Part shown: one piece after another, positions 1 to 64,000 of the stretch
How positions within the stretch are numbered: position 1 is the first letter of the stretch
Layout: each line of letters begins with the position of its first letter
Assembly: GCA_963707915.1 (NCBI GenBank)
Contig: OY970178.1
Location: 701,821 to 765,820 of the forward strand
Length of the DNA stretch: 64,000 nt
Direction of reading: 5' to 3'
DNA from: Candidatus Eiseniibacteriota bacterium
Lineage (GTDB): Bacteria; Eisenbacteria; RBG-16-71-46
Notes under the pieces: generated by a model
The model's database searches: none
Told to the model about the DNA's origin: nothing
The model's input: only the letters and a program-made list of their open reading frames with translations
Translations under genes and position numbers: made by a program

Positions 1-1599
1 GACACCGACGAGAGCAACCTGGTCTCGATCCTCGCGGACGGCCACGGCGGGGTGTTCGCGGGCGGCGACTCCAAGGGCCGCGTCTACCACGCGCTCGCCG
101 ACGGCTCGATCCGCACGGTGTTCGACGCCAGCGAGGACGAGGTCCGCGCCCTCGCCTTCGGTCCGGACGGCGCCCTCTACGCGGCGGCCTTGAGCACCCC
201 GGGCACGACCGAGGAAGAGAAGGCCGGGACACCCGCGCCGGTGGAGAGCGCCCCGGCGGGCGGACGGGCGACGCTCTACCGCATCGTCCCGGACTCCTCG
301 GCGATGGCATGGTGGACTTCGCCGCAGTCGCTCGTCTTCGCCCTCGCCGGGGCGGGTGGGGCCTCCGGGGAACGCAGGGGGCTGGTCGCGGCCACCGGGA
401 GCCGGGCGGCCGTGTACCTGGTCGAGCGCGCCGGCGGCGCGACCCAGTGGCTCGCCAGCCCCGCCGGGCAGGTCACGGCCCTGGCAGCGGGCCCGGATGG
501 CCGCTTCTACGCCGCGACCTCGAACCCGGCCACAGTGTGGCAGCTCGGCCCCGATCCCGCGCCGCGGGGCGAGCTGCTCTCCCAGGCCCTCGACGCGCGC
601 CGCGTCGCGCGCTTCGGACAGCTCCGGTGGCGGGGGGACGCCGCCGGGGGCCGGGTCTCGGTCGGCACGCGCAGCGGCAACACGGACGAGCCCGATTCGA
701 CCTGGGGACCGTGGGCCCCGGTGACCGGCGGCGAACACGGTGGCGCGATCCGCTCCCTGCCCGCGCGCTACCTGCAGTGGCGGGTCGTGTTCGAAGGCGG
801 CCACCCGCGGGTCGAGTCGGTCGAGGCCGCCTGGCGGGAGCAGAACCAGGCACCCCGGGTCGAGGACGTGCTGGTCTCGCCCCAGGGGGGAGCGTTCCGC
901 GAGGGCGAGCTCCAGCCCCGCATGGACGCCGTCACCCAGACGTTGCCCGGCGGGCAGCGCGTCGAGTACAGCGCCCCGTCCGCCACCACGCCGGCCCGGT
1001 TGCGCGACCTGCCGATGTGGGCCCGCGGACTTCGGACGGTCCAGTGGCGGGCGAGCGACCCCAACGGCGACCCGCTGCGCTTCCGACTCGACGTCCGGCC
1101 CGAGCCCGCCGGGCCCTGGACCCCGGTCGCGAAGGACCTCGAGCAGACGAACCACACCTGGGACACGAGCGCGCTGCCCGACGGGCGTTACCGCCTGCGG
1201 GTGACGGCCAGCGACGCGGACGGCAACGCAGTGGGCGAGGAGCTGCGCATCGAGGCCCTCAGCCAGCCCTTCACGCTCGACAACACGCCACCGCTCGTCA
1301 CCGACCTGGAGGCGCGCGGCGAGGCCGGTGCCGTGGTCGTGACCGGCAGGGCCGAGGACGCGGTGGGCCCGCTCCAGCGCATCGAGGTTTCGCTCGACGA
1401 CGCGGGCTGGCGCGCGGTGACGCCCGAGGGCGGGTTCACCGACCAGGCCGCGCACTCGTTCCGCGTCCGGCTGGAGGACGTGGCCCCGGGTGATCACACC
1501 GCCAGCGTGCGCGTGGTGGACCTCTCGGGCAACCCCGCCGTGCGGTCCGTGCGTGCCACGGTGCCGGCCCGGGCGGGCCCAGCGCCCCCGGGCCGCTGA
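1..1599 (+). CDS. Hypothetical secreted protein with beta-propeller-like N-terminal repeats and Ig-like C-terminal region; 5' partial (reading frame open from base 1)
   Basis: Frame 1 open from window start through stop at 1597-1599; repeated G-x-x-Y/WD-like segments (GRVYHALADGS, GPDGALYAA, GPDGRFYAA); no family recognised with certainty. Confidence 0.55.
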   Translation, partial: DTDESNLVSILADGHGGVFAGGDSKGRVYHALADGSIRTVFDASEDEVRALAFGPDGALYAAALSTPGTTEEEKAGTPAPVESAPAGGRATLYRIVPDSSAMAWWTSPQSLVFALAGAGGASGERRGLVAATGSRAAVYLVERAGGATQWLASPAGQVTALAAGPDGRFYAATSNPATVWQLGPDPAPRGELLSQALDARRVARFGQLRWRGDAAGGRVSVGTRSGNTDEPDSTWGPWAPVTGGEHGGAIRSLPARYLQWRVVFEGGHPRVESVEAAWREQNQAPRVEDVLVSPQGGAFREGELQPRMDAVTQTLPGGQRVEYSAPSATTPARLRDLPMWARGLRTVQWRASDPNGDPLRFRLDVRPEPAGPWTPVAKDLEQTNHTWDTSALPDGRYRLRVTASDADGNAVGEELRIEALSQPFTLDNTPPLVTDLEARGEAGAVVVTGRAEDAVGPLQRIEVSLDDAGWRAVTPEGGFTDQAAHSFRVRLEDVAPGDHTASVRVVDLSGNPAVRSVRATVPARAGPAPPGR

Positions 1600-1624
1600 C
1601 CGGGCCGACCGGAGAGACACGGCC

Positions 1625-2047
1625 ATGCAGATCCAGCCCACCCGCTACGGGTACGCCGTCAGGATCGAGACCGGCGAGGAGATCATCGCCTCGCTGGCCG
1701 GGTTCGCCCGCCGCGAGAACGTCCGCGCCGGGCTCATCTCCGGGCTGGGGGCGGTCGGGGAGTGCGAGCTGGGCTTCTTCATCCGCTCCACGAAGGAGTA
1801 CGTCCGCCGCGTGTTCACCGGCGAGCACGAGATCGGCTCGCTCACCGGCAACTTCAGCGAGCTGGACGGGGAGCCGTTCCCGCACTGCCACGTCCTGATC
1901 GCAGGGGAGGACCTCGTCGCCTGGACCGGGCACCTGTTCCGTGGCGTCGTCACGGTGACCTGCGAGGTCCAGGTCGTGACGGACCCCGGAACGCTGCGGC
2001 GGGTGCGCCGGCCGGACCTGGGCTTCAACCCGCTCGAGCTGGGATGA
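1625..2047 (+). CDS. PPC-domain (DUF296-like) protein
   Basis: ATG at 1625; 140 aa; conserved-looking core (GEHEIGSLTGNFS...PHCHVLIAGED) typical of small PPC/DUF296 proteins; family assignment from memory. Confidence 0.55.
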   Translation: MQIQPTRYGYAVRIETGEEIIASLAGFARRENVRAGLISGLGAVGECELGFFIRSTKEYVRRVFTGEHEIGSLTGNFSELDGEPFPHCHVLIAGEDLVAWTGHLFRGVVTVTCEVQVVTDPGTLRRVRRPDLGFNPLELG

Positions 2048-2113
2048 GCAGGAGGCACGCTCCGCGAACCCTGCTATAATCGGCGCCGCCCTTTGCGCCC
2101 GTGCGGGCCGCGC

Positions 2114-2869
2114 TCAGGCGCGCAGGGCCGCGAGGCCCCAGTGGCGCCCGGTGAGACCGGCGTCGCGGCGGTGGGAGAAGTACCGCGTGCGCTCGCAGCA
2201 GGTGCAGGCGCCGACGTCCTCGAGGGCTTCCGCGGGGAGGCCGGCGTCGGTCAACTGGACGCGGGCGGCACCCGGCAGGTCGAGATGCAGGCGGCCGTCC
2301 ACGGTCCTCACGGCCGAGGCGGGGAAGCGCCGGGCGACGTCGGGGCCGACTTCGTAGCAGCAGGCGCGGATGCACGGCCCGATGGCCACTCGCACCGCCG
2401 CCGGCGGCACGCCGCCGGCGGCGCAGAGGGCGTCCAGGGTGGCGGCGGGAAGGCCGGCGGCGGCTCCGCGCCAGCCGGCGTGTGCGGCGGCAACCGCGCC
2501 CGGGGCGGAGTAGAGCAGGCTCATGCAATCGGCGGTCGCGACGGCGAGGACGACGCCGCGCGAGAGGGTCAATAGCGCGTCGCAGCCGGGCTCGTGCCCG
2601 GGGCGCGAGACGGAACGGATGGAGACCCCGTGGACCTGGCCGGCGGTGGCGAGGTTCGCGGGATCGAGCCCCAGGCTCTCGAGCAGGCGGCGGCGGTTCT
2701 CGAGCACGGATTCGGCCCGGTCGCCGCAGGAGAGCCCGAGGTTGAGCGTGTCCCAGGGCGGGAGGCTCATCCCGCCAAGCCGCGTCGAGAAGGCGAACAC
2801 GCGGGCCGGGTCGGCGGGCGCCGGGCGCCAGCCGGGCACGGTCGCGGCGGAATCGAAGGTCCAGGTCAC
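2114..2869 (-). CDS. yfiH: YfiH/PgeF family protein (purine nucleoside phosphorylase / laccase-domain, DUF152)
   Basis: C-terminal 251 aa of the 1472-aa antisense ORF carries YfiH-type motifs (GWRG, CxxxxC...TCCERTRYFSHRRD); GTG start at 2869 in frame with stop at 2114; remainder of the long ORF is antisense to the PPIase gene. Confidence 0.7.
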   Translation of the reverse strand: MTWTFDSAATVPGWRPAPADPARVFAFSTRLGGMSLPPWDTLNLGLSCGDRAESVLENRRRLLESLGLDPANLATAGQVHGVSIRSVSRPGHEPGCDALLTLSRGVVLAVATADCMSLLYSAPGAVAAAHAGWRGAAAGLPAATLDALCAAGGVPPAAVRVAIGPCIRACCYEVGPDVARRFPASAVRTVDGRLHLDLPGAARVQLTDAGLPAEALEDVGACTCCERTRYFSHRRDAGLTGRHWGLAALRA

Positions 2870-2935
2870 AGCTCCGCACGCTAGTGAAGGGCGCGCGGCA
2901 GCGTCAAGGCGGCGGTCAGGAAGGGAGAGTTCCGG

Positions 2936-5899
2936 ATGAACGAGTCCAGGTGGCGGACCGTGGCGGCGGTGGTGGCGGTGTCGGCGATGGCCGCATGCAT
3001 CGCGGGCGCGCAGGTCGCGCCGCGGGCCCCGGCCGCGCCTCCGGCCGCTGCGACCGTGGGCGACCTGCGTATCGCGCAGGCCGAGCTCGATCGGCGCGGG
3101 CAGATGACGATCTCGGACTACAAGGCCCGCACGGGCAGCGACCTGCCGGCCGAGTTCCAGCCCCTCATGCGCCGCCAGATCCTCGAGAGCCTCATCCGCC
3201 GCGACCTGCTCACGCTCGAGGCCAGGCGCCGCGGGCTGCTGGCCAGCGAGCAGGAGGCCGAGGCCCAGCTCAAGAAGGACCCGTTCTTCCAGGTGAACGG
3301 GCGTTTCGATCCCGCGCGATACGAGGCGGCCCGTCTCCAGAACCCCGCCCTGCTGGCGAGCACCCTGCAGAACCTGCGGGCGACCCTCGGCGCGCAGGTT
3401 CTCATCGAGCGGGTGCAGAAGGAGAAGGCGCCGGGCGAAGCCCGGCTGCGCGCCCGGGCCGCCCGCGCGCTCACCCGCGCCTCCATCGACTACCTCGCCT
3501 TCCGCACTCCCGATTTCGACGACACGCCGACCGAGCCGCGCGAGATCGACGTGCTGAACGAGTATCGCGCCCATGCCGCCGACTACCTCCAACCGGCGCG
3601 CGCCGTGCTTTCCATCGTCTTCGTCGATCAGCCGGAGCTCCCCGCCGCCGAGGCTGCGGCCCCGGCGGCGCTCGCGGCCTGGAGCGCCCGCATGAAGCAG
3701 CGCGCCGACAGCGTCCTTGCCGCGGTCGCCGGTGGCGCGACGCTGGAGACGGCCTCGGTGGACCTCGGCGGCCCGCGCCCGAACCAGGTCGTCCTGCCCG
3801 GCAACTTCCCGGGCTACTGGCGCGGCGACCCCGCGACGAACGCCGCCCTCTTCGCGTCCCCGGCCGGCACCGTCCTGCCCCGGCCGGTACCGGCGCAGAA
3901 GGGCTGGCTGGTCGTGCGTACCGACGAGGTCGAGCCGGCCCACACGCGGCCGCTCGAGGAGGTCGCCCGCGAGATCCGTTCGCGGCTGCGCTCCGGGCAG
4001 CGCGCGGCGCTCGATGAGCGCGAGCTCCGGGCACTGTACGGCGAGGTGCGGGACAGCCTGAAGGTGACGGCGTATCGGCTGCGATACGCCGTCGCCGACA
4101 CCGCCGTCGTCGCGGTCGCCCGGCCGACCGCGGCGGAGGTCGAGCGGTACTACCGCGGTCACCTGGCCGACTATTCCTCGTTCAGCAGCCGGACGGGAGG
4201 CGTCGTGGCCCGGAGTCTCGACGAGGTGGAGGGCGACGTGCGGGCGCGGATGCTGAGCGAGCGCCGGTTCGAGCAGTCCCGCGTGCTCGCGAGCCAGCTG
4301 GCCGACACCTGGGCGCGCGGCCGGCGGGACGCGGCGCTCGAGCGGCGGTTGCGGACATGGGACGGTGACCCGGTCGTCCCGGGCCTGCCGGCGGATAGCG
4401 GGAGCCTGGGGGCGATGCTGGGGGACACGCTGGCGGGCCGCGCGGGCGCGCTCGGGTCCGGCCTCGCTCGTGCCACGCGGGGTTGGGTCGCGTTCGACAT
4501 CTACCAGGAGGTCCCGGGACACGTGCCGTCGTTCGAGCAGGCCCGCAAGGACCTCGCGGACCGCCGGGCCGCGCGGCGGCTCGCGCGCGAGGAGGAGGGG
4601 GCGCGACGGCTCTACGATTCCTCGCCGCAGCGATTCACCGGGGCACCCGTCATCCACTATTCGCGCGCGTTCGTGCCCATCCCGAAGGCGCTCACGATCC
4701 ACCTCACGCGGGCGGAGGTCGAACGGTTCCACCGCGACCACATGGATCTCTTCTCGGCCCCCGAGTTGGTGCGCGCGAGCCACATCCTCATCAGCCCGCG
4801 CGACTCGACGCCGGCGGCCGACCGCGAGGCCCGGGCCCGGGCCGACAGCCTGCTCGCCCGCCTGCGCGAGGGTGAGGACTTCGCGGAGATGGCGGCGCGG
4901 GTGACCGACGACCCGGCCACGAAGGATACCGGCGGGGATCTCGGCACGTTCGGACGCGGCGCGATGCTGCCCGAGATCGAGCGCGCCGCGTTCGCGATGC
5001 GTCCCGGGGACCTGAGCCCCGCGCCGGTCCGCAGCCCGGTCGGCTATCACCTCATCAAGACGCGGGAATACGTGCCGATGGTCGCGCAGCCCCTGGCGCA
5101 CATCTACTCCGACGTCGCCGAGATGGCGGCCGAGCAGAAGGCGGACTCCGTGGCGGCCCGGCGCGCCGACAGCCTGCTGCGCGTCCTGAAGAACGCCGGC
5201 CAGGCGCGCGAGGCGGCGAGGCGCATGGACCTCACGACCTACTCCTACCAGTACTCGATCGGCGAGTGGAGCAAGAACCCGCCGAACCTCCAGGCCTACT
5301 ACCAGCAGCTCGAGCGGCTGGCGGTCGGGCAGCTCGTCCCGCTGCACCCCCGGATCGGCGCACTGGGCTACGCGGTGACCTGGGTGGACAGCATCAGCCC
5401 GCCCGGCCCGGCGAGCTGGGAGAACGCCCGTGACCGGGCGCTCGAGGCCTACCGTGCCGACGGGGCCCTGCGCACGCTCACGGCCAAGCGGGTCGAGCTG
5501 GATTCCCTCCTGCAGGGCGGCTGGTCGTTCGACAGCATCGGCGCGCTCTGGGGCGGACTGCGGCACGCCGCGGACGTCGCTCCGGGCCAGACCATCGCCG
5601 GGATCGGCACCAGCGGCGCGGTGGACACGTTGATCTTCGGGCTCCACGGCACCGACGGTCTCGCGCCCGGCGTCCTCAGCGACTGGGTCACGCTCCCGGC
5701 CGGAGTCCTTCGCCTGCGCACGAAAGAGATCCGGCCGCCGGACGCGGGCGCCCTGACGACCCGGGTGGAGACCGAGCGCCGGACCGAGACGGAGCGTGCG
5801 CTGGTCGGCTTCTTCGAGGACCTCAAGAAGCGCTACCCCGTGCGGATCCTGGACCGCGGGCTGCGCGACGTGACGTTGCCTCCGCCGCCCACGCGCTGA
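2936..5899 (+). CDS. Periplasmic peptidyl-prolyl cis-trans isomerase, SurA/PpiD-like (parvulin domain) chaperone
   Basis: 987-aa ORF; N-terminal signal/TM (VAAVVAVSAMAACIAGAQ); SurA-N-like region; parvulin-type PPIase motif (HILISPRD...GGDLGTFGRGAMLPEIERAAFAMRPGDLS...GYHLIK); RBS aagggagag upstream. Confidence 0.75.
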   Translation: MNESRWRTVAAVVAVSAMAACIAGAQVAPRAPAAPPAAATVGDLRIAQAELDRRGQMTISDYKARTGSDLPAEFQPLMRRQILESLIRRDLLTLEARRRGLLASEQEAEAQLKKDPFFQVNGRFDPARYEAARLQNPALLASTLQNLRATLGAQVLIERVQKEKAPGEARLRARAARALTRASIDYLAFRTPDFDDTPTEPREIDVLNEYRAHAADYLQPARAVLSIVFVDQPELPAAEAAAPAALAAWSARMKQRADSVLAAVAGGATLETASVDLGGPRPNQVVLPGNFPGYWRGDPATNAALFASPAGTVLPRPVPAQKGWLVVRTDEVEPAHTRPLEEVAREIRSRLRSGQRAALDERELRALYGEVRDSLKVTAYRLRYAVADTAVVAVARPTAAEVERYYRGHLADYSSFSSRTGGVVARSLDEVEGDVRARMLSERRFEQSRVLASQLADTWARGRRDAALERRLRTWDGDPVVPGLPADSGSLGAMLGDTLAGRAGALGSGLARATRGWVAFDIYQEVPGHVPSFEQARKDLADRRAARRLAREEEGARRLYDSSPQRFTGAPVIHYSRAFVPIPKALTIHLTRAEVERFHRDHMDLFSAPELVRASHILISPRDSTPAADREARARADSLLARLREGEDFAEMAARVTDDPATKDTGGDLGTFGRGAMLPEIERAAFAMRPGDLSPAPVRSPVGYHLIKTREYVPMVAQPLAHIYSDVAEMAAEQKADSVAARRADSLLRVLKNAGQAREAARRMDLTTYSYQYSIGEWSKNPPNLQAYYQQLERLAVGQLVPLHPRIGALGYAVTWVDSISPPGPASWENARDRALEAYRADGALRTLTAKRVELDSLLQGGWSFDSIGALWGGLRHAADVAPGQTIAGIGTSGAVDTLIFGLHGTDGLAPGVLSDWVTLPAGVLRLRTKEIRPPDAGALTTRVETERRTETERALVGFFEDLKKRYPVRILDRGLRDVTLPPPPTR

Positions 5900-6153
5900 T
5901 GGGAGCAGCGGGCGCCAGGGTCTCCCGGGACCGGGCGCCCGCTGGACCGGCGTCTCCGGCCGCCCGGGGGACAGCACCCGGACCCGCGGACGATACCGCC
6001 ATTCCGCAACCCCCCCGGCTCCACGTCGTGCGCGATGCCCGGCCGCGTTCGCTCCGGCTCGGCCGAAAGGGCGGCCGAACCGCGGACTGCGGGAGCCCGG
6101 CCCGTGGTACGGTCCCTGCATTCGCCGTAGCGGCCCTGGGCCAGGAGCTCTCC

Positions 6154-7485
6154 GTGACTTCATCCGCGACGACGTCCAACGAGTCCATCCCCAAGCGGGT
6201 CGTGCTGGTCGACTTCGACTGGCGCGACGCCGACCTGATGCCCGAGCTGCTGGCGCGGCCGGGGCTCTCGGTACGCCTGGTGGCGGGCCCGGCGGGGGAC
6301 GGGCCGGGGCTGAAGATGGCCGAGCTCTGCGAGCTGCCGCGCACCACGGACCTGGCGGACCTGACCCGCGAGATCTTCGATCTGGCCATCGTGAGCGAGC
6401 GGAGCCCGCGGCGCACGCAGGTCGAAGGCCTGCTGCTCGCGCTGGGCACCCCCTGCGTCTCGCCCGAGTCCCTGCTGCACGGGACCGACCTGGAGCACGC
6501 CCACACCCCCGGCGTCGAGGCGCCGCTCGCACTGCACGCGATCGCGCTGGAGAACGCCCTGGGCGGAGCGGAGTTCGATGCGCTGATCGAGCACGCGCTC
6601 CCGGACATCGGCGAGGGCGGTACGACCGCCCCGCGGGAGGTAGCGCCCATCGGACGCTCCGAGCTGCAGGTGCGAAGCCTCGCGGAGTTCCCCTCGATCG
6701 AGGACCGGCAGGGGCTCGAGCGGGCGCTCGCCGATCTCGCCAACGGCACCGGGGCGCGGTCGGCCGAGATGCGCGCGGGCCGCTCCGGAGCGGTCCAGTT
6801 GCTGGCGCGCGTCGGGGAAGAGGACACGCTGCTCGCCGGCCTGATCGACCTCGCCTTGAGCGAGAACACGCCCCAGGTGATCACGCGCCTGACGGGGCCG
6901 CAGGAGGGCAAGGCCTGGGGGGCGTGGCCGTTCCGCACCACGCGCAGCCACGGAGTGATCGCGGCCGCCGCCATCGACCCGGCCTCGGGCTGGACGACGT
7001 GGCAGCAGACCGTCGAGGACCTGCGCCAGGCCTGGGACCAGCGCGACCGCGAACAGGTGGTCCCGGCCTTCCCGCTCGTGCCGGAGGACCAGCACGGGTG
7101 GCTCGACCTCGAGGGCTTCCGCTCCGCGCTCTCGCTCGCGGTCGCGCGCAACCAGCGCGACGGGCTCGCCTTCGCCGCGCACCACTTCGAGTTCGCGGAC
7201 CACGTGGAGGCGCTGGCCTGGCTGTGCGAGCGGCTCCCGTCACAGCTGCGCGACACCGACCGGCTGTTCCGGCCCCGGCAGAACGTCGTCGTGATGCTCA
7301 CGGCCTGCTCGCTCGTGGCCTTCGGACCGGTGCGGCGGCGCATCGCGGCGCTCTGGGAGGCGGCATGGCGGGAGGGCGGTGGCTCCCTGCCGGCCCCCGT
7401 GCCGGCCGAGGACCGCGTCCAGGTCGCCACGCCCGCCGAGGCGGAGCGCTTCCTGGCCACCGCCAGCGGCTGGCTGGCTCCGTAG
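6154..7485 (+). CDS. Hypothetical protein
   Basis: ORF 5899..7485; preferred start GTG 6154 preceded by AGGAG (6143-6147) with 6-nt spacer; the 5899-6153 portion translates as low-complexity Pro/Ala/Arg text; no family recognised. Confidence 0.5.
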   Translation: MTSSATTSNESIPKRVVLVDFDWRDADLMPELLARPGLSVRLVAGPAGDGPGLKMAELCELPRTTDLADLTREIFDLAIVSERSPRRTQVEGLLLALGTPCVSPESLLHGTDLEHAHTPGVEAPLALHAIALENALGGAEFDALIEHALPDIGEGGTTAPREVAPIGRSELQVRSLAEFPSIEDRQGLERALADLANGTGARSAEMRAGRSGAVQLLARVGEEDTLLAGLIDLALSENTPQVITRLTGPQEGKAWGAWPFRTTRSHGVIAAAAIDPASGWTTWQQTVEDLRQAWDQRDREQVVPAFPLVPEDQHGWLDLEGFRSALSLAVARNQRDGLAFAAHHFEFADHVEALAWLCERLPSQLRDTDRLFRPRQNVVVMLTACSLVAFGPVRRRIAALWEAAWREGGGSLPAPVPAEDRVQVATPAEAERFLATASGWLAP

Positions 7486-7641
7486 CCTCGAAGGCCGTCC
7501 CCCGGCGCGGCGACCGGCGATCCGCCGCCCGCCAGCCCATCCTTCCATCCCGCAGGACTGCGACGGCGCAGTTATCCACAGCTCGTTCTTGACCGGGCTT
7601 CCGGCGGTCGGGTATTGCTCCGCCCCTCAAGCGGAGGCCCG

Positions 7642-9381
7642 ATGGAAGGCTCCATCCGGCGGCTGCCGCCCGAGACCGCCTCCCGCATCGCGGCGGGGGA
7701 GGTCATCGAGCGGCCGCTCTCGGCCCTGAAGGAGATCCTCGAGAACGCGCTCGATTCCGGGGCGCGCTCGGTCGAAGTGCGCGTGGAGCGGGCGCTCGAC
7801 CACCTCTTCGCGGTCGCCGATGACGGCTCCGGCATCCGCGCCGACGAGCTGGACCTGGCGCTGGAACGTCACGCGACGAGCAAGCTCGCGCGCCTCGAGG
7901 ACCTCGACCGCCTCGCCTCCCTCGGGTTTCGCGGCGAGGCCCTGCCGAGCGTCGCGGCGGTGAGCCGGCTGCGGCTCACCAGCCGCCCCGCCGCCTCGGC
8001 GTCCGCCGCCTTCGTCGCGCTCGAGGGGGGCGCGGTCACCGACCGCGGCAGCGCGGCGCGTGCGCCCGGGACCACGGTCGAGGTCGCGGAGTTGTTCTAC
8101 AACACGCCGGCGCGGCGCAAGTTCCTGACCTCGCCGACCAGCGAGTTGCGCGCGGCCCTGCGGCTGCTGGAGGCCTACGCGCTGGCCTATCCGCAGGTCG
8201 GCTTCCGGCTGGTGGTGGACTCCAAGGAGCGGCTGCAGTGGCCCGCCGTGCCGGGGACGGGCCTCGCGTCCCGGCGCGACCGCGCCTCCGCGCTCTGGGG
8301 GGCCCGCCACGCCACGCAGTTGCTCGAGGTGGAGGCCGAGCGCGAGGGCATGAGGATCGAGGCGCTGCTCGGGCTTCCCGAGCACGCGCGCGCCACGCGC
8401 GAGGGGCAGATCTACATCGTGAACGGGCGCTGGATCCAGAGCCCCATGCTGGGTGCGGCGCTGCGGCAGGCCTACGGCAACCTGCTCCCGCCGGGACGCT
8501 TCCCCGCGGCGACGCTGTGGCTCACGGTGCCCCCCGAGCGACTCGACGTCAACGTGCACCCGACCAAGCGCGAGGTGCGCTTCGCGGACGAGGACCGCGT
8601 CTTCTCACTGGTCACCTCGGCCTGCTCCCGGCCCCTGTCCCAGGTCGCGCCGCCCTTCGCGGTCGTGGCCGGCGGCACGCGGGAGACCGGTGCGTACCCG
8701 GCGTGGTCCGAGCGCGTGCGCGAAGGGCCGCCGGAACAGACCTACCTCGGCCTCGAGCTCCCGGGTGCACCCGCGACGGCCGCCCCGCCGGCCGCGCCCG
8801 CCGCCGGGGCCGAGCCCGTGCTCTGGCAGCTCCACCAGACCTACGTGCTGGCCCCGGTGCGGGGCGGCCTGGTGATCATCGACCAGCACGCCGCGCACGA
8901 GCGCATCCTCTACGAGGAGGCGCTGGCGCGGCTGCAGGGCGAGCACGGGGTCGCGCAGCAGCTGCTCTTTCCGACGCTGGTGGACCTCACCAACGACCAG
9001 TTCGAGCTGCTGCTCGAGCTGGGCCCGTACCTCAAGCAACTGGGCTGGGACCTCTCCCTGCTGGGCCCGCCCACCGTGGTCGTCCAGGGCGTGCCCTCCG
9101 GGCTGCGCCACGAGCGCCCGGGCCAGCTCCTCCAGGACGTCCTCGACGGCATGAACGAGAGCACCGGCCGTTCCCCGGACGAGGACCTCTCGCACCGGCT
9201 CGCCGCGTCCTGGGCCTGCCATGCCGCGACCCGCGCCGGCGACCCGCTCACGCAGGAAGAGATGCGCTCGCTGGTGGACCGGCTGTTCGCCACCTCGCGG
9301 CCCCACGGCGACCCGCACGGGCGCGTCACCTTCGTGCGGCTCGACCTCGACGAGCTGCACCGGCGCTTCGGCCGGGCGTAG
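7642..9381 (+). CDS. mutL: DNA mismatch repair protein MutL
   Basis: N-terminal GHKL ATPase motifs (IAAGEVIERPLSALKEILENALDSGA, DDGSGI, GFRGEAL); C-terminal dimerisation region; ATG 7642 with GGAGG 5 nt upstream. Confidence 0.9.
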   Translation: MEGSIRRLPPETASRIAAGEVIERPLSALKEILENALDSGARSVEVRVERALDHLFAVADDGSGIRADELDLALERHATSKLARLEDLDRLASLGFRGEALPSVAAVSRLRLTSRPAASASAAFVALEGGAVTDRGSAARAPGTTVEVAELFYNTPARRKFLTSPTSELRAALRLLEAYALAYPQVGFRLVVDSKERLQWPAVPGTGLASRRDRASALWGARHATQLLEVEAEREGMRIEALLGLPEHARATREGQIYIVNGRWIQSPMLGAALRQAYGNLLPPGRFPAATLWLTVPPERLDVNVHPTKREVRFADEDRVFSLVTSACSRPLSQVAPPFAVVAGGTRETGAYPAWSERVREGPPEQTYLGLELPGAPATAAPPAAPAAGAEPVLWQLHQTYVLAPVRGGLVIIDQHAAHERILYEEALARLQGEHGVAQQLLFPTLVDLTNDQFELLLELGPYLKQLGWDLSLLGPPTVVVQGVPSGLRHERPGQLLQDVLDGMNESTGRSPDEDLSHRLAASWACHAATRAGDPLTQEEMRSLVDRLFATSRPHGDPHGRVTFVRLDLDELHRRFGRA

Positions 9382-9385
9382 TCCC

Positions 9386-10327
9386 GTGGCCGCGCCCCGC
9401 GTCATCGCCGTCGTCGGCGCGACCGCCACCGGCAAGACCGACCTCGGCGAGGCGCTGGCCGATGCGATCGGCGGCGAGGTGGTGTGCGCCGACTCGCGCC
9501 AGGTCTTCCGCGAGCTCGAGATCGGCACCGGCAAGCCGTCGGCCGCCGAGCGCGGGACGCGGCCGCACCACCTGTTCGACGCGCTCGAGCTCGGGCAACG
9601 GCCGAGCGCCGGCTGGTACGCGAAGGCGGCCGGCGCGGTCTGCGGGGCGATCCACTCGCGCGGCCGCACTCCCGTGCTGGTGGGCGGCTCGGGGCTCTGG
9701 CTGCGCGCCGCCCAGCACGGCCTCTCGGGGGAGCCGCCGCACGACGCCGCGGTGCGGGCCCGCGTCCAGGCGGAGCTGGACGCGGCCGGCCCCGAAGCAC
9801 TGCACGAACGACTGGCCGCCGTCGACCCGGTCACCGCCGCGCGGCTCTCGCCCCGCGACCGCCAGCGCGTCACGCGCGCGCTCGAGGTCCACGAGGCCAG
9901 CGGCCGGCCGCTCTCGTGGTGGCACGAGCGCGAGGGCGAGCCCGCGGTGGTGGGGGAGTGGGCGGTGCTGGAACTGGCGCTGCCGTCACCGGAGCTGGAC
10001 GGGCGGATCGAGCGGCGCACGCGCTGGATGTTCGAGAACGGGCTGGTCGACGAGACGCGGGCGCTGGTCGGGGCGGGAAAGGCGGAGCCGCTGCGGGCGC
10101 TGCGCGCCGTGGGCTACGACGAGGCGCTCGACCTGATCGCGGGAGGAATCGGTCGCGCCGAGGCCGAGGCACGCACGAGCCTGCGCACCCGCCAGCTGGC
10201 CAAGCGCCAGCGGACCTGGTTCCGGCACCAGGGCGAGGCGATCCGGCTGGAGGCCGGCGGGCCCGCGGGTGGCCGGCTCCTCGAGGCCGCACTGCGGGCG
10301 CTGGGCCCCGGCCGGGCACGATCCTGA
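9386..10327 (+). CDS. miaA: tRNA dimethylallyltransferase MiaA
   Basis: P-loop AVVGATATGKTDL, VCADSRQVFRELEIGTGKP, SGLW motifs; GTG start 9386 just after mutL stop. Confidence 0.85.
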   Translation: MAAPRVIAVVGATATGKTDLGEALADAIGGEVVCADSRQVFRELEIGTGKPSAAERGTRPHHLFDALELGQRPSAGWYAKAAGAVCGAIHSRGRTPVLVGGSGLWLRAAQHGLSGEPPHDAAVRARVQAELDAAGPEALHERLAAVDPVTAARLSPRDRQRVTRALEVHEASGRPLSWWHEREGEPAVVGEWAVLELALPSPELDGRIERRTRWMFENGLVDETRALVGAGKAEPLRALRAVGYDEALDLIAGGIGRAEAEARTSLRTRQLAKRQRTWFRHQGEAIRLEAGGPAGGRLLEAALRALGPGRARS

Positions 10328-10341
10328 GCGCCCCAGCCCGG

Positions 10342-10370
10342 TTGACACCATCGCGTTCGGGCACTAGGTT
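10342..10370 (+). promoter_or_regulatory. Putative sigma70-type promoter for tRNA-Gly (TTGACA-N17-TAGGTT)
   Basis: Perfect -35 hexamer TTGACA at 10342-10347, 17-nt spacer, weak -10 TAGGTT at 10365-10370, about 30 nt upstream of mature tRNA 5' end. Confidence 0.25.
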
Positions 10371-10400
10371 CAGCCCCGGCTTGAAGCGGACCTCGTGTGG

Positions 10401-10476
10401 GCGGGCATAGCTCAGTTGGTAGAGCGCGAGCTTCCCAAGCTTGAGGTCGCGGGTTCGACCCCCGTTGCCCGCTCCA
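10401..10476 (+). tRNA. tRNA-Gly (anticodon CCC)
   Basis: 76-nt cloverleaf folded by hand: acceptor GCGGGCA/TGCCCGC, D-arm GCTC-AGTTGGTA-GAGC, anticodon loop TTCCCAA, T-arm GCGGG-TTCGACC-CCCGT, discriminator T, encoded CCA. Confidence 0.9.
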
Positions 10477-10581
10477 TATCATCATGGCCTGAGGCGCACC
10501 GGCGCGGGTGGAACATCCTGCCGGCGCGTCGAGCCTTCCGAGGAGGCTTCCCTGGCCGCACCCGCGACTCGACAGCCCATC

Positions 10582-11877
10582 GTGGCCATCATCGGCCGCC
10601 CGAACGTCGGCAAGTCGACGTTCTTCAACCGCGTGCTCGGCGAGCGTCGCGCGGTGGTGCACGACCGGCCCGGGATCACCCGCGACCGCAACACCGCGCA
10701 GGCCGATTGGGCCGGCTACACCTTCCTGCTGGTGGACACCGGCGGCTTCCTGCCCGGCGCTGCCGAGGGCCGCGACGCGCGGGTCCGCCGCCAGGCCGAG
10801 ATCGCCATCGAGCTGGCCGACGCGGTGATCTTCATGGTGGACGTCAAGACCGGCGTGACGGACCTGGACGTCGCCATCGCCCGCGATCTGCGCCGCCGCC
10901 AGGTGAAGAGCCTGCTCGTGGTCAACAAGGTGGACAAGCCGGGCGACCTCGGCACCCATGACTTCCACCGCCTCGGGCTGGGCGTGCCCCAGCCGGTCTC
11001 ATCGGAGAACGGCTTCGGTGTCGGCGACCTGCTGGACGAGGTGGTCGCGCTGCTGCCCGGGCGCTCCGAGGAACTGGCGCCCCCGAGCACGCGGGTCGCC
11101 ATCGTGGGACGGCCCAACGTCGGCAAGTCGTCGATCGTGAACATGCTGCTGCGCGAGGACCGTGTCCTGGTGGAGCCCCTGGCCGGCACCACGATGGACG
11201 CCATCGACACCGAGTGGAAGACCCCCGCCGGCACCTTCACCCTGATCGACACGGCCGGCATCCGCCGCGAGTCGCGCTACCAGGACGAGGCCGAGTTCTA
11301 TGCCGTGGTGAGGGCGCTGAACGCCCTGCAGCGCGCGGACGTCGCCTGCCTGGTCCTGGACGCGACGCAGGGGTTCCTCAAGCAGGAGGCCCGGCTCGCG
11401 CACAACGCCCTGGACGCCGGCTGCGCGCTGTTGCTGGTCTACAACAAGTGGGACCTGATCGAGGGCCGGCACGAGGCCTGGGAGCGCCTGACGCTCGAGC
11501 GGACCGACCGCTACCCGACGCTCAAGGACCTCCCCGCGGTCCCGGTGTCGGCCACCGAGAAGATCAACCTCGGCCGCCTTCCGAAGCTCATCCTGCAGCG
11601 CGTCGAGGAGCACTCGCGCAAGATCCCCACCCGCGCGCTGAACGACTGGCTGGAGCAGGTGCAGCGGCAGCGCGGCGTGCCGTCCACCGGGAGCGGACTC
11701 ATCCCCAAGCTGTACTACATCGCCCAGACCGGCTCCTCGCCGCCCGAGTTCACCCTGTTCGTGAACCACCCGCAGCGGCTCAACGACAACTACCGCCGCT
11801 TCCTCTGGCTGCGCTTCGCGGAGCACTTCGGCTTCCACGGCACGCCGCTGAAGATGCGCGTGCGCAAGAGCGAGTAG
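10582..11877 (+). CDS. der: Ribosome-associated GTPase Der (EngA), two GTPase domains
   Basis: Two G-domains (GRPNVGKSTFFN...DTGG and GRPNVGKSSIVN...DTAG) and KH-like C-terminus; no ATG between tRNA and first G1 motif; start placed at GTG 10582 but uncertain (alternative CTG about 10554 behind GAGGAGG). Confidence 0.8.
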   Translation: MAIIGRPNVGKSTFFNRVLGERRAVVHDRPGITRDRNTAQADWAGYTFLLVDTGGFLPGAAEGRDARVRRQAEIAIELADAVIFMVDVKTGVTDLDVAIARDLRRRQVKSLLVVNKVDKPGDLGTHDFHRLGLGVPQPVSSENGFGVGDLLDEVVALLPGRSEELAPPSTRVAIVGRPNVGKSSIVNMLLREDRVLVEPLAGTTMDAIDTEWKTPAGTFTLIDTAGIRRESRYQDEAEFYAVVRALNALQRADVACLVLDATQGFLKQEARLAHNALDAGCALLLVYNKWDLIEGRHEAWERLTLERTDRYPTLKDLPAVPVSATEKINLGRLPKLILQRVEEHSRKIPTRALNDWLEQVQRQRGVPSTGSGLIPKLYYIAQTGSSPPEFTLFVNHPQRLNDNYRRFLWLRFAEHFGFHGTPLKMRVRKSE

Positions 11878-11881
11878 CGCG

Positions 11882-12520
11882 GTGGCCGCGGCCCTGCTGC
11901 TGTGCGTCGCCATCGCCTACGGGAGCGGCTCGCTGCCCTGGGGACTGTGGATCGGCCGGCTGGCGCGCGGCGTGGACGTCCGCACGATCGGCTCCGGCAA
12001 CCTGGGGGCCACGAACGTCTACCGCTCCCTGGGCCCCGCGCTCGGCATCCTCACGCTCGTCCTGGACATCGCGAAGGGGGCATTGCCGGTGTGGCTGCTG
12101 CCGCACGCCGCCTTCGCCGCGGCGTTCCCGGGCGGTCCCGAGTGGTGCCGGCTGGCCGTGGGGGTCGCCGCGGTGGCCGGGCACGTCTGGACCTGCCTGG
12201 CCGGCTTCAAGGGCGGCAAGGGCGTGGCCACCACCACGGGCGTGCTGCTCGCGCTGGCCCCCGTCGCCTTCGGCGTCTTCGTGGGGGTCTTCCTGCTCAC
12301 CCTGGCGGCCACGCGCTTCGTCTCGCTGGGCTCGACGCTGGGCGCGCTCGCCTTCGCCGTGGCGCTCGGCTTCCTGGCGCCGGGCGGCCTGCGCAGCCCC
12401 ACGTTCCTGCTGGGCCTGTTGCTCGCGGTGCTCGTGGTGTTCCGGCACCGCGACAACTTTCGCCGGCTCGCGCGCGGCGAGGAGCGACGCTTCTCGTTCC
12501 GGGGAGGGCGGACGTCATGA
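11882..12520 (+). CDS. plsY: Glycerol-3-phosphate acyltransferase PlsY
   Basis: GTG start; PlsY motifs (GSGNLGATN, KGGKGVAT); multi-pass membrane protein; conserved der-plsY-gpsA order. Confidence 0.85.
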   Translation: MAAALLLCVAIAYGSGSLPWGLWIGRLARGVDVRTIGSGNLGATNVYRSLGPALGILTLVLDIAKGALPVWLLPHAAFAAAFPGGPEWCRLAVGVAAVAGHVWTCLAGFKGGKGVATTTGVLLALAPVAFGVFVGVFLLTLAATRFVSLGSTLGALAFAVALGFLAPGGLRSPTFLLGLLLAVLVVFRHRDNFRRLARGEERRFSFRGGRTS

Positions 12521-13506
12521 GCACCGTGGCGGTGCTGGGGGCCGGCTCCTGGGGAACGACGCTGGCGATCCACCTGTGCCGGGCCGGGTCCGACGTCCGG
12601 CTCTGGTGCAACGTGCAGGCGGACCTCGAGGCCATGCTCCGCGACCGGGAGAACCGGAAGTTTTTGGCTGGCATCAGGCTCCCCGATGGGGTTAAGGTTC
12701 TACCGGAGCTGGAGGCCGCGCTCGAGTCGGCGGATTTCACGTTTTACGTGGTGCCCTCGCAGGCGGTCCGCGAGGTGGCGCGCAAGGTCGCTCTCGTCGG
12801 GCACGGCGGCGTGCCGGTGTGCGCGGCCAAGGGCCTCGAGCTCGGCAGCCTCAAGCGCATGAGCGAGGTGCTCTCGGAGTGCCTCGGCGATCCCGGCCCG
12901 GTGGTCCTCACGGGCCCGAGCCACGCCGAGGAGGTCAGTCGCGGCATCCCGACCACGGTGGTGGCCGCCGCGGCGGACGAATCGCGGGGCCGGGCGGTGC
13001 AGTTGCTGTGCTCGACACCGGCGTTCCGCGTCTACACGAACACCGACGTCGTCGGCTGCGAGTACGCCGCGGCGTTGAAGAACGTCATGGCGATCGCCGC
13101 CGGGGTGTGCGACGGCATCGGCTGGGGGGACAACACCAAGGGCGCGCTGCTCACGCGGGGGCTGGCCGAGATCTCGCGACTGGGCGTCGCACTCGGCGGG
13201 CGCCGCGAGACCTTCTTCGGGCTCGCGGGCCTGGGGGACCTGATCACGACGGCCATGAGCCGCCATAGCCGGAACCGGCACGTGGGGGAGGAGATCGGGC
13301 GCGGCCGCCCGCTCGCCGACGTGCTGGGGGACATGGTGATGGTCGCGGAAGGCGTGACCACCGCCCGCGCGGCCCGCGACCTGGGCCGGGCACACGAGGT
13401 CGAGTTGCCGATCACGGAACAGGTGTGCGCGATGCTGTTCGAGGGCCGCAGCCCCCGCGAGGCGGTGCAGAGCCTCATGACGCGAGACCTGAAGAGCGAG
13501 CAGTGA
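12517..13506 (+). CDS. gpsA: NAD(P)H-dependent glycerol-3-phosphate dehydrogenase GpsA
   Basis: Rossmann motif VLGAGSWGT; GpsA core (KGLE, GPSHAEEV, YTNTDVVGCEYAAALKNVMAIAAG); ATG overlaps plsY stop (ATGA). Confidence 0.9.
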   Translation: MSTVAVLGAGSWGTTLAIHLCRAGSDVRLWCNVQADLEAMLRDRENRKFLAGIRLPDGVKVLPELEAALESADFTFYVVPSQAVREVARKVALVGHGGVPVCAAKGLELGSLKRMSEVLSECLGDPGPVVLTGPSHAEEVSRGIPTTVVAAAADESRGRAVQLLCSTPAFRVYTNTDVVGCEYAAALKNVMAIAAGVCDGIGWGDNTKGALLTRGLAEISRLGVALGGRRETFFGLAGLGDLITTAMSRHSRNRHVGEEIGRGRPLADVLGDMVMVAEGVTTARAARDLGRAHEVELPITEQVCAMLFEGRSPREAVQSLMTRDLKSEQ

Positions 13507-13958
13507 AACCCGCATCGCCCGCGCCACGCCGCGGCGGGACCGGCACGGGCCGGCAGGGGAGGATCGAATTGTCGCCGCTCAAGACGGAACCCGAGTCCGA
13601 GTCCAGGCTCTACCGGCCCATCAGCGATGTCGCCGAGGTCGTCGGCGTGAAGCCGCACGTGCTGCGTTACTGGGAGACGCAGTTCAGCATGCTGCGCCCC
13701 AAGAAGAACCGGGCCGGGAACCGCATGTACCGGCCCGACGAGGTGAAGCTGCTGTTCCGGATCAAGGAGCTGCTCTATGACCGGCGCTTCACCATCGCCG
13801 GTGCGAAGCGGCACCTGCTGGACCTGCGCAAGGAGCCCGCGCCGCAGCAGGTGGAACTGGTCTTCGGCGAGGCCGAGAAGAAGCTCGCGATCCACGAGGT
13901 GAAGACCGAGCTCAAGCAACTCCTCAGCCGCCTGCGCAAGCCGGGGCTGCACGCCTGA
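13503..13958 (+). CDS. MerR-family transcriptional regulator
   Basis: HTH resembling MerR family ([22 protein letters not shown]...NRMYRPDEV) followed by coiled-coil; start uncertain (GTG 13503 overlapping gpsA stop, or TTG near 13570). Confidence 0.65.
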
Positions 13959-13988
13959 TCGGCGCCCCGGCCCCGCCCGGACGCCCAC

Positions 13989-14017
13989 TTGCGCGATGGG
14001 CCGCGGTCGCATAGATT
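13989..14017 (+). promoter_or_regulatory. Putative promoter for tRNA-Pro(GGG) (TTGCGC-N17-TAGATT)
   Basis: -35-like TTGCGC 13989-13994, 17-nt spacer, -10-like TAGATT 14012-14017, 19 nt upstream of tRNA 5' end. Confidence 0.25.
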
Positions 14018-14036
14018 CACGTCGCAACGCATCGGT

Positions 14037-14113
14037 CGGGGCGTAGCGCAGCCCGGTAGCGCACCTGCATGGGGGGCAGGGGGTCGAAGGTTCAAATCCT
14101 TTCGCCCCGACCA
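14037..14113 (+). tRNA. tRNA-Pro (anticodon GGG)
   Basis: 77-nt cloverleaf: acceptor CGGGGCG/CGCCCCG, D-arm GCGC-AGCCCGGTA-GCGC, anticodon stem CCTGC/GCAGG with loop ATGGGGG (U33, G37), T-arm GAAGG-TTCAAAT-CCTTT, encoded CCA. Confidence 0.9.
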
Positions 14114-14200
14114 CTTTCACTGCGGCGTTCCCCACGCCGCCCGGCGCACCCCGCGCCTCCCGCCTCGCCCGCCCCGCGCCTTGACCGCGCTCCGTTCGTC

Positions 14201-14228
14201 GTGTTACGAAGTGCGCGAAAGGTCACAC
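14201..14228 (+). promoter_or_regulatory. Candidate NikR operator: imperfect palindrome GTGTTAC-N14-GTCACAC ending immediately before the nikR ATG
   Basis: Half-sites at 14201-14207 and 14222-14228; right half differs at one position from the exact reverse complement GTAACAC; resembles the NikR box consensus GTGTTAC-N13/14-GTAACAC as I recall it. Confidence 0.4.
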
Positions 14229-14229
14229 C

Positions 14230-14646
14230 ATGAACAGACCCCCGCTCACCCGGTTCACCATCTCGATGCCACGCGTCCTGGCCGGGCAACTCGACTCCAT
14301 GGCCAGGGCCAAGGGCTACGCCAACCGCTCCCAGGCGGTCGCGGACATGGTCCGCGCCCACCTGCTGGAACATCGCGCGCAGGCCGGGACCCACGAGATC
14401 GCCGGCACCATCACGCTGGTCTACGACCACCACCGGCGGAACATCCAGGCGCTCCTGACGAACCTCCAGCACGACCACGGCGACCTCATCGTGGCCACGC
14501 TGCACGTCCACCTGAGCCACCACGACTGCATGGAGGTGCTCGCGGTGCGCGGGCCGGCGGATGCCGTGAAGCGCCTGGCCGACCGCCTCACCGCCGCGAA
14601 GGGTGTCACGCACGGCCGGCTGACCGTGACGACGACCGGCGAGTAG
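14230..14646 (+). CDS. nikR: Nickel-responsive regulator NikR (ribbon-helix-helix plus C-terminal metal-binding domain)
   Basis: N-terminal RHH (RFTISMPRVLAGQLDSMARAKGYANRSQAVADMVR) and C-terminal His/Cys-rich domain (HVHLSHHDCMEVLAVRG). Confidence 0.85.
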   Translation: MNRPPLTRFTISMPRVLAGQLDSMARAKGYANRSQAVADMVRAHLLEHRAQAGTHEIAGTITLVYDHHRRNIQALLTNLQHDHGDLIVATLHVHLSHHDCMEVLAVRGPADAVKRLADRLTAAKGVTHGRLTVTTTGE

Positions 14647-14697
14647 CCCCGCGATCGCGCGGCGGCTGCCACCCGGCCCCGAGAAGGAGGGACCCCA

Positions 14698-15690
14698 GTG
14701 CACATCCCCGACGGCTTCCTCGACGCGAAGACGGCGGTGACGACCGGCGTGCTGGCGACCGCCGGCCTGGGGCTGGCGCTGGCAGCCGTGCGTCGCACCG
14801 TCCCCCCGCGGCGGATTCCGTTGATCGGCCTGGCGGCGGCCTTCGTCTTCGCCGCGCAGATGCTCAACTTCCCGGTCGCGGGCGGGACCTCGGGGCACCT
14901 CATCGGAGCCGTGCTCGCGGCGGTGCTGCTCGGTCCGGCCGCCGCGGTGCTGGTCATGAGCGCCGTGCTCATCCTGCAGTGCCTGATGTTCGCCGACGGG
15001 GGCGTGACGGCGCTCGGCGCGAACCTGTTCAACATGGCGCTGGTCGCGCCGACCGTGGGCTACGTCGTCTACCGCGTCCTGCGACGCGTCGCGGGGGAGG
15101 GGTTGCGCGGGCGGCTCTTCGCCACGGCCTTCGCCGCCTGGTCCTCGACCGTCGCCGCCGCGCTCTCCTGCGCCGGGCAGCTCGCGCTGTCGGGCACCGT
15201 CCCGCTGCGGGCCGCGCTGCCCGCGATGGGCGGCGTCCACATGTTCATCGGCCTCGGCGAGGCCGTCATCACCACCCTCGTGGTCGCGGCGGTCGCCCGG
15301 GCGCGCCCCGAGCTGCTGCTCGAACCGGCCGGACCGGGGCCACGGCCGCGCCTGGGCGAGCTCGCGGCGCGGGGTCTGCTGGTCGCGCTGGCGCTGGCGC
15401 TCTTCGTGGCGCCATTCGCCTCGCGCTGGCCCGACGGCCTCGAGCGGGTCGCCGCGACCCTGGGCTTCGAGCACCGGGCGGCGCCCCCCGTCCTCGCTTC
15501 CCCGCTCCGCGACTACCGCTTCCCCGGGATCGGCTCCGCCGCGCTCGCCACGGGCATCGCCGGCGGCGCCGGCACCCTGGTCGCGTTCGTCCTGGCCTGG
15601 TTGCTCGCCACCCTGCTGACGCCTTCCCGCGGCGCCGGCGCCCCGCGGGGCGGGAAGGGGCCCCATGGCGATGCGCCGCGCCCTGCTTGA
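14698..15690 (+). CDS. cbiM: ECF transporter substrate-specific component CbiM/NikM with C-terminal PDGLE-motif domain
   Basis: Canonical CbiM N-terminus MHIPDGFLD (GTG start translated as M); multi-TM; C-terminal extension containing WPDGLERVA (PDGLE-domain-like); RBS aaggaggga. Confidence 0.85.
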   Translation: MHIPDGFLDAKTAVTTGVLATAGLGLALAAVRRTVPPRRIPLIGLAAAFVFAAQMLNFPVAGGTSGHLIGAVLAAVLLGPAAAVLVMSAVLILQCLMFADGGVTALGANLFNMALVAPTVGYVVYRVLRRVAGEGLRGRLFATAFAAWSSTVAAALSCAGQLALSGTVPLRAALPAMGGVHMFIGLGEAVITTLVVAAVARARPELLLEPAGPGPRPRLGELAARGLLVALALALFVAPFASRWPDGLERVAATLGFEHRAAPPVLASPLRDYRFPGIGSAALATGIAGGAGTLVAFVLAWLLATLLTPSRGAGAPRGGKGPHGDAPRPA

Positions 15691-16285
15691 GCCGTACCAG
15701 CACCGCCCGAGCGCGATCCACCGGCTCCCGGCGGGGGTCAAGGCCGGCGCGGCGCTCGCGTTCGTGCTCGCCGTCGTTCTGCTGCCCCGCGCGTCGTGGG
15801 CCGCCTACGGGGCCGGGGCGGGGCTGCTGCTGCTGGTCGCCGGGCTCTCGCGCATCGCGCCGGCGGCGCTCGCCCGCCGGCTCCTGCTGGTCGAGCCCTT
15901 CGCCCTCGGCGTCGCGCTGCTCACGCTCCTGCAGCCGGACGGGGTCCGGGTCTTCGCCGTCACGCTGACCCGGAGCACGCTGTGCCTGTCCTGCATGGTG
16001 CTGCTCTCCGCCACGACGCGCTTCTCCGCCGTCCTCGGCGTGCTCCGGCGCGTCCGCGTCCCGTCCCTGCTGGTCACCACGCTGGCGCTCATGCACCGCT
16101 ACCTCTTCGTGCTCGCCGACGAGGGCGGCCGCATGGCGCGCGCCCGTCGCAGCCGCACCTTCACCGCGGACCGCGCGTCGGCCTGGCGCTCGTCCGCCTC
16201 GGTCATCGCGCACCTCTTCGTGCGCAGCAGCGAGCGCGCCGAGCGCATCTACGCGGCGATGTGTGCGCGGGGCTGGAGGACATGA
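15665..16285 (+). CDS. cbiQ: ECF transporter transmembrane (T) component CbiQ/NikQ
   Basis: 206-aa hydrophobic protein with CbiQ-like Arg-rich C-terminal region; overlaps cbiM by 26 nt and cbiO start. Confidence 0.75.
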   Translation: MAMRRALLEPYQHRPSAIHRLPAGVKAGAALAFVLAVVLLPRASWAAYGAGAGLLLLVAGLSRIAPAALARRLLLVEPFALGVALLTLLQPDGVRVFAVTLTRSTLCLSCMVLLSATTRFSAVLGVLRRVRVPSLLVTTLALMHRYLFVLADEGGRMARARRSRTFTADRASAWRSSASVIAHLFVRSSERAERIYAAMCARGWRT

Positions 16286-17030
16286 ACGCGCTGGAGGTCC
16301 GGGGCCTCGGCTACCGCTACCCCGACGGCACGACCGCCCTTCACGACGTCCGATTCGACGTGGCCGAAGGCGAACGCGTGGCGCTCATCGGTCCCAACGG
16401 CGCCGGCAAGTCCACGCTGCTGCTCCACCTCAACGGGCTGCTGCCCGAGCGTGCGGCCGCGGTCCCCGCCGTCCACGTCTTCGGCAACCCGGTCGCCGAG
16501 CCCCACCTGGCGGCCATCCGGGCCCGCGTCGGACTGCTGTTCCAGGACCCGGACGACCAGATCTTCTGCCCGACCGTGTGGGAGGACGTCGCGTTCGGCC
16601 CGCAGCAGCTCGGCCTGCGCGGGGCCGACCTCGCCGCCCGCGTGAACGCGGGCCCTCGACCAGGTCGGCCTCGCGGGCTTCGACGAGCGCCTGCCCCATC
16701 ACCTCAGCCGGGGCGAGAAGCGCCGTGTCTGCCTGGCGGGCCTGCTCGCCTGCGAGGCCCGCCTGCTGGCGCTGGACGAGCCGACCAGCGACCTCGACCC
16801 GCGCGGCCGCCGGGAGCTGAAGGGCCTGCTCGCGAACCTCCCGGTGGCCCAGGTGATCGCGACCCACGACCTCGAGCTGGTGGTCGAGCTCTGCCCGCGC
16901 GTGATCGTGCTCGACCGGGGGAGCGTGGTGGCACAGGGGCCGACGCGCGGAGCTGCTCGCGGACGAGGACCTGATGCTGGCGCACGGCCTCGAGCGACCG
17001 CACGTCCTCCGCCACCGGCATCCGCACTGA
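16282..17030 (+). pseudogene. cbiO: ECF transporter ATPase CbiO/NikO, disrupted by two +1 frameshifts (pseudogene or sequence error)
   Basis: Walker A GPNGAGKST and Q-loop LLFQDPDDQ in frame 1 (16282 to about 16647); signature LSRGEKRR, Walker B LLALDEPTSDLD, H-loop IATHDLE in frame 2 (about 16652-16948); C-terminus ELLADEDLMLAHGLERPH in frame 0 to stop 17028-17030. Confidence 0.8.
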
Positions 17031-17092
17031 GCCCGCGGCGCCCCGGGCGCGGGCTTGCAAGTTGCCGGTCCGCGCCGCAAAGTGACTCCGAC

Positions 17093-17914
17093 ATGCTCAC
17101 CTGGATGCTGTATCTCGCCGCCGACCGGCTGGTCCGCGCGCTGCCCGCCGCGGCGGCCGACCGCCTGGCCGTGGGGATCGCGCGGCTGGTCTTCGCGCTG
17201 CGGGTGCCGGCCCGTGCCCGCCTCGAGGAGAACCTGGCGCGGCTGCTCGCGGGCGAGCCCGGGGCGCCGTTCGACGCCGTGGCGCGCGAGGCGTTCGACA
17301 ACTTCGCGAGAAACTTCGTCGACTTCCTGAGGCTCGGCCACGCTCCGCCCGGCGCCCTGGCCGGGGCGGTCGAGGTGCACGGCGCGGAACACCTCGAGGC
17401 CGCGCGCAACTCGGGGCGCGGCGTGATCCTGCTGTCGGCGCACCTCGGCAACTGGGAGCTGGGCGCCGCCTGGCTCGCCGCCGGCGGCACGCCGGTCCAC
17501 CTGGTCGCGCGTCCGCACGGGAGTCCGCGGGTCGAGCGCTTCTACGCGCGCCGCCGCCGCGCCTGGGGCGTGCGCCTGATGCCCGAGCGGCCGCTCTGGC
17601 GCCCGGCGGCCGCCGCCCTTCGCCGCCGCGAGTGGGTCGCCCTGATGGCGGATCGCGGGGCGCCCGGACCGCAAACGGGCCGGCGCGCCTCGGTCTGTGC
17701 CTGGGCCGCGGTGCTGGCCCGGCGCACCGGCGCCCTGGTGCTCCCGGCGGTGATCGTGCGCCGGCCCGGCGGACGCTACGCGCTCCACTTCGAGCATCCG
17801 CTCGAGCCCGCCGCGGTGCGCGCCGACGGCTTCGTCGAGAGCCTGCGCCGTCACCTGCGACAGCATCCGCGGCAGTGGTCCGCGTTCGAGCCCCTGCCGG
17901 AGGGCCTGGCCTGA
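17093..17914 (+). CDS. Lysophospholipid/lipid A acyltransferase family protein (HtrB/LpxL-like)
   Basis: LPLAT-type motifs (GVILLSAHLGNWELG, ADRGAPGP, LPAVIVRRPGGRY); ATG 17093. Confidence 0.7.
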   Translation: MLTWMLYLAADRLVRALPAAAADRLAVGIARLVFALRVPARARLEENLARLLAGEPGAPFDAVAREAFDNFARNFVDFLRLGHAPPGALAGAVEVHGAEHLEAARNSGRGVILLSAHLGNWELGAAWLAAGGTPVHLVARPHGSPRVERFYARRRRAWGVRLMPERPLWRPAAAALRRREWVALMADRGAPGPQTGRRASVCAWAAVLARRTGALVLPAVIVRRPGGRYALHFEHPLEPAAVRADGFVESLRRHLRQHPRQWSAFEPLPEGLA

Positions 17915-18660
17915 TGCGTCTCGCCGCACTCGTTCCCGCGTACCAGGCGGCCGCGAAGCTCGGCGACGTGCTGCTGCGGCTCGCCGCGCTCGAGCAGCCT
18001 CCGGCCGTGCTGGTGGTGGATGACGGCTCGCCCGACGACACCGCCGAGGTCGCGCGACGGCACGGCGCCCGCGTGCACTCCTTCGCGACGAACCGCGGCA
18101 AGGGACACGCCCTACTGGCGGGCTTCGCCGCGCTCCGCGACGAGTTCGACGCGGTGGTGACGCTGGACGCCGACGGCCAGCACCCGCCCGAGTGCCTGCC
18201 CGCCCTGGTGCGCGCGGCGGAGCGCGGCGCGGACCTGGTGCTGGGGACGCGGGCGCGCACCTCCGACATGCCGCTGGCGCGCCGCTTCGCGAACGCGTTC
18301 TCCTCGCGGTGGGCGACCTGGCTCGCCGGGCAGCGCGTCTCCGACAGCCAGTGCGGCTACCGCCTCCACTCGAGCCGCCTGCTCGAACGCACACCGCTCA
18401 CGCCCGGTCGCTACGAGGTCGAGACCGAGATGGTGGTGCGCGCTGCGCGCCTCGGCTTCCGCATCGCCGAGGTCGAGATCCCGACGATCTACGGCGAGGA
18501 GCGCAGCCAGGTCCGCGCCTTCCAGGACGTGCCACGCATCATCGGCACGCTGCTGCGCCTCACCGGCGAGGGCGTGATGCCGCCCGCCGCGATGCGCGCG
18601 GCGCACCGGGCCGGGATCGCGGGGCCACGCTCCGCCGGAGCGGGAGGGACGGTCCGGTGA
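17914..18660 (+). CDS. Family 2 glycosyltransferase (polyprenol-phosphate/dolichol-phosphate glycosyltransferase-like)
   Basis: GT2 motifs (VVDDGSPDDT, TLDADGQHPP, QCGYRL); ATG overlaps upstream stop. Confidence 0.8.
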   Translation: MRLAALVPAYQAAAKLGDVLLRLAALEQPPAVLVVDDGSPDDTAEVARRHGARVHSFATNRGKGHALLAGFAALRDEFDAVVTLDADGQHPPECLPALVRAAERGADLVLGTRARTSDMPLARRFANAFSSRWATWLAGQRVSDSQCGYRLHSSRLLERTPLTPGRYEVETEMVVRAARLGFRIAEVEIPTIYGEERSQVRAFQDVPRIIGTLLRLTGEGVMPPAAMRAAHRAGIAGPRSAGAGGTVR

Positions 18661-19403
18661 ACGTGCTGCTCACCAACGACGACGGCATCCAGGCGCCCGC
18701 GCTGCGTCACCTCAAGGACGCGCTGACCCCGCTGGGACGGGTGATCATCGTCGCGCCGGACCGCGACCAGAGCGCCACCTCGCACGCCCTCACGCTCCAG
18801 CGCCCCTTCCGCATCCAGCAGCACGAACCCGACGTCTACAGCGTCGACGGCACGCCGACCGACTGCGTGATCACGTCGTTCTACGGTCTGCTGGATCGCG
18901 CCCCCGACCTGGTCATCTCCGGCATCAACCTGGGACCCAACATGGGGGAGGACGTGTTCTACTCGGGCACGGTGGCGGCGGCCATCGAGGGTTCCCTGCA
19001 GGGCACCCCGGCGATCGCGGCCTCCTTCGCCACGCGGACGGTGCCCGACATGGCTGAGCCCGCGCGGTTCATCGCCCGCCTGGTCGGGCGGCTGCTCGAC
19101 GAGGGCCTGCCGCGCCGCCACCTGCTGAACGTCAACTTCCCCGGCGGCCCGTGGTCCGAGTCCCGCGGGGTCAAGGTCACCCGCCTCGGCAGCCGCGTCT
19201 ACCACGACACGCTGGTGAAGAAGGTGGACCCGCGCGGCCGCGACTACTATTGGATCGGCGGGGAAGACCCCGAGTGGGAGTCCATCGAGGGCACCGACTT
19301 CCATGCCGTGCACGACGGCTGGATCTCGGTTACCCCGTTGCGTCTGGACTTCACCGCCGACACGGCGCTCGCGGAGCTGGAGGCATGGCGCCTGGAGAAG
19401 TAG
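18657..19403 (+). CDS. surE: 5'/3'-nucleotidase SurE
   Basis: N-terminal LLTNDDGIQAPAL, SGINLGPNMGEDVFYSGTVAAA; GTG start overlapping GT2 stop. Confidence 0.9.
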   Translation: MNVLLTNDDGIQAPALRHLKDALTPLGRVIIVAPDRDQSATSHALTLQRPFRIQQHEPDVYSVDGTPTDCVITSFYGLLDRAPDLVISGINLGPNMGEDVFYSGTVAAAIEGSLQGTPAIAASFATRTVPDMAEPARFIARLVGRLLDEGLPRRHLLNVNFPGGPWSESRGVKVTRLGSRVYHDTLVKKVDPRGRDYYWIGGEDPEWESIEGTDFHAVHDGWISVTPLRLDFTADTALAELEAWRLEK

Positions 19404-20095
19404 CGCCGGATCCGGGGCAGGCGGAGCCCGACGCCTTCGCGTCCGAGCGGGCTCGCATGGTGGACGAGCAGCTCCGCGCGCGCGGGGTGCGCGATCCGCG
19501 GATCCTGGCCGCCATGCGCGAGCTGCCCCGGCACCTGTTCCTGCCGCGCGAGCGGTGGAGCGCGGCGTACGGCGACTGGGCGCTGCCGACCGCCTGGGGG
19601 CAGACGATCTCCCAGCCCTACATCGTGGCACGCATGCTCGAGCTGGCCGAGCTCGAGCCTGGCCACCGCGTCCTGGAGATCGGCACCGGGAGCGGCTACC
19701 AGGCCGCACTGCTGGCCCGGCTGGTCCGCGAGGTCTGCAGCGTCGAGCGGATCGGCGGACTGCTGGCGGAGGCGCGGGAACGCCTGACCGCCCTGGGCGC
19801 GGCGGACGTTCGCCTGCTCGAAGGCGACGGCACCCTCGGCTGGCGGGAGTTCGCGCCCTATGATAGGGTCGTTGTCGCTGCGGCGGCTCCCCGGGTTCCG
19901 GAGGCCCTCAAGGAACAACTCGGCGCGCGGGGCGTGCTCGTGATTCCCGTGGGCGGGGCCGCGATCCAGCGCCTGGAGGTCTGGCGCCGGTCGCCGGTCG
20001 GCGAATGGCAGTGCAGCCGACACGGGGAGTGCCGTTTCGTCCCGCTGCTCGGACTTGACGCGTGGCGGGAGGAACGGCACCCATCTCGGGATTGA
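19385..20095 (+). CDS. pcm: Protein-L-isoaspartate O-methyltransferase
   Basis: PIMT motifs (QTISQPYIVARMLE, VLEIGTGSGYQAALLA); conserved surE-pcm adjacency; start ATG 19385 (alternative 19457). Confidence 0.85.
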   Translation: MAPGEVAPDPGQAEPDAFASERARMVDEQLRARGVRDPRILAAMRELPRHLFLPRERWSAAYGDWALPTAWGQTISQPYIVARMLELAELEPGHRVLEIGTGSGYQAALLARLVREVCSVERIGGLLAEARERLTALGAADVRLLEGDGTLGWREFAPYDRVVVAAAAPRVPEALKEQLGARGVLVIPVGGAAIQRLEVWRRSPVGEWQCSRHGECRFVPLLGLDAWREERHPSRD

Positions 20096-20103
20096 TCATC
20101 GGT

Positions 20104-20180
<77 letters not shown>

Positions 20181-20271
20181 CTTCTTCCCTCGTCGTCTCC
20201 CCGCCTCCGCAGGACCGCCGGCGCGCCGCCCGGCCGGCGGGGACCCGCTGCGCACCCCTGCGGCCTGAGCC

Positions 20272-20550
20272 ATGGACCGCGTCGTCCTCGTGATCACGGG
20301 AAGCGTGCAGGGAGTGGGCTTCCGCTGGTACGTTCTCCAGGCGGCGAGGGCCCTCGGGCTCACCGGCGAGGTCCGCAACCGGTCCGACGGCGCCGTGGTG
20401 GTCGAGGCCGAGGGCGCGCGCGACGCGCTCGAACGACTCATGGAGATCGCGCGAGAGGGCCCCGCGATGGCGATAGTCGGGCAGGTGGAGGCGAGCTGGA
20501 GCGAGGGGCCCGCGCGATTCCGCGAATTCCGCATCGGCCGCTCGAGCTGA
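20272..20550 (+). CDS. acyP: Acylphosphatase
   Basis: 92 aa; acylphosphatase signatures (VxGxVQGVGFR, GEVRNRSDGAVVVEAEG). Confidence 0.8.
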   Translation: MDRVVLVITGSVQGVGFRWYVLQAARALGLTGEVRNRSDGAVVVEAEGARDALERLMEIAREGPAMAIVGQVEASWSEGPARFREFRIGRSS

Positions 20551-20558
20551 GGGGGCCC

Positions 20559-21632
20559 ATGGTCACCGGCCTGGTTCGGTTCCGCGATCGGCTCGCCGCC
20601 GCCCTCGCGGCGGCGCAGCCCCGCGGCGCGGTCCTCCAGGACGAGTACGAGGGCCTGCTCGTCGATCCGGACTTCGACGACGTCGAGTTCGAGCGCTTCC
20701 GTGCCGACGCGCTCCAGGCCGGGGTGGAACTGCCGGAGCCGGAGATCGAGCCCGGGGCGGGGACGCGGGAGCCCGCCGTCGGGGCGGACCGGGCCGAGCG
20801 CGACCTCCTGGACATCTACCTCGCCGAGATCGGGCGCGTGCCGCTGCTCGAACATCCCGAGTTGATGGAACTGGCGGGCCGCGCCCGCGCCGGCGACGCC
20901 GAGGCCCGCAAGCGGATCATCGTCGCGAACCTGCGGCTCGTGGTGTACCTCGCGCGCGCCTACCGCAACCGCGGCCTGCCGATGCTCGACCTCATCGAGG
21001 AGGGCAACCTCGGGCTCATCCAGGCGGCGGACCGCTTCGACCCGGGACGCGGACTGCGGTTCTCGACGTACGCCGCGATCTGGATCCGCCAGGCCATCCT
21101 GCGGAGCGTGGCCGAGCAATCGCGCACGGTCCGCATCCCGGTGCAGATGTTCCAGCAGGTCAACCGCTTCGTGCGGGTCGAGCGCGCGTTGCGCGCGCGC
21201 CTCGGGCGCGACCCGACCGCCGAGGAGGTCGCGCACACGATGGAGATCTCGACCCCGCGCGCGGCGCGGCTCGGGGGCCTGCTCGCGAGCCTGCGGTCGC
21301 TCGACGAAGGCACCAGCGTGCAGGCCTACGAGCAGCTCTCGACCGAGGACCTGGCCGAATCGCCCCCCTCGGTCGAACGCCTCATCGAGCTGCAACTCGA
21401 GCACGAGCAGGTGGGCCGCCTGCTGCGCTCGCTGAGCCAGCGCGAGGAGCAGATCGTGCGCATCCGCTACGGCTTCTACGACGGGGTGGCGCGAACGCTG
21501 GCGCAGACCGGCGGCCTGTTCGGGATCTCGCGCGAACGCGTGCGGCAGATCGAGGCCCGCGCCCTGCAGAAGCTGCGCCGGGCGATCGAGTTGCAGGAGA
21601 CGGCGCGCGCCGGCGACGGCAGCGTCCAGTGA
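20559..21632 (+). CDS. Sigma-70 family RNA polymerase sigma factor (group 2-like, RpoS/RpoD-type)
   Basis: Region 1.2-2.4 (DLLDIYLAEIGRVPLL, NLRLVVYLARAYRNRGLPMLDLIEEGNLGLIQAADRFDPGRGLRFSTYAAIWIRQAI) and region 4 (TLAQTGGLFGISRERVRQIEARALQKLR); closely parallels E. coli RpoS core as I recall it. Confidence 0.85.
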   Translation: MVTGLVRFRDRLAAALAAAQPRGAVLQDEYEGLLVDPDFDDVEFERFRADALQAGVELPEPEIEPGAGTREPAVGADRAERDLLDIYLAEIGRVPLLEHPELMELAGRARAGDAEARKRIIVANLRLVVYLARAYRNRGLPMLDLIEEGNLGLIQAADRFDPGRGLRFSTYAAIWIRQAILRSVAEQSRTVRIPVQMFQQVNRFVRVERALRARLGRDPTAEEVAHTMEISTPRAARLGGLLASLRSLDEGTSVQAYEQLSTEDLAESPPSVERLIELQLEHEQVGRLLRSLSQREEQIVRIRYGFYDGVARTLAQTGGLFGISRERVRQIEARALQKLRRAIELQETARAGDGSVQ

Positions 21633-21687
21633 GGGCCGCGGGGAGCTCGCGACGCCGCCCGCCAACCGGAACCATGGAGAGCCGCGC

Positions 21688-22209
21688 ATGGACGACCTGA
21701 AGAAGTACATCCGCGACGTCCCCGACTTCCCCCGCAAGGGGATCGTCTTCAAGGACATCACGCCGCTGCTGCACGATGCGGCGGCCCTCGGCCGTGCCGT
21801 CGAGCGGATGAGCCAGCGCGCCGCGCGGCCGGCAGGCGTCGTGGCCATCGAGTCGCGCGGCTTCGTGTTCGGCACCGCGCTCGCGCTGCACTGGCGGGTG
21901 CCGCTGGTGCTGGCGCGCAAGTTCGGCAAGCTGCCCGGCCGGACCGTCCGGCAGGTCTACTCGCTCGAGTACGGCGAGGACACGCTCGAGATCCACGCGG
22001 ACGCACTCGGCCCCGGGCAGCAGGTCGTGGTGGTGGACGACCTGCTGGCGACCGGCGGCACCGCCCTTGCCACGGTCCGCCTCGTCGAGCAACTCCAGGC
22101 CCGGGTGCTGGCGACGCTGTTCCTCATCGAGCTGGCCGGGCTCGGCGGCCGTGAGCGCCTTGCCGGATACCCGGTGGAGTCGCTGCTGCGCTACGAGGTG
22201 ACGGGGTAG
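21688..22209 (+). CDS. apt: Adenine phosphoribosyltransferase
   Basis: 173 aa; PRTase motif VVVVDDLLATGGT and Apt N-terminus (IRDVPDFPRKGIVFKDITPLL). Confidence 0.9.
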   Translation: MDDLKKYIRDVPDFPRKGIVFKDITPLLHDAAALGRAVERMSQRAARPAGVVAIESRGFVFGTALALHWRVPLVLARKFGKLPGRTVRQVYSLEYGEDTLEIHADALGPGQQVVVVDDLLATGGTALATVRLVEQLQARVLATLFLIELAGLGGRERLAGYPVESLLRYEVTG

Positions 22210-22308
22210 GGGCGGCTCGACGTCCGCAAAGAGAGGGGCGCCGTGCCGGCCCATGTCGCAGGTGCCGGACGGCGCCCCTCCCGTATGGCGTGCTGGTCCC
22301 GGGGCCTG

Positions 22309-22509
22309 CTAGACCTTGCGGACGTTCGCGGCCTGAAGTCCCTTGGGGCCCTGGTTCACGTCGAACTCCACGGCATCGCCTTCGGCGAGCGTCTTGAATC
22401 CTTCGCCAGAGATCGCCGAGAAGTGGACGAACACGTCCTCGCCACCCTCCTGAGAGATGAATCCGAACCCCTTCGCTTCGTTGAACCACTTCACGGTGCC
22501 ACGAGCCAC
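22309..22509 (-). CDS. Cold-shock protein (CspA family)
   Basis: 66 aa; RNP1/RNP2 motifs ([23 protein letters not shown]); GTG start with AGGAG 6 nt upstream on minus strand. Confidence 0.85.
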
Positions 22510-22754
22510 TTGGAACTCCTTGATGCCGGGTCCGGGGACCCTCTCGTGCCGCCTGGACGCGGCGGCTGCGCCCGGCCACTCTGACCGGCTTCGGTCTGCC
22601 CGCGATGACGGAACCAGCGGCCGGGGCCGGGGCGGACCCCGACGCACGGACCGGAGGTTCGACCCCCCGCAGGTGACCAAGGCGGACGCAAGTATCGGCA
22701 GGGCCCGCTGGAGTGTCAAGCTCCCGGTGGGGCCTGCGGCGCTCCATCCCCCGG

Positions 22755-22784
22755 TTCGCACGGACCCGGAGCGAGAGGTAGAAT
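22755..22784 (+). promoter_or_regulatory. Putative promoter upstream of GH57-like gene (TTCGCA-N18-TAGAAT)
   Basis: -10-like TAGAAT 22779-22784 and -35-like TTCGCA 22755-22760; by-eye only. Confidence 0.2.
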
Positions 22785-22844
22785 CATCGCCCGCGCGCGT
22801 GGAGCCGTCACGCACTCGCAGGCACCATCGACCAGGAGTCCCCC

Positions 22845-25800
22845 ATGCGGGCGCCAAAGGCCGCCGCACTCGCAGCCCTCCTCCTCCTCCCGGAGGCTTT
22901 CGCCGCCGCGGCGGCCCCGGCCGCGGCCGCCGCGGATCCGCCCATCTACGTCGCCTTCCTCTGGCACATGCACCAGCCGATCTACTGGCCCTACGAGTCC
23001 GTCCTCCAGACCGAGGCCGGCCAGCGCTACCCCTACTCGGTGGTGGACATCCACAGCCAGCGCAGCGGGCCGTATACGGGATGGCCCAGGGACGCGGTCG
23101 AGAAGGGGATCGCCGCGGGCCTCGGCCATCTCGGTGCACAGGTCAGCCTCAGCGGCTCCCTGATCGAGAACCTCGACGCCCTCGAGGCGGGCGGCAACCC
23201 CAACTTCCAGCAGTGGAAGAGCCCCTGGACCTCGATCCACTCCCAGACCACCGTCCTCGGCCACCCGCGCGTCGACCTGGTCGGCTTCGGCTACCACCAT
23301 CCGCTCATGGGCCTGATCGAACCCGCCGACCTGCGCAGGCAGATCCAGGCCCACCGCGGCCGCCTCGCCTCCGCGTTCGGCGGCGCCACCTCGCGCGGGA
23401 TCTTCCCGCCCGAGAACGCGTTCACGCAGCGCATGATCCCGGCCCTCGCGGCCGAGGGGCTCGAGTGGGTCCTGGTGGACAACGTCCACTTCGACCGCGC
23501 CGCGACGGCCTACCCCTACAGCACCGGCGGGAACCTGGTCGAACCGAACCGGGCCGACGTGCGCAACCCGGACCCTGCCGACTGGGTCCAGCTGAGCGGG
23601 GTCTGGGCCCCGACGCCGGTCTCCGGCGCGTGGGGCCACCGCCCGCACTTCGTCCAGTACCGCGACCCGGCGAGCGGGCAGACCTCGCGCATGATCGCCG
23701 TCCCGGCCGATCGCTACCTGGGCAACGAGGACGGCCGCGGCGGCTTCGGCGCCCTGCAGTACGACGCCGTCATGAGCCAGCTCCAGCCCTACAACACCGA
23801 TCCCGCGCATCCGCTCCTCGTCGTGCTCCACCACGACGGTGACAACTACGGCGGCGGGAGCGAGAGCTACTACCACGGGAACTTCCAGGCCTTCGTGGAC
23901 TGGCTCGCGGCCAACCCCGGCCGCTTCGTCGGCACGACGGTCGAGGACTACCTCGAGATGTTCCCGCCCGACACCGGCGACGTGATCCACGTCGAGAACG
24001 GCTCGTGGAGCGGCGCGGACAACGGCGACCCCGAGTTCAAGAAGTGGCTCGGCGATCCCGGATCGACCGGCTACAGCCCCGACCGCAACTCCTGGGCGGT
24101 GGTGACCGCCGCCCGGAACGTCGTGGCCACCGCCGAGCTGATCGCCCCGGCGGCGTCCGGCACCATCGACGCGTGGCGCGACCTGCTCAACGCCGAGGCC
24201 AGCGACTACTGGTACTGGGACGGCGCGCAGGGCGGCATCTGGGACGCGCACCCCACGCGGGCAGCGAACCAGGCCGTGCTGCACGCCCAGCCGGTCGTGA
24301 GCGGCGGCGCGGACCTCGCCGGGCCGACCGTGTTCGTCCCACAGCGCGAGCCCTACAACCCCGGCGGCACCGAGTGGACGATCGCCCAGTCCGGCGATTT
24401 CGAGGTCTGGACCTTCGCCTACGACGTGAGCGGCCTCGCGTCGGTCACCCTCCGCTACCGGCTCGACGATGACGGGCAGCTGGCGGTGGACGCGGCGGCG
24501 AACGACACCTACGCCGGCGGGGCCGGCGTGGGCGCGTGGGTCTCCGTGGCCTGCACGGCCAGCGACCTGGCCTCGACGACCGACCCGCTGCCGCTGCGCC
24601 GGGCGAAGCGCTACGCCGCCCGCGTCACCGGGCTCGCCAGCGTCCTGGTGGACTACTACATCGAGGCCGCCGACTCGCTCGGCAACCTGAGCCGCTCCGC
24701 CATCCAGCACGTCTGGGTGGGCGCGGGCGGCGCTGGCCCGACCGGCGTCACCGTCATCCCCGGCGCCCCGCAGCAGACCGACTCCGTCACGATCACCGTG
24801 CACGGCACGACGCAGCCGGCGCGGCTCCACTGGGGCGTCAACGGTTTTGCCACCCCGATCCCGGCCTACCGTCCGGCCGGCACCACGCTCTACAACGGCA
24901 CCGGCCCGGCGGTCGAGACCCCGTTCAACGTGACGGGCGGCGACCTGGCGCTCACGCTCGGCCCGTTCGCCGCCACCGGCCAGGCCGTGACCTCGCTGGA
25001 CTTCGTCATCCACTACGACGCCGGGGCCTGGGACAACAACGGCGGCCAGGACTGGCACGTCCCGGTCGCGGGCGGCGCCGGCCGGAGGCTCTACGTCATG
25101 GACGGCGCGCTCGACGCGGGCGTCGCCGTGGCCTGCAGCAACGCCGGCGTGGACCTGTACCTGGACTGGAACGGCACCGAGCTCTACGCCGCCACGCCGG
25201 CCGCCGGCGCGGCGGGGTGTGACGTCTTCATCCTGGTGGCCGGCACGCGTGGTGTCCTGCGCGGCGCGCCCTGGGCGAAGGCCGGCCAAATCGGCACGTG
25301 GGCCGCCTTCCTCGGCAACGAGAGCTCCAACAACTGGTGCGGATGGTCCGACCAGCAGGGGACGGTGGGCAAGGCCGCCGCCAGCTTCCTCGAGGGGACC
25401 ATCGACCTCGGCGCCGAGCTGGGGAGCGTGCCGCCGAGCGTCTTCGTCGCGGTCGGGCGCTACGCAACCGCCGACGGCGGCGCCCTGCTCGCCCAGGCGC
25501 CGGCCGGCAACGGCGACGCGAACCTCGACGGCACCGAGTACCTCGAGTTCCCGCTCGGCACCACGGCCGTGCGGCCGGAGCCCCGGGGGACGGCAGTGGC
25601 CCTGCTGCCCCTGGCGCCGACCCCGCTCCACGGACCGGCCTCGATCACCTACGTGCTGCCGCGCGCAGCGCACGTATCGCTCGAGGTGTTCGACACCGGC
25701 GGCCGGCGCGTGGCTGCGCTGGTGGACGGGGTGGAGCCCGCCGGCACGCGCGGGGCGCGGTGGGACGCGGCCGGCCTCGGCCCCGGCGTCTACTTCGTGC

Positions 25801-25853
25801 GGCTGCGCGCCGCGGGGGAGAGCATCACCCGGCGCGCCGTCGTGATCCGCTAG
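22845..25853 (+). CDS. Secreted glycoside hydrolase, GH57-like N-terminal catalytic region, C-terminal FlgD-Ig/T9SS-type sorting domain
   Basis: Signal peptide; [13 protein letters not shown] resembles the GH57 conserved HQP region; C-terminal about 80 aa ([30 protein letters not shown]...GVYFVRLRA) matches the FlgD-like C-terminal sorting domain pattern. Confidence 0.6.
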
Positions 25854-25997
25854 GGAAGCCGGGCCCGCGTTCCGGCCCGCATCCGGACGGGGCAGCGTGC
25901 ATCGAAGGGGTATCCACGCGCCCGGTGCTAAGATGCCACCGCGCCGGGCGCCCGCACGGGCCCCTCCCTTCGATCACCCACTCCCAGGAGGTTTCAC

Positions 25998-26603
25998 ATG
26001 GGCGTTCTGGTCGGCCGCAAGGCCCCCGACTTCACGGCGGCCGCCGTCCACGGCGACGGCAGCATCGTGGAGTCCTACAACTTCTCCGCCGCCACCCGTG
26101 GCAAGTACGCCGTCGTCTTCTTCTGGCCGCTCGACTTCACCTTCGTCTGCCCCTCCGAGCTCATCGCCTTCCACCACCGCCTCGAGGACTTCAAGTCCCG
26201 CAACGTCGAGGTGGTCGGGGTGTCGGTGGATTCGCAGTGGACCCACAACGCGTGGCGCAACGTCCCGGTGGCGCAGGGCGGCATCGGAGCGGTGGGCTAC
26301 ACCATGGTCGCCGACCTCTCGCACGCGGTCTGCAAGGCCTACGACGTCGAGCATCCCGACGGCACGGTCGCCTTCCGCGGATCCTTCCTCATCGACCGCG
26401 ACGGCGTGGTGCAGCACCAGGTGGTGAACAACCTGCCCCTCGGCCGCAACATCGACGAGATGCTGCGCATGGTGGACGCCCTGCAGTTCCACGAGGCGAA
26501 CGGCGAGGTCTGTCCGGCCGGCTGGCAGAAGGGCGGGAAGGGCATGAAGGCCACGCCGCATGGCGTCGCCGACTACCTCGCCGCCAACGCCGCGAAGCTC
26601 TGA
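25998..26603 (+). CDS. Peroxiredoxin (typical 2-Cys, AhpC/Prx1 subfamily)
   Basis: Peroxidatic Cys motif FFWPLDFTFVCPSE and resolving Cys in GEVCPAGW; RBS caggagg. Confidence 0.9.
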   Translation: MGVLVGRKAPDFTAAAVHGDGSIVESYNFSAATRGKYAVVFFWPLDFTFVCPSELIAFHHRLEDFKSRNVEVVGVSVDSQWTHNAWRNVPVAQGGIGAVGYTMVADLSHAVCKAYDVEHPDGTVAFRGSFLIDRDGVVQHQVVNNLPLGRNIDEMLRMVDALQFHEANGEVCPAGWQKGGKGMKATPHGVADYLAANAAKL

Positions 26604-26683
26604 GCCCGCGCGTCCGCCGCATCACGGGCCTGCGGGCGGCGTGCCCGCCCGCCGGCCCGCAACGTTCCCGGAGGGAGCGCACC

Positions 26684-28309
26684 ATGAGCCGTCTGCATCC
26701 TGTCGTCGCCGGTCTCGCGTTCGCCTCGGTCCTCGCCGCCGCGCTCCCCGCGCATGCGGTGCGGGCGGGCGAGGCCCTGCCGGTGTTCGCGCCGGAGACG
26801 TTCGAGGCGCACCTGCGCTTCCTCGCCGACGACCTGCTCGAGGGCCGCGGGATCGGCACGCGCGGCGGACGGTTCGCCGCCGCGTACGTCGAGTCGGTGT
26901 TCCGCACCGCCGGGCTGCAGCCCGGCACGCGCGGCGGGTTCCTGCAGAAGGTCCCGATGGAGGCGTTCGCGCCGGACCCGCAGGCGAGCATCACGCTGGA
27001 GCGCGGGGACGCGCGGGCCCAGCTGTCCACGGGCGACGACTTCGCCGTGGTCAACTGCGGGCTGCCGGGCGGCGTGCTGAGCACCGAGCCGCTGTTCGTC
27101 GGCTACGCCATCAGCGCGCGCGAGGAGGACTGGGACGACTACAAGGACACCGACGTGCGCGGCCGCCTGCTCGTCGCGCTGGTGAACGAGCCGGGGCGCG
27201 ACGACTCCACGCGGTTCCGCGGGCGCGCGCTGACCCTGCACGGGCGCTGGCGGACGAAGCTCGAGGAGGCGGCGCGACGCGGGGCCGCCGGCATGCTGCT
27301 GATCCACACCGACGCCGACGCGGGCTACTCCTGGGACGTCGCCCGCAGCACGGCGACCAAGCGCACGCTTGCGCTGGCGGACGACCCCGTGCGCCTCCCG
27401 GTGGGCGGCTGGATCCGGGAGGCCGCCGCGCGCCAGCTCCTGCGCATGGCGGGCCAGGACCTCGACGAGCTGCGCCGGCTGGCCGAGCAGCGCTCGTTCC
27501 AGCCGGTGCGGCTGCCGGTCAGCGTGCGCATCGCGTCCCGCCTGTCCCGCAGCCCGCTGGCCGGCACCAACGTGGTCGGCGTGCTGCCCGGGGCGGGCCC
27601 GGACGCCATCGTGCTGACCGCGCACCTGGACCATCTCGGGATCGGCCGGGCGGTGGACGGCGATTCGATCTACAACGGCGCCGTGGACAACGGCACCGCC
27701 CTGGCCGTGCTCCTCGGGCTCGCGCAGGGCTTCGCGCGCGCCGGCTCCGCATCGCATCCCACGCTGGTCTTCGTCGCGGCCGACGCCGAGGAGGAGGGCC
27801 TGCTCGGGTCGCTCTACCAGGTGCGGCACCCCGCAGTCCCGCTGGAGCGGACGCTGGCCGCCCTCAACTTCGAGATGTCCAATCCCTGGGGCCTGACGCG
27901 CGACGTGCTGCTCATCGGCGCCCCGTTCGCCGCCTTCGCCCGCGCGCTCGCGCCCGTGCTCGGCCCCCGCGGCATGCGCGTCAGCCGCGACCCGGCCCCC
28001 GAGCAGGGCTTCATGTTCCGCTCGGACCAGCTCGCCTGGGCCCAGGCCGGCGTCCCCGCGGCATGGATCGACGGCGGGACCGACTACGTGGGCCGACCGG
28101 CCGGGTGGGGGGAGGCGAAGCGCGCCGAGTACCGCGCCCGGACCTACCATCGCCCCACGGACGACGTGCGCGCGGACTTCGACTACTCCGGGCTCGCCCA
28201 GCTCGCCGAGATCTCCGCCGCGCTCGTGCAGCGGATCGGAGCCGGCGGCACGGCCGCGTGGAAGACCGACCCGGAACTCGTGGGCATGCGGAGCAGCGCG
28301 AGCCGCTGA
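26684..28309 (+). CDS. M28-family metallopeptidase (aminopeptidase) with PA domain, secreted
   Basis: Signal peptide; M28 zinc-ligand region (TAHLDHLG...DNGTALAVLL...DAEEEGLLGS); RBS ggaggg. Confidence 0.8.
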   Translation: MSRLHPVVAGLAFASVLAAALPAHAVRAGEALPVFAPETFEAHLRFLADDLLEGRGIGTRGGRFAAAYVESVFRTAGLQPGTRGGFLQKVPMEAFAPDPQASITLERGDARAQLSTGDDFAVVNCGLPGGVLSTEPLFVGYAISAREEDWDDYKDTDVRGRLLVALVNEPGRDDSTRFRGRALTLHGRWRTKLEEAARRGAAGMLLIHTDADAGYSWDVARSTATKRTLALADDPVRLPVGGWIREAAARQLLRMAGQDLDELRRLAEQRSFQPVRLPVSVRIASRLSRSPLAGTNVVGVLPGAGPDAIVLTAHLDHLGIGRAVDGDSIYNGAVDNGTALAVLLGLAQGFARAGSASHPTLVFVAADAEEEGLLGSLYQVRHPAVPLERTLAALNFEMSNPWGLTRDVLLIGAPFAAFARALAPVLGPRGMRVSRDPAPEQGFMFRSDQLAWAQAGVPAAWIDGGTDYVGRPAGWGEAKRAEYRARTYHRPTDDVRADFDYSGLAQLAEISAALVQRIGAGGTAAWKTDPELVGMRSSASR

Positions 28310-28461
28310 TCCGCGTCCGCCGGATGGCAACGGGAGCGCCGGAAGCGTCGCTTCCCCGCGCCGCCCTCACGCGGTAGGGTGCCGGCATGCCGCCTCCCCG
28401 TGCGCCCGCGGGCCGCGGGGTCGATCCGTCCCGCAACGTCCCAGGTCACGGGAGCCCTGCC

Positions 28462-30450
28462 ATGCGACGCCTCGTCCTTGCCGCGCTAACGCTCACCGTC
28501 GTGCTGTCCGCCCCACCGGCGGCGGCCGCGACGGACTCGCCCGCTCGCCCCACGATCCAGCAGTTCCTTCGCATCCGCACCCCCGGCGCCCCGGTCATCC
28601 TGCCGGACGGCTCGCTGCTGCTGCGCGACTGGCCGGACGGCGTGCGCCAGCTCTATCGCGTCGTGCCGAAGCTGCGTGACGGACAGGAGCCCTCGTACCA
28701 GCCGGGCGAGGCGACGACCCTCCGGCTCACCGACTTCCCGGACGGGCTCTCGGGCTTCTCGCTCTCGCCCGACGGGAGCAAGGTCATCCTCTCGCATGCG
28801 CGCGGCGGCAACGAGAACACGCAGCTGACCCTGCTCGACCCGCTGGCGGAGCCCGGCAAGGGACTCACCCCGCTCTTCGCGAACCCGAAGGCGCAGGCCG
28901 CGGTGAACGCCTGGCTGCGGGACGGCTCGGGCTTCGTCTACTCGGCGAACGACGAGAGCCCGAACGACTTCTACCTCTACCGCTACGACTTCGCGACCGG
29001 CCGCACGACCCGGCTGCTGGGGGAGAGTGGCTCCTGGTCGGCCCAGGACATCACGGACGACGGCCGGCGCCTGCTCGTGCAGAAGTACCTCTCGGCTTCC
29101 GACGCGCAGTGCTACGAGCTGGACCTCGCCACCGGCCGGCTGAAGGACCTGACCATCCGGCCCGAGGGCGGGACCGCCGCCTGCTCGTTCGCGGGCTACA
29201 TGCCGGGCGAGCGCTCCGTGCTCATGCTGTCGGACCTCAAGGACGGGATGCAGCGCCTGTACCTGAAGGACCTCAGGAGTGGCGCGGTGCGCGAGCCGGT
29301 CCCCGCGCTCGGCCGCTTCGAGCTGGACGGCGCCGGTCCCAACGACGGGCGCGACTACCTCTTCGCCATCGCGAACGAGGACGGCTACGGCGTCCTGAGC
29401 GTCTTCACCCTGCCGGACTTCAGGCCGGTGCCCATGCCCGCGACGGACCCCGGGGTGATCTCCGTCGCCTCGTTCCGGGGCCCCACGCTGGTCTGGACGC
29501 TCGGCAACTCCCGCACGGCCGGCACCGCCTCCGCCACCACCTTCACGCGGCCCGCCCGCGGCCCCACGACGCAGCACACGCGCCAGCTCACCTGGACCCA
29601 GGACCAGGGCATCGACCTGAAGAGCTTCCCGCTGCCCCGGCTGGTCCGCTACCCCGCGTCCGACGGCCGGCAGATCCCCGCCTTCCTGTTGCTGCCGCCG
29701 GGCCACGTCGCGGGGACGCCCGTCCCGTTCGTGATCGAGTACCACGGTGGCCCGGAGGGCCAGAGCCGGCCGGGCTTCAGCGCCACCGACCAGTACCTGC
29801 TCTCGCGCGGCTTCGGCATCCTGCTGCCGAACGTCCGCGGCAGCACCGGCTACGGGCGGGCCTACCAGATGCTCGACGACTACAAGGGCCGCTGGGGCAG
29901 CGTCCGCGACGGGGTCGACGCCGCCGAGTGGCTGGTGAAGAGCGGGTACGGCGCGCCCGGGAGGATCGCCGCCTACGGCGGCTCCTACGGCGGCTTCATG
30001 TCCGTGGCCTGCGTCGTCGAGGACCAGGAGCGCGTCGAGCGCGGCGAGCGCCCGGAGCGCCTGTTCGGCGCCTGCGTGGACATCGTGGGCATCGTGAACC
30101 TGAAGACCTTCCTCGAGAAGACCAGCGGGTACCGGCGCAAGCTGCGCGAGGTGGAGTACGGCCCGCTCACCGATCCGGAGTTCCTGACCAGCATCTCGAG
30201 CCTCGAGCGCGTGGACAAGATCCGGGTGCCGGTCTTCATCGCGCACGGCTTCAACGATCCGCGCGTGCCGGTGCAGGAGGCGATGCAGCTGGCGACGGCG
30301 CTGAAGGAGCTCGGCCGCGAGCCGCGCCTGTTCGTCGCCCCCGACGAGGGACACGGCTTCGCGAAGCTCGACAACCGGGTCTACTTCAACGAGCGGATGA
30401 CGCAGTTCCTCGACGAGACCATCGGTGGCGGGAGGGGGGCGGCCCGGTAG
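28462..30450 (+). CDS. S9-family serine peptidase (prolyl oligopeptidase/acylaminoacyl-peptidase-like) with N-terminal beta-propeller
   Basis: Signal peptide; C-terminal alpha/beta hydrolase with nucleophile elbow GGSYGG and catalytic Asp/His region (HGFNDPRVP...DEGHGF). Confidence 0.8.
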   Translation: MRRLVLAALTLTVVLSAPPAAAATDSPARPTIQQFLRIRTPGAPVILPDGSLLLRDWPDGVRQLYRVVPKLRDGQEPSYQPGEATTLRLTDFPDGLSGFSLSPDGSKVILSHARGGNENTQLTLLDPLAEPGKGLTPLFANPKAQAAVNAWLRDGSGFVYSANDESPNDFYLYRYDFATGRTTRLLGESGSWSAQDITDDGRRLLVQKYLSASDAQCYELDLATGRLKDLTIRPEGGTAACSFAGYMPGERSVLMLSDLKDGMQRLYLKDLRSGAVREPVPALGRFELDGAGPNDGRDYLFAIANEDGYGVLSVFTLPDFRPVPMPATDPGVISVASFRGPTLVWTLGNSRTAGTASATTFTRPARGPTTQHTRQLTWTQDQGIDLKSFPLPRLVRYPASDGRQIPAFLLLPPGHVAGTPVPFVIEYHGGPEGQSRPGFSATDQYLLSRGFGILLPNVRGSTGYGRAYQMLDDYKGRWGSVRDGVDAAEWLVKSGYGAPGRIAAYGGSYGGFMSVACVVEDQERVERGERPERLFGACVDIVGIVNLKTFLEKTSGYRRKLREVEYGPLTDPEFLTSISSLERVDKIRVPVFIAHGFNDPRVPVQEAMQLATALKELGREPRLFVAPDEGHGFAKLDNRVYFNERMTQFLDETIGGGRGAAR

Positions 30451-30453
30451 CGG

Positions 30454-31500
30454 TCACCGCCCCGCGCCCGGCGGCTCGCCTCCGCCCCGCCGCGAGGCGT
30501 CGCGCGGGCTGCCGCCGAAATCCATGCGGCGCAGCGCCGTCGCGGTGATCAGCCCGATGACGATCATCGCGACGGCGAAGCCGAGGTACGCGATCCGCCA
30601 GTTGATGCCGCTGGTCATCATGCTGTACTCGGACATGCCCCCGATCCCCGCGATCAGGTTGAGCGGCAGGAACACCACGTTGATCCGGGTCAGGTTCTTG
30701 AGCAGCTGGTTCATGTTGTTGTTGACCAGGCTGCCGCGGGCGTCCATCAGCCCCGAGAGCACCGTGGAGTAGATCTCCGCCTGCTTGAAGCACTGGTCGT
30801 TCTCGATGACCAGGTCGTCGAGGAACTCCAGATCGGCGGTGGAGAACCCGGTCTTCTCCGCGTGGACCCGCAGCCGCGCCAGCGCGACGCCGTTGGAGTT
30901 GATGGCGTTGAGGTAGTAGATCAGGCTCTCGCTGAGGTTGAACATCTGGATGAGGTGCTTGTTCTCCATCGAGGTGTTGATCTTCTGCTGGAGGTCCCGC
31001 GCGATCATCTTGATGACCTTGAGGTGCTCGAGGTAGTGCTGGATGGTGTGCGCCAGCAGCCCGAGCAGGACGTCGGCGGGACGGTGGAACGCGGGAACAT
31101 GCCGGGCCCCGCTGGTCAGGGGCAGGGTGTCCGTCACGATGACGGCCATGCGCCGCTCGAGCAGCAGGATCCCGATCGAGGCCACGTCGAAGTAGAACGT
31201 GTCCCTGCCCGAGTAACTGGTCGGCCGTTTCCAGATCAGCAGCACGCGGCCGGGCGCCAGCTCGACGCGGGGCACCTCGTCGGGGTCCAGCGCGGAGGAC
31301 AGCGTGTGCTCGTCCAGGCCGAAGCCGGTGCGCAGCAGGTCCCGCTCGGCGGCGTCGGGGTTCACGAAGACCTGGATGGCGGGGTCCAGCGAGGTGGCCG
31401 GTACCATGGCGCCGTCCGCCAGGTCGAAGAGTTGGATCATCTGCGCCTCCCGCAGCGGGTGCCGGTGGACCTCGGGGACATCGCGCTGCGTTCGAAGCAT
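30454..31500 (-). CDS. corA: CorA-family divalent cation transporter with non-canonical GMS in place of GMN
   Basis: C-terminal two TM helices around FLPLNLIAGIGGMSEYS (canonical CorA is YGMNF); start ATG 31500 (alternative 31440). Confidence 0.7.
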   Translation of the reverse strand: MLRTQRDVPEVHRHPLREAQMIQLFDLADGAMVPATSLDPAIQVFVNPDAAERDLLRTGFGLDEHTLSSALDPDEVPRVELAPGRVLLIWKRPTSYSGRDTFYFDVASIGILLLERRMAVIVTDTLPLTSGARHVPAFHRPADVLLGLLAHTIQHYLEHLKVIKMIARDLQQKINTSMENKHLIQMFNLSESLIYYLNAINSNGVALARLRVHAEKTGFSTADLEFLDDLVIENDQCFKQAEIYSTVLSGLMDARGSLVNNNMNQLLKNLTRINVVFLPLNLIAGIGGMSEYSMMTSGINWRIAYLGFAVAMIVIGLITATALRRMDFGGSPRDASRRGGGEPPGAGR

Positions 31501-31665
31501 GGGAGCCCCACCCGCGGACCGGTCCCATCCGATCCGCGCGTCCCGCAGCCGCGCACCGGCCAATATGGCGCGGGTGCGCATGCCGGGCAAGCGGGCCCGC
31601 GCGGGCCGGCCCACGCCACGCGGCGGTCGCTTGACGCGGGCCGCGCGGCTCCCGAACATGCCGCC

Positions 31666-32928
31666 ATGAACCCGCTCCCGACGCAGTCCCCGCTCGCGCC
31701 GTCCCGCTTCCCGTTCTACCCCGCCGTCTCGAGCATCCACGACGGCCAGGCGCTCCGCGACCTGGTCGAATCCTACGCGGCGCCGCTGCGGGCCCTCGGG
31801 GGCGAGGCGTGGGCGCCCGCCGCCGGGCCGGCGTCGTCCACCCCGCTGGTCTTCGTCGCCACCGGCGGCACGGAGCGCCTGATCCTCGACGGCGCGGGCT
31901 TCGACGCGCGCGAACCGGCTTTGCTGGTCGCGCACCCGGGGCACAACTCGCTGCCGGCCGCGATGGAGGTGCTCGCGCGCGTCCAGCAGCTCGGCATCCG
32001 CGGGGAGATCGTCTACCTCCGCGGGCCGGAGGACGACGCCGGGCTGCAACGGCTCGCCGCGGCACTCCACGACCGGCAGGTGCGGCGGGCCCTCCGCGCG
32101 AGCCGCATCGGGCTGGTGGGGGAGCCGTCGGACTGGCTGGTCGCGAGCAGTCCTCCGCTCGCGACGGTCACCGAGGTCTGGGGGCCGGCCGTGGTCCCGG
32201 TCCCGCTCGAGTCGATCCTCGCCGACCCCGACGCCGAGGTCGCGGCCCGCGGAGCCGCTCTCGCCGACGATTTCCGTGCGGGCGCGAGCGCGCTGGTGGA
32301 ACCGGCGGAGTCCGACCTGCTGGCCGCCGGAAACGTTTACGAGCTGCTCCGCCGGGTGGTGCAGGCCGGGCGCTTCGACGCGGTCGCGGTGCGGTGCTTC
32401 GACCTCGTGGTGCGCAAGCGGACCACCGGCTGCCTGGCACTGGCCCGCATGAACGAGCAGGGCGTGATCGCCGGCTGCGAGGGCGACCTGATCGCCACCG
32501 TCGCGATGCTCTGGGTCCGCCGGCTGCTCGGCAGCATCTCGTGGATGGCCAACCCGTCACGGATCGACCTGGACGGCCCCCGCCTGAGCCTCGCCCATTG
32601 CACCGTCCCCCGCAGTCCGGGCGGCGCGTATCGCCTGCGCTCGCACTTCGAATCGGGCCTGGGGGTCGGCATCCAGGGCACGCTCCCCGCCGGCCCGGTC
32701 ACGCTGGTGCGCATCGGCGGCGCCCGCATGGAGCGGCTGCTGGCCGTCGACGGGGACCTCGTCCGCAACACCGACCACCCGGACCTGTGCCGCACGCAGG
32801 TCGAGGTCGAGGTCGGCCGCGACGTGTTGCAGGAGTTGCTCGACCGGCCGCTCGGCAACCACGTGGTGGTCGTGCCGGGTCACCACGCCGCCGCCCTCCG
32901 GCGGTGGCACGGGACGATGATCGCCTGA
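31666..32928 (+). CDS. Hypothetical protein, possibly sugar isomerase-like fold
   Basis: 420-aa ORF with good start context; weak resemblance to L-fucose/L-arabinose isomerase-like proteins (FVATGGTE, RCFDLVVRKRTTGCLALARMNEQGVIAGCEGDL); product not secure. Confidence 0.5.
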   Translation: MNPLPTQSPLAPSRFPFYPAVSSIHDGQALRDLVESYAAPLRALGGEAWAPAAGPASSTPLVFVATGGTERLILDGAGFDAREPALLVAHPGHNSLPAAMEVLARVQQLGIRGEIVYLRGPEDDAGLQRLAAALHDRQVRRALRASRIGLVGEPSDWLVASSPPLATVTEVWGPAVVPVPLESILADPDAEVAARGAALADDFRAGASALVEPAESDLLAAGNVYELLRRVVQAGRFDAVAVRCFDLVVRKRTTGCLALARMNEQGVIAGCEGDLIATVAMLWVRRLLGSISWMANPSRIDLDGPRLSLAHCTVPRSPGGAYRLRSHFESGLGVGIQGTLPAGPVTLVRIGGARMERLLAVDGDLVRNTDHPDLCRTQVEVEVGRDVLQELLDRPLGNHVVVVPGHHAAALRRWHGTMIA

Positions 32929-33818
32929 TGCTCCGACCCGCCGGACAGAGCGCGCCGGAACCCTGCCGGCCGGCGCTGGTCGTGCTCGACTTCGACGGGA
33001 CGCTGACCGACGCGGACGCCCACGCTCCGGCCTTCCACGAGGCCTCCGGCCGGGAGCTGGCGCGCCGGCTCGGCTGGGACGACGCCACGCTGAAGTCGGA
33101 ATGGCGGCGCGCGCGGGGCGCGGTGGCGCGGCTGCCGGCGAGCGCGGCGTGGATGGTGGACGGGCGTGGAGTCTGTCCCGCGGCGGCCGACCCGTACCTG
33201 GTCGCGAACAGCGTGACCCGGCGGCTGCTGCGCGAGCACCGCCCCGGCCTCGACGACGCGGCGCTCACCGCCGGCGTGCTCGAGGTGCACCGCGCGACCT
33301 ACCAGCGCGTGGCGCCGCCCTTCCGGCCGGACGCCCGCGGGCTGCTCGAGGCGCTCTGCGCGGACGGTCTCCACGTGCGGGTGGTCACCAATTCGGACAC
33401 GCGCGCCGTGGCCGCGATGCTGGACGCGCTGGGCTTCGCCGGCCGGCAGCGGGTGGTCGTGCGCGGGGAAGCGGGCAAGTTCTCGGTCTGCGCGAGCTCC
33501 CGACCGGACGAACGCTTCGACGCGCTGCCGGAGACCGTGGACTGGCCGGGGGTCGGCCGGCCGATCCACCTGCGCCGCGGCAGGTACTTCGACCTGCTGC
33601 GCGCCGCCTGGGACGAGACCGGCACCGCTCCGGCGTCGACACTGGTGGTGGGCGACGTCTTCGAGCTCGACCACGCCATGCCGGCCGCGCTCGGGACTCA
33701 CGTCCACCTGGTCACGCGCGCCGGCACGATGCCCCACGAGGAGAGGCTGGCGCGGATGATGGTCCGGGGCGACGCCGACGGGCGGCTGGCGGCCATCGTG
33801 GAGCGGGTCCTCCGATAG
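32928..33818 (+). CDS. HAD-superfamily hydrolase
   Basis: Motif I VVLDFDGTLTD; later VVTNSD and GDVFELD motifs; ATG overlaps upstream stop (TGATG). Confidence 0.75.
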   Translation: MLRPAGQSAPEPCRPALVVLDFDGTLTDADAHAPAFHEASGRELARRLGWDDATLKSEWRRARGAVARLPASAAWMVDGRGVCPAAADPYLVANSVTRRLLREHRPGLDDAALTAGVLEVHRATYQRVAPPFRPDARGLLEALCADGLHVRVVTNSDTRAVAAMLDALGFAGRQRVVVRGEAGKFSVCASSRPDERFDALPETVDWPGVGRPIHLRRGRYFDLLRAAWDETGTAPASTLVVGDVFELDHAMPAALGTHVHLVTRAGTMPHEERLARMMVRGDADGRLAAIVERVLR

Positions 33819-34086
33819 CCGGGGCCGTCACGGCGCGGCGGCGTCCTTCGCCGGCCCGGGACCCGCGGCCGGGCGATCGTCCGCGTCCTTTCGCGCGGTG
33901 GGCGACAGGCCGCCGTGCTCATCCACCGGCGGGCGCCGCTGACCCTGCTTCCGCCACGCCGACTCCCGCGCTCGTCACCCGATTGCACCCTTCCCACGGC
34001 ATGCGCGCGCGGTGTACTCTTCCCGCTTCCGCCGCCAGCCCATGGCGGCCATCCATTTTGGCGCCACGCGCCTCGGGAGGTCTTCG

Positions 34087-35595
34087 ATGGCAGCACAGCC
34101 CGCCGTCCCCACGTACGCCCCGCGCGGCTACGAGTTCGCCGACGCGGGCCTGGCCCGCAACTGGATCGGCGGCGAGTGGCGCGATTCGTCCACCGGCGCC
34201 ACCCTGGACGTCGAGAACCCCCGCCACGGCCGCACGATGGGCCGGGTGGTCGTCTCGCCCCCGGCCGACGTGGACGCCGCCGTGCAGGCGGCCCGTGCCG
34301 CCCTGCCGGGCTGGCGCGCGCTGGCGCTGCGCGAGCGCGCCCAGGTGCTCTACCGCCTCAAGGCCATCCTCGAGCGCGACATGGAAGAGCTGTGCTGGCT
34401 GCTCTCCGCCGAGAACGGCAAGGTCTACAGCGAGGCCCTCGGCGACGTCGGCAAGGGCATCGAGTGCATCGAGTTCGCGGCCTCGCTCGCGATGGGCGGC
34501 GCCGGACCGCAGCTCGACGTGAGCCGCGGCGTGAACTGCAAGGTCAGCTACGAGCCGCTCGGCGTGGTCGCCGGCATCACGCCGTTCAACTTCCCGATGA
34601 TGGTGCCGCTCTGGATGATCCCGAATGCGCTGATGGGCGGCAACGCCTTCATCCTGAAGCCCGCGTCCAGCGTCCCCTTCGGCCCGACCCGCATCGCCGC
34701 CGCGTTCGAGGAGGCCGGCCTGCCCCGGGGGATCCTCAACATCGTCAACGGGCGCCGCGAGGTGGTGAGCGCCATCGTCCAGCACCCCGGCATCGCCGCC
34801 GTGCAGTTCGTCGGCTCGACCGCGGTCGCGAAGAGCCTCTACGCGCAGGGCGCGTCCCTCGGCAAGCGCATGATGTGCCTGGGCTCGGCGAAGAACCACG
34901 CCATCGTGGTGCCCGACGCCGATCCCGAGCTCACCGCCTCGACCATGGTGGCCTCGGCGTACGGCTGCGCGGGCCAGCGCTGCATGGCCGCCACGCTCAT
35001 GGTCGCCGTCGGCGACGTGCAGCACATCATCGACGACATGGCCCGGCGCACGCGCCTGCTGAAGCTCGGCCAGGACATGGGCCCGATCATCACCCGCGAG
35101 GACCACGCGCGCATCCTGGCGCACATCGACCGGGCCGAGGCGATGGGCGCCCGGATCCTGGTGGACGGCCGCAAGGCCACCGTCGACGGCTGCGCCGGAG
35201 GCCACTGGATCGGCCCGACGCTCCTCGATGGCGTCACCCCGGACATGCCGTGCGCCCGCGAGGAGATCTTCGGGCCGGTGTTCGGCATCGTGCACACCCG
35301 GACGCTGGACGAGGCCATCGACTTCGCCAACGGCAGCCCTTACGGCAACGGCGGCGCCATCTTCACGCAGAGCGGCAACGTCGCCCGGATCGCGGCCGAG
35401 CGGCTCGACGTCGGCATGTTCGGCGTGAACATCGGCATCCCGGTGCCGCGCGAGCCGTTCGCCTTCGGCGGCTGGAAGGACAGCGGCTTCGCCCACATGG
35501 ACATCACCGGCCTGGACGGCTTCCGCTTCTGGACCCGTACCAAGAAGACCACCGAGAAGTGGGCGCAGCAGGCCGGCGGATCGTGGATGTCGTGA
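34087..35595 (+). CDS. mmsA: CoA-acylating (methyl)malonate-semialdehyde dehydrogenase
   Basis: ALDH superfamily; MMSDH-type features (catalytic Cys in GQRCMA, GSAKNHAIVVPDAD); RBS gggagg. Confidence 0.85.
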   Translation: MAAQPAVPTYAPRGYEFADAGLARNWIGGEWRDSSTGATLDVENPRHGRTMGRVVVSPPADVDAAVQAARAALPGWRALALRERAQVLYRLKAILERDMEELCWLLSAENGKVYSEALGDVGKGIECIEFAASLAMGGAGPQLDVSRGVNCKVSYEPLGVVAGITPFNFPMMVPLWMIPNALMGGNAFILKPASSVPFGPTRIAAAFEEAGLPRGILNIVNGRREVVSAIVQHPGIAAVQFVGSTAVAKSLYAQGASLGKRMMCLGSAKNHAIVVPDADPELTASTMVASAYGCAGQRCMAATLMVAVGDVQHIIDDMARRTRLLKLGQDMGPIITREDHARILAHIDRAEAMGARILVDGRKATVDGCAGGHWIGPTLLDGVTPDMPCAREEIFGPVFGIVHTRTLDEAIDFANGSPYGNGGAIFTQSGNVARIAAERLDVGMFGVNIGIPVPREPFAFGGWKDSGFAHMDITGLDGFRFWTRTKKTTEKWAQQAGGSWMS

Positions 35596-35727
35596 GCCCG
35601 GCCCGCCGGCGGGGCGGGGCGCTTCGGCTGGACCGGTAGGTTCACGCGCGTGGCATCGCCGGCGTCCGCGCGACGGCTTCGATCGGCACGGGCTCGATCG
35701 GTTTACGTCTCACTGGAGGCTTCCGCC

Positions 35728-37116
35728 ATGCGGGTGCTCATCAAGAACGGCACCGTCACGACCTCGGTCGACTCCTGCAAGGCCGACGTATGGATCGACG
35801 ACGGGACCATCGTCGCGGTCGCCGCCCCCTCGGCCCGCGCCCGCTTCGAGGCGGACCGCGAGATCGACGCCACCGGCAAGCTGGTGATGCCGGGCGGCAT
35901 CGACGTCCACACCCACCTCGACATGCCCTTCATGGGGACGGTGTCCAAGGACGACTTCGAGACCGGCACGATCGCCGCGGCCCACGGCGGCACGACCACG
36001 ATCATCGACTTCGCCATCCAGGCGCGCGGCGCGGCGCTGCGGGCCGGCCTCGACGCCTGGCACGCCAAGGCCGAGGGCAAGGCGGTCATCGATTACGGTT
36101 TCCACATGATCATGTCCGACGTCAACCCGGCCACGCTCGACGAGATGCAGGGGCTGGCCGGCGAGGGCATCACCTCCTACAAGCTGTTCACGGCCTACCC
36201 GGGCGCGCTCTACTCGGACGACGGCCAGATCCTCCGCGCGCTGCAGCGGGCCCGGGAGGTCGGGGCGCTGGTGCAGATGCACGCCGAGAACGGCATCGCC
36301 ATCAACGCGCTCATCGAGCAGGCCGTCGCGCGCGGCGAGACCGCGCCCCGCCACCACGCCCTCAGCCGGCCGGAGATCGCCGAGGCCGAGGCCACGCACC
36401 GTTCGCTGTGCCTCGCCGAGATCGCGGGCGCACCCATCTACATCGTGCACCTCACCGCCACGCGCGCGCTCGAGGCGGTGACGCGCTTCCGCGAGCGCGG
36501 GCTGCCGGTGTACGCCGAGACCTGCCCCCAGTACCTCTATTGCTCGCTCGACGACATCTCGCGCGAGGGGTTCGAGGGCGCCAAGTTCGTCTGCAGCCCG
36601 CCGGTCCGGCCGAAGGCCATGCAGGACGACCTCTGGCGCGGCCTCGCGAACGGCAACCTCCAGGTGGTGGCCACCGACCATTGCCCGTTCGACTTCGCCA
36701 CCGACAAGCAGATGGGGCGCGAGGTGTTCACCCGGATCCCCAACGGCATGCCGACCATCGAGACGCGGCTGCACCTGCTGTGGGAGGGCGTGCACACCGG
36801 CCGCATCACCGCGCAGCGCTTCGTCGACGTCGTCTCGACCGCCCCGGCGAAGCTGTTCGGGCTCTATCCCCGCAAGGGCACCATCGCCCCCGGGGCCGAC
36901 GCCGACCTGGTGGTCTGGGACCCCGCGAAGCGCCAGGACCTCTCGGTCGCCCACATGCACATGCGCGTCGACTACTCACCCTACGAGGGCAAGGTGGTGC
37001 AGGGCGCTCCCGACCAGGTCCTGTCCCGCGGCCGTGTCATCGTCGACGGCGGCACGTTCCTCGGCCAGCGCGGCACCGGCCGGTTCCTCAAGCGCGCGGC
37101 GTTTTCGCCCATCTAG
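35728..37116 (+). CDS. Dihydropyrimidinase / D-hydantoinase
   Basis: Cyclic amidohydrolase motifs (PGGIDVHTHLDMPFMG, carbamylated-Lys region TSYKLFTAY, VATDHCPF). Confidence 0.85.
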   Translation: MRVLIKNGTVTTSVDSCKADVWIDDGTIVAVAAPSARARFEADREIDATGKLVMPGGIDVHTHLDMPFMGTVSKDDFETGTIAAAHGGTTTIIDFAIQARGAALRAGLDAWHAKAEGKAVIDYGFHMIMSDVNPATLDEMQGLAGEGITSYKLFTAYPGALYSDDGQILRALQRAREVGALVQMHAENGIAINALIEQAVARGETAPRHHALSRPEIAEAEATHRSLCLAEIAGAPIYIVHLTATRALEAVTRFRERGLPVYAETCPQYLYCSLDDISREGFEGAKFVCSPPVRPKAMQDDLWRGLANGNLQVVATDHCPFDFATDKQMGREVFTRIPNGMPTIETRLHLLWEGVHTGRITAQRFVDVVSTAPAKLFGLYPRKGTIAPGADADLVVWDPAKRQDLSVAHMHMRVDYSPYEGKVVQGAPDQVLSRGRVIVDGGTFLGQRGTGRFLKRAAFSPI

Positions 37117-37125
37117 GAGAGCACG

Positions 37126-37998
37126 ATGAGCCCTGTCGTCCGCTGTGGCCTGATCCAGTGCAGCAACCCGCTGAACGATCCGTCGCGTCCGATCGCCGAG
37201 ATCCAGCGGGCGATGATCGACAAGCACCTGCCGTTCATCGAGGCGGCGGGGGAGAAGAAGGTCCAGATCCTCGGCTTCCAGGAGATCTTCAACGGGCCGT
37301 ACTTCTGCCCGAGCCAGGACCCCCGGTGGTACGAGGCGGCCGAGCCCGTCCCGGGGCCCACCACCGAGCTGATGGCGGGCTACGCACGGCGCTTCGAGAT
37401 GGCGATGGTGGTGCCGGTGTACGAGCAGGCCGCGCGCGGCGTGTTCTTCAACACCGCGGCGGTCCTCGACGCCGATGGCCGCTATCTCGGCAAGTACCGC
37501 AAGCAGCACATCCCGCACGTCGCCGGCTTCTGGGAGAAGTTCTTCTTCACCCCGGGGGACGGCGGCTACCCGGTGTTCGCCACGCGCTACGCCCGGGTCG
37601 GCGTGTACATCTGCTACGACCGCCACTTCCCCGAGGGCGCGCGCTGCCTCGGCCTGAACGGGGCCGAGATCGTCTTCAACCCGAGCGCGACCGTGGCAAG
37701 CGTCTCGCGGCACCTGTGGAAGCTCGAGCAACCCGCGCACGCGGTGGCCAACGGCTACTACGTGGCCGCGTCGAACCGCGTCGGCACCGAGCCGCCGTGG
37801 AACATCGGCCGCTTCTTCGGCAACTCGTACTTCGTGAGCCCCCGTGGCCAGATCCTCGCCGAGGCCAGCGAGGACCAGGACGAACTGCTGGTCGCCGACC
37901 TCGACCTCGCCTTCATCGACGAGGTCCGCAAGTCCTGGCAGTTCTACCGTGACCGTCGGCCCGATGCGTACCACGAGATCGAGCGTCGATTCTCGTAG
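37126..37998 (+). CDS. Nitrilase-superfamily N-carbamoyl amidohydrolase (beta-ureidopropionase / N-carbamoyl-amino-acid hydrolase)
   Basis: CN-hydrolase catalytic triad context (FQE, YRKQH, VYICYDRHFPE); adjacent to dihydropyrimidinase. Confidence 0.75.
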   Translation: MSPVVRCGLIQCSNPLNDPSRPIAEIQRAMIDKHLPFIEAAGEKKVQILGFQEIFNGPYFCPSQDPRWYEAAEPVPGPTTELMAGYARRFEMAMVVPVYEQAARGVFFNTAAVLDADGRYLGKYRKQHIPHVAGFWEKFFFTPGDGGYPVFATRYARVGVYICYDRHFPEGARCLGLNGAEIVFNPSATVASVSRHLWKLEQPAHAVANGYYVAASNRVGTEPPWNIGRFFGNSYFVSPRGQILAEASEDQDELLVADLDLAFIDEVRKSWQFYRDRRPDAYHEIERRFS

Positions 37999-38055
37999 CC
38001 GCGGGCCCGCCGGCGCCCGCGGTGGCGCCGGTCCCCCGGCTTCGGCGACTGGAGA

Positions 38056-39381
38056 GTGGTGATGAACACGCAGGAGATGATCGATCTCTGCAAGCAGCAC
38101 ACGATGTACACCTGGGCGGCCACCGACCAGGTCACGCCACTGCCCGTCGCCCGCGCCCAGGGCGTCTACATCTACACGCCCGAGGGCCGGCGCATCCTCG
38201 ACTTCAACAGCGCAGCTGATGAGCGTGCTCATCGGCCACCACCACCCCCGCGTCATCGCGGCGATGAAGGCCCAGCTCGACGAGCTGATCTACGCGTACC
38301 CGCAGACCGCCACGGCGGTACGCGCGCGGCTGGGCAAGCTGATGGCCGAGGTCATCCCCGGCTTTCACACCTTCTTCTTCACGCTCGGCGGCGCCGAGGC
38401 CAACGAGAACGCCATCCGCGCCGCGCGCCTCTACACCGGGCGCCAGAAGATCCTGAGCCGCTACCGCAGCTACCACGGCGCCACCAACCTCACGATGCAG
38501 CTCACCGGCGACCCGCGCCGCTGGCCGAGCGAGCCCGGCTCCCCGGGCATCGTCCGCGTGATGGACCCGCAGCCCTACCGGTTCTCGTTCGGCAGGACCG
38601 ACGAGGAGAAGACCGCCGCGAACCTCGCCTACCTCGAGGAGATCATCGAGTACGAGGGCCCGCACACCATCGCGGCGATGATCATCGAGACGGTCACCGG
38701 CACCAACGGCGTGCTCCCGCCGCCCGCCGGCTACCTGCAGGGCCTCAAGCGGCTGCTCGAGAAGCACGGCATCCTGCTGATCTGCGACGAGGTGATGTGC
38801 GGCATGGGCCGCACCGGCAAGATGATGGCCTACGAGCACGGCGGCATCGTTCCCGACATCGTGCACGATGGCCAAGGGGCTCACCAGCTCCTACTTCCCG
38901 CTCGGCGCCATGGGCGTCTCCGACGCCATCGCCGCGCACTTCCGCAAGAACGTCTTCTGGGGCGGCCTCACCTACAACTCGCACCCGCTCGGCCTCGCCA
39001 CGGCGGAGGCGGTCATCCAGGTGATGATCGACGAGAAGATGATCGAGAACGCCGCCCGGCTCGAGCGGGTGATGCGGCGGGAGATGGACCGGCTCCAGGC
39101 GAAGCACCGCTCGGTGGCCGAGGGCCGCTGCATCGGCCTGTTCGGGATGATCGACATCCGCAAGAACGCCAAGCGGCGACTCGATCGCGCCGTACAACGG
39201 CAGCCACCCGGCCATGGCGAAGCTCCAGGCGTTCTTCCGCGAGAACGGCCTGTTCACCTTCGTGCGCTGGTCCAGCTTCACCTGCAAGCCGCCGCTGTGC
39301 ATCACCGAGGAGCAGCTGCTCGAGGGCTTCGAGATCATCGATCGCGGCCTCGACATCACCGACGCGGCGTTCGAAGGATAG
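38056..39381 (+). pseudogene. Class-III (omega) aminotransferase, likely beta-alanine aminotransferase; disrupted by three +1 frameshifts
   Basis: Four in-frame segments that concatenate into a roughly 440-aa class-III aminotransferase: frame 1 38056-38211, frame 2 38213-38863, frame 0 38868-39173, frame 1 39175-39381 (stop TAG 39379-39381). Confidence 0.8.
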
Positions 39382-39462
39382 GAGAGAAAGGCGTGACCGC
39401 AACACCCCGGTGCGAGCTCGCGGCAGAGACCGTGACTTCCCCGCTCCACGGCCGCAACCCCC

Positions 39463-40857
39463 ATGGCGATTTCGCACCTGTCGGGAGGTGACGTGCTGAA
39501 AGCCGCAAGACGGACGACCCAGAGGCTCAAGAACCTGACGGACATGGAGGTCGGGTTCACGCTGTCCCAGGCCATCGCGGAGGCCTCGCGCTGCCTGCTG
39601 TGCCACGACGCGCCGTGCTCCAGGGGTTGCCCCGCCGGCACCGACCCGGGCACGTTCATCTGGAAGCTGCGGGTCCGGAACGTCCGCGGGGCGATCCGGA
39701 CGATCCGGCAGAACAACCCGCTGGGCGGGGTCTGCGGCGTCGCCTGCCCGGTCGAGCGCCTGTGCCAGAAGAACTGCAGCGCCACCGGCATCGACCGGCC
39801 GATCGAGATCGGCCGGCTCCAGCGGTTCCTGGTCGAGCAGGGCTGGGGCATGGGGTTCGACCCCATCGCCCAGGCGCCACCGCGGAAGGAGTCCGTGGCC
39901 ATCGTCGGGTCGGGCCCCGCCGGGCTCACCTGCGCCGTGGAACTGGCGCGCGCCGGCATCCAGGCCACGGTCTTCGAGGCCCGACCGCGACCGGGCGGCG
40001 TGCTGCGCTACGGCGTGCCCCGGTTCCGCCTGCACGAGGAGTTCCTCGACCGCGAGCTCGAGGACGTCCGCAAGCTCGGCGTCACCTTCCGCTGCAACAC
40101 CACGATCCAGCGCGACCAGGCGGGACGGCTGCTCGAGAAGGGCTACGCCGCGGTGTTCATCGCCCCGGGGGTGTGGGAGCCCCGGCGCCTGCCCCTGCCG
40201 GGAGCCGGCCTCCGGAACGTGACCACGGCCACCGAGCTGCTCGCGGGGGTCCGCGCCGGCGCCGCGGCCGCGGTCGCCCGGATGGTCCGCAAGAAGAACG
40301 TCGCCATCATCGGCGGCGGCTCCGTCGCCATGGACGTCGCCAGCACCTGCAAGGCCCTCAGCGCCGCCAAGGTGTACTGCATCTGCCTCGAGAGCCTGGC
40401 CGAGATCCCGGCGTCGAAGGCCGATCTCGGCATGGCGCTCGAGAACTTCGTGGTCGTCAAGCCGCAGGCGCAGGTCACGCGGATCCTGGGACTGGCCGGC
40501 AAGGTCACCGGCGTGCAGGGCATCGAGACCGTGTGGAAGCGGCCCGGCTCGTTCGCGCCCGCCAACGCCCGGCCCGTGCCTGGCACCGAGTTCAAGCTGC
40601 GGGTCGACGCGGTGGTCTTCTCGATCGGCTCCGGCCCCGCCGCGGAGGGCCGGGAGCTCGCCGCCGGCCTCAAGACCGCCCGCGACGGGCTGATCCAGAC
40701 GAAGCGGGACGGGGTCTCCACCTCGAAGCCCGGGATCTTCGCCGGCGGCGACATCGTGCGCGGACCGGCGCTCATCGTGAACGCCGTGGCCGACGGCAAG
40801 GCGGCCGCGAAACGCATCCTCGAGTCGCTGGGCGCGGGGGAGAACCACCATGACTAG
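39463..40857 (+). CDS. preT: NAD-dependent dihydropyrimidine dehydrogenase subunit PreT (glutamate synthase small-subunit-like)
   Basis: N-terminal Fe-S cluster Cys motifs (EASRCLLCHDAPCSRGCPAGTD, CGVACPVERLCQKNC) matching E. coli PreT as I recall it; FAD/NAD Rossmann motifs (IVGSGPAGL, IIGGGSVAMD); start ATG 39463 or GTG 39493. Confidence 0.8.
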   Translation: MAISHLSGGDVLKAARRTTQRLKNLTDMEVGFTLSQAIAEASRCLLCHDAPCSRGCPAGTDPGTFIWKLRVRNVRGAIRTIRQNNPLGGVCGVACPVERLCQKNCSATGIDRPIEIGRLQRFLVEQGWGMGFDPIAQAPPRKESVAIVGSGPAGLTCAVELARAGIQATVFEARPRPGGVLRYGVPRFRLHEEFLDRELEDVRKLGVTFRCNTTIQRDQAGRLLEKGYAAVFIAPGVWEPRRLPLPGAGLRNVTTATELLAGVRAGAAAAVARMVRKKNVAIIGGGSVAMDVASTCKALSAAKVYCICLESLAEIPASKADLGMALENFVVVKPQAQVTRILGLAGKVTGVQGIETVWKRPGSFAPANARPVPGTEFKLRVDAVVFSIGSGPAAEGRELAAGLKTARDGLIQTKRDGVSTSKPGIFAGGDIVRGPALIVNAVADGKAAAKRILESLGAGENHHD

Positions 40858-42091
40858 TCACCGGGACCTCAGCGTCGAGATGTGCGGGGTGACGTTCCCC
40901 AACCCGTTCATGCTCTCGTCCTCGCCGGTCTCCAACACCGCCGAGATGATCGGCCGCGCGTTCGATCACGGTTTCGGCGGCACGGTCTACAAGACCATCG
41001 TCGACGACAAGACCAAGATCATCCACCCCTCGCCGCGGATGGCGAGCTACGACGTCGGCACCCGGCGGATCGTCGGCGTGCAGAACGTCGAGCAGACCAC
41101 CGACCGCTCGCTCGCCGACAACCTGGCCGACATCCGCTACCTCAAGAAGAACTGGCCCCGGCACGTGCTGATCGTGAGCATCATGGGCTTCAGCGAGGAC
41201 GAGTGGGTCATGCTCGCCCGGGCCAGCGAGGACGCCGGCGCCGACATGGTGGAGCTCAACTTCTCCTGCCCGCACATGACGGTCGAGGGGTCGGGGATGA
41301 AGGTCGGGCAGGCGATGGAGCTGGTCGAGCGGTTCACCGCCGCCGCGCGGCGCGCCATCCAGGTCCCGATCCTGGCCAAGCTCACCTCCAACGTCACCGA
41401 CATCACCGTGCCCGCGCGGTACGCGAAGAACGGCGGCGCGGACGGCATCACCGCCATCAACACCGTCCGGGCCCTCACCGAGGTCGGGCTCGACGACCTG
41501 GTCCCCAGGCCGAACGTGTTCGGCAGGGGCGCGATGAGCGGCTACTCGGGGCCGGCGATCAAGCCCATCGGACTCAAGTGCGTCACCGAGCTGGCCAAGT
41601 GCGCGGAGCTGGGCCTGCCGATCTCGGGCTGCGGCGGCGTCGAGACCTGGGTCGACGCGGTCGAGTACCTGGCCTGCGGGGCCTCGACCGTCCAGATGAC
41701 CACCGGCGTCATCCACTACGGCCAGCGCATCGTCGAGAGCCTCAACGAGGGGCTGGCCGACTACCTCGACCTGAAGGGACTCGCGAGCGTCGGGCAGCTC
41801 GTCGGCGCCGCCCTGCCCAACGTCCATCCCACCGACGCCTTCGACCTCACGCGCCAGGGCGTGGCCGACTACGACCTCACGCGCTGCGTCGGCTGCGGCC
41901 AGTGCTTCATCGTCTGCCAGGACGCCGGCGGCCAGAACCTGCGATGGGACGACCGGAAGCGGCGGCCGATCCTCAACGACGAGGGCTGCCTGAGCTGCAT
42001 GGTCTGCAGCTTCGTCTGCCCGGTCGACGGCCTGATCACCTACCGCGAGGTCAAGGACAAGAAGGCCGTCGTGCCGCCGGTCTCGGTCTAG
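40850..42091 (+). CDS. preA: NAD-dependent dihydropyrimidine dehydrogenase subunit PreA (DHODH-like TIM barrel plus C-terminal 2x[4Fe-4S] ferredoxin)
   Basis: DHOD-like motifs (GVTFPNPFMLSSSP, ELNFSCPHM, GADGITAINT) and two C-x2-C-x2-C-x3-C ferredoxin motifs; overlaps preT stop by 8 nt. Confidence 0.85.
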   Translation: MTSHRDLSVEMCGVTFPNPFMLSSSPVSNTAEMIGRAFDHGFGGTVYKTIVDDKTKIIHPSPRMASYDVGTRRIVGVQNVEQTTDRSLADNLADIRYLKKNWPRHVLIVSIMGFSEDEWVMLARASEDAGADMVELNFSCPHMTVEGSGMKVGQAMELVERFTAAARRAIQVPILAKLTSNVTDITVPARYAKNGGADGITAINTVRALTEVGLDDLVPRPNVFGRGAMSGYSGPAIKPIGLKCVTELAKCAELGLPISGCGGVETWVDAVEYLACGASTVQMTTGVIHYGQRIVESLNEGLADYLDLKGLASVGQLVGAALPNVHPTDAFDLTRQGVADYDLTRCVGCGQCFIVCQDAGGQNLRWDDRKRRPILNDEGCLSCMVCSFVCPVDGLITYREVKDKKAVVPPVSV

Positions 42092-42102
42092 CGGGAAGAC
42101 GA

Positions 42103-44130
42103 ATGGCTCGCGCCGCGATCGCCGCGATCGCTGCAGCACTGGCGTGGGGACCGGGGGCTGCCGCCCAGCCACCGGCGCCCCGCGCCGATTCCGCGGTCGT
42201 GCAGCTGCCCGAGGTCCTCGTGCGGGGCTCGCGCCCGGTCGTCACGCCGGGCGGGGCGGGGGCGATCACCGCCGCACTCGACTCGATCCCGCTGACGCCC
42301 GACCCGACGATGGAGGAGGTGCTGCGCGCGCTCCCGGGCACGCACCTGCGGACGAACTCCCGCGGCGAGGCCGAGGTCACCGTGCGGGGCTCCGAATCGC
42401 GGCAGGTCGCCGTCCTGCTCGACGGCGTCCCGCTGACCTTCGCCTGGGACGGCAGGGCGGACGTCTCCGTGATCCCGGTGCTCGCCGTCCGTGAAGTGAC
42501 GCTGGTGCGCGGCCTGTCCTCGCTGTCCCACGGACCGAACACCCTGGGCGGCGTCGTGGAGTTCGACACCCGCGACCCCGACCCGGCCGGCGTCCGGCGC
42601 GAGCTGCAACTGCGCAGCGGCGTGGACCAGTTCGGCGCCTACGGCGTGGCCGCTTCCGTGGCGGCGCCGCTGCGCCTGCGCCCGGGGGTCTTCACCGCCC
42701 GTGCCGGTGCGGGGTTCCGTGACTCCCCGGGCCAGGGGCTGCCCGGGACCGTCGCCGAGCCCGTGCCGACCGGCCGCGGCATGCGCCGCAACACGGACGT
42801 CCGGCAGGCCAACGGTTTCCTCTCCCTGCGTCTCGACACCGACGGCGGCGCGTTCCTCTCGCTGCTCGGCACCGGCTACCAGGCGGAGCGCGGCATCGCC
42901 GCCCAGCTCGGAGTCGCCTCCGCCCGGTTCTGGCGCTACCCCAGGCTGGCCCGCGGGATCGGCATCCTCTCCGCGGGCAGCGGGCGGCACCCGATGCCGT
43001 GGGGCGGGCGCGCCGACGTCCAGGTCAGCGCCGGGCTCGACCGGGGCCGGACCGAGATCGACGCCTACTCCTCGCGGCAGTACTCCACCGTGACCTCGCA
43101 GGAGGACGGCGAAGACCGGATCTGGACCCTGCGCTCCGTCGCCTCCCAGTCGCTCGGGCAGCGCGCCAGCCTGGCGCTCGGGTTCTCCCGCGGCGACATC
43201 CTCCACGACGAGGTCCTGGACGGCGTCCTCAACCCCTACGAGCAGCATCTCTGGGACGCCTTCGGCCAGGCGACGATCGGCCTCCCGGGCTTCGGTGCGG
43301 CGCGGCGTTTCGACCTGAGCCTGGGCACGGCGCTGGACGGCGCCAGCACGCCGGTGACGGGGGACAAGCCGTCGCTCGGGGACCTGCAGCGCTGGGGCGG
43401 GCGCTTCGGCCTGGCCGTGCATCTCGACGGCGGGACGACGGCCCACGCCAGCGTGAGCCGCAGGGCGCGCTTCCCGTCACTGCGGGAGCTGTACTCGGGC
43501 GGACTGAAGCGGTTCGAGCCGAACCCGGCGCTCCTGCCCGAGAACCTGCTGGCCGTCGAGACCGGCGTCACCTCGCGTACCGCTCACGGCGACCTGCAGC
43601 TGGTGGGGTTCCACCACCTGCTCTCGGACGCCGTCGTGAAGGTCCGTCTGCCGGGGCCGGCCAAGATGGATCAACGCGTGAACCAGCGGGGCATCCGCAG
43701 CACCGGCGCCGAGGCGCTCGCCTCCCGGGCCTTCGGCCGGCTGGAGCTCGGCGGGGACCTCGTGGTGCAGAGCGTCCGGGTGCTCGACCCGGCGGCCGGG
43801 CTCGCGCGGCCGGAGAACATGCCCGGGGTCATGGCGGGCCTCCGCGCGCGCGCGCCGCTCGCGGCGGGGTTGTCGGTGGCGACGGAGGTGCGTTTCACCG
43901 GGGAGCAGTTCGTGCTCGACCCCGACTCCGGTCTCGAGTCCCGGCTGGCCCCGGCGGGGCGATGGGACCTCGAAGTCTCCCGCGAGTGGCCGCTCGGCGC
44001 CGGGACCGCGTGGTTCGACCGCATGCAGGTCCGCGCGTCCCTCGACAACCTGACCGACGCCGTCCAGTACGATGCCTTCGGCCTTCCGCGACCCGGCCGG
44101 ACCCTCCGAATGGACGTCTGCGTGAACTGA
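42103..44130 (+). CDS. TonB-dependent outer-membrane receptor
   Basis: Signal peptide; plug-domain motifs (AEVTVRGS...VLLDGVPL); long beta-barrel with periodic aromatic residues; substrate unknown. Confidence 0.75.
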   Translation: MARAAIAAIAAALAWGPGAAAQPPAPRADSAVVQLPEVLVRGSRPVVTPGGAGAITAALDSIPLTPDPTMEEVLRALPGTHLRTNSRGEAEVTVRGSESRQVAVLLDGVPLTFAWDGRADVSVIPVLAVREVTLVRGLSSLSHGPNTLGGVVEFDTRDPDPAGVRRELQLRSGVDQFGAYGVAASVAAPLRLRPGVFTARAGAGFRDSPGQGLPGTVAEPVPTGRGMRRNTDVRQANGFLSLRLDTDGGAFLSLLGTGYQAERGIAAQLGVASARFWRYPRLARGIGILSAGSGRHPMPWGGRADVQVSAGLDRGRTEIDAYSSRQYSTVTSQEDGEDRIWTLRSVASQSLGQRASLALGFSRGDILHDEVLDGVLNPYEQHLWDAFGQATIGLPGFGAARRFDLSLGTALDGASTPVTGDKPSLGDLQRWGGRFGLAVHLDGGTTAHASVSRRARFPSLRELYSGGLKRFEPNPALLPENLLAVETGVTSRTAHGDLQLVGFHHLLSDAVVKVRLPGPAKMDQRVNQRGIRSTGAEALASRAFGRLELGGDLVVQSVRVLDPAAGLARPENMPGVMAGLRARAPLAAGLSVATEVRFTGEQFVLDPDSGLESRLAPAGRWDLEVSREWPLGAGTAWFDRMQVRASLDNLTDAVQYDAFGLPRPGRTLRMDVCVN

Positions 44131-44272
44131 GACGGCCGCGCGGGCCCCCACGATCACCGTGCCGCGAATGCGATCCCGAAGCGGCCGGCGGCGGCGACGC
44201 CGGGCGTGACGCGCCCGCGTCCCGTGCCGCCGGCACTCCCAGCGAATCCCGACGAGAGGAGAGACGACACCG

Positions 44273-45310
44273 ATGGCCCACCGATTCCAGACCCCCGCCG
44301 GCTACCGCCCCGCACTGACCGCCCTCGAGACGGAGAAGGCGATCAAGGAGGTCAAGGACTTCTTCCAGGCCGCCCTGGCCCAGGCCCTGAACCTGCGCCG
44401 CGTGACGGCGCCGCTGTTCGTGGAGGCCGGCACCGGCATCAACGACGACCTGAACGGGGTGGAGCGCCCGGTCACGTTCACCGTGAAGGACCTCGGGAAC
44501 ACGACGGTCGAGGTCGTGCAGTCGCTGGCCAAGTGGAAGCGGTTGGCCCTGGCCGACCTGGCGATCCCCGCGGGCGAAGGGATCTACACCGACATGAACG
44601 CCATCCGCCCGGACGAGACGCTGGACAACCTCCACTCCATCTACGTCGACCAGTGGGACTGGGAGCGCGTGGTGGTCGCCGGGGAGCGCAACCTCGACCT
44701 GCTGAAGGCGACGGTGCGGGACATCTACCGCGCCATCCGCCGCGCCGAGGCGTTCGTCGGCGAGCGCCATCCGGTCCTCGGCGCCAGCCTGCCCGAGGAG
44801 ATCACGTTCGTGCACGCCGAGGAGCTCCAGGCGCGCTTCCCGCACCTGTCGCCCTCGGAGCGGGAGACGCAGGTCGTCCGCGAGCACGGGGCGGTCTTCG
44901 TGATCGGGATCGGCGCGCCGCTGGCCGACGGCAAGCCCCACGACGGCCGGGCCCCCGACTACGACGACTGGAGCACCCCCAACGGGCGCGGAAACGGCCT
45001 GAACGGGGACATCCTGCTCTGGTACCCGGTGCTGGACGCGGTCTTCGAGGTCTCCTCGATGGGCATCCGCGTGACCCCGGAGTCGCTGCGCCGGCAGCTC
45101 GCGATGTCCGGGCAGACCGCCCGCGAGGGCCTCTACTTCCACCGCCGCCTGCTCGCCGGCGAGCTGCCGCTCTCGATCGGTGGCGGCATCGGGCAGTCGC
45201 GGCTCTGCATGCTGCTCCTGAAGAAGGCGCACATCGGCGAGATCCAGGCCGGCATCTGGCCGGCCCGGATGCGCGCCGAGCACAAGGAGCGCGGCATCCT
45301 CCTGCTGTGA
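44273..45310 (+). CDS. asnA: Aspartate--ammonia ligase (asparagine synthetase A)
   Basis: Strong collinear similarity to E. coli AsnA from memory (SLAKWKR, GEGLYT, RPDE, SVYVDQWDWERV, RAPDYDDWSTP, GLNGDIL, SSMGIRV, IGGGIGQSRL). Confidence 0.9.
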   Translation: MAHRFQTPAGYRPALTALETEKAIKEVKDFFQAALAQALNLRRVTAPLFVEAGTGINDDLNGVERPVTFTVKDLGNTTVEVVQSLAKWKRLALADLAIPAGEGIYTDMNAIRPDETLDNLHSIYVDQWDWERVVVAGERNLDLLKATVRDIYRAIRRAEAFVGERHPVLGASLPEEITFVHAEELQARFPHLSPSERETQVVREHGAVFVIGIGAPLADGKPHDGRAPDYDDWSTPNGRGNGLNGDILLWYPVLDAVFEVSSMGIRVTPESLRRQLAMSGQTAREGLYFHRRLLAGELPLSIGGGIGQSRLCMLLLKKAHIGEIQAGIWPARMRAEHKERGILLL

Positions 45311-45457
45311 GCCCGCCCCCGCGCCGGGTGGTGGCCGGGGTCGGGGTCCCGGGCCTTCGGCGCGCAGTTGGAAGTCGCCGCCGCTGCGCGTAGGCTCGGC
45401 GCGGCGCGGCGGGAGACCCGCGGCGGTTCGTCGGAACCTGGGAACGGGAGGGACTCG

Positions 45458-45874
45458 ATGAGACTCGGGAGCGTTTGCCTGGTGGCGGCCGCGATCACGG
45501 TGCTGGCGTGCGGCGAGGCGGCCGCGGTCAAGCGAGCGGCCCAGGCCCGGCCGGCCGTCCAGGGCGCATGGGAACTGGTGTGGCCGGAGAAGACCGGCCA
45601 CGAGCGGCAGATCAAGCTCATCACGCCCACGCATTTCACCTGGACCTGCTGGGACACGGAGACCCGCCTCGTGCTGGCGAGCGGCGGCGGCGGCTACACG
45701 CTGGTGGGGGACGGCTACTGCGAGCAGCTGCTCTTCGCCCAGGGTTACGCGGAGCACCTCGGCGGACAGGTCCTGTGCTTCCAGGTGAAGGTCAAGGGCG
45801 ACACGCTGTTCCAGTTGAGCCCCCCCGGCGAGGACGGCATGCGCTCGCGCGAGGTGTGGAAGCGGATCCGCTGA
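45458..45874 (+). CDS. Hypothetical small secreted/lipoprotein-like protein
   Basis: 138 aa; N-terminal hydrophobic signal with Cys (VLACGE); RBS gggaggga; no family recognised. Confidence 0.5.
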   Translation: MRLGSVCLVAAAITVLACGEAAAVKRAAQARPAVQGAWELVWPEKTGHERQIKLITPTHFTWTCWDTETRLVLASGGGGYTLVGDGYCEQLLFAQGYAEHLGGQVLCFQVKVKGDTLFQLSPPGEDGMRSREVWKRIR

Positions 45875-46218
45875 CGCATGGATCCGCGGCGCCGTCAGGG
45901 AGGCGGGAGGAGAGGGCCGGCGGTGCCGTCCAAGGCGATCCCATGCGACGGGCATCCCCGGGCGCTCCCGCCTCACCCGTCGTCGATGCTCCACACCCGC
46001 CGGGCTCCCGCCGGCCGCGTCGGCCCCGGTGGCGCCGCAATCGCCGCAGCGGCCACGCACCGTCCCTCTGGCACGCGTGATGCTGTAGCCCGGCGTGGGG
46101 TGGGGGGTGTGCGGCTCGGCATGCACCAGAGCATGACAGCCTCTCCGGGCCAGCCCCACCCGCCTCACCTGGCCGACGACACTTCACGCGGCTCCCTGGA
46201 CTCACCCGCCGAGAGGGA

Positions 46219-47103
46219 ATGGACACCATGCGCAGACCGATCACGCTCGCCATGGCCGCGGCCATCGTGCTGCTGGCCGGGGCCGCCGGCCTCTTCTTCA
46301 CCAAGTACATGACCACCAAGTACGAGTACAACGACGTGAAGAACGCCGAGGAGTCGGCCCGCTCGCAGTACGCCGACGCGTTCAGCGCCATCGCGGAGAT
46401 CCAGGACAGCCTCAACGCGATCGCCATCGGCGACCGCGGCCTCCCGATGGTCTCGGACGGGCTCCGGGCCGAGCAGCGCCTGACGCAGCCCAACAAGCGC
46501 GAGGCCCTCGAACGCATCGCCATGCTCAACGCGGGCGTCGAGCGCACCAAGGAGAAGATCCGGCGCCTCGAGGGGACCCTCCATCGGAAGAACCTCCGCC
46601 TGGACGGCCTCGAGAAGCTGATCGCCACCCTCAAGCGCGACCTCTCCGGCAAGGAGATGCTGATCGCGCAGCTCTCGGGCAGCGTGGACTCCCTGCAGAC
46701 CGAGGTCACCGGGCTGCAGGGCACGGTCGTGGCGAACCAGACCGCGATGCGGGTGCAGGAGCAGACCATCGAGGAGAAGCGGCACGAGCTCGCCACCGTC
46801 GAGGTCATCGTCGGGACCAAGAAGGACCTGACGTCGTCCGGCGTCATCACGGCCAGGGGCGGCGCGCTGGGCCTGGGTCGAACCCTGGTCCTCTCCGGCC
46901 GCTTCGACCAGGGCCGCTCCACCCCGCTCGACACCGACCAGGAGACCATCGTCCGGGTCCCGGCCGCGAAGGTGGAGATCCTGAGTCCTCAGCCCGCCTC
47001 GAGCTTCACGGTGCAGGCGGTCGGCGGCCAGACCGAGATCCGCATTCTCGACCCGATGGAGTTCCGGAAGGTCAGGCACCTCGTCATCATGACGAAGGCC
47101 TAG
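46219..47103 (+). CDS. Hypothetical membrane-anchored coiled-coil protein
   Basis: 294 aa; N-terminal TM (ITLAMAAAIVLLAGAAGLFF), long heptad-like central region, C-terminal beta-rich region; lower GC than neighbours; stop TAG lies within the IS target-site duplication. Confidence 0.5.
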   Translation: MDTMRRPITLAMAAAIVLLAGAAGLFFTKYMTTKYEYNDVKNAEESARSQYADAFSAIAEIQDSLNAIAIGDRGLPMVSDGLRAEQRLTQPNKREALERIAMLNAGVERTKEKIRRLEGTLHRKNLRLDGLEKLIATLKRDLSGKEMLIAQLSGSVDSLQTEVTGLQGTVVANQTAMRVQEQTIEEKRHELATVEVIVGTKKDLTSSGVITARGGALGLGRTLVLSGRFDQGRSTPLDTDQETIVRVPAAKVEILSPQPASSFTVQAVGGQTEIRILDPMEFRKVRHLVIMTKA

Positions 47104-47104
47104 G
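47099..47104. repeat. Target-site duplication CCTAGG (left copy) of the IS481-family element
   Basis: Identical palindromic hexamer immediately flanks both IS termini. Confidence 0.7.
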
Positions 47105-48165
47105 TGTGGAGTCTCAGGACGTTGTTCTCACCCGGGGTCGCAACCGACTGAAGGGTGGTAGGCCGTCCAGACTACCGTGTGGACGTCTCTGGTTGTAGTA
47201 GCGAAGCCAGCGGGGCAGGACGCGGGCCCGGACCTCGGAGGTCAGGTAGGCGGCCCCGTAGGCCCACTCGCGGATCAGGGTCTGGATGAAGCGCTCGGCC
47301 TTGCCGTTCGTCCTCGGGCGGTAGGGCCGCGTACGTTTGTGGACCAAGCGCAGCCGTTCCACCTCGTGAGCAAAGCAGCGCGCGAGGTAGCCCGAGCCGT
47401 TGTCACTGAGGATTCGGCGGATGCGGATGCCCAAGGTGCGGAACCAGGCCACAGCACGACGCAGGAACGCTGCCGAGGTCACGCCGGTCTCGTCCCGCAG
47501 CACCTCGGCATAGGCGATCCGGCTGCGGTCGTCGATGGCGACGTGCACGTAGTCCCAGCCCACCCGATGACCCCGTCGCCGGCGGTCTCCGGTGATGCGG
47601 TGACCGTAGAAGCCACTGATCCGCCCCAGTTTCTTGACGTCGAAGTGGAGCAGGTCCCCCGGGCGACGATGCTGGTAGCGGTTCGCGGGCTCCTGCGGCT
47701 CGAGCTTCTGGAGCCGTTCCAGCCCGGCGCGTTTGAGCACCCGCGCCACCGTTGCCCGCGGACGCTTCAGGTCCCGGGCGATCTGCGGCCCGGTCATCCT
47801 CGTGCGCCGCAGCAGCAGGATCATCTCCCGCCATTCGATCGGGGTCGCGTGGGGGTGGCGCCGAGGCCGCGAGCTGCGGTCCTGCAGGCTGGCCGAGTCC
47901 TCGGCCTGGTAGCGGCCCAGCCACTTGTGGGCCGTCCGGCGGCTGATCCCTGCGGCCGTGGCCGCTCGGGTCACGCTCCAGCCCGACTCCCGTACCCGGC
48001 CAACAAGCAGTGCTCGACTGGCAGGGCAGGTCCGTGCTCCACTGTGGAGGTTCATCCGGGGTTCCTCGCTGGTCAGACGTTGACGGCTTCGAACACCACC
48101 AACATCTGTCAGAAGGACCCCGGTTGAACAGTCTCAACCTGTGAACAACCTAGTGAGACTCCACA
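47105..48165 (-). mobile_element. IS481-family insertion sequence, 1061 bp, apparently intact
   Basis: Imperfect terminal inverted repeats beginning TGTGGAGTCTCA (left 47105-47129 vs reverse complement of 48141-48165, about 20/25 identical); single DDE transposase ORF; 6-bp CCTAGG duplication. Confidence 0.8.
47114..48055 (-). CDS. IS481-family DDE transposase (integrase core domain)
   Basis: 313 aa; N-terminal HTH; rve-type catalytic core (HFDVKKLG...DNGSGY...RTNGKAERF). Confidence 0.9.
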   Translation of the reverse strand: MNLHSGARTCPASRALLVGRVRESGWSVTRAATAAGISRRTAHKWLGRYQAEDSASLQDRSSRPRRHPHATPIEWREMILLLRRTRMTGPQIARDLKRPRATVARVLKRAGLERLQKLEPQEPANRYQHRRPGDLLHFDVKKLGRISGFYGHRITGDRRRRGHRVGWDYVHVAIDDRSRIAYAEVLRDETGVTSAAFLRRAVAWFRTLGIRIRRILSDNGSGYLARCFAHEVERLRLVHKRTRPYRPRTNGKAERFIQTLIREWAYGAAYLTSEVRARVLPRWLRYYNQRRPHGSLDGLPPFSRLRPRVRTTS

Positions 48166-48171
48166 CCTAGG
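48166..48171. repeat. Target-site duplication CCTAGG (right copy) of the IS481-family element
   Basis: See left copy at 47099-47104. Confidence 0.7.
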
Positions 48172-48187
48172 CGTCCGACGCCCCGCC

Positions 48188-48224
48188 CTGGACCCGCGCG
48201 GCACCACCCCGCCGCGCGGTCCAG
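48188..48224. other. GC-rich hairpin (about 13-bp stem with one bulge, 9-nt loop) between the IS and the convergent downstream gene; possible terminator remnant
   Basis: CTGGACCCGCGCGG-caccacccc-GCCGCGCGGTCCAG; no U-tract on either strand, so not a canonical intrinsic terminator. Confidence 0.3.
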
Positions 48225-48246
48225 GCGCCGGGGGCCGTGCCCTGGT

Positions 48247-50052
48247 CTAGGCCGTCTCGCCGGGCCCCGCCACCTTCAGCCACGAGAACCACAGCGGGTG
48301 GTGCCGCTTGTACCAGCGCAGCACCTCGAGCAGCACCTTCTGCTGCTCGGGCGGGATCACCTCGGGCGGGATGCGATCGAAGTGGATGCGCATCTGCTGC
48401 TGGTCCAGGTACTCGATCGCCTCGGAGCACAGCGTCTGGAGCTCGTTGCGGATCCGGCCCGAGTCGGAGATCTTCACCGGCCGGGTGCGGAAGTCCTCGC
48501 CGTAGATGAAGCGGGTGAGCAGCGGGTTGAACACCAGCCGCGACACCCGGCGGTCCTCCATCAGGCGCAGGGTGAACAGCAGGCGCTTGTCGCCACGCGC
48601 CGTCGCCAGCCGCACCCCCACGCGGTAGGTGCCCGGCGCCGTCTCCACGACGCCCGCGGCGCCGGAGTAGGGGTCGTCGCGCATGTAGCCGGAGAGCGCC
48701 ACGACCTCCCAGCGCTTCTCGGGGAAGAAGTCGTCGGCGCCGATGACCGGCTTCTCGAGCGGGATCCCCGAGTCGCGGGCCTCGAGGATCAACCCGCGGT
48801 AGGCGGTCTGCCCGGCCTCGTCCACCGGATGCCCCAGCCGCGCGGCCAGCCGCCCGGCGAAGTCCGGGCCCTCCGGGTCGAGGTGCATGATGTGCTGTTC
48901 GGATTCGTAGGGCAGCTCGAACCTCGACGTGAACACCGCCAGCGAGGCCTCGAGGCCCAGCATCGGCGCCAGGCTCGCCGCCTGCATCGCCTCGGCCGAC
49001 GCCGCGTAGCCGTCGCACAGGAAGAGGTGCGACTGGCCGTCGCCGTCGGTCCACGCGCCGATCCGGTAGGTCGGGGCGTAGGTGCCGGACTCGTTGAAGG
49101 CCTTCATCCCCGAGGGCAGCACCCAGCCGTCCTCGACCACGTGCGCGCCGGCCGCCCGCCACTCGTCCCAGAGCTTCCCGATGCGCACCTCGCGGCTCTT
49201 CCCGCCCAGGGTCCAGACGTGGACGTTCCCGCGCTGCAGCCCGGGATAGGCCGCCTCGATGACCTCCATGACCCGCCCCCGCGGCGTACGGTAGTCGATC
49301 AACAGCGACTGCTCGGCGGCCTTCTCGACGACGACGCGGGGGAGGAACAGGTTCCCGACGTAGCCTTCGTAGGGGCGCCTCATCCGCAGCGGCTGGTCGA
49401 ACAGGTGCAGCACCGTCAGCGGCCCGGTGAGCTCGCCCTTCGCGAAGCGGGAGGTGTTCTCCAGCGTGTCGATGGCGGCGCCCCAGATGGTGATGCCGGC
49501 CGCCTTCACCTCGCGGTAGAAGGTGTCCCAGCCGTACTCCGGGAAGTTCAGCATCCGCGTGACCCGCTGCTCGAGCCAGCGCGCCACCTGCGGCCGGGCG
49601 TAGATGCGGCCGTAGCCGAGCTGGGGGTTGGAGCCCATCTCGGGCGTCTCCCCGGCCTTGGGCATGAGGCCCTCGCCCAGGCACACCATGATCGCGTGGT
49701 TCTCCGGCAGGTGCCGCGAGGCGAACCACAGGCCCTCGCTCATGGCGTAGGCGGAGATCGCGTCGGCGTCCTTCTTGACCTGGTTGAGCCCGGTCTTGTC
49801 CTTGCCCTGGCCCTCGCCGAAGCGGCCGAAGAGCTGGGTGCCCAGCGCGGTGACCGCCACCGTCATGGCCATCAGCCGCTCCATGCGGCCGTCCAGGAAG
49901 GAGATCTCGCCGGTGAACTCGGCCACGGGCTCGCCCCGGATCCACTCCACCGAGACGTCCTCGAGCCACAGGTGCAATCGACCCAGGATGGGACGGGTGT
50001 CGAAGGCCCACTGCGCGATCCGGTCCCGCTTGAGTCGATCCGCCTCGCTCAT
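48247..50052 (-). CDS. Large GlpX-like (class II fructose-1,6-bisphosphatase superfamily-like) protein with about 200-aa C-terminal extension; function unknown
   Basis: 641-aa ORF; preferred start ATG 50052 (601 aa); segments paralleling GlpX motifs as I recall them (IMVCLGEGLMPKAGETPEMG; WGAAIDTLENT; CDGYAASAEAMQAASLAPMLG). Confidence 0.45.
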   Translation of the reverse strand: MSEADRLKRDRIAQWAFDTRPILGRLHLWLEDVSVEWIRGEPVAEFTGEISFLDGRMERLMAMTVAVTALGTQLFGRFGEGQGKDKTGLNQVKKDADAISAYAMSEGLWFASRHLPENHAIMVCLGEGLMPKAGETPEMGSNPQLGYGRIYARPQVARWLEQRVTRMLNFPEYGWDTFYREVKAAGITIWGAAIDTLENTSRFAKGELTGPLTVLHLFDQPLRMRRPYEGYVGNLFLPRVVVEKAAEQSLLIDYRTPRGRVMEVIEAAYPGLQRGNVHVWTLGGKSREVRIGKLWDEWRAAGAHVVEDGWVLPSGMKAFNESGTYAPTYRIGAWTDGDGQSHLFLCDGYAASAEAMQAASLAPMLGLEASLAVFTSRFELPYESEQHIMHLDPEGPDFAGRLAARLGHPVDEAGQTAYRGLILEARDSGIPLEKPVIGADDFFPEKRWEVVALSGYMRDDPYSGAAGVVETAPGTYRVGVRLATARGDKRLLFTLRLMEDRRVSRLVFNPLLTRFIYGEDFRTRPVKISDSGRIRNELQTLCSEAIEYLDQQQMRIHFDRIPPEVIPPEQQKVLLEVLRWYKRHHPLWFSWLKVAGPGETA

Positions 50053-50278
50053 GACGCGTCCCTTTCCGGCGGGTTCGCCCCGACCGCTTGCATCCCGTCC
50101 CTGGCCCCGTCCACGCCGTCCCGGGAGCCGCCCGCGCGGGCCCGCTCCCGGTGGGGCACCCACCGAAGCCACCGCAGGCTAGCAGGACCGCGAAAGCCGG
50201 GGCAAGGACGACCGGATCGCGGACATCGCGCGTGGACGCGGCCCGCGCGCCCCTGCAGGACGAGAGGCGAGACGGAAC

Positions 50279-50935
50279 TCAGCGAGTCGAGCCTGGCCCG
50301 CCGTTCCAGCGCGGCGCGGGGAGGATGAACTCGCGTGCGACGTTCCACCCGGCGTTGAGGAGCAGGCTGTACGCCCCGCTCAGGAGGCCATCGGCGTACG
50401 TATACCGTGCCGGGTAGAGCGTGGTCGTCGTCACCACCGGCCCCACGAAGGGCGCGAGCGTCTTGCCGGGGGAGAAGCGCGCGGCCCCGCTCCGGTCGCG
50501 CGCCATGACCGTCATCGACGCCGCATGCCACAGGCGCGGGCCGAAACCGTCACGCGGGGAGCGGTAGTACTGCGCGTCCTGCCGCATCGCCGCCATGCTG
50601 AGCGAAAGCGAGGTCTCGCTCACGAAGGTCGTGAGCGAACCTGCACCGAAGCGCCGCCCGAAGCCCCGTCCGTCGGTGTCCCACTCGGCGGGCTCGTCCG
50701 TCACCCAGTGCCGCCACGAAGCGCCGACGAGATTGCCGGCGATCGCGGACGGGCCGACGGCATTGCTCGCCCACGCGCGGAACTGCACCCGCGGGGAGGG
50801 GAAGACGTACCCGGCGGGATCCGTGGCCCGCAGCGAGGACGAGTCGGGCGCCGCCGGCGCCACGCCGAGCGCGCGGCCGGGCATCAGGGCCCCTGCAAGC
50901 ACTGCGATCACGACGGTCCACCGCGGCCACGCCAT
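50279..50935 (-). CDS. Hypothetical secreted protein
   Basis: 218 aa from ATG 50935 with signal peptide (MAWPRWTVVIAVLAGALMPGRALG); the annotated 403-aa ORF upstream portion is low complexity. Confidence 0.45.
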   Translation of the reverse strand: MAWPRWTVVIAVLAGALMPGRALGVAPAAPDSSSLRATDPAGYVFPSPRVQFRAWASNAVGPSAIAGNLVGASWRHWVTDEPAEWDTDGRGFGRRFGAGSLTTFVSETSLSLSMAAMRQDAQYYRSPRDGFGPRLWHAASMTVMARDRSGAARFSPGKTLAPFVGPVVTTTTLYPARYTYADGLLSGAYSLLLNAGWNVAREFILPAPRWNGGPGSTR

Positions 50936-51260
50936 CGCCGACTCCTCGCGCGTCCCTCGCCGGGTCGGCGGGGAGGTCCGTGCCCCGCGCCCGACCGGCA
51001 CTGCGGGAGCATCTTCGCGCATCGGCTCCCGAGTGCCAAGCGGCCATCCCGGGTCGAGCTCCGTCGGAGCCTGTCCGGGACCCGTGCAGCTTCCGGATTG
51101 AACTCGCTCCGGCGCGGGTGCTAGCCTCCGCACGGTTCTGGATGCAACCTCGTGCCACCTCAACGTCGCGGGCGCGGGGGAGTGGTTGTCGTGTGCCGCG
51201 GCCGCGCCTCGACCCACCGCGCAGCGATGCGCCGCCGCGATCACCTGGGATGGCGGATCC

Positions 51261-53519
51261 ATGATGACCGCACGCATCGTGATGCCGTTGCTGCTCCGGC
51301 TGCTCTGCGCCGTGGCGATCGTGGCGCCTCCGTTGGCCCACCCGGACGACGCCGGAGCCGTCCCACCGGACCGGCCCCGCATCGGACTGGCGCTCAGCGG
51401 CGGCGGCGCCCGTGGCGCGGCCCACATCGGCGTGCTGAAGGTGCTCGAGCGGCACCGCATCCCGGTCGATCTCATCGCCGGCACCAGCATGGGCGCGCTG
51501 GTCGGCGGGCTCTACGCCTCCGGGCTTTCGCCCGCCCAGCTCGACAGCGTCGTCTCGGAGACCGACTGGGCGGAGGCGTTCGCGGACAACATCCCCCGGG
51601 GCGAACGCTCGTTCCGCCGCAAGCGCGACGACGACCTCTACCTCGTCAAGCACAAGCCCGGGTTCCGCGGCGGGCAACTGCTCCTGCCGCCCGGCATCCT
51701 CGACGGCCATCGCATCGACCTGCTGCTCAAGCGGCTGTCCCTGCCGGTCACCTCGGTGCGCGACTTCGACCAGCTCAGCATCCCGTACCGCGCCGTCGCC
51801 GCCGACATCGTGACCGGCGAGGCGGTGGTGCTCGACCACGGCGACCTGGCGCTCGCCATGCGCGCCAGCATGTCCATCCCCGTCGCCTTCGCGCCCCGGG
51901 AGATCGACGGCCGCCTGCTGGTGGACGGCGGCATCGTGAACAACTTCCCCATCGACGTCGTGCGCCGGATGGGGGCGGACGTCATCATCGCGGTGGACAT
52001 CGCCACGCCGCCCACGGACCGCGAGCACCTCTACTCGCTGCCCGCCATCTCCGGCCAGCTCGCCACGCTCGGCTCGGAGCAGAACAAGCGGCAGCAGATC
52101 GCCTCGCTGGCCGAGGGTGACGTGTTCATCCGGCCCGAGCTCGGCTCGATCACGGTGGCGTCCTTCGACCGCGCCGCCGAGGCCGTGCCGATCGGCGAAC
52201 GCGCGGCCGAGGCCGTGCTGGGCCGCCTCGAGCGCCTCGCCCTCCCGCCCGACGAGTACGCCGCGTACCGCGACCGCCGGGCGGAACGCGCCGCGCACGG
52301 ACCGCCCCCCACCCTCGCCGCGACCGTGTTCGTCAACCGTTCCCGGCTGGCCGACGAGGTCATCGCCGATCGCCTCGAGGCGCCGCCCGGCGGGCCCGTC
52401 CGCGTCGCGCGCATCGAGGAGGGGTTGAACCAGATCTACGGGCTCGAGCTGTTCGAGTCGGTGTACTACGACATCGCCCCCACGCCCCGCGGCGACGTGA
52501 TGACCGTCACCGCCCGCGAGCGCGCCTGGGGCCCCAACTACGTGCAGGGCGGCATCGCGGTGTTCGAGGACTTCGAGGGCCCGAACTTCAATCTCGCCGT
52601 GGCCTACAGCCGCACCGCGGTCAACCGCCTGAACGGGGAGTGGCGCACCGGCGTGCAGGTGGGGCAGGAGCCCACCGCGTGGACCGAGTTCTACCAGCCG
52701 CTCGACACCGGCCTGCGCAAGTTCGTCCATCTCGACGTGCTGGCGGCGGAGCGGACGATGAACCTGTTCGACCCGCGCGGCCACAAGCTCTCCGAGCTCG
52801 GCATCACGCGCTTCGGCGCCACGCTGGCCGCCGGGAGGGAGATCGGGACGTGGGGCGAGCTGCGATTCGGCGTGGTGCGCGAAGGCGGCGTCATCCGCGT
52901 CCAGGTGGGCGACCCCGCGCGCCCGGAGAGCCGCTACGACACCGGCGAAGCGTTCGCCCAGTACTTCGTCGACAAGCTCGACGAGCTCGCATTCCCTCAT
53001 CGGGGCGCGAGCCTGCGGGCGCGCGTCTCGGCCGGGCGCGATGCGCTCGGCTCCACCGTGAACTACGAGCAGGCCAGCCTCGAGGGCTCGCTGGCCGCCA
53101 CGCGGGGCCTGCTCACCGGCGGGTTGGGCGCGCTGTTCGGCACCACGCTGGAGAGCGACGCGCCGCTCGAGAAGCGCTTCGTCCTCGGCGGCCTCGGCCA
53201 GCTGTCCGGGCTCGAACAGGACGAGTTGATCGGACAGCACGCGCTGATGCTGCGCGCGACGCTCTACCGCCGCCTCACGCGTTCGCAGGTGGTCCGCGCC
53301 TACGCGGGGCTCTCGGCCGAGTACGGGAACGTGTTCCAGTCGCGGTCGGCCATCGGCCTCGAGCACGGGATATCGACCGGCAGCGTGTTCCTCGGTTTCG
53401 AGACGCTGCTCGGCCCCCTTTGCCTGGCCTACGGCCGGGCCGAGGGCGGTCGCAGCAACTACTACCTCACCCTGGGCCAGCCGGTCGGCGGCCGGCGGCC
53501 CGGATTCGGGGCCCGCTGA
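51261..53519 (+). CDS. Patatin-like phospholipase fused to C-terminal Omp85/surface-antigen beta-barrel (PlpD-like)
   Basis: Oxyanion hole GGGARG, nucleophile elbow GTSMG, catalytic DGG (LVDGGIVNNFP); C-terminal about 400 aa beta-rich ending in aromatic-rich strands; N-terminal signal. Confidence 0.8.
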   Translation: MMTARIVMPLLLRLLCAVAIVAPPLAHPDDAGAVPPDRPRIGLALSGGGARGAAHIGVLKVLERHRIPVDLIAGTSMGALVGGLYASGLSPAQLDSVVSETDWAEAFADNIPRGERSFRRKRDDDLYLVKHKPGFRGGQLLLPPGILDGHRIDLLLKRLSLPVTSVRDFDQLSIPYRAVAADIVTGEAVVLDHGDLALAMRASMSIPVAFAPREIDGRLLVDGGIVNNFPIDVVRRMGADVIIAVDIATPPTDREHLYSLPAISGQLATLGSEQNKRQQIASLAEGDVFIRPELGSITVASFDRAAEAVPIGERAAEAVLGRLERLALPPDEYAAYRDRRAERAAHGPPPTLAATVFVNRSRLADEVIADRLEAPPGGPVRVARIEEGLNQIYGLELFESVYYDIAPTPRGDVMTVTARERAWGPNYVQGGIAVFEDFEGPNFNLAVAYSRTAVNRLNGEWRTGVQVGQEPTAWTEFYQPLDTGLRKFVHLDVLAAERTMNLFDPRGHKLSELGITRFGATLAAGREIGTWGELRFGVVREGGVIRVQVGDPARPESRYDTGEAFAQYFVDKLDELAFPHRGASLRARVSAGRDALGSTVNYEQASLEGSLAATRGLLTGGLGALFGTTLESDAPLEKRFVLGGLGQLSGLEQDELIGQHALMLRATLYRRLTRSQVVRAYAGLSAEYGNVFQSRSAIGLEHGISTGSVFLGFETLLGPLCLAYGRAEGGRSNYYLTLGQPVGGRRPGFGAR

Positions 53520-53520
53520 G

Positions 53521-56016
53521 ATGGGCGGCTCACCGGCTTCCGACCGCCCGCGCCGGCCACGTGCGTGGCGGGCATTCGCGCCCCTGCTGGCCACGGCGCT
53601 GCTCGCGCCCCCCGCGTCCGCATACTCGGACCGTGCCGGCACCGACGTCGTCATGGACGCCCCCTGGCGGAGCGTGCGGGACTACATCCCCGTGCTGTTC
53701 TTCTTCCCGCAGTTCGAGGGCGGGCGCCGGGTGGAGCGGATCCGGATCTTCGAATGCGTCGCCGGCGTCCCGACCGGCCCGGCGGTGGTCACCGACGCGG
53801 CAGCCAGTCCCGACACGCTCCACGGCGCGACCTTCGTCGGTCCGCTCGGCGAGGCCCGCGGCGGGCTGGACGCCGGGGAGCGCGTCACCAGCTTCTGGCA
53901 CTACATCGTGCGCGTCCCGCACGCGGCGCTCTCCGGGCACGCGACGCCCGACGTCCACGAGCTGCGCGCCGAGGTCGATTGGACGCGGCCCGGGCTGCTC
54001 GGAGTCCGGCACTTCCGCAGCTTCCGCGTGGTGCGCGTCCTCGTCGACCCGGCGCGGTTCCCCTCCCTGCACCCGGAGGACCGCTACCTCGACACCCACG
54101 TCCATACCATCGCCGAGCAGACCACCTCCGCCGCGCTCGACGTGGACGGCGGGAGCAAGGCCTACGGCGGGCCCGTGGTCATGCTGCTCGAGTCGGCCTA
54201 CGCCCTGGGGCTGGTGGAGACGCAGCCGCGGGACGGCAACTGGGGAGCGTACCGGGACAGCATCGTGGTCACCGACCACAATCTCTTCTACTCGCGCGAG
54301 CCGTACGACGCCGGCGTGGCGCCACGCTTCGGCCCCACCGCGTCCACCGACGGGCACGCGGGCGAGGCCGCGTGGTACCGCGCCAACCTCGGGCGGCTGG
54401 CGGGGGAGGAGATCACGCTGCGACGCGGCTCCAACCAGGATGGCTCGCTCGCGCCGAACCTCGGCCACCACCTGCTGGCCTACGGCACGCGTCACTTCGA
54501 GGGGACGTGGCACGGCGGGCGCTTCCTGACCTCCCGGCTCGAGAACCCCAACACGCTGGAGACGGTCCTGGCGGGCATGAAGTCCGCCGGCGGCCCCGGC
54601 TTCCTCTACGCGGCCCACCCGAACCTCGACGGCTTCGTCTGGCCGGCCGAGTACTACGCGCAGGGGATCGGCTTCCCGCCCTACAACTCGCTCGCCGGCC
54701 CGCTGGTGGATTCCAGCGGCACGGAGTTCCTGTTCAAGGGCTCGGAGGTGTGGAACACCAGGATCGCACGGGTCGCGCGCGACAGCGGGCGCCTGCCCGC
54801 CTCGAGCGCCTTCGACGCGATGGACCCGTTCCCCGGGGGGCCCGAGGCGCAACGCTTCCGCCCGGTCGCGTGGGACGGCGAGTTGATGCGCTCGCTCGAC
54901 ACCTTCCTCGGGCTGCTCGGCCGCGGACTCCGCTTCTCGTTCAAGGAGGCCCCCGCGGACCGCTTCATCCGCAAGCTGTACATGACCGCCGGTTCCGACG
55001 CTCACGGCGACTTCAACTACTCCGACGAGGTCTCCGCCACGGTCGTGCCCTACTCCGGCGCGCTCCACGACAACGCCTACGCGCGGGCCCGCACCTACCT
55101 GCTGGCGCACGACCTCCCCGCGGACTCGCGCGGAGCGCTCGAGGCGCTGCGCAAGGGCAATGCCCTGATCACGGACGGGCCGGTGTTCGAGTACCAACTG
55201 GATGCGGATGGACGGCACGACCCCGATGCGGGAGCGGCCCGCTGGCACGACGCGGCCGTCCGCTGGGAGAACCCGGACGGCCGGATCGGCGGGTCCGGGG
55301 CGTTCGACGGCGCACGCACGATGCTGGTGCCGCTGCCGGGCGACGGCGTCTGGATCCGCAGCCGGTGGAAGCGGTCCGTGACCCCCGGCGCCGGGGACGT
55401 CACCCGGTTCAAGTTCGACCGCGTGACGGGCACCGCGCGGGACTCGTTCCACGTGGCCGCGGGCCCCGAGGGCGTCGAGGACTCCCGGCCGCTGCCGCGG
55501 GCGCTGGACAGTCTCGCCGCGCTGGTCGCCACCGCGCGCGACCTCGACCGGGACGAGCGCTGCATCGCGAACCCGGTGTGGGTCGCCCCGGTCCGCATCG
55601 AGATCGCGAGACCGGAGGGCGGGGGGCAGGCTCGAGCCGGGGTGGCGCTGCCCGCCGGGACCTTCCGGGTCACGTTCCGCTTCCCGATCTCCATGTCCGC
55701 GGCGCCCGGCACCCGCGCCTGCCTGCGGCCGCTGGACGCGCGCGGGAACAGCACGGATCCCGAGATCGAGCTGGCCGCGGACCCCGGCTGGCAGGAGGAT
55801 GACGGCGTCGGCTCCGCCCGCTACACTGCGGTCAACGTCGCGGACGTGGCCGATCCGCCCGGGGACTGGGACGCCGACTCGCACGCCGGCGTGTCGGGCG
55901 TCCGCTCCTTCGTCGTATACCTGAAGGGCCCGGCGGATCTGCATGGCAACCGCTTGAACGACGTCGCGAGGGCCTTCGCGGTCACGGGGCCGCGGACGTC
56001 GCCAGCGGCGCCGTAG
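53521..56016 (+). CDS. Large PHP-domain-like (CehA/McbA-type metallophosphoesterase) protein, probably secreted
   Basis: 831 aa; PHP motif I-like YLDTHVHT and terminal PHP motif-like GSDAHGD with long insertions between; ATG 2 nt after patatin stop. Confidence 0.55.
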   Translation: MGGSPASDRPRRPRAWRAFAPLLATALLAPPASAYSDRAGTDVVMDAPWRSVRDYIPVLFFFPQFEGGRRVERIRIFECVAGVPTGPAVVTDAAASPDTLHGATFVGPLGEARGGLDAGERVTSFWHYIVRVPHAALSGHATPDVHELRAEVDWTRPGLLGVRHFRSFRVVRVLVDPARFPSLHPEDRYLDTHVHTIAEQTTSAALDVDGGSKAYGGPVVMLLESAYALGLVETQPRDGNWGAYRDSIVVTDHNLFYSREPYDAGVAPRFGPTASTDGHAGEAAWYRANLGRLAGEEITLRRGSNQDGSLAPNLGHHLLAYGTRHFEGTWHGGRFLTSRLENPNTLETVLAGMKSAGGPGFLYAAHPNLDGFVWPAEYYAQGIGFPPYNSLAGPLVDSSGTEFLFKGSEVWNTRIARVARDSGRLPASSAFDAMDPFPGGPEAQRFRPVAWDGELMRSLDTFLGLLGRGLRFSFKEAPADRFIRKLYMTAGSDAHGDFNYSDEVSATVVPYSGALHDNAYARARTYLLAHDLPADSRGALEALRKGNALITDGPVFEYQLDADGRHDPDAGAARWHDAAVRWENPDGRIGGSGAFDGARTMLVPLPGDGVWIRSRWKRSVTPGAGDVTRFKFDRVTGTARDSFHVAAGPEGVEDSRPLPRALDSLAALVATARDLDRDERCIANPVWVAPVRIEIARPEGGGQARAGVALPAGTFRVTFRFPISMSAAPGTRACLRPLDARGNSTDPEIELAADPGWQEDDGVGSARYTAVNVADVADPPGDWDADSHAGVSGVRSFVVYLKGPADLHGNRLNDVARAFAVTGPRTSPAAP

Positions 56017-56062
56017 CCGGAGGCCCGCCAGCGCGGCGGGCACCCCGGGCGCCCCGGAGACT

Positions 56063-56722
56063 GTGGAGACCACTCGAATGAGATCCAGGATTCCCACCCG
56101 TCGGATGTGGACGCTCGCCGCGATCGGCCTGCTGTGCGTCGCGATGGCCGTGAACCTCCAGGGTTGCACCGCGGTCGGTTTCGCGGTCGGCGCCGCCGCC
56201 GATGCGCAGGAAGGCAGCGGCGGTCCCGCGCTGCTGCTGAGTGTGAAGACCGGTCGCCCGGTGACGTTGACGCTGTGGGACGGCCGCTCGCTCGAAGGCC
56301 GCTTCGCTGGATGGTCGCGCGATACCGCGGTCGCGATCGCGGCGGCCGACTCGATCTATCCGCGGGGAGCGACGGTGCGGCTCGCGACCCGGGACGGCGA
56401 GCTCCGCATACCGGCGGAGCGCATCGCCAAGGTCACGATCTCGGTCAACAGCCGCAAGTTCGTCGGGCTGCTGATCGGGCTCGCGGCGGACGCGCTGGTG
56501 ATCTCGACGCTCCGGTCGGCGTGGCATCCGACTCCGCTCGGTTGCGAGGGGGATAACCTCGGCTCCCCCTGGGCTCGGGTCGCCCCGGCCGGCGCACCCG
56601 CATCGGACCGACTGCCAGGGCGGTCCGTAGCGCGCGGCAGCTCCGTGTGGCCGTCGTCGGAATCCCCGGCGATGGGCTTCCGCCCGCGGGCTCGAGCCGG
56701 ACGAGGTGGAGGCCGTGGCTAG
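56063..56722 (+). CDS. Hypothetical lipoprotein
   Basis: Signal peptide with lipobox-like LQGC; 219-aa ORF with low-complexity C-terminal tail, true end uncertain. Confidence 0.45.
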   Translation: METTRMRSRIPTRRMWTLAAIGLLCVAMAVNLQGCTAVGFAVGAAADAQEGSGGPALLLSVKTGRPVTLTLWDGRSLEGRFAGWSRDTAVAIAAADSIYPRGATVRLATRDGELRIPAERIAKVTISVNSRKFVGLLIGLAADALVISTLRSAWHPTPLGCEGDNLGSPWARVAPAGAPASDRLPGRSVARGSSVWPSSESPAMGFRPRARAGRGGGRG

Positions 56723-56876
56723 AGCATCGTGGCTGAAGGTCGGCGCCGGGTTGAGCTTCTTCATGGCGGCATGCCAGGCGGTGATCTCGCACCTGGTGTT
56801 CCTGGCGGCAGGGATCGCGTACACGGTGGGGACCGTGGTCAACTGGCGAACCATGAAGTCCAATCGATAGGCCGCC

Positions 56877-57629
56877 ATGTCCAGACCGCGGACGATACTT
56901 CTTCTCGGCGGCACCGGGCGCACCGGCCGGCGCGTGCTGGAGCAGCTCCTGGGTCGCGGCTTCGCGGTACGCGCCATCGTGCGCTCGCGCGCCGGGCTGC
57001 CAGCGGGCGCACTGGCGAACCCCGACCTCACGGTGATCGACGCCGACCTGCTCTCCCTGACCGACGAGGACCTGCAACGTCACCTTCGCGGCTGCGACGC
57101 CGTGATCTCCTGCCTGGGCCACTTCCTCAGCCTCAAGGGGGTCTTCGGCCCACCGCGCGATCTCGTCACCCGGGCCACCTCGACGCTGTGCCGGACGATC
57201 GAAACGCTGGGGCCCGCCGCGCCGGTCAAGTTCGTCCTGATGAACAGCGTCTCGGTCCATCGCCCCGGGGGGCTCGACGCGCGACGCGGCGCCGTCGAGA
57301 GGGCGCTCCTCTGGATGCTGCGCGGCGTGCTCCCGCCGGCCCTCGACAACCAGCGCGCGGCGGACTTCCTGCGCGAGAGCGTCGGGGCGCTCCATCCATC
57401 CATCCAGTGGACGGTGGTCCGCCCCGACTCGCTGCTGGAAGGCGACGTGACGCGCTACACGCTGCACCAGGGGCTGGTGAGCAGCCTGTTCAAGCCCGAC
57501 AGCACGAACATCGCCAACGTCGCCCACTTCATGTGCGAGTTGGTGGCGAACCCGGCGACGTGGCGGGAATGGAACGCCGGCTTCCCCGTGATCATCAACG
57601 CGGCCGCGTCGGGCGGCACGGCCCCGTAG
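56877..57629 (+). CDS. NAD(P)-binding Rossmann-fold protein (NmrA/SDR-like)
   Basis: N-terminal LLLGGTGRTGRRV dinucleotide-binding motif; 250 aa. Confidence 0.7.
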   Translation: MSRPRTILLLGGTGRTGRRVLEQLLGRGFAVRAIVRSRAGLPAGALANPDLTVIDADLLSLTDEDLQRHLRGCDAVISCLGHFLSLKGVFGPPRDLVTRATSTLCRTIETLGPAAPVKFVLMNSVSVHRPGGLDARRGAVERALLWMLRGVLPPALDNQRAADFLRESVGALHPSIQWTVVRPDSLLEGDVTRYTLHQGLVSSLFKPDSTNIANVAHFMCELVANPATWREWNAGFPVIINAAASGGTAP

Positions 57630-57789
57630 CTCGGGCCGCCCCGTCCCCCGGCGAATCGCGGCGGGCGCCCGGGGCGACCCGACGCGGCGGCGTTCGACCG
57701 CCGTTCCTGCTACGCTCGGGGGAAGACGAGGCCGAGCGGTGCGGCGGCCGGCCGGCCGAGCCCGAGTCCAACCCCGGAGGCGATACCCG

Positions 57790-59010
57790 ATGGCGACCGT
57801 CGCAGACGTCCAGCAGCGCGTGCAGCAGCGCCGCGGCGAGATCATCCAGTTCCTGCGCGACATATGCGCCATCCCCTCGATGGACTCCCAGCTCGGTCCG
57901 GTCGGGGAGCGCATCCAGGCCGAGATGCGCAAGCTCGGCTTCGAGGAGGCGCGCTTCGACCGGATGGGCAACACCGTCGGGCGCATCGGCGACGGCCCCC
58001 GGGTCATCGTCTACGACTCGCACATCGACACCGTGGGCGTGGGCGACCCCACGGAGTGGGCCTGGGACCCGTTCGTGGGCAAGGTCGAGGACGGCCGGCT
58101 CTACGCGCGCGGCGCGGTGGACGAGAAGGGCAGCACGCCCGGCATGATCCACGGGCTGGCCATCGCCCGCGATCTCGGCCTGCTCGACGGCACGACCGTC
58201 TACTACTTCGGCAACATGGAGGAGTGGTGCGACGGCATCGCGCCCAACGCCTTCGTCGAGGTGGACCCGAAGGTGCGGCCCGACCTCGTCGTCATCGGCG
58301 AGCCGACCAACCTCGATATCTACCGCGGGCACAAGGGACGCATCGAGATGAAGATCACCGCCACCGGGCGGTCCGCGCACGCCGCCTCGCACTATCTCGG
58401 CGACAACGCCGTGTACAAGATGGCCGCGCTGATCAGCGACATCCGCGACCTCGACCGCCGGATGCGCTTCGGCATGGGCGCGCACCCGGTCCAGGGCTTC
58501 GCCTCGATCGCCGTGACCGACGTCGAGGCGCGCACCGCCTCGCTCAACGCGGTGCCCGACCAGTTCACCATCTTCCTTGACCGGCGCATCACCCTGAACG
58601 AGCCGCACGACGAGGTCATCGCCCAGGTCCGCGGCCTGATCCCCGACTACCTGCAGGACGAGATCTTCGTCGAGGAGCTGGTATTCGATCAGCCCTCGTA
58701 TACCGGCTTCCGCTTCCCGGTGACGAAGTACTACCCGGCCTGGCTGCTGGAGGACGCCCACCCACTGGTGCGCGCCGGGCAGCGGACCCGCGCGCAGCTC
58801 TGGGGACCGGAGCGCCCGCTCGGCACCTGGGACTTCTCGACCAACGGCACCTACTGGGCGGGCAAGGCCGGCATCCCCGCGATCGGCCTCGGGCCCGGCG
58901 ACGAGAAGACCGCCCACATGACCCACGAGAACGTGCCGCTCGACGAGGTCGTGCGCGCGGCCGAGTGGTACGCCTGGCTGCCCAAGGTGCTCGCCGACGG
59001 GGAACGCTGA
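57790..59010 (+). CDS. M20-family metallohydrolase (ArgE/DapE/YgeY-like)
   Basis: M20 metal-ligand motifs (YDSHIDTV, GAVDEKG, GEPTNL, dimerisation insert); ATG 57790 with RBS. Confidence 0.8.
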   Translation: MATVADVQQRVQQRRGEIIQFLRDICAIPSMDSQLGPVGERIQAEMRKLGFEEARFDRMGNTVGRIGDGPRVIVYDSHIDTVGVGDPTEWAWDPFVGKVEDGRLYARGAVDEKGSTPGMIHGLAIARDLGLLDGTTVYYFGNMEEWCDGIAPNAFVEVDPKVRPDLVVIGEPTNLDIYRGHKGRIEMKITATGRSAHAASHYLGDNAVYKMAALISDIRDLDRRMRFGMGAHPVQGFASIAVTDVEARTASLNAVPDQFTIFLDRRITLNEPHDEVIAQVRGLIPDYLQDEIFVEELVFDQPSYTGFRFPVTKYYPAWLLEDAHPLVRAGQRTRAQLWGPERPLGTWDFSTNGTYWAGKAGIPAIGLGPGDEKTAHMTHENVPLDEVVRAAEWYAWLPKVLADGER

Positions 59011-59021
59011 GAGGGACAAGA

Positions 59022-59525
59022 ATGGACTTCCAGGACCTGATCCGCGCCCGCTACAGCTGCCGTGCCTACCTCGACACGCCGGTCGAGGAGGAGAAGCTCG
59101 CGGCCGTGCTCGAGGCGGCTCGCCTCGCGCCGACGGCGGCCAACCGCCAGGCCTTCCGCGTGCACGTGCTCACGACCGCCGGCCGCCACGACGAGTTGCG
59201 CCGGCTCTACGCGCGCGACTGGCTCGCGCAGGCGCCGCTGGTGATCGGCGTCGCCGGGGAGCCCGCCCGCGGCTGGGTGCGCCGCGACGGGCGCAACTAC
59301 GTGGACGTGGACTGCGCGATCGTCATGGACCACCTCGTGCTGCAGGCCGCCGACCTCGGCCTCGGCACCTGCTGGATCGCGGCGTTCGACCCGCCCGCTG
59401 CGCGTGAGCTTCTCCAGCTGCCGCCCGGGTGGGAGCCGATCGCGTTCACGCCGCTGGGGTATCCCGCCGACACCTGCCCGCCCAGGAAACGCCGGCCGCT
59501 CGAGGAGATCGTGACCCGGCGGTAG
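59022..59525 (+). CDS. Nitroreductase-family protein
   Basis: 167 aa; nitroreductase fold motifs (RYSCRAY, LAPTAANRQAFRVHVL, DLGLGTCWI). Confidence 0.8.
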   Translation: MDFQDLIRARYSCRAYLDTPVEEEKLAAVLEAARLAPTAANRQAFRVHVLTTAGRHDELRRLYARDWLAQAPLVIGVAGEPARGWVRRDGRNYVDVDCAIVMDHLVLQAADLGLGTCWIAAFDPPAARELLQLPPGWEPIAFTPLGYPADTCPPRKRRPLEEIVTRR

Positions 59526-59607
59526 GCCTCATCCGCTGGCGCGCTTTCGGGGAGCCGGTTGAACCGCCTGCGCCGCTGATCGCGGCGACGAATCCGTGAC
59601 TGCTTCC

Positions 59608-60831
59608 CTAGGAGAGGAACAACCTGCGGTCGAGGTCGCCGGCCCGGACGGGCTTGCCTTGCAGGATGGTCCACTCGGGGATGATCCGCCTGGAGGTCCG
59701 GCGGATGTCGCCGGTCACGTCCTTGCAGGTGAATTCACCCTCGGCCAGTCTGAAGACGGTGAGGAAGGCTTCGGCGCCGGGCCGGATCTCCCGCTCGAGC
59801 TTGAGGAACTTCGCCGGCCCCGTGCTCGCCCGTTCCATGATCGCGGCGAGTGGCAGGCCCAGCGCCAGGAACTTGGTCAGCACATTGGCAAGAGTCTTGG
59901 CAGAGCCCGTGCTGAGGATATAGAGGTCGGAGCTGATGGTGAAATCGAGAAAGCCCTGGTCGAGCGCCTGCTCGGCCGCCTTGAACTCGAAGCTCGCCAT
60001 GCCGTGGCCGACGTCGAACTTCACGCCCCGGGCCAGGGCGTCTTTCACCGCCTCGTGAATCTTGCCGTTCTGGTCAATGATGCTGTTGCCATGGCCGCGC
60101 AAGAAATGCGTGACGACGTCGCCTTCCTTGAGATAGGGAAGCATATCCGTGAGGTAGGGCGGCGGTGGGCCGATATGGGCCATGCCCGGCAGATGGAGCA
60201 GGTCGCCGGCCTCGCGCAGCTTCTTCACGTAGTAGAGCTGGTCGGAGCGCGGCGACACCTGCTTGTCGGCCCGCACCTTGAGACCCACGATGCGGTGATT
60301 GCCTCCGGCGATGAGCTTCTCCATGGCCGGCAGATCGGCCCAGCCTTCCTTGGTCCGATAGTACTTGGTGATCTCGATCCCGTTCTTGACCACGCTCAGG
60401 AGGGCGAAGCAGGGCACTTCAGGGTTCGGTCCGACCGCGCGCTCCAGGCGGTCATAGTTGTTCACGCCCGTGGTGCCGGCGTCGAGCAGCGCGGTCACGC
60501 CGTGCGCCGCGCCCAGCCGCGAGATGGGTGACCCCGCGCTCTTGCCGTGTTGCCAATCCACGTAGTGAACGTGCAGGTCCACCCAGCCCGGGGAGACGTG
60601 GAGATCCCGGCCGGAAATCGTCTGGCCGGCTGAGGCCAGACTTCCCGGCGCGGCAATCTCGGCGATCCGGCCGTCCCGGATGCCCAGGTCGCAGCGCGAG
60701 AAGGACCCGCCCATCAGGGCCTGCACGTCGCGGAGCACCAGGTCGGCGACCGGCGCGGCCCAACCGCGGCCGGCCACCATCAGCCCCGCGGCGGATGCCG
60801 CGGTCCGCTTCACGAAGTCACGGCGCTTCAT
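59608..60831 (-). CDS. Tat-secreted metal-dependent amidohydrolase-family protein
   Basis: Twin-arginine signal MKRRDFVKRTAASAAGLMVAG; amidohydrolase-like metal ligands (HVHYVDW, GHG, FDVGHG); GGAGG RBS; lower GC than flanks. Confidence 0.7.
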   Translation of the reverse strand: MKRRDFVKRTAASAAGLMVAGRGWAAPVADLVLRDVQALMGGSFSRCDLGIRDGRIAEIAAPGSLASAGQTISGRDLHVSPGWVDLHVHYVDWQHGKSAGSPISRLGAAHGVTALLDAGTTGVNNYDRLERAVGPNPEVPCFALLSVVKNGIEITKYYRTKEGWADLPAMEKLIAGGNHRIVGLKVRADKQVSPRSDQLYYVKKLREAGDLLHLPGMAHIGPPPPYLTDMLPYLKEGDVVTHFLRGHGNSIIDQNGKIHEAVKDALARGVKFDVGHGMASFEFKAAEQALDQGFLDFTISSDLYILSTGSAKTLANVLTKFLALGLPLAAIMERASTGPAKFLKLEREIRPGAEAFLTVFRLAEGEFTCKDVTGDIRRTSRRIIPEWTILQGKPVRAGDLDRRLFLS

Positions 60832-61186
60832 CCTTCTGCCTCCGCAAGCTGGTACGTCGGCCACTATCCCGCCCCCGGACTCGCGGTTCAAGCGGCATCT
60901 TTCTTCCCATCGATCGCCCTCCGATCCCGGGACCGATCACGCGTGTTCGATAGAAGGGTGGAGGCGCCCTTGCTGCCCCTCCCGGCGATGAGGCCCAGGC
61001 TCCCTCTGGGCCGGGCACCGTCGGGCCGCCCGTGCCGCATCCTGCCGGCGGGGTGCTATATTGCCCACGAGGTTCATGGGAGGGAGGGGCTCGCTGGCCG
61101 CGCTTCCCGAGCAGCTCGCGATCTTCAGCGCACGTACCACCGTTTCCGCCGCGCCCCTCGGTGCGGCCGACGAAGGAGGTCCAAGC

Positions 61187-61786
61187 ATGAAGACGGCACT
61201 TGCTCTCGCGTTGGGAATGCTCCTCGCATCCTCCGCACTTGCCGAGCCTCCGCAAAGGAAGAATGAGGTCTTCATCGGAGTCGGCTCTGGCCCCGTCGTC
61301 TTCGTCCTGCAGGCGATTGGGGACGTGTTCGTCGACGTCGCATTCCACGGCGGGGGCAGCTACCGGACCGAGGGTTCGGGCGGCGGGCAATTCGTGGCCG
61401 GATACCAGCATCGGTTCAACCGTTTGCTGGGGGCTGGCGCGAGCGGATCCTGGGCCAAGATCAGCGAGGATCTGTACCGGGAGGGCGAGAACCAGAAGCT
61501 CTCCACGACCACCCGCCAGATGGTGACGATTCAGGTGGACGGGCGCCTGCACTGGGTCGACTGGCGTTGGGGGGGGCTCTACTCGAACGTCGGCCTGGGC
61601 TTCGCCGCGCGCCACTACGAGTACACCGACGATGAGTACCACGTCTCGTTTTCGCACGACTGGAGCCACGCCGCCGTGAACCTGATCCCGCTGGGCGTCC
61701 GCCTCGGGGGCGACGTCGCCGGGCACCTCGAGATCGGCGGCGTCACGAACAGCTGGGTCACCGCCGGGCTCTCCTACCGCTTCTAG
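61187..61786 (+). CDS. Small outer-membrane beta-barrel protein (OmpW/OmpA-like), C-terminal Phe
   Basis: Signal peptide MKTALALALGMLLASSALA; alternating hydrophobic beta-strand pattern; ends ...SYRF; RBS gaaggagg. Confidence 0.6.
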   Translation: MKTALALALGMLLASSALAEPPQRKNEVFIGVGSGPVVFVLQAIGDVFVDVAFHGGGSYRTEGSGGGQFVAGYQHRFNRLLGAGASGSWAKISEDLYREGENQKLSTTTRQMVTIQVDGRLHWVDWRWGGLYSNVGLGFAARHYEYTDDEYHVSFSHDWSHAAVNLIPLGVRLGGDVAGHLEIGGVTNSWVTAGLSYRF

Positions 61787-62905
61787 GCTCCAGGCGATGG
61801 CTGGCATCCCCGGCGTGCGGCTCCATCAAGCCGGCGCGCCGGGGATGTCGGTTTCCGCACGGCAAAGGCCAGCGCCACGCCATTCAGGACGTTGCCGTGG
61901 TGGTCAGCCGGGTGTTCGAAATCGGCGACCGCAGCCAGTCTGCTCCGAGTCCCTACGGAGGAGCCGGAGGAACGGGCAAGGCCACTTGGCATATCCTTGA
62001 AGGCCCTGGGGCCGCTGTCTCGGCAGCCGCGCGGCTCAGACGCTTCGGGACAGGAAGAGTGACGCTCGAGACCAGCACCAAAGCGGGACCAACAACCCGT
62101 GCACTTGCGCCCACAACCGCGGACCCGTAGCCACGCAGGGTAAGCAGGGTGCTGACCAGCTGCGTAGGTCCGCCGACCTGCCGGCTTCAGGCTGACCGAT
62201 GGCGGGAAGGCCACCACGCTGGCCAGGTCCTTCCGGCCGATGGTGAGCGTACCGAGGTGGCCGGTCCCGGCCCTCCGTGCTCAGGCACGGGCGAACGCCT
62301 GCCGTTGAGCTCTTCGTGTAGGTTCCTGCGATGTCCGGCAGATTGCAGCGTTCCACCGCCGCGGGAGACGGTGCCGGGGTCGCCGACCGCGGAGTCTCCG
62401 CGCGCTGTAGCCCGAGCAGAATGCACGCGGCGAGCGCACAAGGGATGAACCAGGGGAGGAAACGCGCGACCGTCCGGGTGAACGCAGAGCGACGAGGGTC
62501 CAGGTCTTGGTGGCACTCCTTCGACCTGGGGGAGGGCCTCCTGCACGATCGAGTGTTGCGACTCACAACGGAGTCGCCTGCGAAGCCGTCAGCACGCCAC
62601 GGCGGCCACCGGGGAGTTCGCAGCCACGACGCGGTTGCGTGGCCAGATCCTCCGAGACCACGAGGCGACATGTTACGCCTCGACCCGTCATGTACAAGGC
62701 TTCTTCGGACGACGGTCTGACGGACCGCGTGCCTGCTTGATTTCCCCCCTGAGCGAAGTGCGCTATCTTGCTGCCGCGTGGCCCCGTAGCTCAGACGGAT
62801 CGAGCAGCGGTTTCCCAAGACGTCACGGGCAAGCTGCGTCGCATCGTGTCGGCACGCGCCGAACCGTGCGCGCCCGGCTGCGGGGCCACCGAGGAGACGC
62901 CCCCG

Positions 62906-63679
62906 ATGTCGGACTTCTCGCTCGACAAGTGGTACATGGACGCCGCCGACGGCGAAGGCAATGTCTACATCGGCTACTGGGCGGCGCTGCACTGGAAGGG
63001 GCTGTCGTCCCACTTCGGCCACCACCTGTGGCGTGCCGCGACGGGCCGCTCATGGTCGCGGGCCGATCTCGGGGCGCCGCCCGCGCCAGACCGCGCGGCC
63101 TCCGACGTGTTCCACTGGCGCACTGCGCATGTCGATGCGACCTGGCGGCGGTCGGAGACGCCGCGCCTCTCCGAAACGCTGCTCGACACCGAACAGGGCC
63201 GGATCGAGTGGACCTGCCTGCTTCCCCGTGCGCGCGCGACGGTGCGCTCGCCGCGGCTCTCGGTCGAGGGCTGGGGCTACGTCGAGCGGCTCGAGCTCAC
63301 GCTGCCGCCGTGGGGCCTGCCACTCGAGACGCTCCACTGGGGCCGCTGCCTGTCGGACCACCACAGCCTGGTGTGGATCCGCTGGGACGGTCCCGACCCG
63401 CGGCGGCTGCTGTGGGTGGACGGCCGGCGCGGCACCGAATACGAGCTCACGGAAGACGGCCTCGTCGCTCCCGGTGCCCGCTGGGAGATCGAGAGCACGA
63501 TGACGCTCCGCACGGGCACGATCGGCGCGACGGTGTTGCGGCCGTTTCGCCGGCTATTGCGGCTGCTGCCCGACGCGGTGACACGCATCGACGAGCACAA
63601 GCGCTTCGCCCGCGGCGTGCTGCATGTCGGGGGCGCGTCTGAACCGGCCACCGCCATCACGGAGCGGGTGACGTGGTGA
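62906..63679 (+). CDS. Hypothetical protein
   Basis: Start ATG 62906 preceded by GAGGAG; 257 aa; no family recognised; ORF track start 62768 less likely. Confidence 0.5.
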   Translation: MSDFSLDKWYMDAADGEGNVYIGYWAALHWKGLSSHFGHHLWRAATGRSWSRADLGAPPAPDRAASDVFHWRTAHVDATWRRSETPRLSETLLDTEQGRIEWTCLLPRARATVRSPRLSVEGWGYVERLELTLPPWGLPLETLHWGRCLSDHHSLVWIRWDGPDPRRLLWVDGRRGTEYELTEDGLVAPGARWEIESTMTLRTGTIGATVLRPFRRLLRLLPDAVTRIDEHKRFARGVLHVGGASEPATAITERVTW

Positions 63680-64000
63680 CGAACGGCCGCGGGCTCGCGG
63701 GCCGGGTCGGCTACGGACTGCTGTTCGTGGCCGTGCTGCCGGCGCTCCTCCTGTCCTGGGCGAACCGGCTCGACGCCGTGCTCCGATGGCCCGTGCCGGA
63801 GTGGCACACGCCCGGCCTCGTGCTCGCCGGCGCGGGCTCCCTGCTCGCGCTTGCCGGCATGCGCGCGCTGATCGTCCGCGGGCGCGGGCTGCCCATGAAC
63901 GCCTATCCACCCCTCGTCTTCGTCACCAACGGCGTATACGCGCTCCTGGCGCACCCGATCTACGCGGGCGCCTTCCTCGCCGCGGTGGGCGCATCGCTCT
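63676..64000 (+). CDS. Membrane methyltransferase-family protein (isoprenylcysteine carboxyl methyltransferase/phospholipid methyltransferase-like); 3' partial
   Basis: GTG start overlapping upstream stop; TM segments and motif LVTNGVYALLAHPIYAG resembling the ICMT-family signature; runs off window end. Confidence 0.55.
   Translation, partial: MTNGRGLAGRVGYGLLFVAVLPALLLSWANRLDAVLRWPVPEWHTPGLVLAGAGSLLALAGMRALIVRGRGLPMNAYPPLVFVTNGVYALLAHPIYAGAFLAAVGASL

Follow-up and report, generated by a model that had tools for sequence, protein, structure and literature searches.

Gene content and organization of the locus

The window analyzed here, meaning the whole stretch of 64 kb, belongs to an uncultured Gram-negative bacterium with a G+C content of 72% and contains a string of seven genes, all on the same strand (Table 1). 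The original prediction described this string as a complete cluster for reductive pyrimidine degradation, leading from uracil and thymine to acetyl- and propionyl-CoA and followed by a TonB-dependent receptor. Our analysis of GC3 frames and translations reproduced the positions of all seven genes, and the assigned domains and families held as well. The word "complete" did not, as the aminotransferase reading frame is broken by three frameshifts, so that the string, in the sequence as given, has no intact beta-alanine aminotransferase gene.

Table 1. Genes of the string at 34087-44130, in window coordinates
Gene product	Position	Strand	Length (aa)	Basis
MmsA	34087-35595	+	502	GC3 frame analysis and translation
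Dihydropyrimidinase (PydB)	35728-37116	+	462	GC3 frame analysis and translation
CN_hydrolase (nitrilase superfamily, putative PydC function)	37126-37998	+	290	GC3 frames and translation
Class-III (omega) aminotransferase, PydD-like	38062-39381	+	438 (conceptual repaired product)	Frameshifted
PreT/PydA1	39493-40857	+	454	GC3 frame analysis and translation
PreA/PydA2	40850-42091	+	413	GC3 frame analysis and translation
TonB-dependent receptor	42103-44130	+	675	GC3 frame analysis and translation

A GGGAGG Shine-Dalgarno sequence is located 7 nt before the ATG codon of mmsA, and the preT and preA genes overlap by 8 nt. No sigma-70-type promoter or terminator was detected, and thus the operon structure considered below is deduced from gene spacing only. 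A terminator-like hairpin at 34031-34059, just 5' of mmsA, was dropped as a candidate regulatory signal, because the leader folds no better than shuffled sequences (z = -0.47) and the counts of terminators do not exceed those in shuffles. The only Rfam matches in the 64-kb window are three tRNAs; no riboswitch was found anywhere in it and, in particular, none before the gene string or the receptor gene. No pyrimidine permease or regulator gene was found adjoining the Pyd gene string. A gene for an IS481-family transposase lies 3 kb downstream.

Frameshifts in the aminotransferase gene

The aminotransferase gene carries three one-nucleotide insertions, at 38212 (G), 38864 (C), and 39174 (C), each of which shifts the frame by +1. 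They were located by GC3 tracks, an HMM, and three-frame translations. An open frame at 38219-39499, which is easily mistaken for the aminotransferase gene, is partly out of frame. The frameshifts belong to the deposited genome and were not introduced into the window, since a 320-aa out-of-frame product of 38062-39024 is on record from the deposited 3.62 Mb NCBI/ENA contig. Exact look-up returned neither the full stitched protein nor any of three C-terminal fragments, although cut products are perhaps unindexed or off by one residue.

When the insertions are removed, the repaired protein passes the NF004718/PRK06062 model (485.5 bits, with a cut-off of 472) and aligns along 100% of its length with an intact homolog (P0011) at 85% identity, free of gaps at all three junctions. 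Its closest relative among solved structures is the taurine:2-oxoglutarate aminotransferase Toa (PDB 6jix, 1.1e-96), and the JGI name of its close homologs is taurine--2-oxoglutarate transaminase. However, the genomic context, both here and in a second locus identified through the aminotransferase (L001, see below), is that of pyrimidine catabolism, in contrast to the taurine catabolism of Toa.

The three frameshifts most likely represent insertion errors left uncorrected in the long deposited contig rather than biology, because the repaired protein has no other trace of decay, an independent contig has an open reading frame across two of the sites, and the cbiO gene contains similar lesions. 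The alternative, that the aminotransferase is a genuine and very recent pseudogene in this strain, appears unlikely. It would agree with the unambiguous presence of all three frameshifts in the deposited contig, with the fact that the insertions are not simple extensions of homopolymers, and with the nearby IS481-family transposase, which shows that the region can be disrupted. On the other hand, neutral decay with three indels should bring many substitutions, whereas the repaired protein differs at only one of the 208 columns invariant in nine homologs; in a leave-one-out test, the nine intact homologs had 1 to 17 differences each, so the repaired protein has as few or fewer. Bacterial gene decay is usually biased toward deletions, whereas all five frame changes in the 64-kb window are +1 insertions. 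They are confined to two genes, and the two that fall into cbiO, which is unrelated to the aminotransferase gene, look like the product of a locally poor consensus. Finally, a Logan contig from run ERR12037368, which is collinear and encodes an identical PreA, has by ORF calling an uninterrupted frame of 196 codons ending at the aminotransferase stop, and therefore insertions 2 and 3 cannot be present there. A further frameshift suspected in the PCMT gene (19385-20070) was rejected, this gene being intact. The three aminotransferase insertions do not extend homopolymers, which is unusual for certain types of sequencing error.

The two explanations have different consequences. If the gene were a pseudogene, the pathway would end at beta-alanine or beta-aminoisobutyrate, only one nitrogen would be freed as NH3, and MmsA would have no supplier of its substrate within the cluster, unless some other transaminase substitutes. 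If the frameshifts are errors, the organism possesses the whole pathway. The clustered single-base insertions in the deposited contig probably make intact genes look like pseudogenes; hence, calls of complete or incomplete pathways on this genome need read-level checks.

TonB-dependent receptor gene

The receptor gene follows preA in the same orientation and starts 11 nt past the preA stop codon. As no terminator-like site separates the two, it is probably co-transcribed with the Pyd genes. Its predicted product has the features of a TonB-dependent receptor, namely a Pfam Plug domain (residues 62-151), a TonB_dep_Rec_b-barrel domain (residues 232-650), and a putative signal peptide, a hydrophobic N-terminus ending in ...GAAAQ. 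It resembles BtuB, heme, and siderophore receptors in the plug domain only. All NCBIfam matches likewise cover just the plug, at about 30-60 bits with cut-offs of 223-1100, and the PDB matches are limited to residues ~24-190.

The location of the receptor directly downstream of the enzyme genes is as originally described, whereas its proposed role in the uptake of a nucleobase-related substrate finds no backing in other genomes, where the adjacency is not conserved. Among the 33 genome loci collected by their PreA proteins, no receptor homolog was detected in any, even at E<=1. Conversely, relatives of the receptor were located in 80 metagenome loci, 47 of them extending at least 3 kb upstream, and no Pyd homolog occurs in any. 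The contexts of receptor orthologs (61-68% identity) are, in five of six cases, unrelated to each other and to pyrimidines. The sole comparative hint of a link comes from one locus (L041), where a 63%-identical receptor directly adjoins a 69%-identical CN_hydrolase ortholog, and dihydropyrimidinase-like and MMSDH-like genes are found within 10 kb of the receptor; however, the genes of this locus converge and have unrelated genes scattered among them.

Free nucleobases, being small, can enter through porins, and we know of no nucleobase-specific TonB-dependent receptor. It is thus quite doubtful, the close spacing to preA and the L041 arrangement notwithstanding, that the receptor works as part of the system by bringing a pyrimidine-related or nucleic-acid-derived substrate through the outer membrane to the Pyd enzymes. 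The combined proposal, in which the receptor is both co-transcribed with the Pyd genes and a dedicated importer of such a substrate, is a little less probable still; if true, it would be, to our knowledge, the first case of a TonB-dependent receptor linked with the catabolism of nucleobases or nucleosides. Although its gene belongs physically to the string, the receptor is a lineage-specific neighbor and not a conserved part of the pathway.

Semialdehyde dehydrogenase and the two hydrolases

The profile searches suggested as a check of the original prediction upheld its main assignments: MmsA, dihydropyrimidinase, and PreA pass NCBIfam cut-offs, whereas for the CN_hydrolase and PreT no NCBIfam model reaches its cut-off. 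The mmsA product (Pfam Aldedh, 1.4e-125) scores 496.3 bits with the MMSDH model TIGR01722 (cut-off 448.5) and is predicted to be a CoA-acylating malonate/methylmalonate-semialdehyde dehydrogenase. A public collection contains the exact MmsA protein, encoded by a contig of 3.62 Mb.

The dihydropyrimidinase, a Pfam Amidohydro_1 protein, scores 594.5 bits with TIGR02033 (cut-off 393.25). Its translation contains the motifs DVHTH, SYKLF, HAENG, and ATDHCP, and JGI gives the name dihydropyrimidinase to one of its cluster mates. The TIGR02033 model itself spans both names, D-hydantoinase and dihydropyrimidinase.

The nitrilase-type hydrolase (Pfam CN_hydrolase, 1.7e-61) has as its best solved-structure match the Drosophila beta-alanine synthase 2vhh (4.2e-55), with an alignment from residue 4 to 285. 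The catalytic E/K/C motifs (QE, RKxHIP, and ICYxRH) are retained in common with the eukaryotic nitrilase-type beta-ureidopropionases 2vhh and 6ftq (human), whereas the ~70-residue N-terminal extension of these enzymes is missing here. A plant N-carbamoylputrescine amidase matches nearly as well (4.2e-54), and the AguB model for this activity (TIGR03381) yields 233.4 bits, below its cut-off of 410.25. The designation of the protein as a putative beta-ureidopropionase follows from its conserved context and from the JGI naming of its cluster mates as beta-ureidopropionase. Exact look-up of the protein returned no record.

The same two genes could, in principle, encode a hydantoinase paired with a carbamoylase, acting on 5-substituted hydantoins and D-carbamoyl amino acids, given that TIGR02033 includes D-hydantoinase and that D-carbamoylases also belong to the nitrilase superfamily. 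This possibility, raised originally as an alternative, is the weaker one, and we consider it very unlikely: D-carbamoylases match at ~1e-25, some 30 orders of magnitude worse than beta-ureidopropionases (~1e-55), and both genes are flanked by PreT/PreA, a beta-alanine-type aminotransferase, and MMSDH, a combination that recurs in many genomes.

PreT and PreA

PreA exceeds the cut-off of the equivalog model NF006183 (480.6 bits against 335) and contains Pfam domains DHO_dh and Fer4_21. It aligns with residues 532-845 and 914-1001 of pig dihydropyrimidine dehydrogenase (DPD), keeping the SCPH motif of the catalytic Cys, and matches this enzyme far better (1.5e-63) than dihydroorotate dehydrogenases (~1e-31). 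The best PreA relative in the GTDB representative set is 77% identical. PreA is predicted to be the FMN- and pyrimidine-binding subunit, with a C-terminal 2x[4Fe-4S] domain.

PreT contains the Pfam domain Fer4_20 ("dihydropyrimidine dehydrogenase domain II", 1.2e-28) together with Pyr_redox_2. It matches residues 71-502 of pig DPD at 4e-46; NfnB-type proteins match better, and its best matches among curated models and solved structures are of the NfnB/GltD-type families. It is predicted to be the Fe-S and FAD/NAD(P)H-binding subunit of a two-subunit dihydropyrimidine dehydrogenase, which would be split here as PreT/PreA (PydA1/PydA2). An alternative ATG for preT is present at 39463.

A glutamate-synthase-, NfnB-, or dihydroorotate-dehydrogenase-like paralog pair acting on another substrate, a placement that would have told against the original prediction, is extremely improbable: the closeness of PreT to the GltD and NfnB families and its failure to reach any model cut-off are outweighed by the equivalog match of PreA and its alignment across the two halves of the C-terminal region of mammalian DPD, by the DPD-type Fer4_20 domain of PreT, and by the retention of the pair beside the genes for dihydropyrimidinase and the putative beta-ureidopropionase.

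The pair described here resembles PreT/PreA of E. coli, the NAD-dependent dihydropyrimidine dehydrogenase, in its two-ORF architecture with overlapping stop and start codons and in the match of its PreA to the equivalog model. Its cofactor may be NADH or NADPH, and the NAD dependence named in the original prediction found no support in these data. According to PMC7332683, E. coli is devoid of PydB and PydC, and pyrimidine catabolism there does not run through PreTA, whereas the present pair lies within a full Pyd cluster.

Recurrence of the enzyme genes and proposed pathway

In the 33 loci of the PreA comparison set, preT is located directly 5' of preA in 30, and the contig ends on that side in the other three. 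A CN_hydrolase ortholog (54-79% identical) is found beside PreT/PreA in 13 of the 33 loci, accompanied by an aminotransferase in all 13, dihydropyrimidinase in 11, and mmsA in four. The loci that combine PreT/PreA with the CN_hydrolase include MAGs titled archaeal or Thermoplasmatota. In L001, genes for dihydropyrimidinase, CN_hydrolase, Aldedh, and an 85%-identical aminotransferase adjoin preT, and a relative at 90% identity or more retains the order mmsA, dihydropyrimidinase, nitrilase, aminotransferase. Since the same set recurs by PreT/PreA in many unrelated MAGs, this co-occurrence is beyond chance, and split PreT/PreA emerges as usually partnered by the nitrilase-type putative beta-ureidopropionase in many uncultured bacteria and some archaeal-titled MAGs.

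These recurring clusters, together with the profile assignments, suggest that the gene string is likely an extended reductive pyrimidine degradation (Pyd) cluster. Gene identities and order, the frameshifts, and the recurrence of the enzyme set are observed directly, whereas substrates, cofactor, co-transcription, and the status of the frameshifts as errors are inferred. The following chemistry is proposed from family membership and established knowledge of the pathway. PreT/PreA would reduce uracil or thymine to the 5,6-dihydro base, and dihydropyrimidinase would open the ring to give N-carbamoyl-beta-alanine or N-carbamoyl-beta-aminoisobutyrate. The nitrilase-type amidohydrolase would convert these to beta-alanine or beta-aminoisobutyrate with release of NH3 and CO2. 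The class-III aminotransferase would then remove the second nitrogen, yielding malonate or methylmalonate semialdehyde, from which the MmsA-type dehydrogenase may form acetyl- or propionyl-CoA. The six enzymes named in the original prediction thus appear to correspond to PydA1/A2, PydB, PydC, the aminotransferase, and the semialdehyde dehydrogenase of the extended pathway.

Extended Pyd clusters of this kind have already been described. In PMC7332683 (legend of Fig. 1C, and refs 4 and 5 therein), bacterial clusters are described that combine split PydA1/A2, PydB, and PydC with a malonic semialdehyde dehydrogenase and PydD, a beta-alanine aminotransferase, and a uracil-to-acetyl-CoA pathway in Bacillus megaterium and a PydD/PydE pathway in Lysinibacillus/Bacillus smithii are cited. 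As these clusters are presented there, the gene string shares with them the six predicted enzyme functions (that of PydC being putative here, and PydC and PydD being compared by description), the split dehydrogenase, the grouping of the genes on a single strand, and acetyl-/propionyl-CoA and two NH3 as predicted end products. The present locus adds one Pyd cluster from an uncultured high-G+C lineage and carries little weight beyond annotation. Unlike the Bacillus megaterium and Lysinibacillus/Bacillus smithii systems, it resides in an uncultured high-G+C Gram-negative host, and it differs from the described extended clusters in three respects: the string begins with mmsA, it has an added gene for a TonB-dependent receptor, and its aminotransferase ORF contains frameshifts in the deposited sequence.

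Gene structure of the pyrimidine degradation cluster

Because the high G+C content of the window (70-75%) produces long spurious ORFs throughout, genes were called by codon-position G+C (GC3) combined with a simple seven-state frame HMM. Seven plus-strand coding segments were obtained across 34087-44130, in agreement with the gene list of the original prediction, which described a complete cluster for reductive pyrimidine degradation (Pyd) followed by a TonB-dependent receptor. The word complete does not hold for the deposited sequence, where the aminotransferase ORF carries three +1 frameshifts. The observation is correct but ordinary, a known kind of extended cluster for reductive pyrimidine catabolism found in a new host.

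Features of the window (the last row refers to positions in a metagenomic locus)
Feature	Position	Strand	Remarks
tRNA genes	10401-10473, 14037-14110, 20104-20177	+	Rfam
NikR	14227-14643		operon holding cbiO
CbiM	14701-15663		operon holding cbiO
CbiQ	15668-16261		operon holding cbiO
cbiO/ecfA-type ABC ATPase	16282-17030	+	two +1 single-base insertions
G+C-rich hairpin with T-run	34031-34059	+	28 nt 5' of mmsA start
mmsA	34087-35595	+	Aldedh; GGGAGG 7 nt 5' of ATG
Dihydropyrimidinase	35728-37116	+	Amidohydro_1
Nitrilase-type hydrolase	37126-37998	+	CN_hydrolase
Class-III aminotransferase	38062-39381	+	frameshifted
PreT	39493-40857	+	Fer4_20, Pyr_redox_2
PreA	40850-42091	+	DHO_dh, Fer4_21; 8 nt overlap with PreT
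TonB-dependent receptor	42103-44130	+	Plug, TonB_dep_Rec_b-barrel; start 11 nt past preA stop
AsnA, aspartate-ammonia ligase	44273-45310	+	TIGR00669, 399.5 bits (cut-off 292.8)
IS481-family transposase	47114-48055	-	LZ_Tnp_IS481, rve, rve_3
YgeY-family 'selenium metabolism-linked' M20 hydrolase	57784-59001		TIGR03526, 425.7 bits (cut-off 321.5)
Nitroreductase-family ORF	59004-59513		follows YgeY-family hydrolase
PRK09237-like amidohydrolase	59611-60816	-	divergent
ORFs without Pfam match	31660-32928, 45368-45874, 48247-50172, 53575-55983	+, +, -, +	
Locus L041	10001-13057		ENA ERZ1760152, FX_forest_Scaff0796341; receptor ortholog (63% identical) and nitrilase-type hydrolase ortholog (69%), convergent

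Identity of the enzymes

Curated NCBIfam cut-offs are exceeded by four proteins, namely the (methyl)malonate-semialdehyde dehydrogenase MmsA (TIGR01722, 496 against a cut-off of 448.5), dihydropyrimidinase (TIGR02033, 594 against 393), PreA (NF006183, 481 against 335) and the aminotransferase repaired by conceptual deletion of its extra bases (PRK06062 subfamily, 485.5 against 472). PreT reaches the cut-off of no NCBIfam model, its top matches being the GltD and NfnB families; it carries an Fe-S domain of the dihydropyrimidine dehydrogenase (DPD) type, matches residues 71-502 of pig DPD at 4e-46 and has its translation coupled to that of PreA. The latter aligns with residues 532-845 of pig DPD, retaining the catalytic cysteine motif SCPH, and also with its C-terminal Fe-S domain (914-1001). 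The DPD match of PreA stands approximately 30 orders of magnitude above dihydroorotate dehydrogenases, which speaks against the placement of the pair as unrelated paralogs of glutamate synthase or dihydroorotate dehydrogenase that would have refuted the original prediction.

The nitrilase-type hydrolase, a candidate N-carbamoyl amidohydrolase (PydC), is the least certain identity in the cluster. Among solved structures it is closest to Drosophila beta-alanine synthase (4.2e-55, with the alignment starting at residue 4 and the catalytic motifs retained), plant N-carbamoylputrescine amidase scores 4.2e-54, and its match to the NCBIfam AguB model is below the cut-off. D-carbamoylases match at only about 1e-25, which weakens the alternative assignment of dihydropyrimidinase and this hydrolase to hydantoin utilization.

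Conservation of the enzyme set

A PreA scan of species-representative genomes gave 33 loci, which were searched by tblastn with the window proteins. In each of the 30 loci with contig sequence upstream of PreA, PreT lies directly 5' of it, and an ortholog of the nitrilase-type hydrolase (54-69% identical) is present in 13 of the 33, accompanied by dihydropyrimidinase in 11, by a class-III aminotransferase in all 13 and by an MmsA-type dehydrogenase in four; for several of these 13, the record title names an archaeal or Thermoplasmatota MAG. In a further locus found via the aminotransferase (L001), dihydropyrimidinase, the hydrolase (79%), an Aldedh protein (58%) and the aminotransferase (85%) adjoin PreT, and the order mmsA, dihydropyrimidinase, hydrolase, aminotransferase is kept on the contig of a relative at at least 90% identity. 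By this recurrence across related loci, the Pyd enzymes form a conserved functional module. Four loci whose record titles give an uncultured archaeon or a Thermoplasmatota MAG (L003, L019, L021 and L022) have PreT/PreA next to the hydrolase (62-63% identical) and a class-III aminotransferase, with dihydropyrimidinase additionally present in L003 and L019; bacteria and archaea appear to share the same module.

The enzyme set of the window matches the Pyd clusters of the Figure 1C legend in PMC7332683, which consist of split PydA1/PydA2 (corresponding to PreT/PreA), PydB, PydC, the beta-alanine aminotransferase PydD and malonic semialdehyde dehydrogenase; the same paper cites a pathway of Bacillus megaterium that leads from uracil to acetyl-CoA. 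According to PMC7332683, E. coli PreAT is NADH-dependent and stands outside any Pyd pathway, whereas those PydA enzymes of the pathway that have been studied rely on NADPH, and thus the label NAD-dependent is not established for PreT/PreA of the window.

Frameshifts in the aminotransferase gene

The three frame jumps detected by GC3 and the frame HMM are all +1, and in each case the upstream frame has no closing stop codon. Three-frame translation placed the insertions at 38212 (AGC[G]CAG), 38864 (GTG[C]ACG) and 39174 (AAG[C]GGC). Deletion of the extra bases yields a 438-aa aminotransferase that aligns end to end with thousands of intact homologs at 74-85% identity, is gapless at all junctions (DFNSQLMSV, PDIVTMAKGL and KNAKGDSIAP) and has an intact PLP lysine motif. 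A 320-aa out-of-frame product (38062-39024) is on record from a 3.62 Mb NCBI/ENA contig that also bears the neighboring proteins, hence the lesions are present in the deposited genome.

These frameshifts are quite probably an assembly artefact. The repaired protein departs at one of 208 columns invariant in nine homologs (Leu to Met), as few as or fewer than the 1-17 departures found for each intact homolog in a leave-one-out comparison; three independent indels alongside almost no substitutions are not the pattern of neutral decay. Apart from normal gene boundaries, all frame changes in the window are +1 insertions confined to two genes; the aminotransferase has three and cbiO two (at about 16651 and 16949), and repair of the latter restores a normal CbiO of 248 aa. 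The same kind of lesion in both genes points to a consensus of low local quality in the deposited contig. In a 5.7 kb Logan contig (ERR12037368), whose PreA is identical and which spaces PreT, PreA, receptor and AsnA just as the window does, an uninterrupted 196-codon ORF terminates precisely at the stop codon of the aminotransferase; in the window this ORF's frame closes at 39148 and the one before it at 38823, so the Logan contig must lack insertions 2 and 3. Names such as 'contig_2926' (4.16 Mb, carrying a receptor homolog in a different ENA assembly) resemble those of long-read metagenome assemblies, a hint that concerns comparable data only. A genuine recent pseudogene, with which the lack of any match in exact look-ups of the predicted intact fragments would agree, is unlikely in view of the near-absence of substitutions, the Logan ORF and the restriction of such insertions to two genes.

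TonB-dependent receptor

By its architecture the downstream protein is a bona fide TonB-dependent receptor, with named relatives in Gemmatimonadota, Longimicrobiales and Eisenbacteria. Its substrate class is not indicated by profile matches: similarity to BtuB, heme and siderophore receptors is confined to the plug and scores far short of every cut-off, and Rfam detects no riboswitch 5' of the gene. No terminator-like site lies between preA and the receptor gene, and from this and their spacing co-transcription is plausible.

Uptake of a nucleobase-related substrate, proposed from this adjacency, is unsupported. A receptor homolog is missing from all 33 PreA loci, even at E<=1, and no Pyd homolog (E<=1e-20) was found near the receptor in 80 further loci from a profile-guided metagenome scan, of which 47 extend 3 kb or more upstream. 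Five of six contexts of receptor orthologs (61-68% identity) are unrelated to pyrimidines and to one another. The sixth (L039/L041) is the one hint of a role in pyrimidine uptake, since an ortholog of the nitrilase-type hydrolase, 69% identical, lies convergently and directly downstream of the receptor; a dihydropyrimidinase-like gene (48%) is located 7 kb upstream and an mmsA-like gene (39%) 4 kb past the hydrolase gene, with unrelated genes intervening. Apart from the window, L041, with both of the latter genes less than 10 kb away, is the sole case found in which the receptor lies near Pyd-type genes. Being absent from the PreA loci, the receptor loci and five of six ortholog contexts, the adjacency is lineage-specific, not conserved, and a role of the receptor in pyrimidine uptake is not supported.

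Genomic surroundings

Neither a pyrimidine permease nor a regulator lies next to the cluster; CorA (minus strand), a HAD hydrolase and an ORF without assignment lie upstream, and AsnA, two unassigned ORFs and the IS481-family transposase, 3 kb from the receptor, lie downstream. AsnA, an ammonia consumer adjoining an ammonia-releasing pathway, starts 142 nt 3' of the receptor on the same strand, which may be coincidence. For the Pyd proteins, the closest relatives carry the label Deltaproteobacteria or Myxococcales (up to 85%), unlike those of the receptor and of the Der GTPase, which point to Eisenbacteria and Gemmatimonadota (for Der the nearest named relatives are Eisenbacteria, 67-70%), and G+C content is slightly lower in the cluster region (0.69-0.71) than in the flanks (0.73-0.76). 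Horizontal acquisition is possible.

The hairpin preceding mmsA is the sole plus-strand terminator-like site in 12 kb; it was rejected as a meaningful element, as the leader folds no better than shuffles (z = -0.47) and the count of such sites is not above expectation. Rfam finds no families besides the three tRNAs in the 64 kb. The four ORFs without a Pfam match are sizeable and show a strong coding G+C signal, the first having only a faint match to sulfoquinovose isomerase (43 bits against a cut-off of 700). As to the YgeY-family hydrolase, E. coli ygeY sits in the ygeW-ygfK region linked to purine catabolism.

Follow-up and report, generated by a model that had tools for sequence, protein, structure and literature searches.

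Does this bacterium lack a working aminotransferase in its pyrimidine-degradation pathway, or does the deposited sequence misrepresent an intact gene? The question arises from a class-III aminotransferase gene on the plus strand of the 64,000-nucleotide stretch analysed here (the window). In a three-frame translation of positions 38056–39390, homologous reading of this gene passes through four frames in series, from 0 to +1, to +2 and back to 0. The first-pass annotation had left two explanations side by side, very recent pseudogenisation and localised sequence error. Both fit the anatomy of the gene, while a test for substitution decay, a second damaged gene (cbiO) and a Logan contig from a public read set tilt the balance toward error. 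We place the probability that the three frameshifts are sequence errors in the deposited assembly consensus, and not marks of pseudogenisation, at roughly 0.7.

Anatomy and homology of the split gene

Translation starts at ATG 38062, which is preceded by a GGAG motif, rather than at GTG 38056. From there, the gene runs through four segments that are separated by three single extra bases (Table 1), and as deposited it holds no single continuous ORF of ~440 codons. A pattern search shows that the extra bases, which had been located near 38212, 38864 and 39174, lie at exactly these positions. The second of them is found three codons 5' of the codon for the PLP-binding lysine. Deletion of G 38212, C 38864 and C 39174 yields an ORF of 1317 nt encoding 438 aa, and the expectation that removal of three bases would restore a protein of about 440 aa is borne out by gapless alignment to intact homologues of ~439 aa.

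Table 1. Coordinates of the features discussed, numbered from the first base of the window.
Feature	Position	Strand	Evidence or remark
tRNA Gly-CCC	10401–10476	+	
tRNA Pro-GGG	14037–14113	+	
CbiM	14698–15690	+	5' of cbiO
CbiQ	15665–16285	+	5' of cbiO
CbiO (ECF/cobalt transporter ATPase)	16282–17046	+	two +1 shifts, see text
tRNA Pro-CGG	20104–20180	+	
CoA-acylating (methyl)malonate-semialdehyde dehydrogenase (MSDH), intact	34012–35595	+	TIGR01722, 496 bits (cut-off 448.5); Pfam Aldedh; 34012 is the longest-ORF start, true start probably near 34100–34160
Dihydropyrimidinase (PydB), intact	35728–37116	+	TIGR02033, 594 bits; 462-aa product on record for the source contig
Beta-ureidopropionase-type CN hydrolase (PydC), intact	37126–37998	+	profile match; cluster members called beta-ureidopropionase by JGI
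Shine-Dalgarno-like GGAG	38051–38054	+	7 nt 5' of the ATG, read directly from the DNA
Aminotransferase, PydD-type, in four frames	38062–39381	+	PRK06062 on the repaired protein
Segment 1, aa 1–50, MNTQ...DFNS	38062–38211	+	window frame 1
Extra G, AACAGC[G]CAGCTG, first +1 shift	38212	+	pattern search; base absent in 10/10 relatives covering the site
Segment 2, aa 51–267, QLMSV...PDIV	38213–38863	+	window frame 2
Extra C (or adjacent G), ATCGTG[C]ACGATG, second +1 shift	38864	+	pattern search; base absent in 11/11 relatives
Segment 3, aa 268–370, TMAKGL...RKNAK, with the PLP lysine in TMAKGL	38865–39173	+	window frame 3
Extra C, GCCAAG[C]GGCGAC, third +1 shift, back to the starting frame	39174	+	pattern search; base absent in 11/11 relatives
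Segment 4, aa 371–438, GDSIAPYNG...AAFEG, and TAG stop	39175–39381	+	frame of segment 1
Dihydropyrimidine dehydrogenase subunit (PreT/PydA1-like, GltD-like), intact	39493–40857	+	family matches
Dihydropyrimidine dehydrogenase subunit (PreA/PydA2-like, DHO_dh + 4Fe-4S), intact	40850–42091	+	domain matches

The repaired protein matches the NCBIfam profile PRK06062 with 485.5 bits (cut-off 472), its residues 4–435 covering profile positions 17–452 of 454. Over its full length it is 74–85% identical to 120 intact proteins, mostly of 439 aa, and the best of these, an intact protein of ~439 aa, shares 85% identity over 100% of the length. Most members of this set come from metagenomes; the few named ones are mostly MAGs of Myxococcota or Deltaproteobacteria. 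In the protein alignment to these homologues, neither a gap nor a lost residue is present at the junctions DFNS/QLMSV, PDIV/TMAKGL and RKNAK/GDSIAPYNG. Moreover, when the DNA was aligned with that of 11 relatives taken from genomes and metagenomes, no relative had the extra base at a site that it covers. Since the repaired protein aligns without gaps to homologues encoded by single ORFs and the extra bases are missing in the relatives, the damage consists of three single-base insertions in one gene. The Schiff-base lysine K271 in the TxAKG motif, the aspartate D242 of CDEV and the other invariant columns are all kept.

A contig scan with exact peptide patterns found the best relatives to be 73–76% identical. 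No exact match was obtained in the protein collection for the repaired protein (438 or 440 aa) or its repaired 196-aa C-terminus, nor for three guessed N-terminal fragments and the two frameshift ORFs, and a homologue search with the C-terminal 196 aa returned nothing above 83% identity.

Irregular copies also occur elsewhere in this gene family. The closest DNA relative (L032; JGI contig Ga0182022_1328339, positions 2–1319; 85% amino acid identity) is itself spread over three frames (ORFs 2–736, 694–1089 and 1086–1319), its two shifts being of the sign opposite to those in the window gene and located at other positions, near aa 228 and aa 354. They are probably errors of a low-coverage contig, and the gene still represents a second broken copy in the same family. 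Additionally, several homologues on long contigs of 70–160 kb (e.g. P0137, P0141, P0187 and P0204) measure just 233–294 aa; they may be truncated at contig edges or represent additional frameshifted copies from other assemblies.

The surrounding pyrimidine-degradation operon

The aminotransferase is embedded in an operon with the order MSDH, PydB, PydC, aminotransferase, PreT/PydA1 and PreA/PydA2 on one strand, and thus shares its locus with the genes expected around a PydD. Family matches and gene order confirm the pyrimidine-catabolism context that had been proposed for this cluster. In relatives, too, the aminotransferase gene adjoins the MSDH gene, and at times that for PydB or PydC. The pathway logic that follows from family assignments and gene order is straightforward: uracil or thymine would be reduced, the ring opened, and N-carbamoyl-beta-alanine hydrolysed to beta-alanine, which the aminotransferase would convert to malonate semialdehyde and MSDH further to acetyl-CoA.

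Within its large and well-populated family the aminotransferase is typical, and the pathway cluster to which it belongs is a known one. Judged from family assignment and gene order, it most likely functions as an ordinary PydD-type beta-alanine (omega-amino acid) aminotransferase. Its close homologues bear the JGI name taurine--2-oxoglutarate transaminase. Because the gene lies in a pyrimidine-degradation operon beside MSDH, beta-alanine or beta-aminoisobutyrate is more likely to be the physiological substrate than taurine. The state of the neighbours likewise favours a functional gene, since MSDH, which has a substrate only if the aminotransferase works, is intact, as are the other genes of the pathway.

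Insertions in cbiO, the public record and a second assembly

We scanned the whole 64 kb with a codon-usage Viterbi model and checked each frame change on the same strand for a stop codon. Besides the three aminotransferase shifts, the scan revealed an anomaly near 16651, within cbiO. The earlier view that the neighbouring pathway genes are intact thus stands, but the window is not otherwise clean, as cbiO carries two further +1 shifts. These are single-base G/C insertions near 16650 (GTGAACGCGGGCCCTC) and 16947 (ACGCGCGGAGCTG), after which cbiO ends out of frame. Repaired CbiO has the length most frequent among its homologues (248 aa), is 91% identical to its best intact homologue of 248 aa, and matches PRK13652 in one stretch with residues 1–241. 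Thus, an unrelated gene at a distance of ~21 kb carries the same insertion-only damage as the aminotransferase.

Altogether, the window contains five frame-breaking events in 2 of its ~50 genes, and all five are single G/C insertions, with no deletion among them. The three in the aminotransferase (3/5 events) lie outside any base run. Each of the five can be read as an additional C flanked by purines on one strand or the other (G[C]G in three cases, G[C]A and A[C]G in one case each), a pattern that may be an error-context signature. At three other candidate sites, 2881 (minus strand, YfiH-like), 19853 (Pcm tail) and 56510, the translations showed no frameshift. In a segment of ~1.1 kb at 61782–62882, no frame shows a coding signal and the GC content is 66–70%, compared with 72% for the window; the segment gave no Rfam or tRNA match.

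Neither damaged gene displays the relaxed constraint of a genuine pseudogene. When the repaired aminotransferase is set against the 120 homologues, it matches all 131 near-invariant columns and all 184 columns that are conserved to at least 95%, while intact homologues have 2.2 mismatches on average in the same column test. Likewise, repaired CbiO has 0 mismatches at 141 conserved columns. In bacterial mutation spectra, about one indel arises per ten substitutions, and natural indels lean to deletions and repeat tracts. The absence of conserved-column mismatches in both genes therefore argues against all but an extremely recent or insertion-specific process, and a spectrum of G/C insertions alone, 3/5 of them outside base runs, is unlike that of natural bacterial indels.

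The shifts are present in the public record. Two frameshift products, of 320 aa and 55 aa, are listed for the source NCBI/ENA contig (3,623,634 bp), and hence the shifts were already there and were not introduced into the window. For the same reason, planted or synthetic mutations were rejected as an explanation. The source is presumably a long-read metagenome assembly.

A different version of the gene is suggested by an independently assembled Logan contig of 5747 bp from run ERR12037368, which encodes a PreA-like protein of 413 aa identical to that of the window. The four genes called downstream on this contig each correspond to a window ORF with a proper start and stop codon, all at one and the same offset (38789). 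The first gene on the contig is an ORF of 196 codons that is open to the contig edge and whose stop is separated from the next gene by 111 nt, the same spacing as in the window. Before this stop, 76 codons are open in the window, 184 after removal of 39174 alone and 432 after removal of 38864 and 39174. A 196-codon ORF thus requires that the contig lack 38864 as well as 39174, a comparison that uses gene-call geometry in place of DNA and spans two of the three sites. The ERR12037368 read set therefore appears to contain the 3' 45% of the gene without interruption, on a contig that in other respects is colinear with the window.

The contig begins at window position 38788, inside the aminotransferase gene and ~75 nt 5' of 38864, and the Logan contigs around the locus are short (1.5–5.7 kb), which suggests low coverage or strain variation at the locus in that read set. 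The contig could also represent a co-occurring intact allele instead of the same molecule. Look-ups of exact products in the protein collection, with PydC and with PydB at two alternative starts, found no Logan contig that covers 38212. Similarly, none was found over the cbiO shifts, as the gene after cbiO is not on record and the contig with CbiQ ends before them. A literature search for the run accession ERR12037368 found it in no paper.

Origin of the insertions and comparison with known systems

Sequence error is favoured because neither gene has decayed, because cbiO shows the same insertion-only damage, and because the Logan contig appears to read through two of the three aminotransferase sites. 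A local patch of low quality in the consensus would have produced the three single-base G/C insertion errors, and a second patch would affect cbiO; in the organism, the aminotransferase ORF would most likely be continuous. The alternative, a real and very recent pseudogenisation or a polymorphic loss-of-function allele, would place the insertions in at least part of the population and abolish transamination of beta-alanine. It agrees with the presence of the frameshifts in the deposited record, with the clustering of three events in the aminotransferase and two in cbiO, a pattern that genes already dead would show, and with the break of the Logan contig near 38788, which could reflect allelic variation in the sample. 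We nevertheless consider it unlikely. Three indels would imply tens of substitutions and ~8 changes at conserved columns, so that the chance of finding none among 184 is well below 0.01; the events are +1 G/C insertions throughout, three of them outside base runs; the 3' 196 codons are uninterrupted in ERR12037368 according to gene-call geometry; and MSDH, which depends on the transamination step, is intact. A further reading, which we regard as very improbable, is that the insertions are real and that an insertion-specific process struck the aminotransferase and cbiO repeatedly without substitution decay. This could be due to a mutator lineage prone to single-base G/C insertions, or to several independent, selected loss-of-function alleles merged in one consensus.

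Recoding would leave the insertions in the genome and still yield the full-length enzyme, by programmed +1 ribosomal frameshifting or a related event on the shifted mRNA. The three shifts add up to +3 and bring the first and last segments into the same frame, and each segment is perfectly conserved. Yet no relative carries an extra base at any covered site, which leaves no conserved signal, and a prfB-type programmed shift was rejected on this DNA alignment. Further, the sites AGC-G-CAG, GTG-C-ACG and AAG-C-GGC permit no re-pairing of the P-site tRNA in the +1 frame, inspection found neither a zero-frame stop or obviously slow codon downstream nor a common motif, and cbiO with its two shifts ends out of frame. 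We therefore hold recoding to be extremely improbable. Still more remote is a split enzyme whose segments are separate genes. ORFs starting with ATG at 38219 and 38868, near two of the junctions, would suit such an arrangement, but all close homologues are single ORFs of ~439 aa, and the comparison with orthologues proposed in the first-pass annotation thus speaks against separate genes. Moreover, the junctions fall within conserved motifs without intergenic spacers, the PLP lysine motif is cut at PDIV/TMAKGL, and the first start codon of the last segment comes only at 39214; the split enzyme was rejected by the orthologue alignment.

If the insertions are errors, genes in this assembly are split by single-base insertion errors that occur in local patches, and the public gene calls at the aminotransferase locus (320 aa and 55 aa) are wrong. 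A metabolic reconstruction from these calls would falsely score the organism as unable to use beta-alanine derived from pyrimidines. If they are real, the organism has very recently lost one step of an otherwise complete MSDH-PydB-PydC-PydD-PydA operon, and a mutator or selected alleles would point to active, recent and targeted loss of beta-alanine catabolism and cobalt uptake in a wild population. Most likely, the frameshifts are not a feature of the organism.

As in split-gene artefacts of long-read assemblies, the window has isolated, locally clustered single-base indels in otherwise perfectly conserved ORFs, which appear to be contradicted by another assembly of the sample's reads. The classic residual errors of long reads are homopolymer-length errors; in contrast, 3/5 of the window insertions lie outside any base run.

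With regard to the enzyme, bacterial Pyd clusters with PydA (split into PydA1 and PydA2), PydB, PydC, PydD and MSDH have been described (PMC7332683). The window gene has the same position and logic as PydD of these extended clusters, a likeness drawn from cluster context, and in its operon MSDH takes the place of the reductase PydE as the sink. Among solved structures, the closest is the taurine:2-oxoglutarate aminotransferase Toa (PDB 6JIX; E 1e-96), to which residues 4–430 of the repaired protein align with chain positions 9–441 in one stretch over all junctions. Like Toa, the repaired aminotransferase is a class-III, fold-type I PLP enzyme. However, Toa is only a distant homologue, while the window gene belongs to a pyrimidine-degradation operon beside MSDH and is, as given, in four frames. 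The subfamily profile PRK06062 carries no functional name, and the unrepaired fragments would each score against it only in part.

Follow-up and report, generated by a model that had tools for sequence, protein, structure and literature searches.

The locus lies within a stretch of 64 kb, to which we refer in its entirety as the window, and consists of two convergent genes with an insertion sequence (IS) between them. The first gene (46219-47103), which ends in a TAG codon at 47101-47103, codes for a protein of 294 aa that has a hydrophobic N-terminal segment and a coiled coil. The second is a minus-strand ORF of 641 aa (48247-50172), whose end at 48247 lies 75 nt past the right-hand copy of the hexamer CCTAGG. 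Between the two copies of this hexamer, as can be read directly from the sequence, is a 1,061-bp IS (47105-48165). Its only long ORF encodes the transposase, the TGA stop of which sits within a terminal repeat. The coordinates of the individual features are collected in Table 1.

Table 1. Features of the insertion sequence and its immediate surroundings (positions are those of the window)
Feature	Position	Strand	Remarks
Complete IS481-family insertion sequence	47105..48165	-	1,061 bp, 67.5% GC; identical copy at L001:782-1842
Left 6-bp target-site duplication CCTAGG	47099..47104	.	Includes the TAG (47101-47103) at which the coiled-coil gene (46219-47103) natively stops
Right 6-bp target-site duplication CCTAGG	48166..48171	.	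Read from the sequence
Terminal inverted repeat at the 3' end of the transposase gene (IRR, ISfinder convention)	47105..47130	+	Holds the transposase TGA, 47114-47116
Terminal inverted repeat upstream of the transposase gene (IRL, ISfinder convention)	48140..48165	-	Internal CTAG at 48150-48153
Transposase gene	47114..48055	-	313 aa; N-terminal HTH/leucine-zipper region (LZ_Tnp_IS481) and rve DDE core D139, D218, E254 (catalytic roles assigned by position)
5' leader of the transposase mRNA	48035..48165	-	Predicted stem-loop, in which an upstream segment pairs with the Shine-Dalgarno GAGGA and the AUG
GC-rich hairpin in the original 75-nt spacer of the convergent genes	48176..48237	.	Inverted repeat I2; predicted fold -55 kcal/mol, z -4.1

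The element begins with TGTGGAGTCTCAGGACGTTGTTCTCA and finishes with the reverse complement of TGTGGAGTCTCACTAGGTTGTTCACA. These two terminal inverted repeats agree at 22 of their 26 positions and open with 12 exact matches; the stretch of exact match is TGTGGAGTCTCA, and both ends start with TGTGG. A 23-nt degenerate pattern of the repeats occurs only twice in the 64 kb, once at each end of the element, against an expectation of 0 from shuffling. The window contains the hexamer CCTAGG only three times, and in two of these cases it adjoins an end of the inverted repeats exactly. The rarity of the hexamer and its exact abutment to the repeats place this arrangement far beyond chance. Searches of the 64-kb window by blastn, by tblastn and with the degenerate pattern revealed no further copies, fragments or solo inverted repeats, and an Rfam scan of the window returned only three tRNAs, with nothing inside the IS. 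A 1061-bp element with imperfect inverted repeats and a single DDE transposase had been predicted from the sequence, and this description is borne out. The terminal repeats, on whose presence the prediction depended, are indeed there and unique in the 64 kb.

Members of the IS481 family are about 1-1.3 kb long and contain a single transposase ORF that involves no programmed frameshift; their imperfect inverted repeats span about 20-30 bp and begin with TGT. The present element agrees with this description in its length, its single 313-aa ORF and its ends, and its relatives share the same architecture. The transposase scores 285.7 bits against the NCBIfam model NF033577 (transpos_IS481; cut-off 224), with model positions 2-284 of 284 covered, and remains below the cut-offs of the models for rival families (IS3, 89.2 against 160; IS21, 52.7 against 160; IS630, 43.4 against 100). 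In Pfam, it matches LZ_Tnp_IS481 (PF13011; 61.2 bits, cut-off 22.2) together with rve and rve_3. The residues D139 (in the motif HxDxKKLG), D218 (DN) and E254 (NGKAE) do not vary among the 14 transposases aligned, namely the query and 13 relatives at 41-84% identity. As judged from the sequence, the DDE core is intact, with the catalytic role of the triad assigned by position. The element is a new, unnamed member of the known IS481 family and exhibits every family feature that we examined, so that the family assignment made in the original prediction stands. A consensus scan, which is uninformative for this taxon, detected no sigma-70-like promoter for the transposase.

The coiled-coil protein belongs to a large family of unknown function (646 hits, typically of 283-295 aa and at 98-99% query coverage), with no real Pfam domain and with a conserved C-terminal domain ending in HLVIMT. 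One homologue, P0026, is labelled as Eisenbacteria, and a 50%-identical paralogue, P0113, appears to sit on the same 3.62-Mb contig. The homologues share the C-terminus ...HLVIMTK/A, and two of them finish in an identical HLVIMTKA. Because they have this same C-terminal end, the TAG in the left duplication represents the native stop, and the protein has been neither shortened nor extended. This confirms the earlier claim that an insertion at the stop codon truncates neither of the two convergent genes. The closest homologues (64-66% identity) are followed by different downstream genes, and are therefore uninformative with regard to the ancestral empty site.

On the other side of the IS, the 641-aa convergent ORF has no Pfam match at E ≤ 0.01. 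Exact-protein look-up of this ORF, in both its 641-aa form and a 601-aa form with a later start, returned nothing on record, and the recorded start codon probably differs from those of the forms that were looked up. The hairpin predicted in the original spacer is, judging by its fold, probably a shared terminator or 3' stabiliser of the convergent genes, and the coiled-coil gene is now cut off from it by the IS. The hairpin lacks a T-tract, and a consensus scan, which is uninformative for this taxon, detected no T-tract terminator.

To place the insertion among its kin, we gathered about 90 relatives from genomes and metagenomes. The genome scan yielded 57 loci with related transposases, distributed among Eisenbacteria, Acidobacteriota, Actinomycetota, Gammaproteobacteria and others, and the metagenome scan with the 26-nt end yielded 34 further copies at 79-88% nucleotide identity. 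CTAG adjoins the end in 33 of these 34 metagenomic copies, and most of the complete genomic copies are flanked by directly repeated NCTAGN hexamers.

The same survey showed that related transposases can be numerous within one genome. The Solirubrobacteraceae MAG YX3bin26 has seven related IS481-family loci (L013-L018 and L027), two of which, L017 and L018, are about 6.7 kb apart on one contig, and the Acidobacteriota MAG MFD00964.bin.2.69 has eight (within L021-L028 and L033). Most of these loci are complete elements with NCTAGN duplications, which indicates bursts of a related IS481 clade in unrelated phyla. Many metagenomic copies carry unequal flanking hexamers, for example GCTAGC on one side and GCTAGT on the other (L061, L062, L069, L071, L076, L081, L082, L083, L085, L088 and L091); such copies could have recombined with one another or mutated, or the assembly could be chimeric at the repeat.

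The palindromic nature of CCTAGG makes a repeat finder extend the inverted repeat across the hexamers (I1, arms 47093-47130 and 48140-48177, 38 nt, 84% complementary). It is thus conceivable that the hexamers form the outer part of inverted repeats of about 38 nt, in which case the element would be 1,073 bp long, there would be no duplication, and the coiled-coil gene would be borrowing the stop codon of the element. This reading is countered by a second copy of the element. An unrelated ENA metagenome contig (L001) encodes exactly the same transposase; the element there (782-1842) agrees at 1,061/1,061 bases and has CCTAGC on either side. An extended inverted repeat would instead give CCTAGC...GCTAGG, so that the direct repeat of L001 already refutes this reading. 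Deleting the L001 copy together with one CCTAGC restores a continuous 329-codon tyrosine-recombinase frame, and hence the L001 copy is a genuine gene-disrupting insertion with a 6-bp duplication. Non-palindromic hexamers also occur in direct repeat among the relatives (ACTAGC, TCTAGG, CCTAGC, CCTAGT, GCTAGA and CCTAGA), and the coiled-coil homologues that are free of the IS stop at the same residues as the protein described here. We therefore regard longer inverted repeats as extremely unlikely. NCTAGN has been described as the recognition sequence of IS481 (PMC3053399). On the combined evidence of the flanking sequences, CCTAGG is a true 6-bp target duplication with the predicted NCTAGN preference, and the suspicion that the hexamers are coincidental finds no support in the directly repeated CCTAGC around the identical copy. 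The identical IS in L001 (776-1848 with its flanking hexamers) splits a tyrosine-recombinase (phage-integrase) gene that is located beside an HTH_17 excisionase-like gene.

The existence of two base-identical copies at different loci argues for very recent movement, and the recent mobile-element activity that had been proposed for this locus is supported by the identity of these copies. One might nevertheless suspect that the element stems from an old insertion, has decayed and lost its mobility, and only looks intact, given its single copy in the window, its imperfect inverted repeats and the undetected promoter. Such a relic would hardly be expected to have a counterpart at another locus with zero differences over 1,061 bp, nor to combine a full-length ORF covered end to end by the IS481 model, an intact DDE triad and a perfect 6-bp duplication. 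Frameshifts or changes of catalytic residues were not seen, and the same mismatch positions in the inverted repeats are kept in relatives of 79-88% identity, so that the mismatches represent a trait of the family and not decay. We consider a relic very unlikely. IS481-family transposases are able to mobilise cargo genes (PMC6794481), and the element could in principle be part of something larger, forming one end of a composite or cargo-carrying transposon of the IS481 type that resembles TnRErm46. However, both inverted repeats and both direct repeats are found immediately around the transposase gene, the 23-nt repeat pattern is absent elsewhere in the 64 kb, no second transposase copy is present there, and the L001 copy is bounded in the same way, at 1,061 bp; we assign this possibility a negligible weight. 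Having considered and rejected all three alternatives (hexamers within the inverted repeat, a decayed relic and a composite transposon), we hold it to be nearly certain that the locus contains an intact, recently active IS481-family IS, inserted at a CCTAGG that holds the TAG stop of the coiled-coil gene.

A further line of evidence on the recency of the insertion comes from assembled reads. A 1,942-bp Logan contig from run ERR12037368, corresponding to window positions 45163-47104, contains an identical coiled-coil gene and stops one base past the TAG, on the final G of the left CCTAGG. In an assembly graph built with k=31, a flank beside a multi-copy repeat would normally continue for about 25-30 bases into that repeat. 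A contig that breaks precisely where the IS was inserted is what one would expect if occupied and empty sites were mixed. The position of the contig end thus suggests that both alleles may coexist in the ERR12037368 sample. The junction of an empty allele would read ...GAAGGCCTAGG joined directly to CGTCCGACGCC. A search of JGI metagenomes for an empty site or an alternative allele with the 3' end of the gene and CCTAGG (GTCATCATGACGAAGGCCTAGG) gave 0 hits, as did a search of viral contigs for the end of the IS.

The position of the insertion at a stop codon can be understood from the scarcity of CTAG. This tetranucleotide has 16 occurrences in the window where about 70 would be expected from dinucleotide-preserving shuffles, a depletion of about four-fold. 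When the duplicated site is counted once and the CTAG internal to the inverted repeat is left out, 14 native sites are obtained, and at least 9 of these 14 constitute the TAG stop of a long ORF with a third-position GC of at least 0.89. The third CCTAGG of the window (59607-59612) likewise provides the stop of a 427-aa ORF on the minus strand (59608-60891) and represents an unoccupied potential target. Since the CTAG sites that remain are mostly TAG stops, a transposase that requires CTAG will usually hit a stop codon here, and the duplication regenerates that stop. Among 46 related insertions with usable flanks, the duplicated TAG serves as the stop of the neighbouring gene in 19 by a conservative codon-bias criterion; the L001 copy shows that the element also inserts at CTAG inside genes. 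A comparable arrangement has been reported for TnRErm46, in which the TAG of the left direct repeat supplies the stop codon of the target gene (PMC6794481). Landing on a stop codon is the expected outcome of CTAG targeting in a CTAG-poor, high-GC genome and not a coincidence, and this explanation is already published.

The transposase gene is preceded by a structured leader. The 110 nt between the upstream inverted repeat and the AUG are predicted to fold with -61 kcal/mol (z -4.4), and in this fold TTCAACCGGGGTCC, a segment further upstream, pairs with the Shine-Dalgarno GAGGA and the AUG. This structure is preserved among 22 distinct copies (79-100% identity). The inner helix exhibits G-C/G-U switches and one compensatory pair; the helix that occludes the ribosome-binding site is invariant and so lends no covariation support. 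According to this folding model, the hairpin probably occludes the ribosome-binding site of the transposase and limits translation from read-through transcripts. Insertion sequences such as IS10 and IS50 are well known for masking their translation signals on read-through transcripts, and such an arrangement would make sense in the present case because the transposase gene lies downstream of the convergent gene and on the same strand.

Taken together with the target preference, this leader invites a more far-reaching reading, which we put forward tentatively and think somewhat less probable than its opposite. In CTAG-depleted genomes of high GC, where the majority of the surviving CTAG sites are TAG stops, the NCTAGN specificity may amount to a built-in safe-harbour strategy, of which the present element would be one example and in which the element lands on stop codons, the duplication regenerates the stop, and the leader that occludes the ribosome-binding site silences the transposase against read-through from the host. 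If true, the IS481 clade would be close to neutral, and its spread across phyla would be accounted for.

The insertion had also been placed in a region of lower GC. The window averages 72.4% GC. The IS, at 67.5%, ranks among the lowest 3% of all segments of 1,061 bp, and the coiled-coil gene has 68.0%; the 4 kb around the insertion, taken without the IS, have 70.3%. The claim therefore holds for the IS and the coiled-coil gene, but the rest of the neighbourhood is near normal, and much of the dip is the IS itself. The lowest-GC stretches of the window are found at 59300-60000 and 30000-30300 (about 65-66%) and fall below the IS.

These observations can be combined into a model for the origin of the locus. 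A single DDE transposase would recognise the two TGT...GTTGTTC terminal inverted repeats and insert the element at NCTAGN with duplication of 6 bp, here CCTAGG. The target would have been the CCTAGG that holds the TAG stop of the gene for the conserved coiled-coil/membrane protein. The left duplicate regenerates the stop, leaving the coiled-coil protein unchanged, and the convergent gene is likewise intact. The insertion has parted the coiled-coil gene from the hairpin that had followed its stop, and has brought the transposase gene into an orientation antisense to the coiled-coil gene and downstream of the convergent gene. Transposition probably proceeds by copy-out-paste-in, and the IS may affect the expression of its neighbours. 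A copy-paste mechanism is thought to hold for the IS481 family in general (PMC6794481).

What we see is a locus that marks a currently or recently mobile element, that is a likely cause of assembly breaks and that may be polymorphic between strains. In this high-GC lineage, where the CTAG target of IS481 elements coincides with TAG stops, insertions of the clade are biased towards gene ends and do the least harm, as has already been noted for TnRErm46. The element behaves as published, and its importance beyond annotation is small.

Like IS481 of Bordetella pertussis, the type element of the family, the present IS is about 1.04-1.06 kb long, has a single DDE transposase with an N-terminal HTH/leucine-zipper region and imperfect inverted repeats, and it generates a 6-bp duplication with the consensus NCTAGN (PMC3053399). 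Membership of the family is judged by the curated models PF13011 and NF033577, and the host here is an uncultured high-GC bacterium and not a beta-proteobacterial pathogen. With ISRe46/TnRErm46 of Rhodococcus equi, the element shares CTAG targeting, an NCTAGN direct repeat beside the inverted repeat, and a TAG in the left direct repeat that acts as the stop of the target gene (PMC6794481). TnRErm46, however, is a 6.9-kb transposon with cargo whose transposase uses the TAG of the direct repeat as its own stop (PMC6794481), whereas the element described here is a bare IS. ISLxc2 of Leifsonia xyli has 1,105 bp and an NCTAGN direct repeat (PMC2516522), and its inverted repeats (TGTGTTTCTCAGGGACGTTGGT) resemble the present one (TGTGGAGTCTCAGGACGTTGTTC) (PMC2516522). 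The transposases of ISLxc2/ISLxx4 stop within the host insertion site (PMC2516522); the present transposase, unlike those of ISRe46 and ISLxc2, stops at a TGA inside its own inverted repeat (47114-47116). The nearest relative of any kind is an 84% identical transposase in a Candidatus Eisenbacteria MAG (L002); taken with the Eisenbacteria label of the coiled-coil homologue P0026, it gives a hint, though no proof, of the lineage of the host. The nearest named relatives that we found, in a plasmid collection, are ISBcen26-like elements on Burkholderia plasmids, where an "IS481-like element ISBcen26 family transposase" aligns over its full length at about 49% amino-acid identity. With so distant a named relative, a new name is due under the usual criteria for naming insertion sequences.

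Follow-up and report, generated by a model that had tools for sequence, protein, structure and literature searches.

What does a PlpD-like patatin-Omp85 (PL-Omp85) protein do when its gene runs, across a single intervening base, into that of a large exported hydrolase? The locus that raises this question lies in a 64,000-nucleotide stretch of Eisenbacteria DNA (the window), and the physiological role of PL-Omp85 proteins such as PlpD and FplA has been unsettled ever since their lipase domain was found, in 2024, to be periplasmic, not secreted. A conserved coupled partner, though confined to a single phylum, offers two hypotheses that can be tested, sequential lipid breakdown and partner-dependent localization. 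Our best reading is that of a lineage-specific, co-translated envelope hydrolase pair whose members may share a substrate. The pairing is undescribed, as the sequence-only reading of this locus had supposed; literature searches recovered no paper describing it, and neither these nor the PlpD paper (PMC11116518) mention a downstream hydrolase partner. Each of the two parts falls within a known enzyme superfamily.

ORF A is a PlpD-like patatin-Omp85 protein

Because the window DNA is 72% GC and a 1034-aa ORF sits on the opposite strand, the length of an ORF is by itself no proof of a gene here. However, ORF A and ORF B are real genes, as domain matches, ∼100 homologs, and a confident structure model attest. 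ORF A (51261-53519, forward strand; ATG at 51261, TGA at 53517-53519) codes for a 752-aa predicted outer-membrane phospholipase, and a public protein record is identical to this version. Its initial identification as a PlpD-like patatin-Omp85 protein is borne out by domain and structure-sequence matches: Pfam Patatin matches aa 43-233 (E=7.3e-37), the crystal structure of the PlpD passenger domain (PDB 5fqu) aligns with the patatin-like lipase domain at aa 38-332 (51372-52256; E=7.1e-85), and Omp85 (PF01103) matches part of the beta-barrel, aa 508-658 only (52782-53234; profile positions 52-217 of 325), at 29.3 bits versus a Pfam gathering score of 24. There is no Pfam POTRA match in ORF A at E up to 0.01, and about 175 aa (333-507) lie free between lipase and barrel. 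The motifs GGGARG (aa 47-52), GTSMG (74-78), and DGG (222-224) are present, and the predicted Ser-Asp lipase site (Ser76, Asp222, and the oxyanion loop) is intact; a predicted signal peptide, MMTARIVMPLLLRLLCAVAIVAPPLAH, was read from the sequence.

ORF A resembles PlpD and FplA in its order of signal peptide, patatin lipase domain, linker, and Omp85 barrel, and in retaining the Ser-Asp dyad and oxyanion motif, but differs in its host, a member of an uncultured candidate phylum, and in its predicted translational coupling to a downstream exported hydrolase gene. Such proteins had been taken in the sequence-only reading for type Vd secreted lipases, a view that is now outdated: PlpD is a homodimer with phospholipase A1 activity whose patatin domain faces and remains in the periplasm, and a role in outer-membrane lipid homeostasis has been proposed (Hanson et al. 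2024, PMC11116518). PL-Omp85 barrels have further been argued to lack a lateral gate and not to translocate even their own patatin domain (Hanson et al., PMC11116518).

ORF B is a predicted exported protein with a PHP fold

ORF B (53521-56016, forward strand) codes for an 831-aa protein of an unnamed family, a predicted exported PHP-fold metallohydrolase with several domains, as indicated by homologs and a structure model (AF2; pLDDT 89.1, pTM 0.90). The signal-like N-terminal region noticed earlier has the features of a signal peptide (aa 1-34; 53521-53622), read from the sequence and of low pLDDT in the model, with predicted cleavage after ASA (ASA|YSDRAGT); the context AxA|Y[SA]DRAGT, including the mature N terminus Y[SA]DRAGT, is kept in orthologs. 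An N-terminal beta-sandwich domain (aa 41-175; 53641-54045), all-beta in the model, follows and carries the DAPWR motif, of which D46, A47, P48, W49, and R53 are nearly invariant among homologs. Next come an alpha/beta barrel of the PHP type, interrupted by long insertions (aa ∼186-560; 54076-55200), and two C-terminal beta-sandwich domains (aa ∼600-822; 55318-55986).

The PHP-like motifs and long insertions that had been proposed for this protein are readily located, with DTHVHT at aa 191-196 (54091-54108) and GSDAHGD at aa 491-497 (54991-55011), and the confident model has the distorted (beta/alpha)7 barrel. These motifs are ∼300 aa apart, compared with ∼185 aa for the corresponding ligands of YcdX. 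Residues H193, H195, H253, E297, H317/H331, H366, D493, and H495 are invariant among 60 sequences and are candidate metal ligands; as a set they correspond in sequence to the PHP trinuclear-metal motifs (HxH; H; E; H; H; DxH), and we assign them to individual metal sites on the assumption that YcdX is a fair analog. A PHP fold, whose absence would have told against the sequence-only reading, is thus present with a complete candidate ligand set. Most characterized members of the PHP family hydrolyze phosphoesters, and ORF B was at first called a phosphoesterase; the PHP-type assignment stands, with the phosphoester being one possibility among others (see below).

Recognition of this fold by sequence searches is another matter. 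The Patatin and Omp85 profiles match ORF A as anticipated, but ORF B has no Pfam match at E values as high as 5, whether to PHP (PF02811) or to any other family, and scores below the cut-off of the CehA/McbA model. Searches of the PDB at E up to 10, with the single sequence and with a profile of 60 sequences, likewise gave no match. No sequence similarity was found by PDB phmmer and profile searches to small PHP phosphoesterases of known structure (3e38, TM0559/2anu, 3o0f, YcdX, histidinol phosphatase, RNase AM, and the Pol III alpha PHP domain), from which ORF B also differs in its predicted export and its three extra beta-sandwich domains.

Kinship of ORF B with CehA/McbA-like enzymes

Profile comparison indicates that ORF B is distantly homologous to the CehA/McbA-like metallohydrolases. 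ORF B itself matches NF038032 at 29.6 bits, short of the cut-off of 80, and over only ∼80 residues (aa 485-566), but the alignment of its family matches that of NF038032-matching relatives with an hhalign probability of 100% (E=4.2e-58) over 556 columns, from the N-terminal sandwich through the PHP barrel to the domain after it. The relatives match NF038032 over its full length (profile positions 1-315; P0099 scores 81 bits) and share with the ORF B family the motifs DAPWR, DTHxHT, TDH, GEEITL, AAHP, GSDAHGDFNY, TDGP, and TNPxW; the N-terminal sandwich domain is likewise found in CehA/McbA-like relatives. Characterized CehA/McbA members are carbamate-ester (carbaryl) hydrolases, and McbA has been shown to be periplasmic; like ORF B, these are large and exported and have a PHP-like catalytic domain with essential histidines (PMC8292978). 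A large exported PHP-like hydrolase is therefore not unprecedented, and because these kin cleave carbamate esters, phosphoesterase is only one of the possible activities of ORF B. ORF B differs from CehA and McbA in having an extra C-terminal beta-sandwich, and nothing indicates a carbamate substrate for it; a tblastn search against plasmids for McbA/CehA-type relatives found no plasmid-borne relative.

ORF B defines a sizeable unnamed family that is invisible to Pfam, with 103 homologs and 595 representatives at 50% identity (∼600 clusters), and it enlarges the CehA/McbA branch of the PHP superfamily, which is poorly understood. Most members are fused to secreted subtilases: an N-terminal S8 peptidase is present in 57/83 (69%) of the newly found full-length representatives, and other members are fused to a Fervidolysin pro-domain, CARDB, a ricin lectin, a T9SS C-terminal domain, or IPTL-CTERM. 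These fusions point to a probable extracellular location in the wider family. Some of the paired Eisenbacteria genes are S8-fused too, and lie downstream of patatin genes (L090 and L001).

Junction and upstream element

The coupling junction TGA-G-ATG (53517-53523, forward strand) has a single base, G 53520, between the ORF A stop and the ORF B ATG at 53521, which begins 2 nt past the last stop base, as had been read originally. The same stop-1 nt-start geometry recurs at seven other loci (L002, L004, L010, L011, L014, L015 with a GTG start, and L021), with variants at L012 (2-nt spacer) and L090 (1-nt overlap). Comparison between loci also revealed an extended −10-like element, GTGCTAGCCT (51118-51127, forward strand), 134 nt before the start codon of ORF A, which may act as a promoter. 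At 13/13 loci a match to the pattern GTGnTAnnnT lies 66-159 nt ahead of the approximate start of the patatin-Omp85 gene; it is usually the sole plus-strand copy in 10-15 kb (density, 0.048 per kb per strand), and GTGNTAGNNT occurs once in the 64-kb window, at this element. We suggest that one transcript is driven from this conserved element ∼70-160 nt upstream and that translation of ORF B is coupled to that of ORF A. A sigma-70 consensus scan of positions 50000-57000 gave no match; sigma-54 promoters are unsupported, with two loose matches in 11 upstream regions, as is a structured 5′ leader or riboswitch (fold z-score +1.0; no Rfam match near the locus).

Conservation and range of the pair

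A patatin-Omp85 gene lies directly upstream of the ORF B homolog in every Eisenbacteria locus with readable upstream DNA (at least 14), and a metagenome scan showed conversely that ORF B follows every patatin-Omp85 gene of at least 66% identity that has readable downstream sequence. Sister patatin-Omp85 genes (53-63% identity) in the same scan have neither ORF B nor up218 (the divergent upstream gene described below) nearby. The neighborhood comparison called for by the sequence-only reading, to which lack of conservation elsewhere would have been fatal, thus favors the pair, and because genes outside the module vary from locus to locus, simple synteny does not explain the adjacency. We have little doubt that the two-gene operon is genuine, with its component identities correctly assigned. 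The pair is restricted to one branch of the Eisenbacteria (Eiseniibacteriota), an uncultured candidate phylum. No paired-clade-specific insertions or deletions are present in ORF A, and the only one in ORF B is a 7-aa loop, so neither protein has an insertion of this kind that might mark an interaction domain.

ORF B homologs of Planctomycetota, Wallbacteria, and Proteobacteria have no patatin neighbor at the loci examined. We reject a single partner common to the whole ORF B family, since S8-fused homologs in Proteobacteria have a different conserved neighbor gene and no shared neighbor is seen at the loci of Wallbacteria and Planctomycetota. Each partner also occurs alone elsewhere, an observation that counts against a shared substrate.

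What the pair may do

In the explanation that we favor, both enzymes would reside in the cell envelope and act on the same lipid-derived substrates, which is the least secure step. ORF A, a lipase anchored in the outer membrane, would strip acyl chains off phospholipids, and ORF B would then cut the remaining ester, whether a head-group phosphodiester or phosphomonoester or a residual carboxyl ester, with membrane-lipid turnover or scavenging as the purpose of the pair. The earlier suggestion of a two-enzyme secreted module degrading lipids and phosphoesters survives as an operon pair, but the lipase should face the periplasm, as in PlpD, and the common substrate is our supposition. An extracellular ORF B may occupy a different compartment from that of the periplasm-facing patatin domain. 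To our knowledge, PHP-fold enzymes are without precedent in lipid catabolism. Taken whole, with operon, identities, coupling, and mechanism together, this explanation falls somewhat short of an even chance, and the shared-substrate mechanism is put forward more hesitantly still.

A rather doubtful but serious alternative is that the two are co-regulated, mechanistically independent exo-hydrolases, with ORF B a degradative enzyme, secreted or at the surface, of the kind seen in its subtilase-fused kin; lipase and metallohydrolase, joined by a protease in the S8 forms, would scavenge organic matter or prey debris with neither a shared pathway intermediate nor physical contact. The prevalence of S8 and other secretion-type fusions, their presence behind patatin genes in Eisenbacteria itself, the near lack of paired-clade-specific insertions or deletions, and the finding of each family without the other all fit this well. 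However, a periplasmic patatin domain such as that of PlpD cannot reach external substrates unless the topology differs here (PMC11116518), and maintenance of the 1-nt junction over 54-78% protein identity while the flanks are shuffled suggests selection beyond loose co-regulation. Retention of the pair in at least 14 loci with differing other neighbors, together with conservation of junction geometry and promoter-like element but not of the surrounding DNA, makes it improbable that the adjacency is neutral, a gene order inherited in a narrow clade without functional meaning, even though pairing is limited to one lineage and genes in GC-rich genomes often overlap or lie close together.

Gene order raises a further alternative, in which the Omp85 barrel or POTRA of ORF A, or outer-membrane remodeling or vesiculation caused by it, exports, anchors, or releases ORF B, in analogy to TpsB-TpsA gene pairs. 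As in TPS operons, the Omp85-family gene comes first and a coupled, exported, cargo-like gene directly behind it, the likeness to type Vb systems; moreover, ORF B has a signal peptide but lacks the outer-membrane sorting tags of its kin in other phyla, in a family that is typically extracellular. We nonetheless consider this unlikely. ORF B has no TPS or hemagglutination-activity domain (no Pfam match) and no beta-helix, ORF A has an enzyme domain of its own, the N-terminal beta-sandwich of ORF B is conserved just as well in relatives that are unpaired or S8-fused, the only paired-clade insertion is the 7-aa loop in ORF B, and the barrels are argued to be gateless and not to move even their own patatin domain (PMC11116518). 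There is equally little chance that PL-Omp85 proteins can act together with a dedicated co-translated partner, the Omp85 and patatin scaffold in Eisenbacteria serving to dock, export, release (for instance through local outer-membrane remodeling), or activate the PHP-fold hydrolase; were it true, this would be a previously unrecognized two-partner arrangement and the first genetic clue to PL-Omp85 function. An anti-phage defense module with a patatin effector, CBASS-like, is scarcely credible: the N terminus of the patatin domain has weak local matches to CBASS and defense lipase models, but these cover ∼55 residues around the oxyanion and GxSxG motifs and reach 29.9 bits against a cut-off of 200, ORF B and up218 have no PADLOC match, no cyclase or sensor gene is nearby, and the signal peptide and Omp85 barrel of ORF A effectively refute the idea.

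Flanking genes

Both flanks of the pair had been described, as a divergent secreted protein and a lipoprotein, and they fare differently. The ORF for the 219-aa putative lipoprotein downstream of ORF B (56063-56722) does exist, but none of the related loci has a counterpart; we reject it as a module member, along with the upstream 641-aa ORF (48247-50172), which has no homolog at those loci either. The divergent gene, up218 (50279-50935, reverse strand), is real and conserved; it encodes a 218-aa predicted exported protein of an orphan family, in which six weakly hydrophobic helices come after a signal peptide.

The gene pair and its predicted products

Long ORFs occur in all frames of the window because its GC content is ~72%, and as a 1034-aa ORF even runs antisense to the locus, ORF length alone is uninformative here. 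Re-reading the coordinates confirmed the pair, close junction, and motifs described in the sequence-only reading. ORF A (+ strand, 752 aa) extends from an ATG at 51261 to a TGA at 53517-53519, and a single G (53520) separates it from ORF B (+ strand, 831 aa; ATG at 53521, end at 56016), with DTHVHT at aa 191-196 and GSDAHGD at aa 491-497. Both products have signal peptides. Their exact sequences, together with that of the 218-aa product of the divergent gene up218 (50279-50935, - strand), are present in the public protein collection, where none of the three clusters with another protein at 90% identity.

We assign ORF A to the PlpD-like patatin-Omp85 (PL-Omp85) proteins, as the sequence-only reading did, because it matches Pfam Patatin (7.3e-37, aa 43-233) and Omp85 (29.3 bits, cut-off 24; aa 508-658), its lipase domain aligns with that of Pseudomonas aeruginosa PlpD, for which a crystal structure is available (E=7.1e-85), and it has the expected motifs. 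The predicted lipase looks active, since the oxyanion loop (GGGARG), nucleophile motif (GTSMG), and DGG aspartate are all present. The earlier picture of a secreted 'type Vd' lipase has since been revised: PlpD is an outer-membrane homodimer whose patatin domain remains periplasmic. Phospholipids accumulate in a plpD mutant, and a role in outer-membrane lipid homeostasis is proposed, with the exact function stated to be unknown; no operon partner of PlpD is mentioned (Hanson et al. 2024, PMC11116518).

For ORF B, Pfam gave nothing at E up to 5, and PDB sequences likewise gave no match at E up to 10, whether queried by single sequence or by profile. An AlphaFold model built from a 60-sequence alignment reaching down to 31% identity has a mean pLDDT of 89.1 and a pTM of 0.90. 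In this model the signal peptide (aa 1-34) is disordered, aa 41-175 fold into an N-terminal domain of beta structure only, aa ~186-560 form an alpha/beta region, and aa ~600-822 make up two C-terminal all-beta domains. Residues D191, H193, H195, E199, D252, H253, E297, H317, H331, H366, D493, and H495 are invariant (60/60 sequences) and, as judged from the alignment, form the HxH / H / E / H / H / DxH pattern of a PHP trinuclear metal site; their placement in individual metal sites is our assumption by analogy. This pattern and the confidently modeled alpha/beta region argue for a PHP fold, as had been proposed.

The closest named family is reached indirectly. ORF B has one local match to the NCBIfam CehA/McbA metallohydrolase domain model (29.6 bits, aa 485-566), which is below the curated cut-off of 80, and it is thus not a member by that criterion. 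However, the weakest matches of the first ORF B search (P0094-P0103, ~650-770 aa) match CehA_McbA_metalo across the whole 315-position profile, with P0099 scoring above the cut-off at 81 bits. Their alignment has DAPWR, DTHxHT, TDH, GEEITL, AAHP, GSDAHGDFNY, TDGP, and TNPxW in common with the ORF B family, and profile-profile comparison of the two gives a probability of 100% (E=4e-58, 556 columns, ORF B aa 33-688). ORF B is therefore distantly related to, and larger than, the members of a known but poorly understood branch of exported PHP-like hydrolases. Both CehA and McbA hydrolyze carbaryl; a review (PMC8292978) states that three histidines are essential in McbA, which has a PHP-like domain, and that the enzyme of Pseudomonas C5pp is located in the periplasm. 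Because these characterized relatives hydrolyze a carbamate ester, the phosphoesterase activity of the earlier label is not assured.

The wider ORF B family

Searching 1.84 billion representatives exhaustively with a profile delineated a family of 595 proteins (E up to 1e-3), of which 162 reached E up to 1e-30. Distant members are mostly 1300-3100 aa, with the module beginning at about residue 500-700, and Peptidase_S8, Fervidolysin pro-domain, and CARDB precede it in sampled members. Using a home-made HMM, we found a subtilase (S8) domain in 57 of 83 newly found full-length representatives and in 70/169 of all full-length proteins fetched, always N-terminal to the module. Given these fusions and others to ricin lectin, T9SS C-terminal, and IPTL-CTERM domains, the module typically resides in secreted or surface proteins.

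Among GTDB species representatives, relatives are encoded at 229 loci, mainly in Planctomycetota, Wallbacteria, Riflebacteria, Myxococcota, and some Proteobacteria; close relatives (54-75% identity) are labeled Candidatus Eisenbacteria, a candidate phylum, which makes an Eisenbacteria genome the most probable source of the window. Planctomycetota genomes each carry several paralogs, at least four in each of two MAGs (L044, L050, L065, and L079; L055, L077, L084, and L089), which suggests a secreted-enzyme family expanded in that phylum.

Conservation of the pairing

In every Eisenbacteria-type locus with enough DNA upstream of the ORF B homolog (L001/L018, L002/L003/L017, L004, L010, L011, L012, L014, L015, L016, and L021), the gene directly 5' of it encodes a patatin-Omp85 protein with 62-75% identity to ORF A; in L016, this gene is visible for its last 54 codons only. 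Conversely, scanning metagenome contigs with ORF A revealed ORF B directly downstream in L091-L094 (73-76% identity); L095 (73%) ends 76 bases past the patatin gene and was left out. Four patatin-Omp85 genes at 53-63% identity (L096-L099) lack both ORF B and up218, and their products are collinear with the paired ones, with no indels. No patatin gene was found beside distant ORF B homologs in the loci examined, and one proteobacterial subclade has a different conserved neighbor. The pair thus recurs in other genomes, contrary to the outcome that would have refuted the sequence-only reading, but within a single lineage. Since the genes outside the module change between loci, residual synteny does not account for the adjacency.

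The junction has the same TGA-N-ATG geometry in the window, L002, L004, L010, L011, L014, L015 (GTG start), and L021, with two spacer bases in L012. In two loci, gene B behind the patatin gene is S8-fused: in L090 it encodes a 1120-aa protein (P0023) and overlaps the patatin gene by 1 nt, and in L001 an S8 domain (Pfam 1.3e-19) was recognized within an 825-nt 'gap', in a frame different from that of the module. The L001 segments (5205-5999, S8; 6001-8460, PHP module) come from a long-read Eisenbacteria assembly, and the frame break reflects either a frameshift introduced in assembly or a fusion that is truly split or in decay; the L090 fusion is intact.

An extended -10-like element, GTGnTAnnnT, lies 66-159 nt upstream of the approximate patatin start in 13/13 loci, generally as the sole + strand occurrence within the 10-15 kb examined per locus; in the window it is GTGCTAGCCT (51118-51127, + strand). 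Since there is no space for a promoter between ORF A and ORF B, the simplest inference is a single transcript. Structure in the ~130-nt leader is not significant (z = +1.0), and no Rfam family matched near the locus.

Possible roles of the pair

ORF A and ORF B are co-inherited, with a conserved coupling junction and upstream element, and we infer co-transcription and translational coupling. Both are predicted to be intact hydrolases, ORF A anchored in the outer membrane through its Omp85 barrel. We tentatively favor a reading in which the two enzymes share lipid-derived substrates in the envelope: the ORF A lipase would deacylate phospholipids, and the PHP-fold enzyme would then cleave a remaining phospho- or carboxyl-ester. 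In the main rival reading, only slightly less probable, ORF B would be secreted, as are the subtilase-fused relatives, and the operon would merely co-express digestive enzymes. A two-partner arrangement, with ORF B being docked, exported, or released by the PL-Omp85 protein, is improbable: ORF B lacks a TPS domain, features specific to the paired clade are seen in neither protein, and the barrel arguments of Hanson et al. (PMC11116518) speak against it. The architecture rules out a defense system.

As members of known superfamilies, the two proteins do not make the pair categorically new. What is new is the conserved pairing, on which literature searches found no paper, together with the definition of a sizeable family of exported PHP-fold modules, unnamed, undetected by Pfam, and usually subtilase-fused, and a concrete starting point for learning what PL-Omp85 proteins do. 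The significance is tempered because the pairing is limited to one uncultured lineage and the partners each work alone elsewhere.

Neighboring genes

The divergent up218 accompanies the pair in most loci (it is absent in L090). Its 46-protein family is an orphan without Pfam matches, and a signal peptide is followed by a confidently predicted six-helix bundle with weakly hydrophobic helices. The downstream gene previously called a lipoprotein (56063-56722, + strand) does encode a putative 219-aa lipoprotein with a lipobox-like LQGC, but it has no family match and no homolog in any related locus, and lies outside the module. On the other side, a 313-aa ORF (47114-48055, - strand) is 26% identical to an L007 gene annotated by Pfam as an rve-type integrase/transposase and probably represents an IS element, at a distance of ~2 kb from the module; the intervening 641-aa ORF (48247-50172, - strand) has no Pfam/NCBIfam match and no counterpart in any related locus.

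Proteobacterial S8-fused ORF B homologs (L006 3751-6985, L009 3483-6924, L028 ~4094-5134, L024, L025, and L058) have their own conserved neighbor, a family of secreted proteins (364 or 679 aa) that contain cysteines and match fn3 weakly and crystallin faintly; this family is unrelated to patatin. A ~188-aa protein with a weak OMP_b-brl match (PF13505, 22 bits, below cut-off) directly follows the ORF B homolog at four loci and can lie in either orientation (L001 8486-9055; L002 8539-9105, - strand; L010 ~8500-9084, - strand; L015 ~5380-5940, - strand), and also occurs near an unpaired patatin-Omp85 gene (L096 938-1465). The window copy (61187-61783, + strand; 35% identical) is ~5 kb downstream, and the protein may be a loosely associated small outer-membrane protein.
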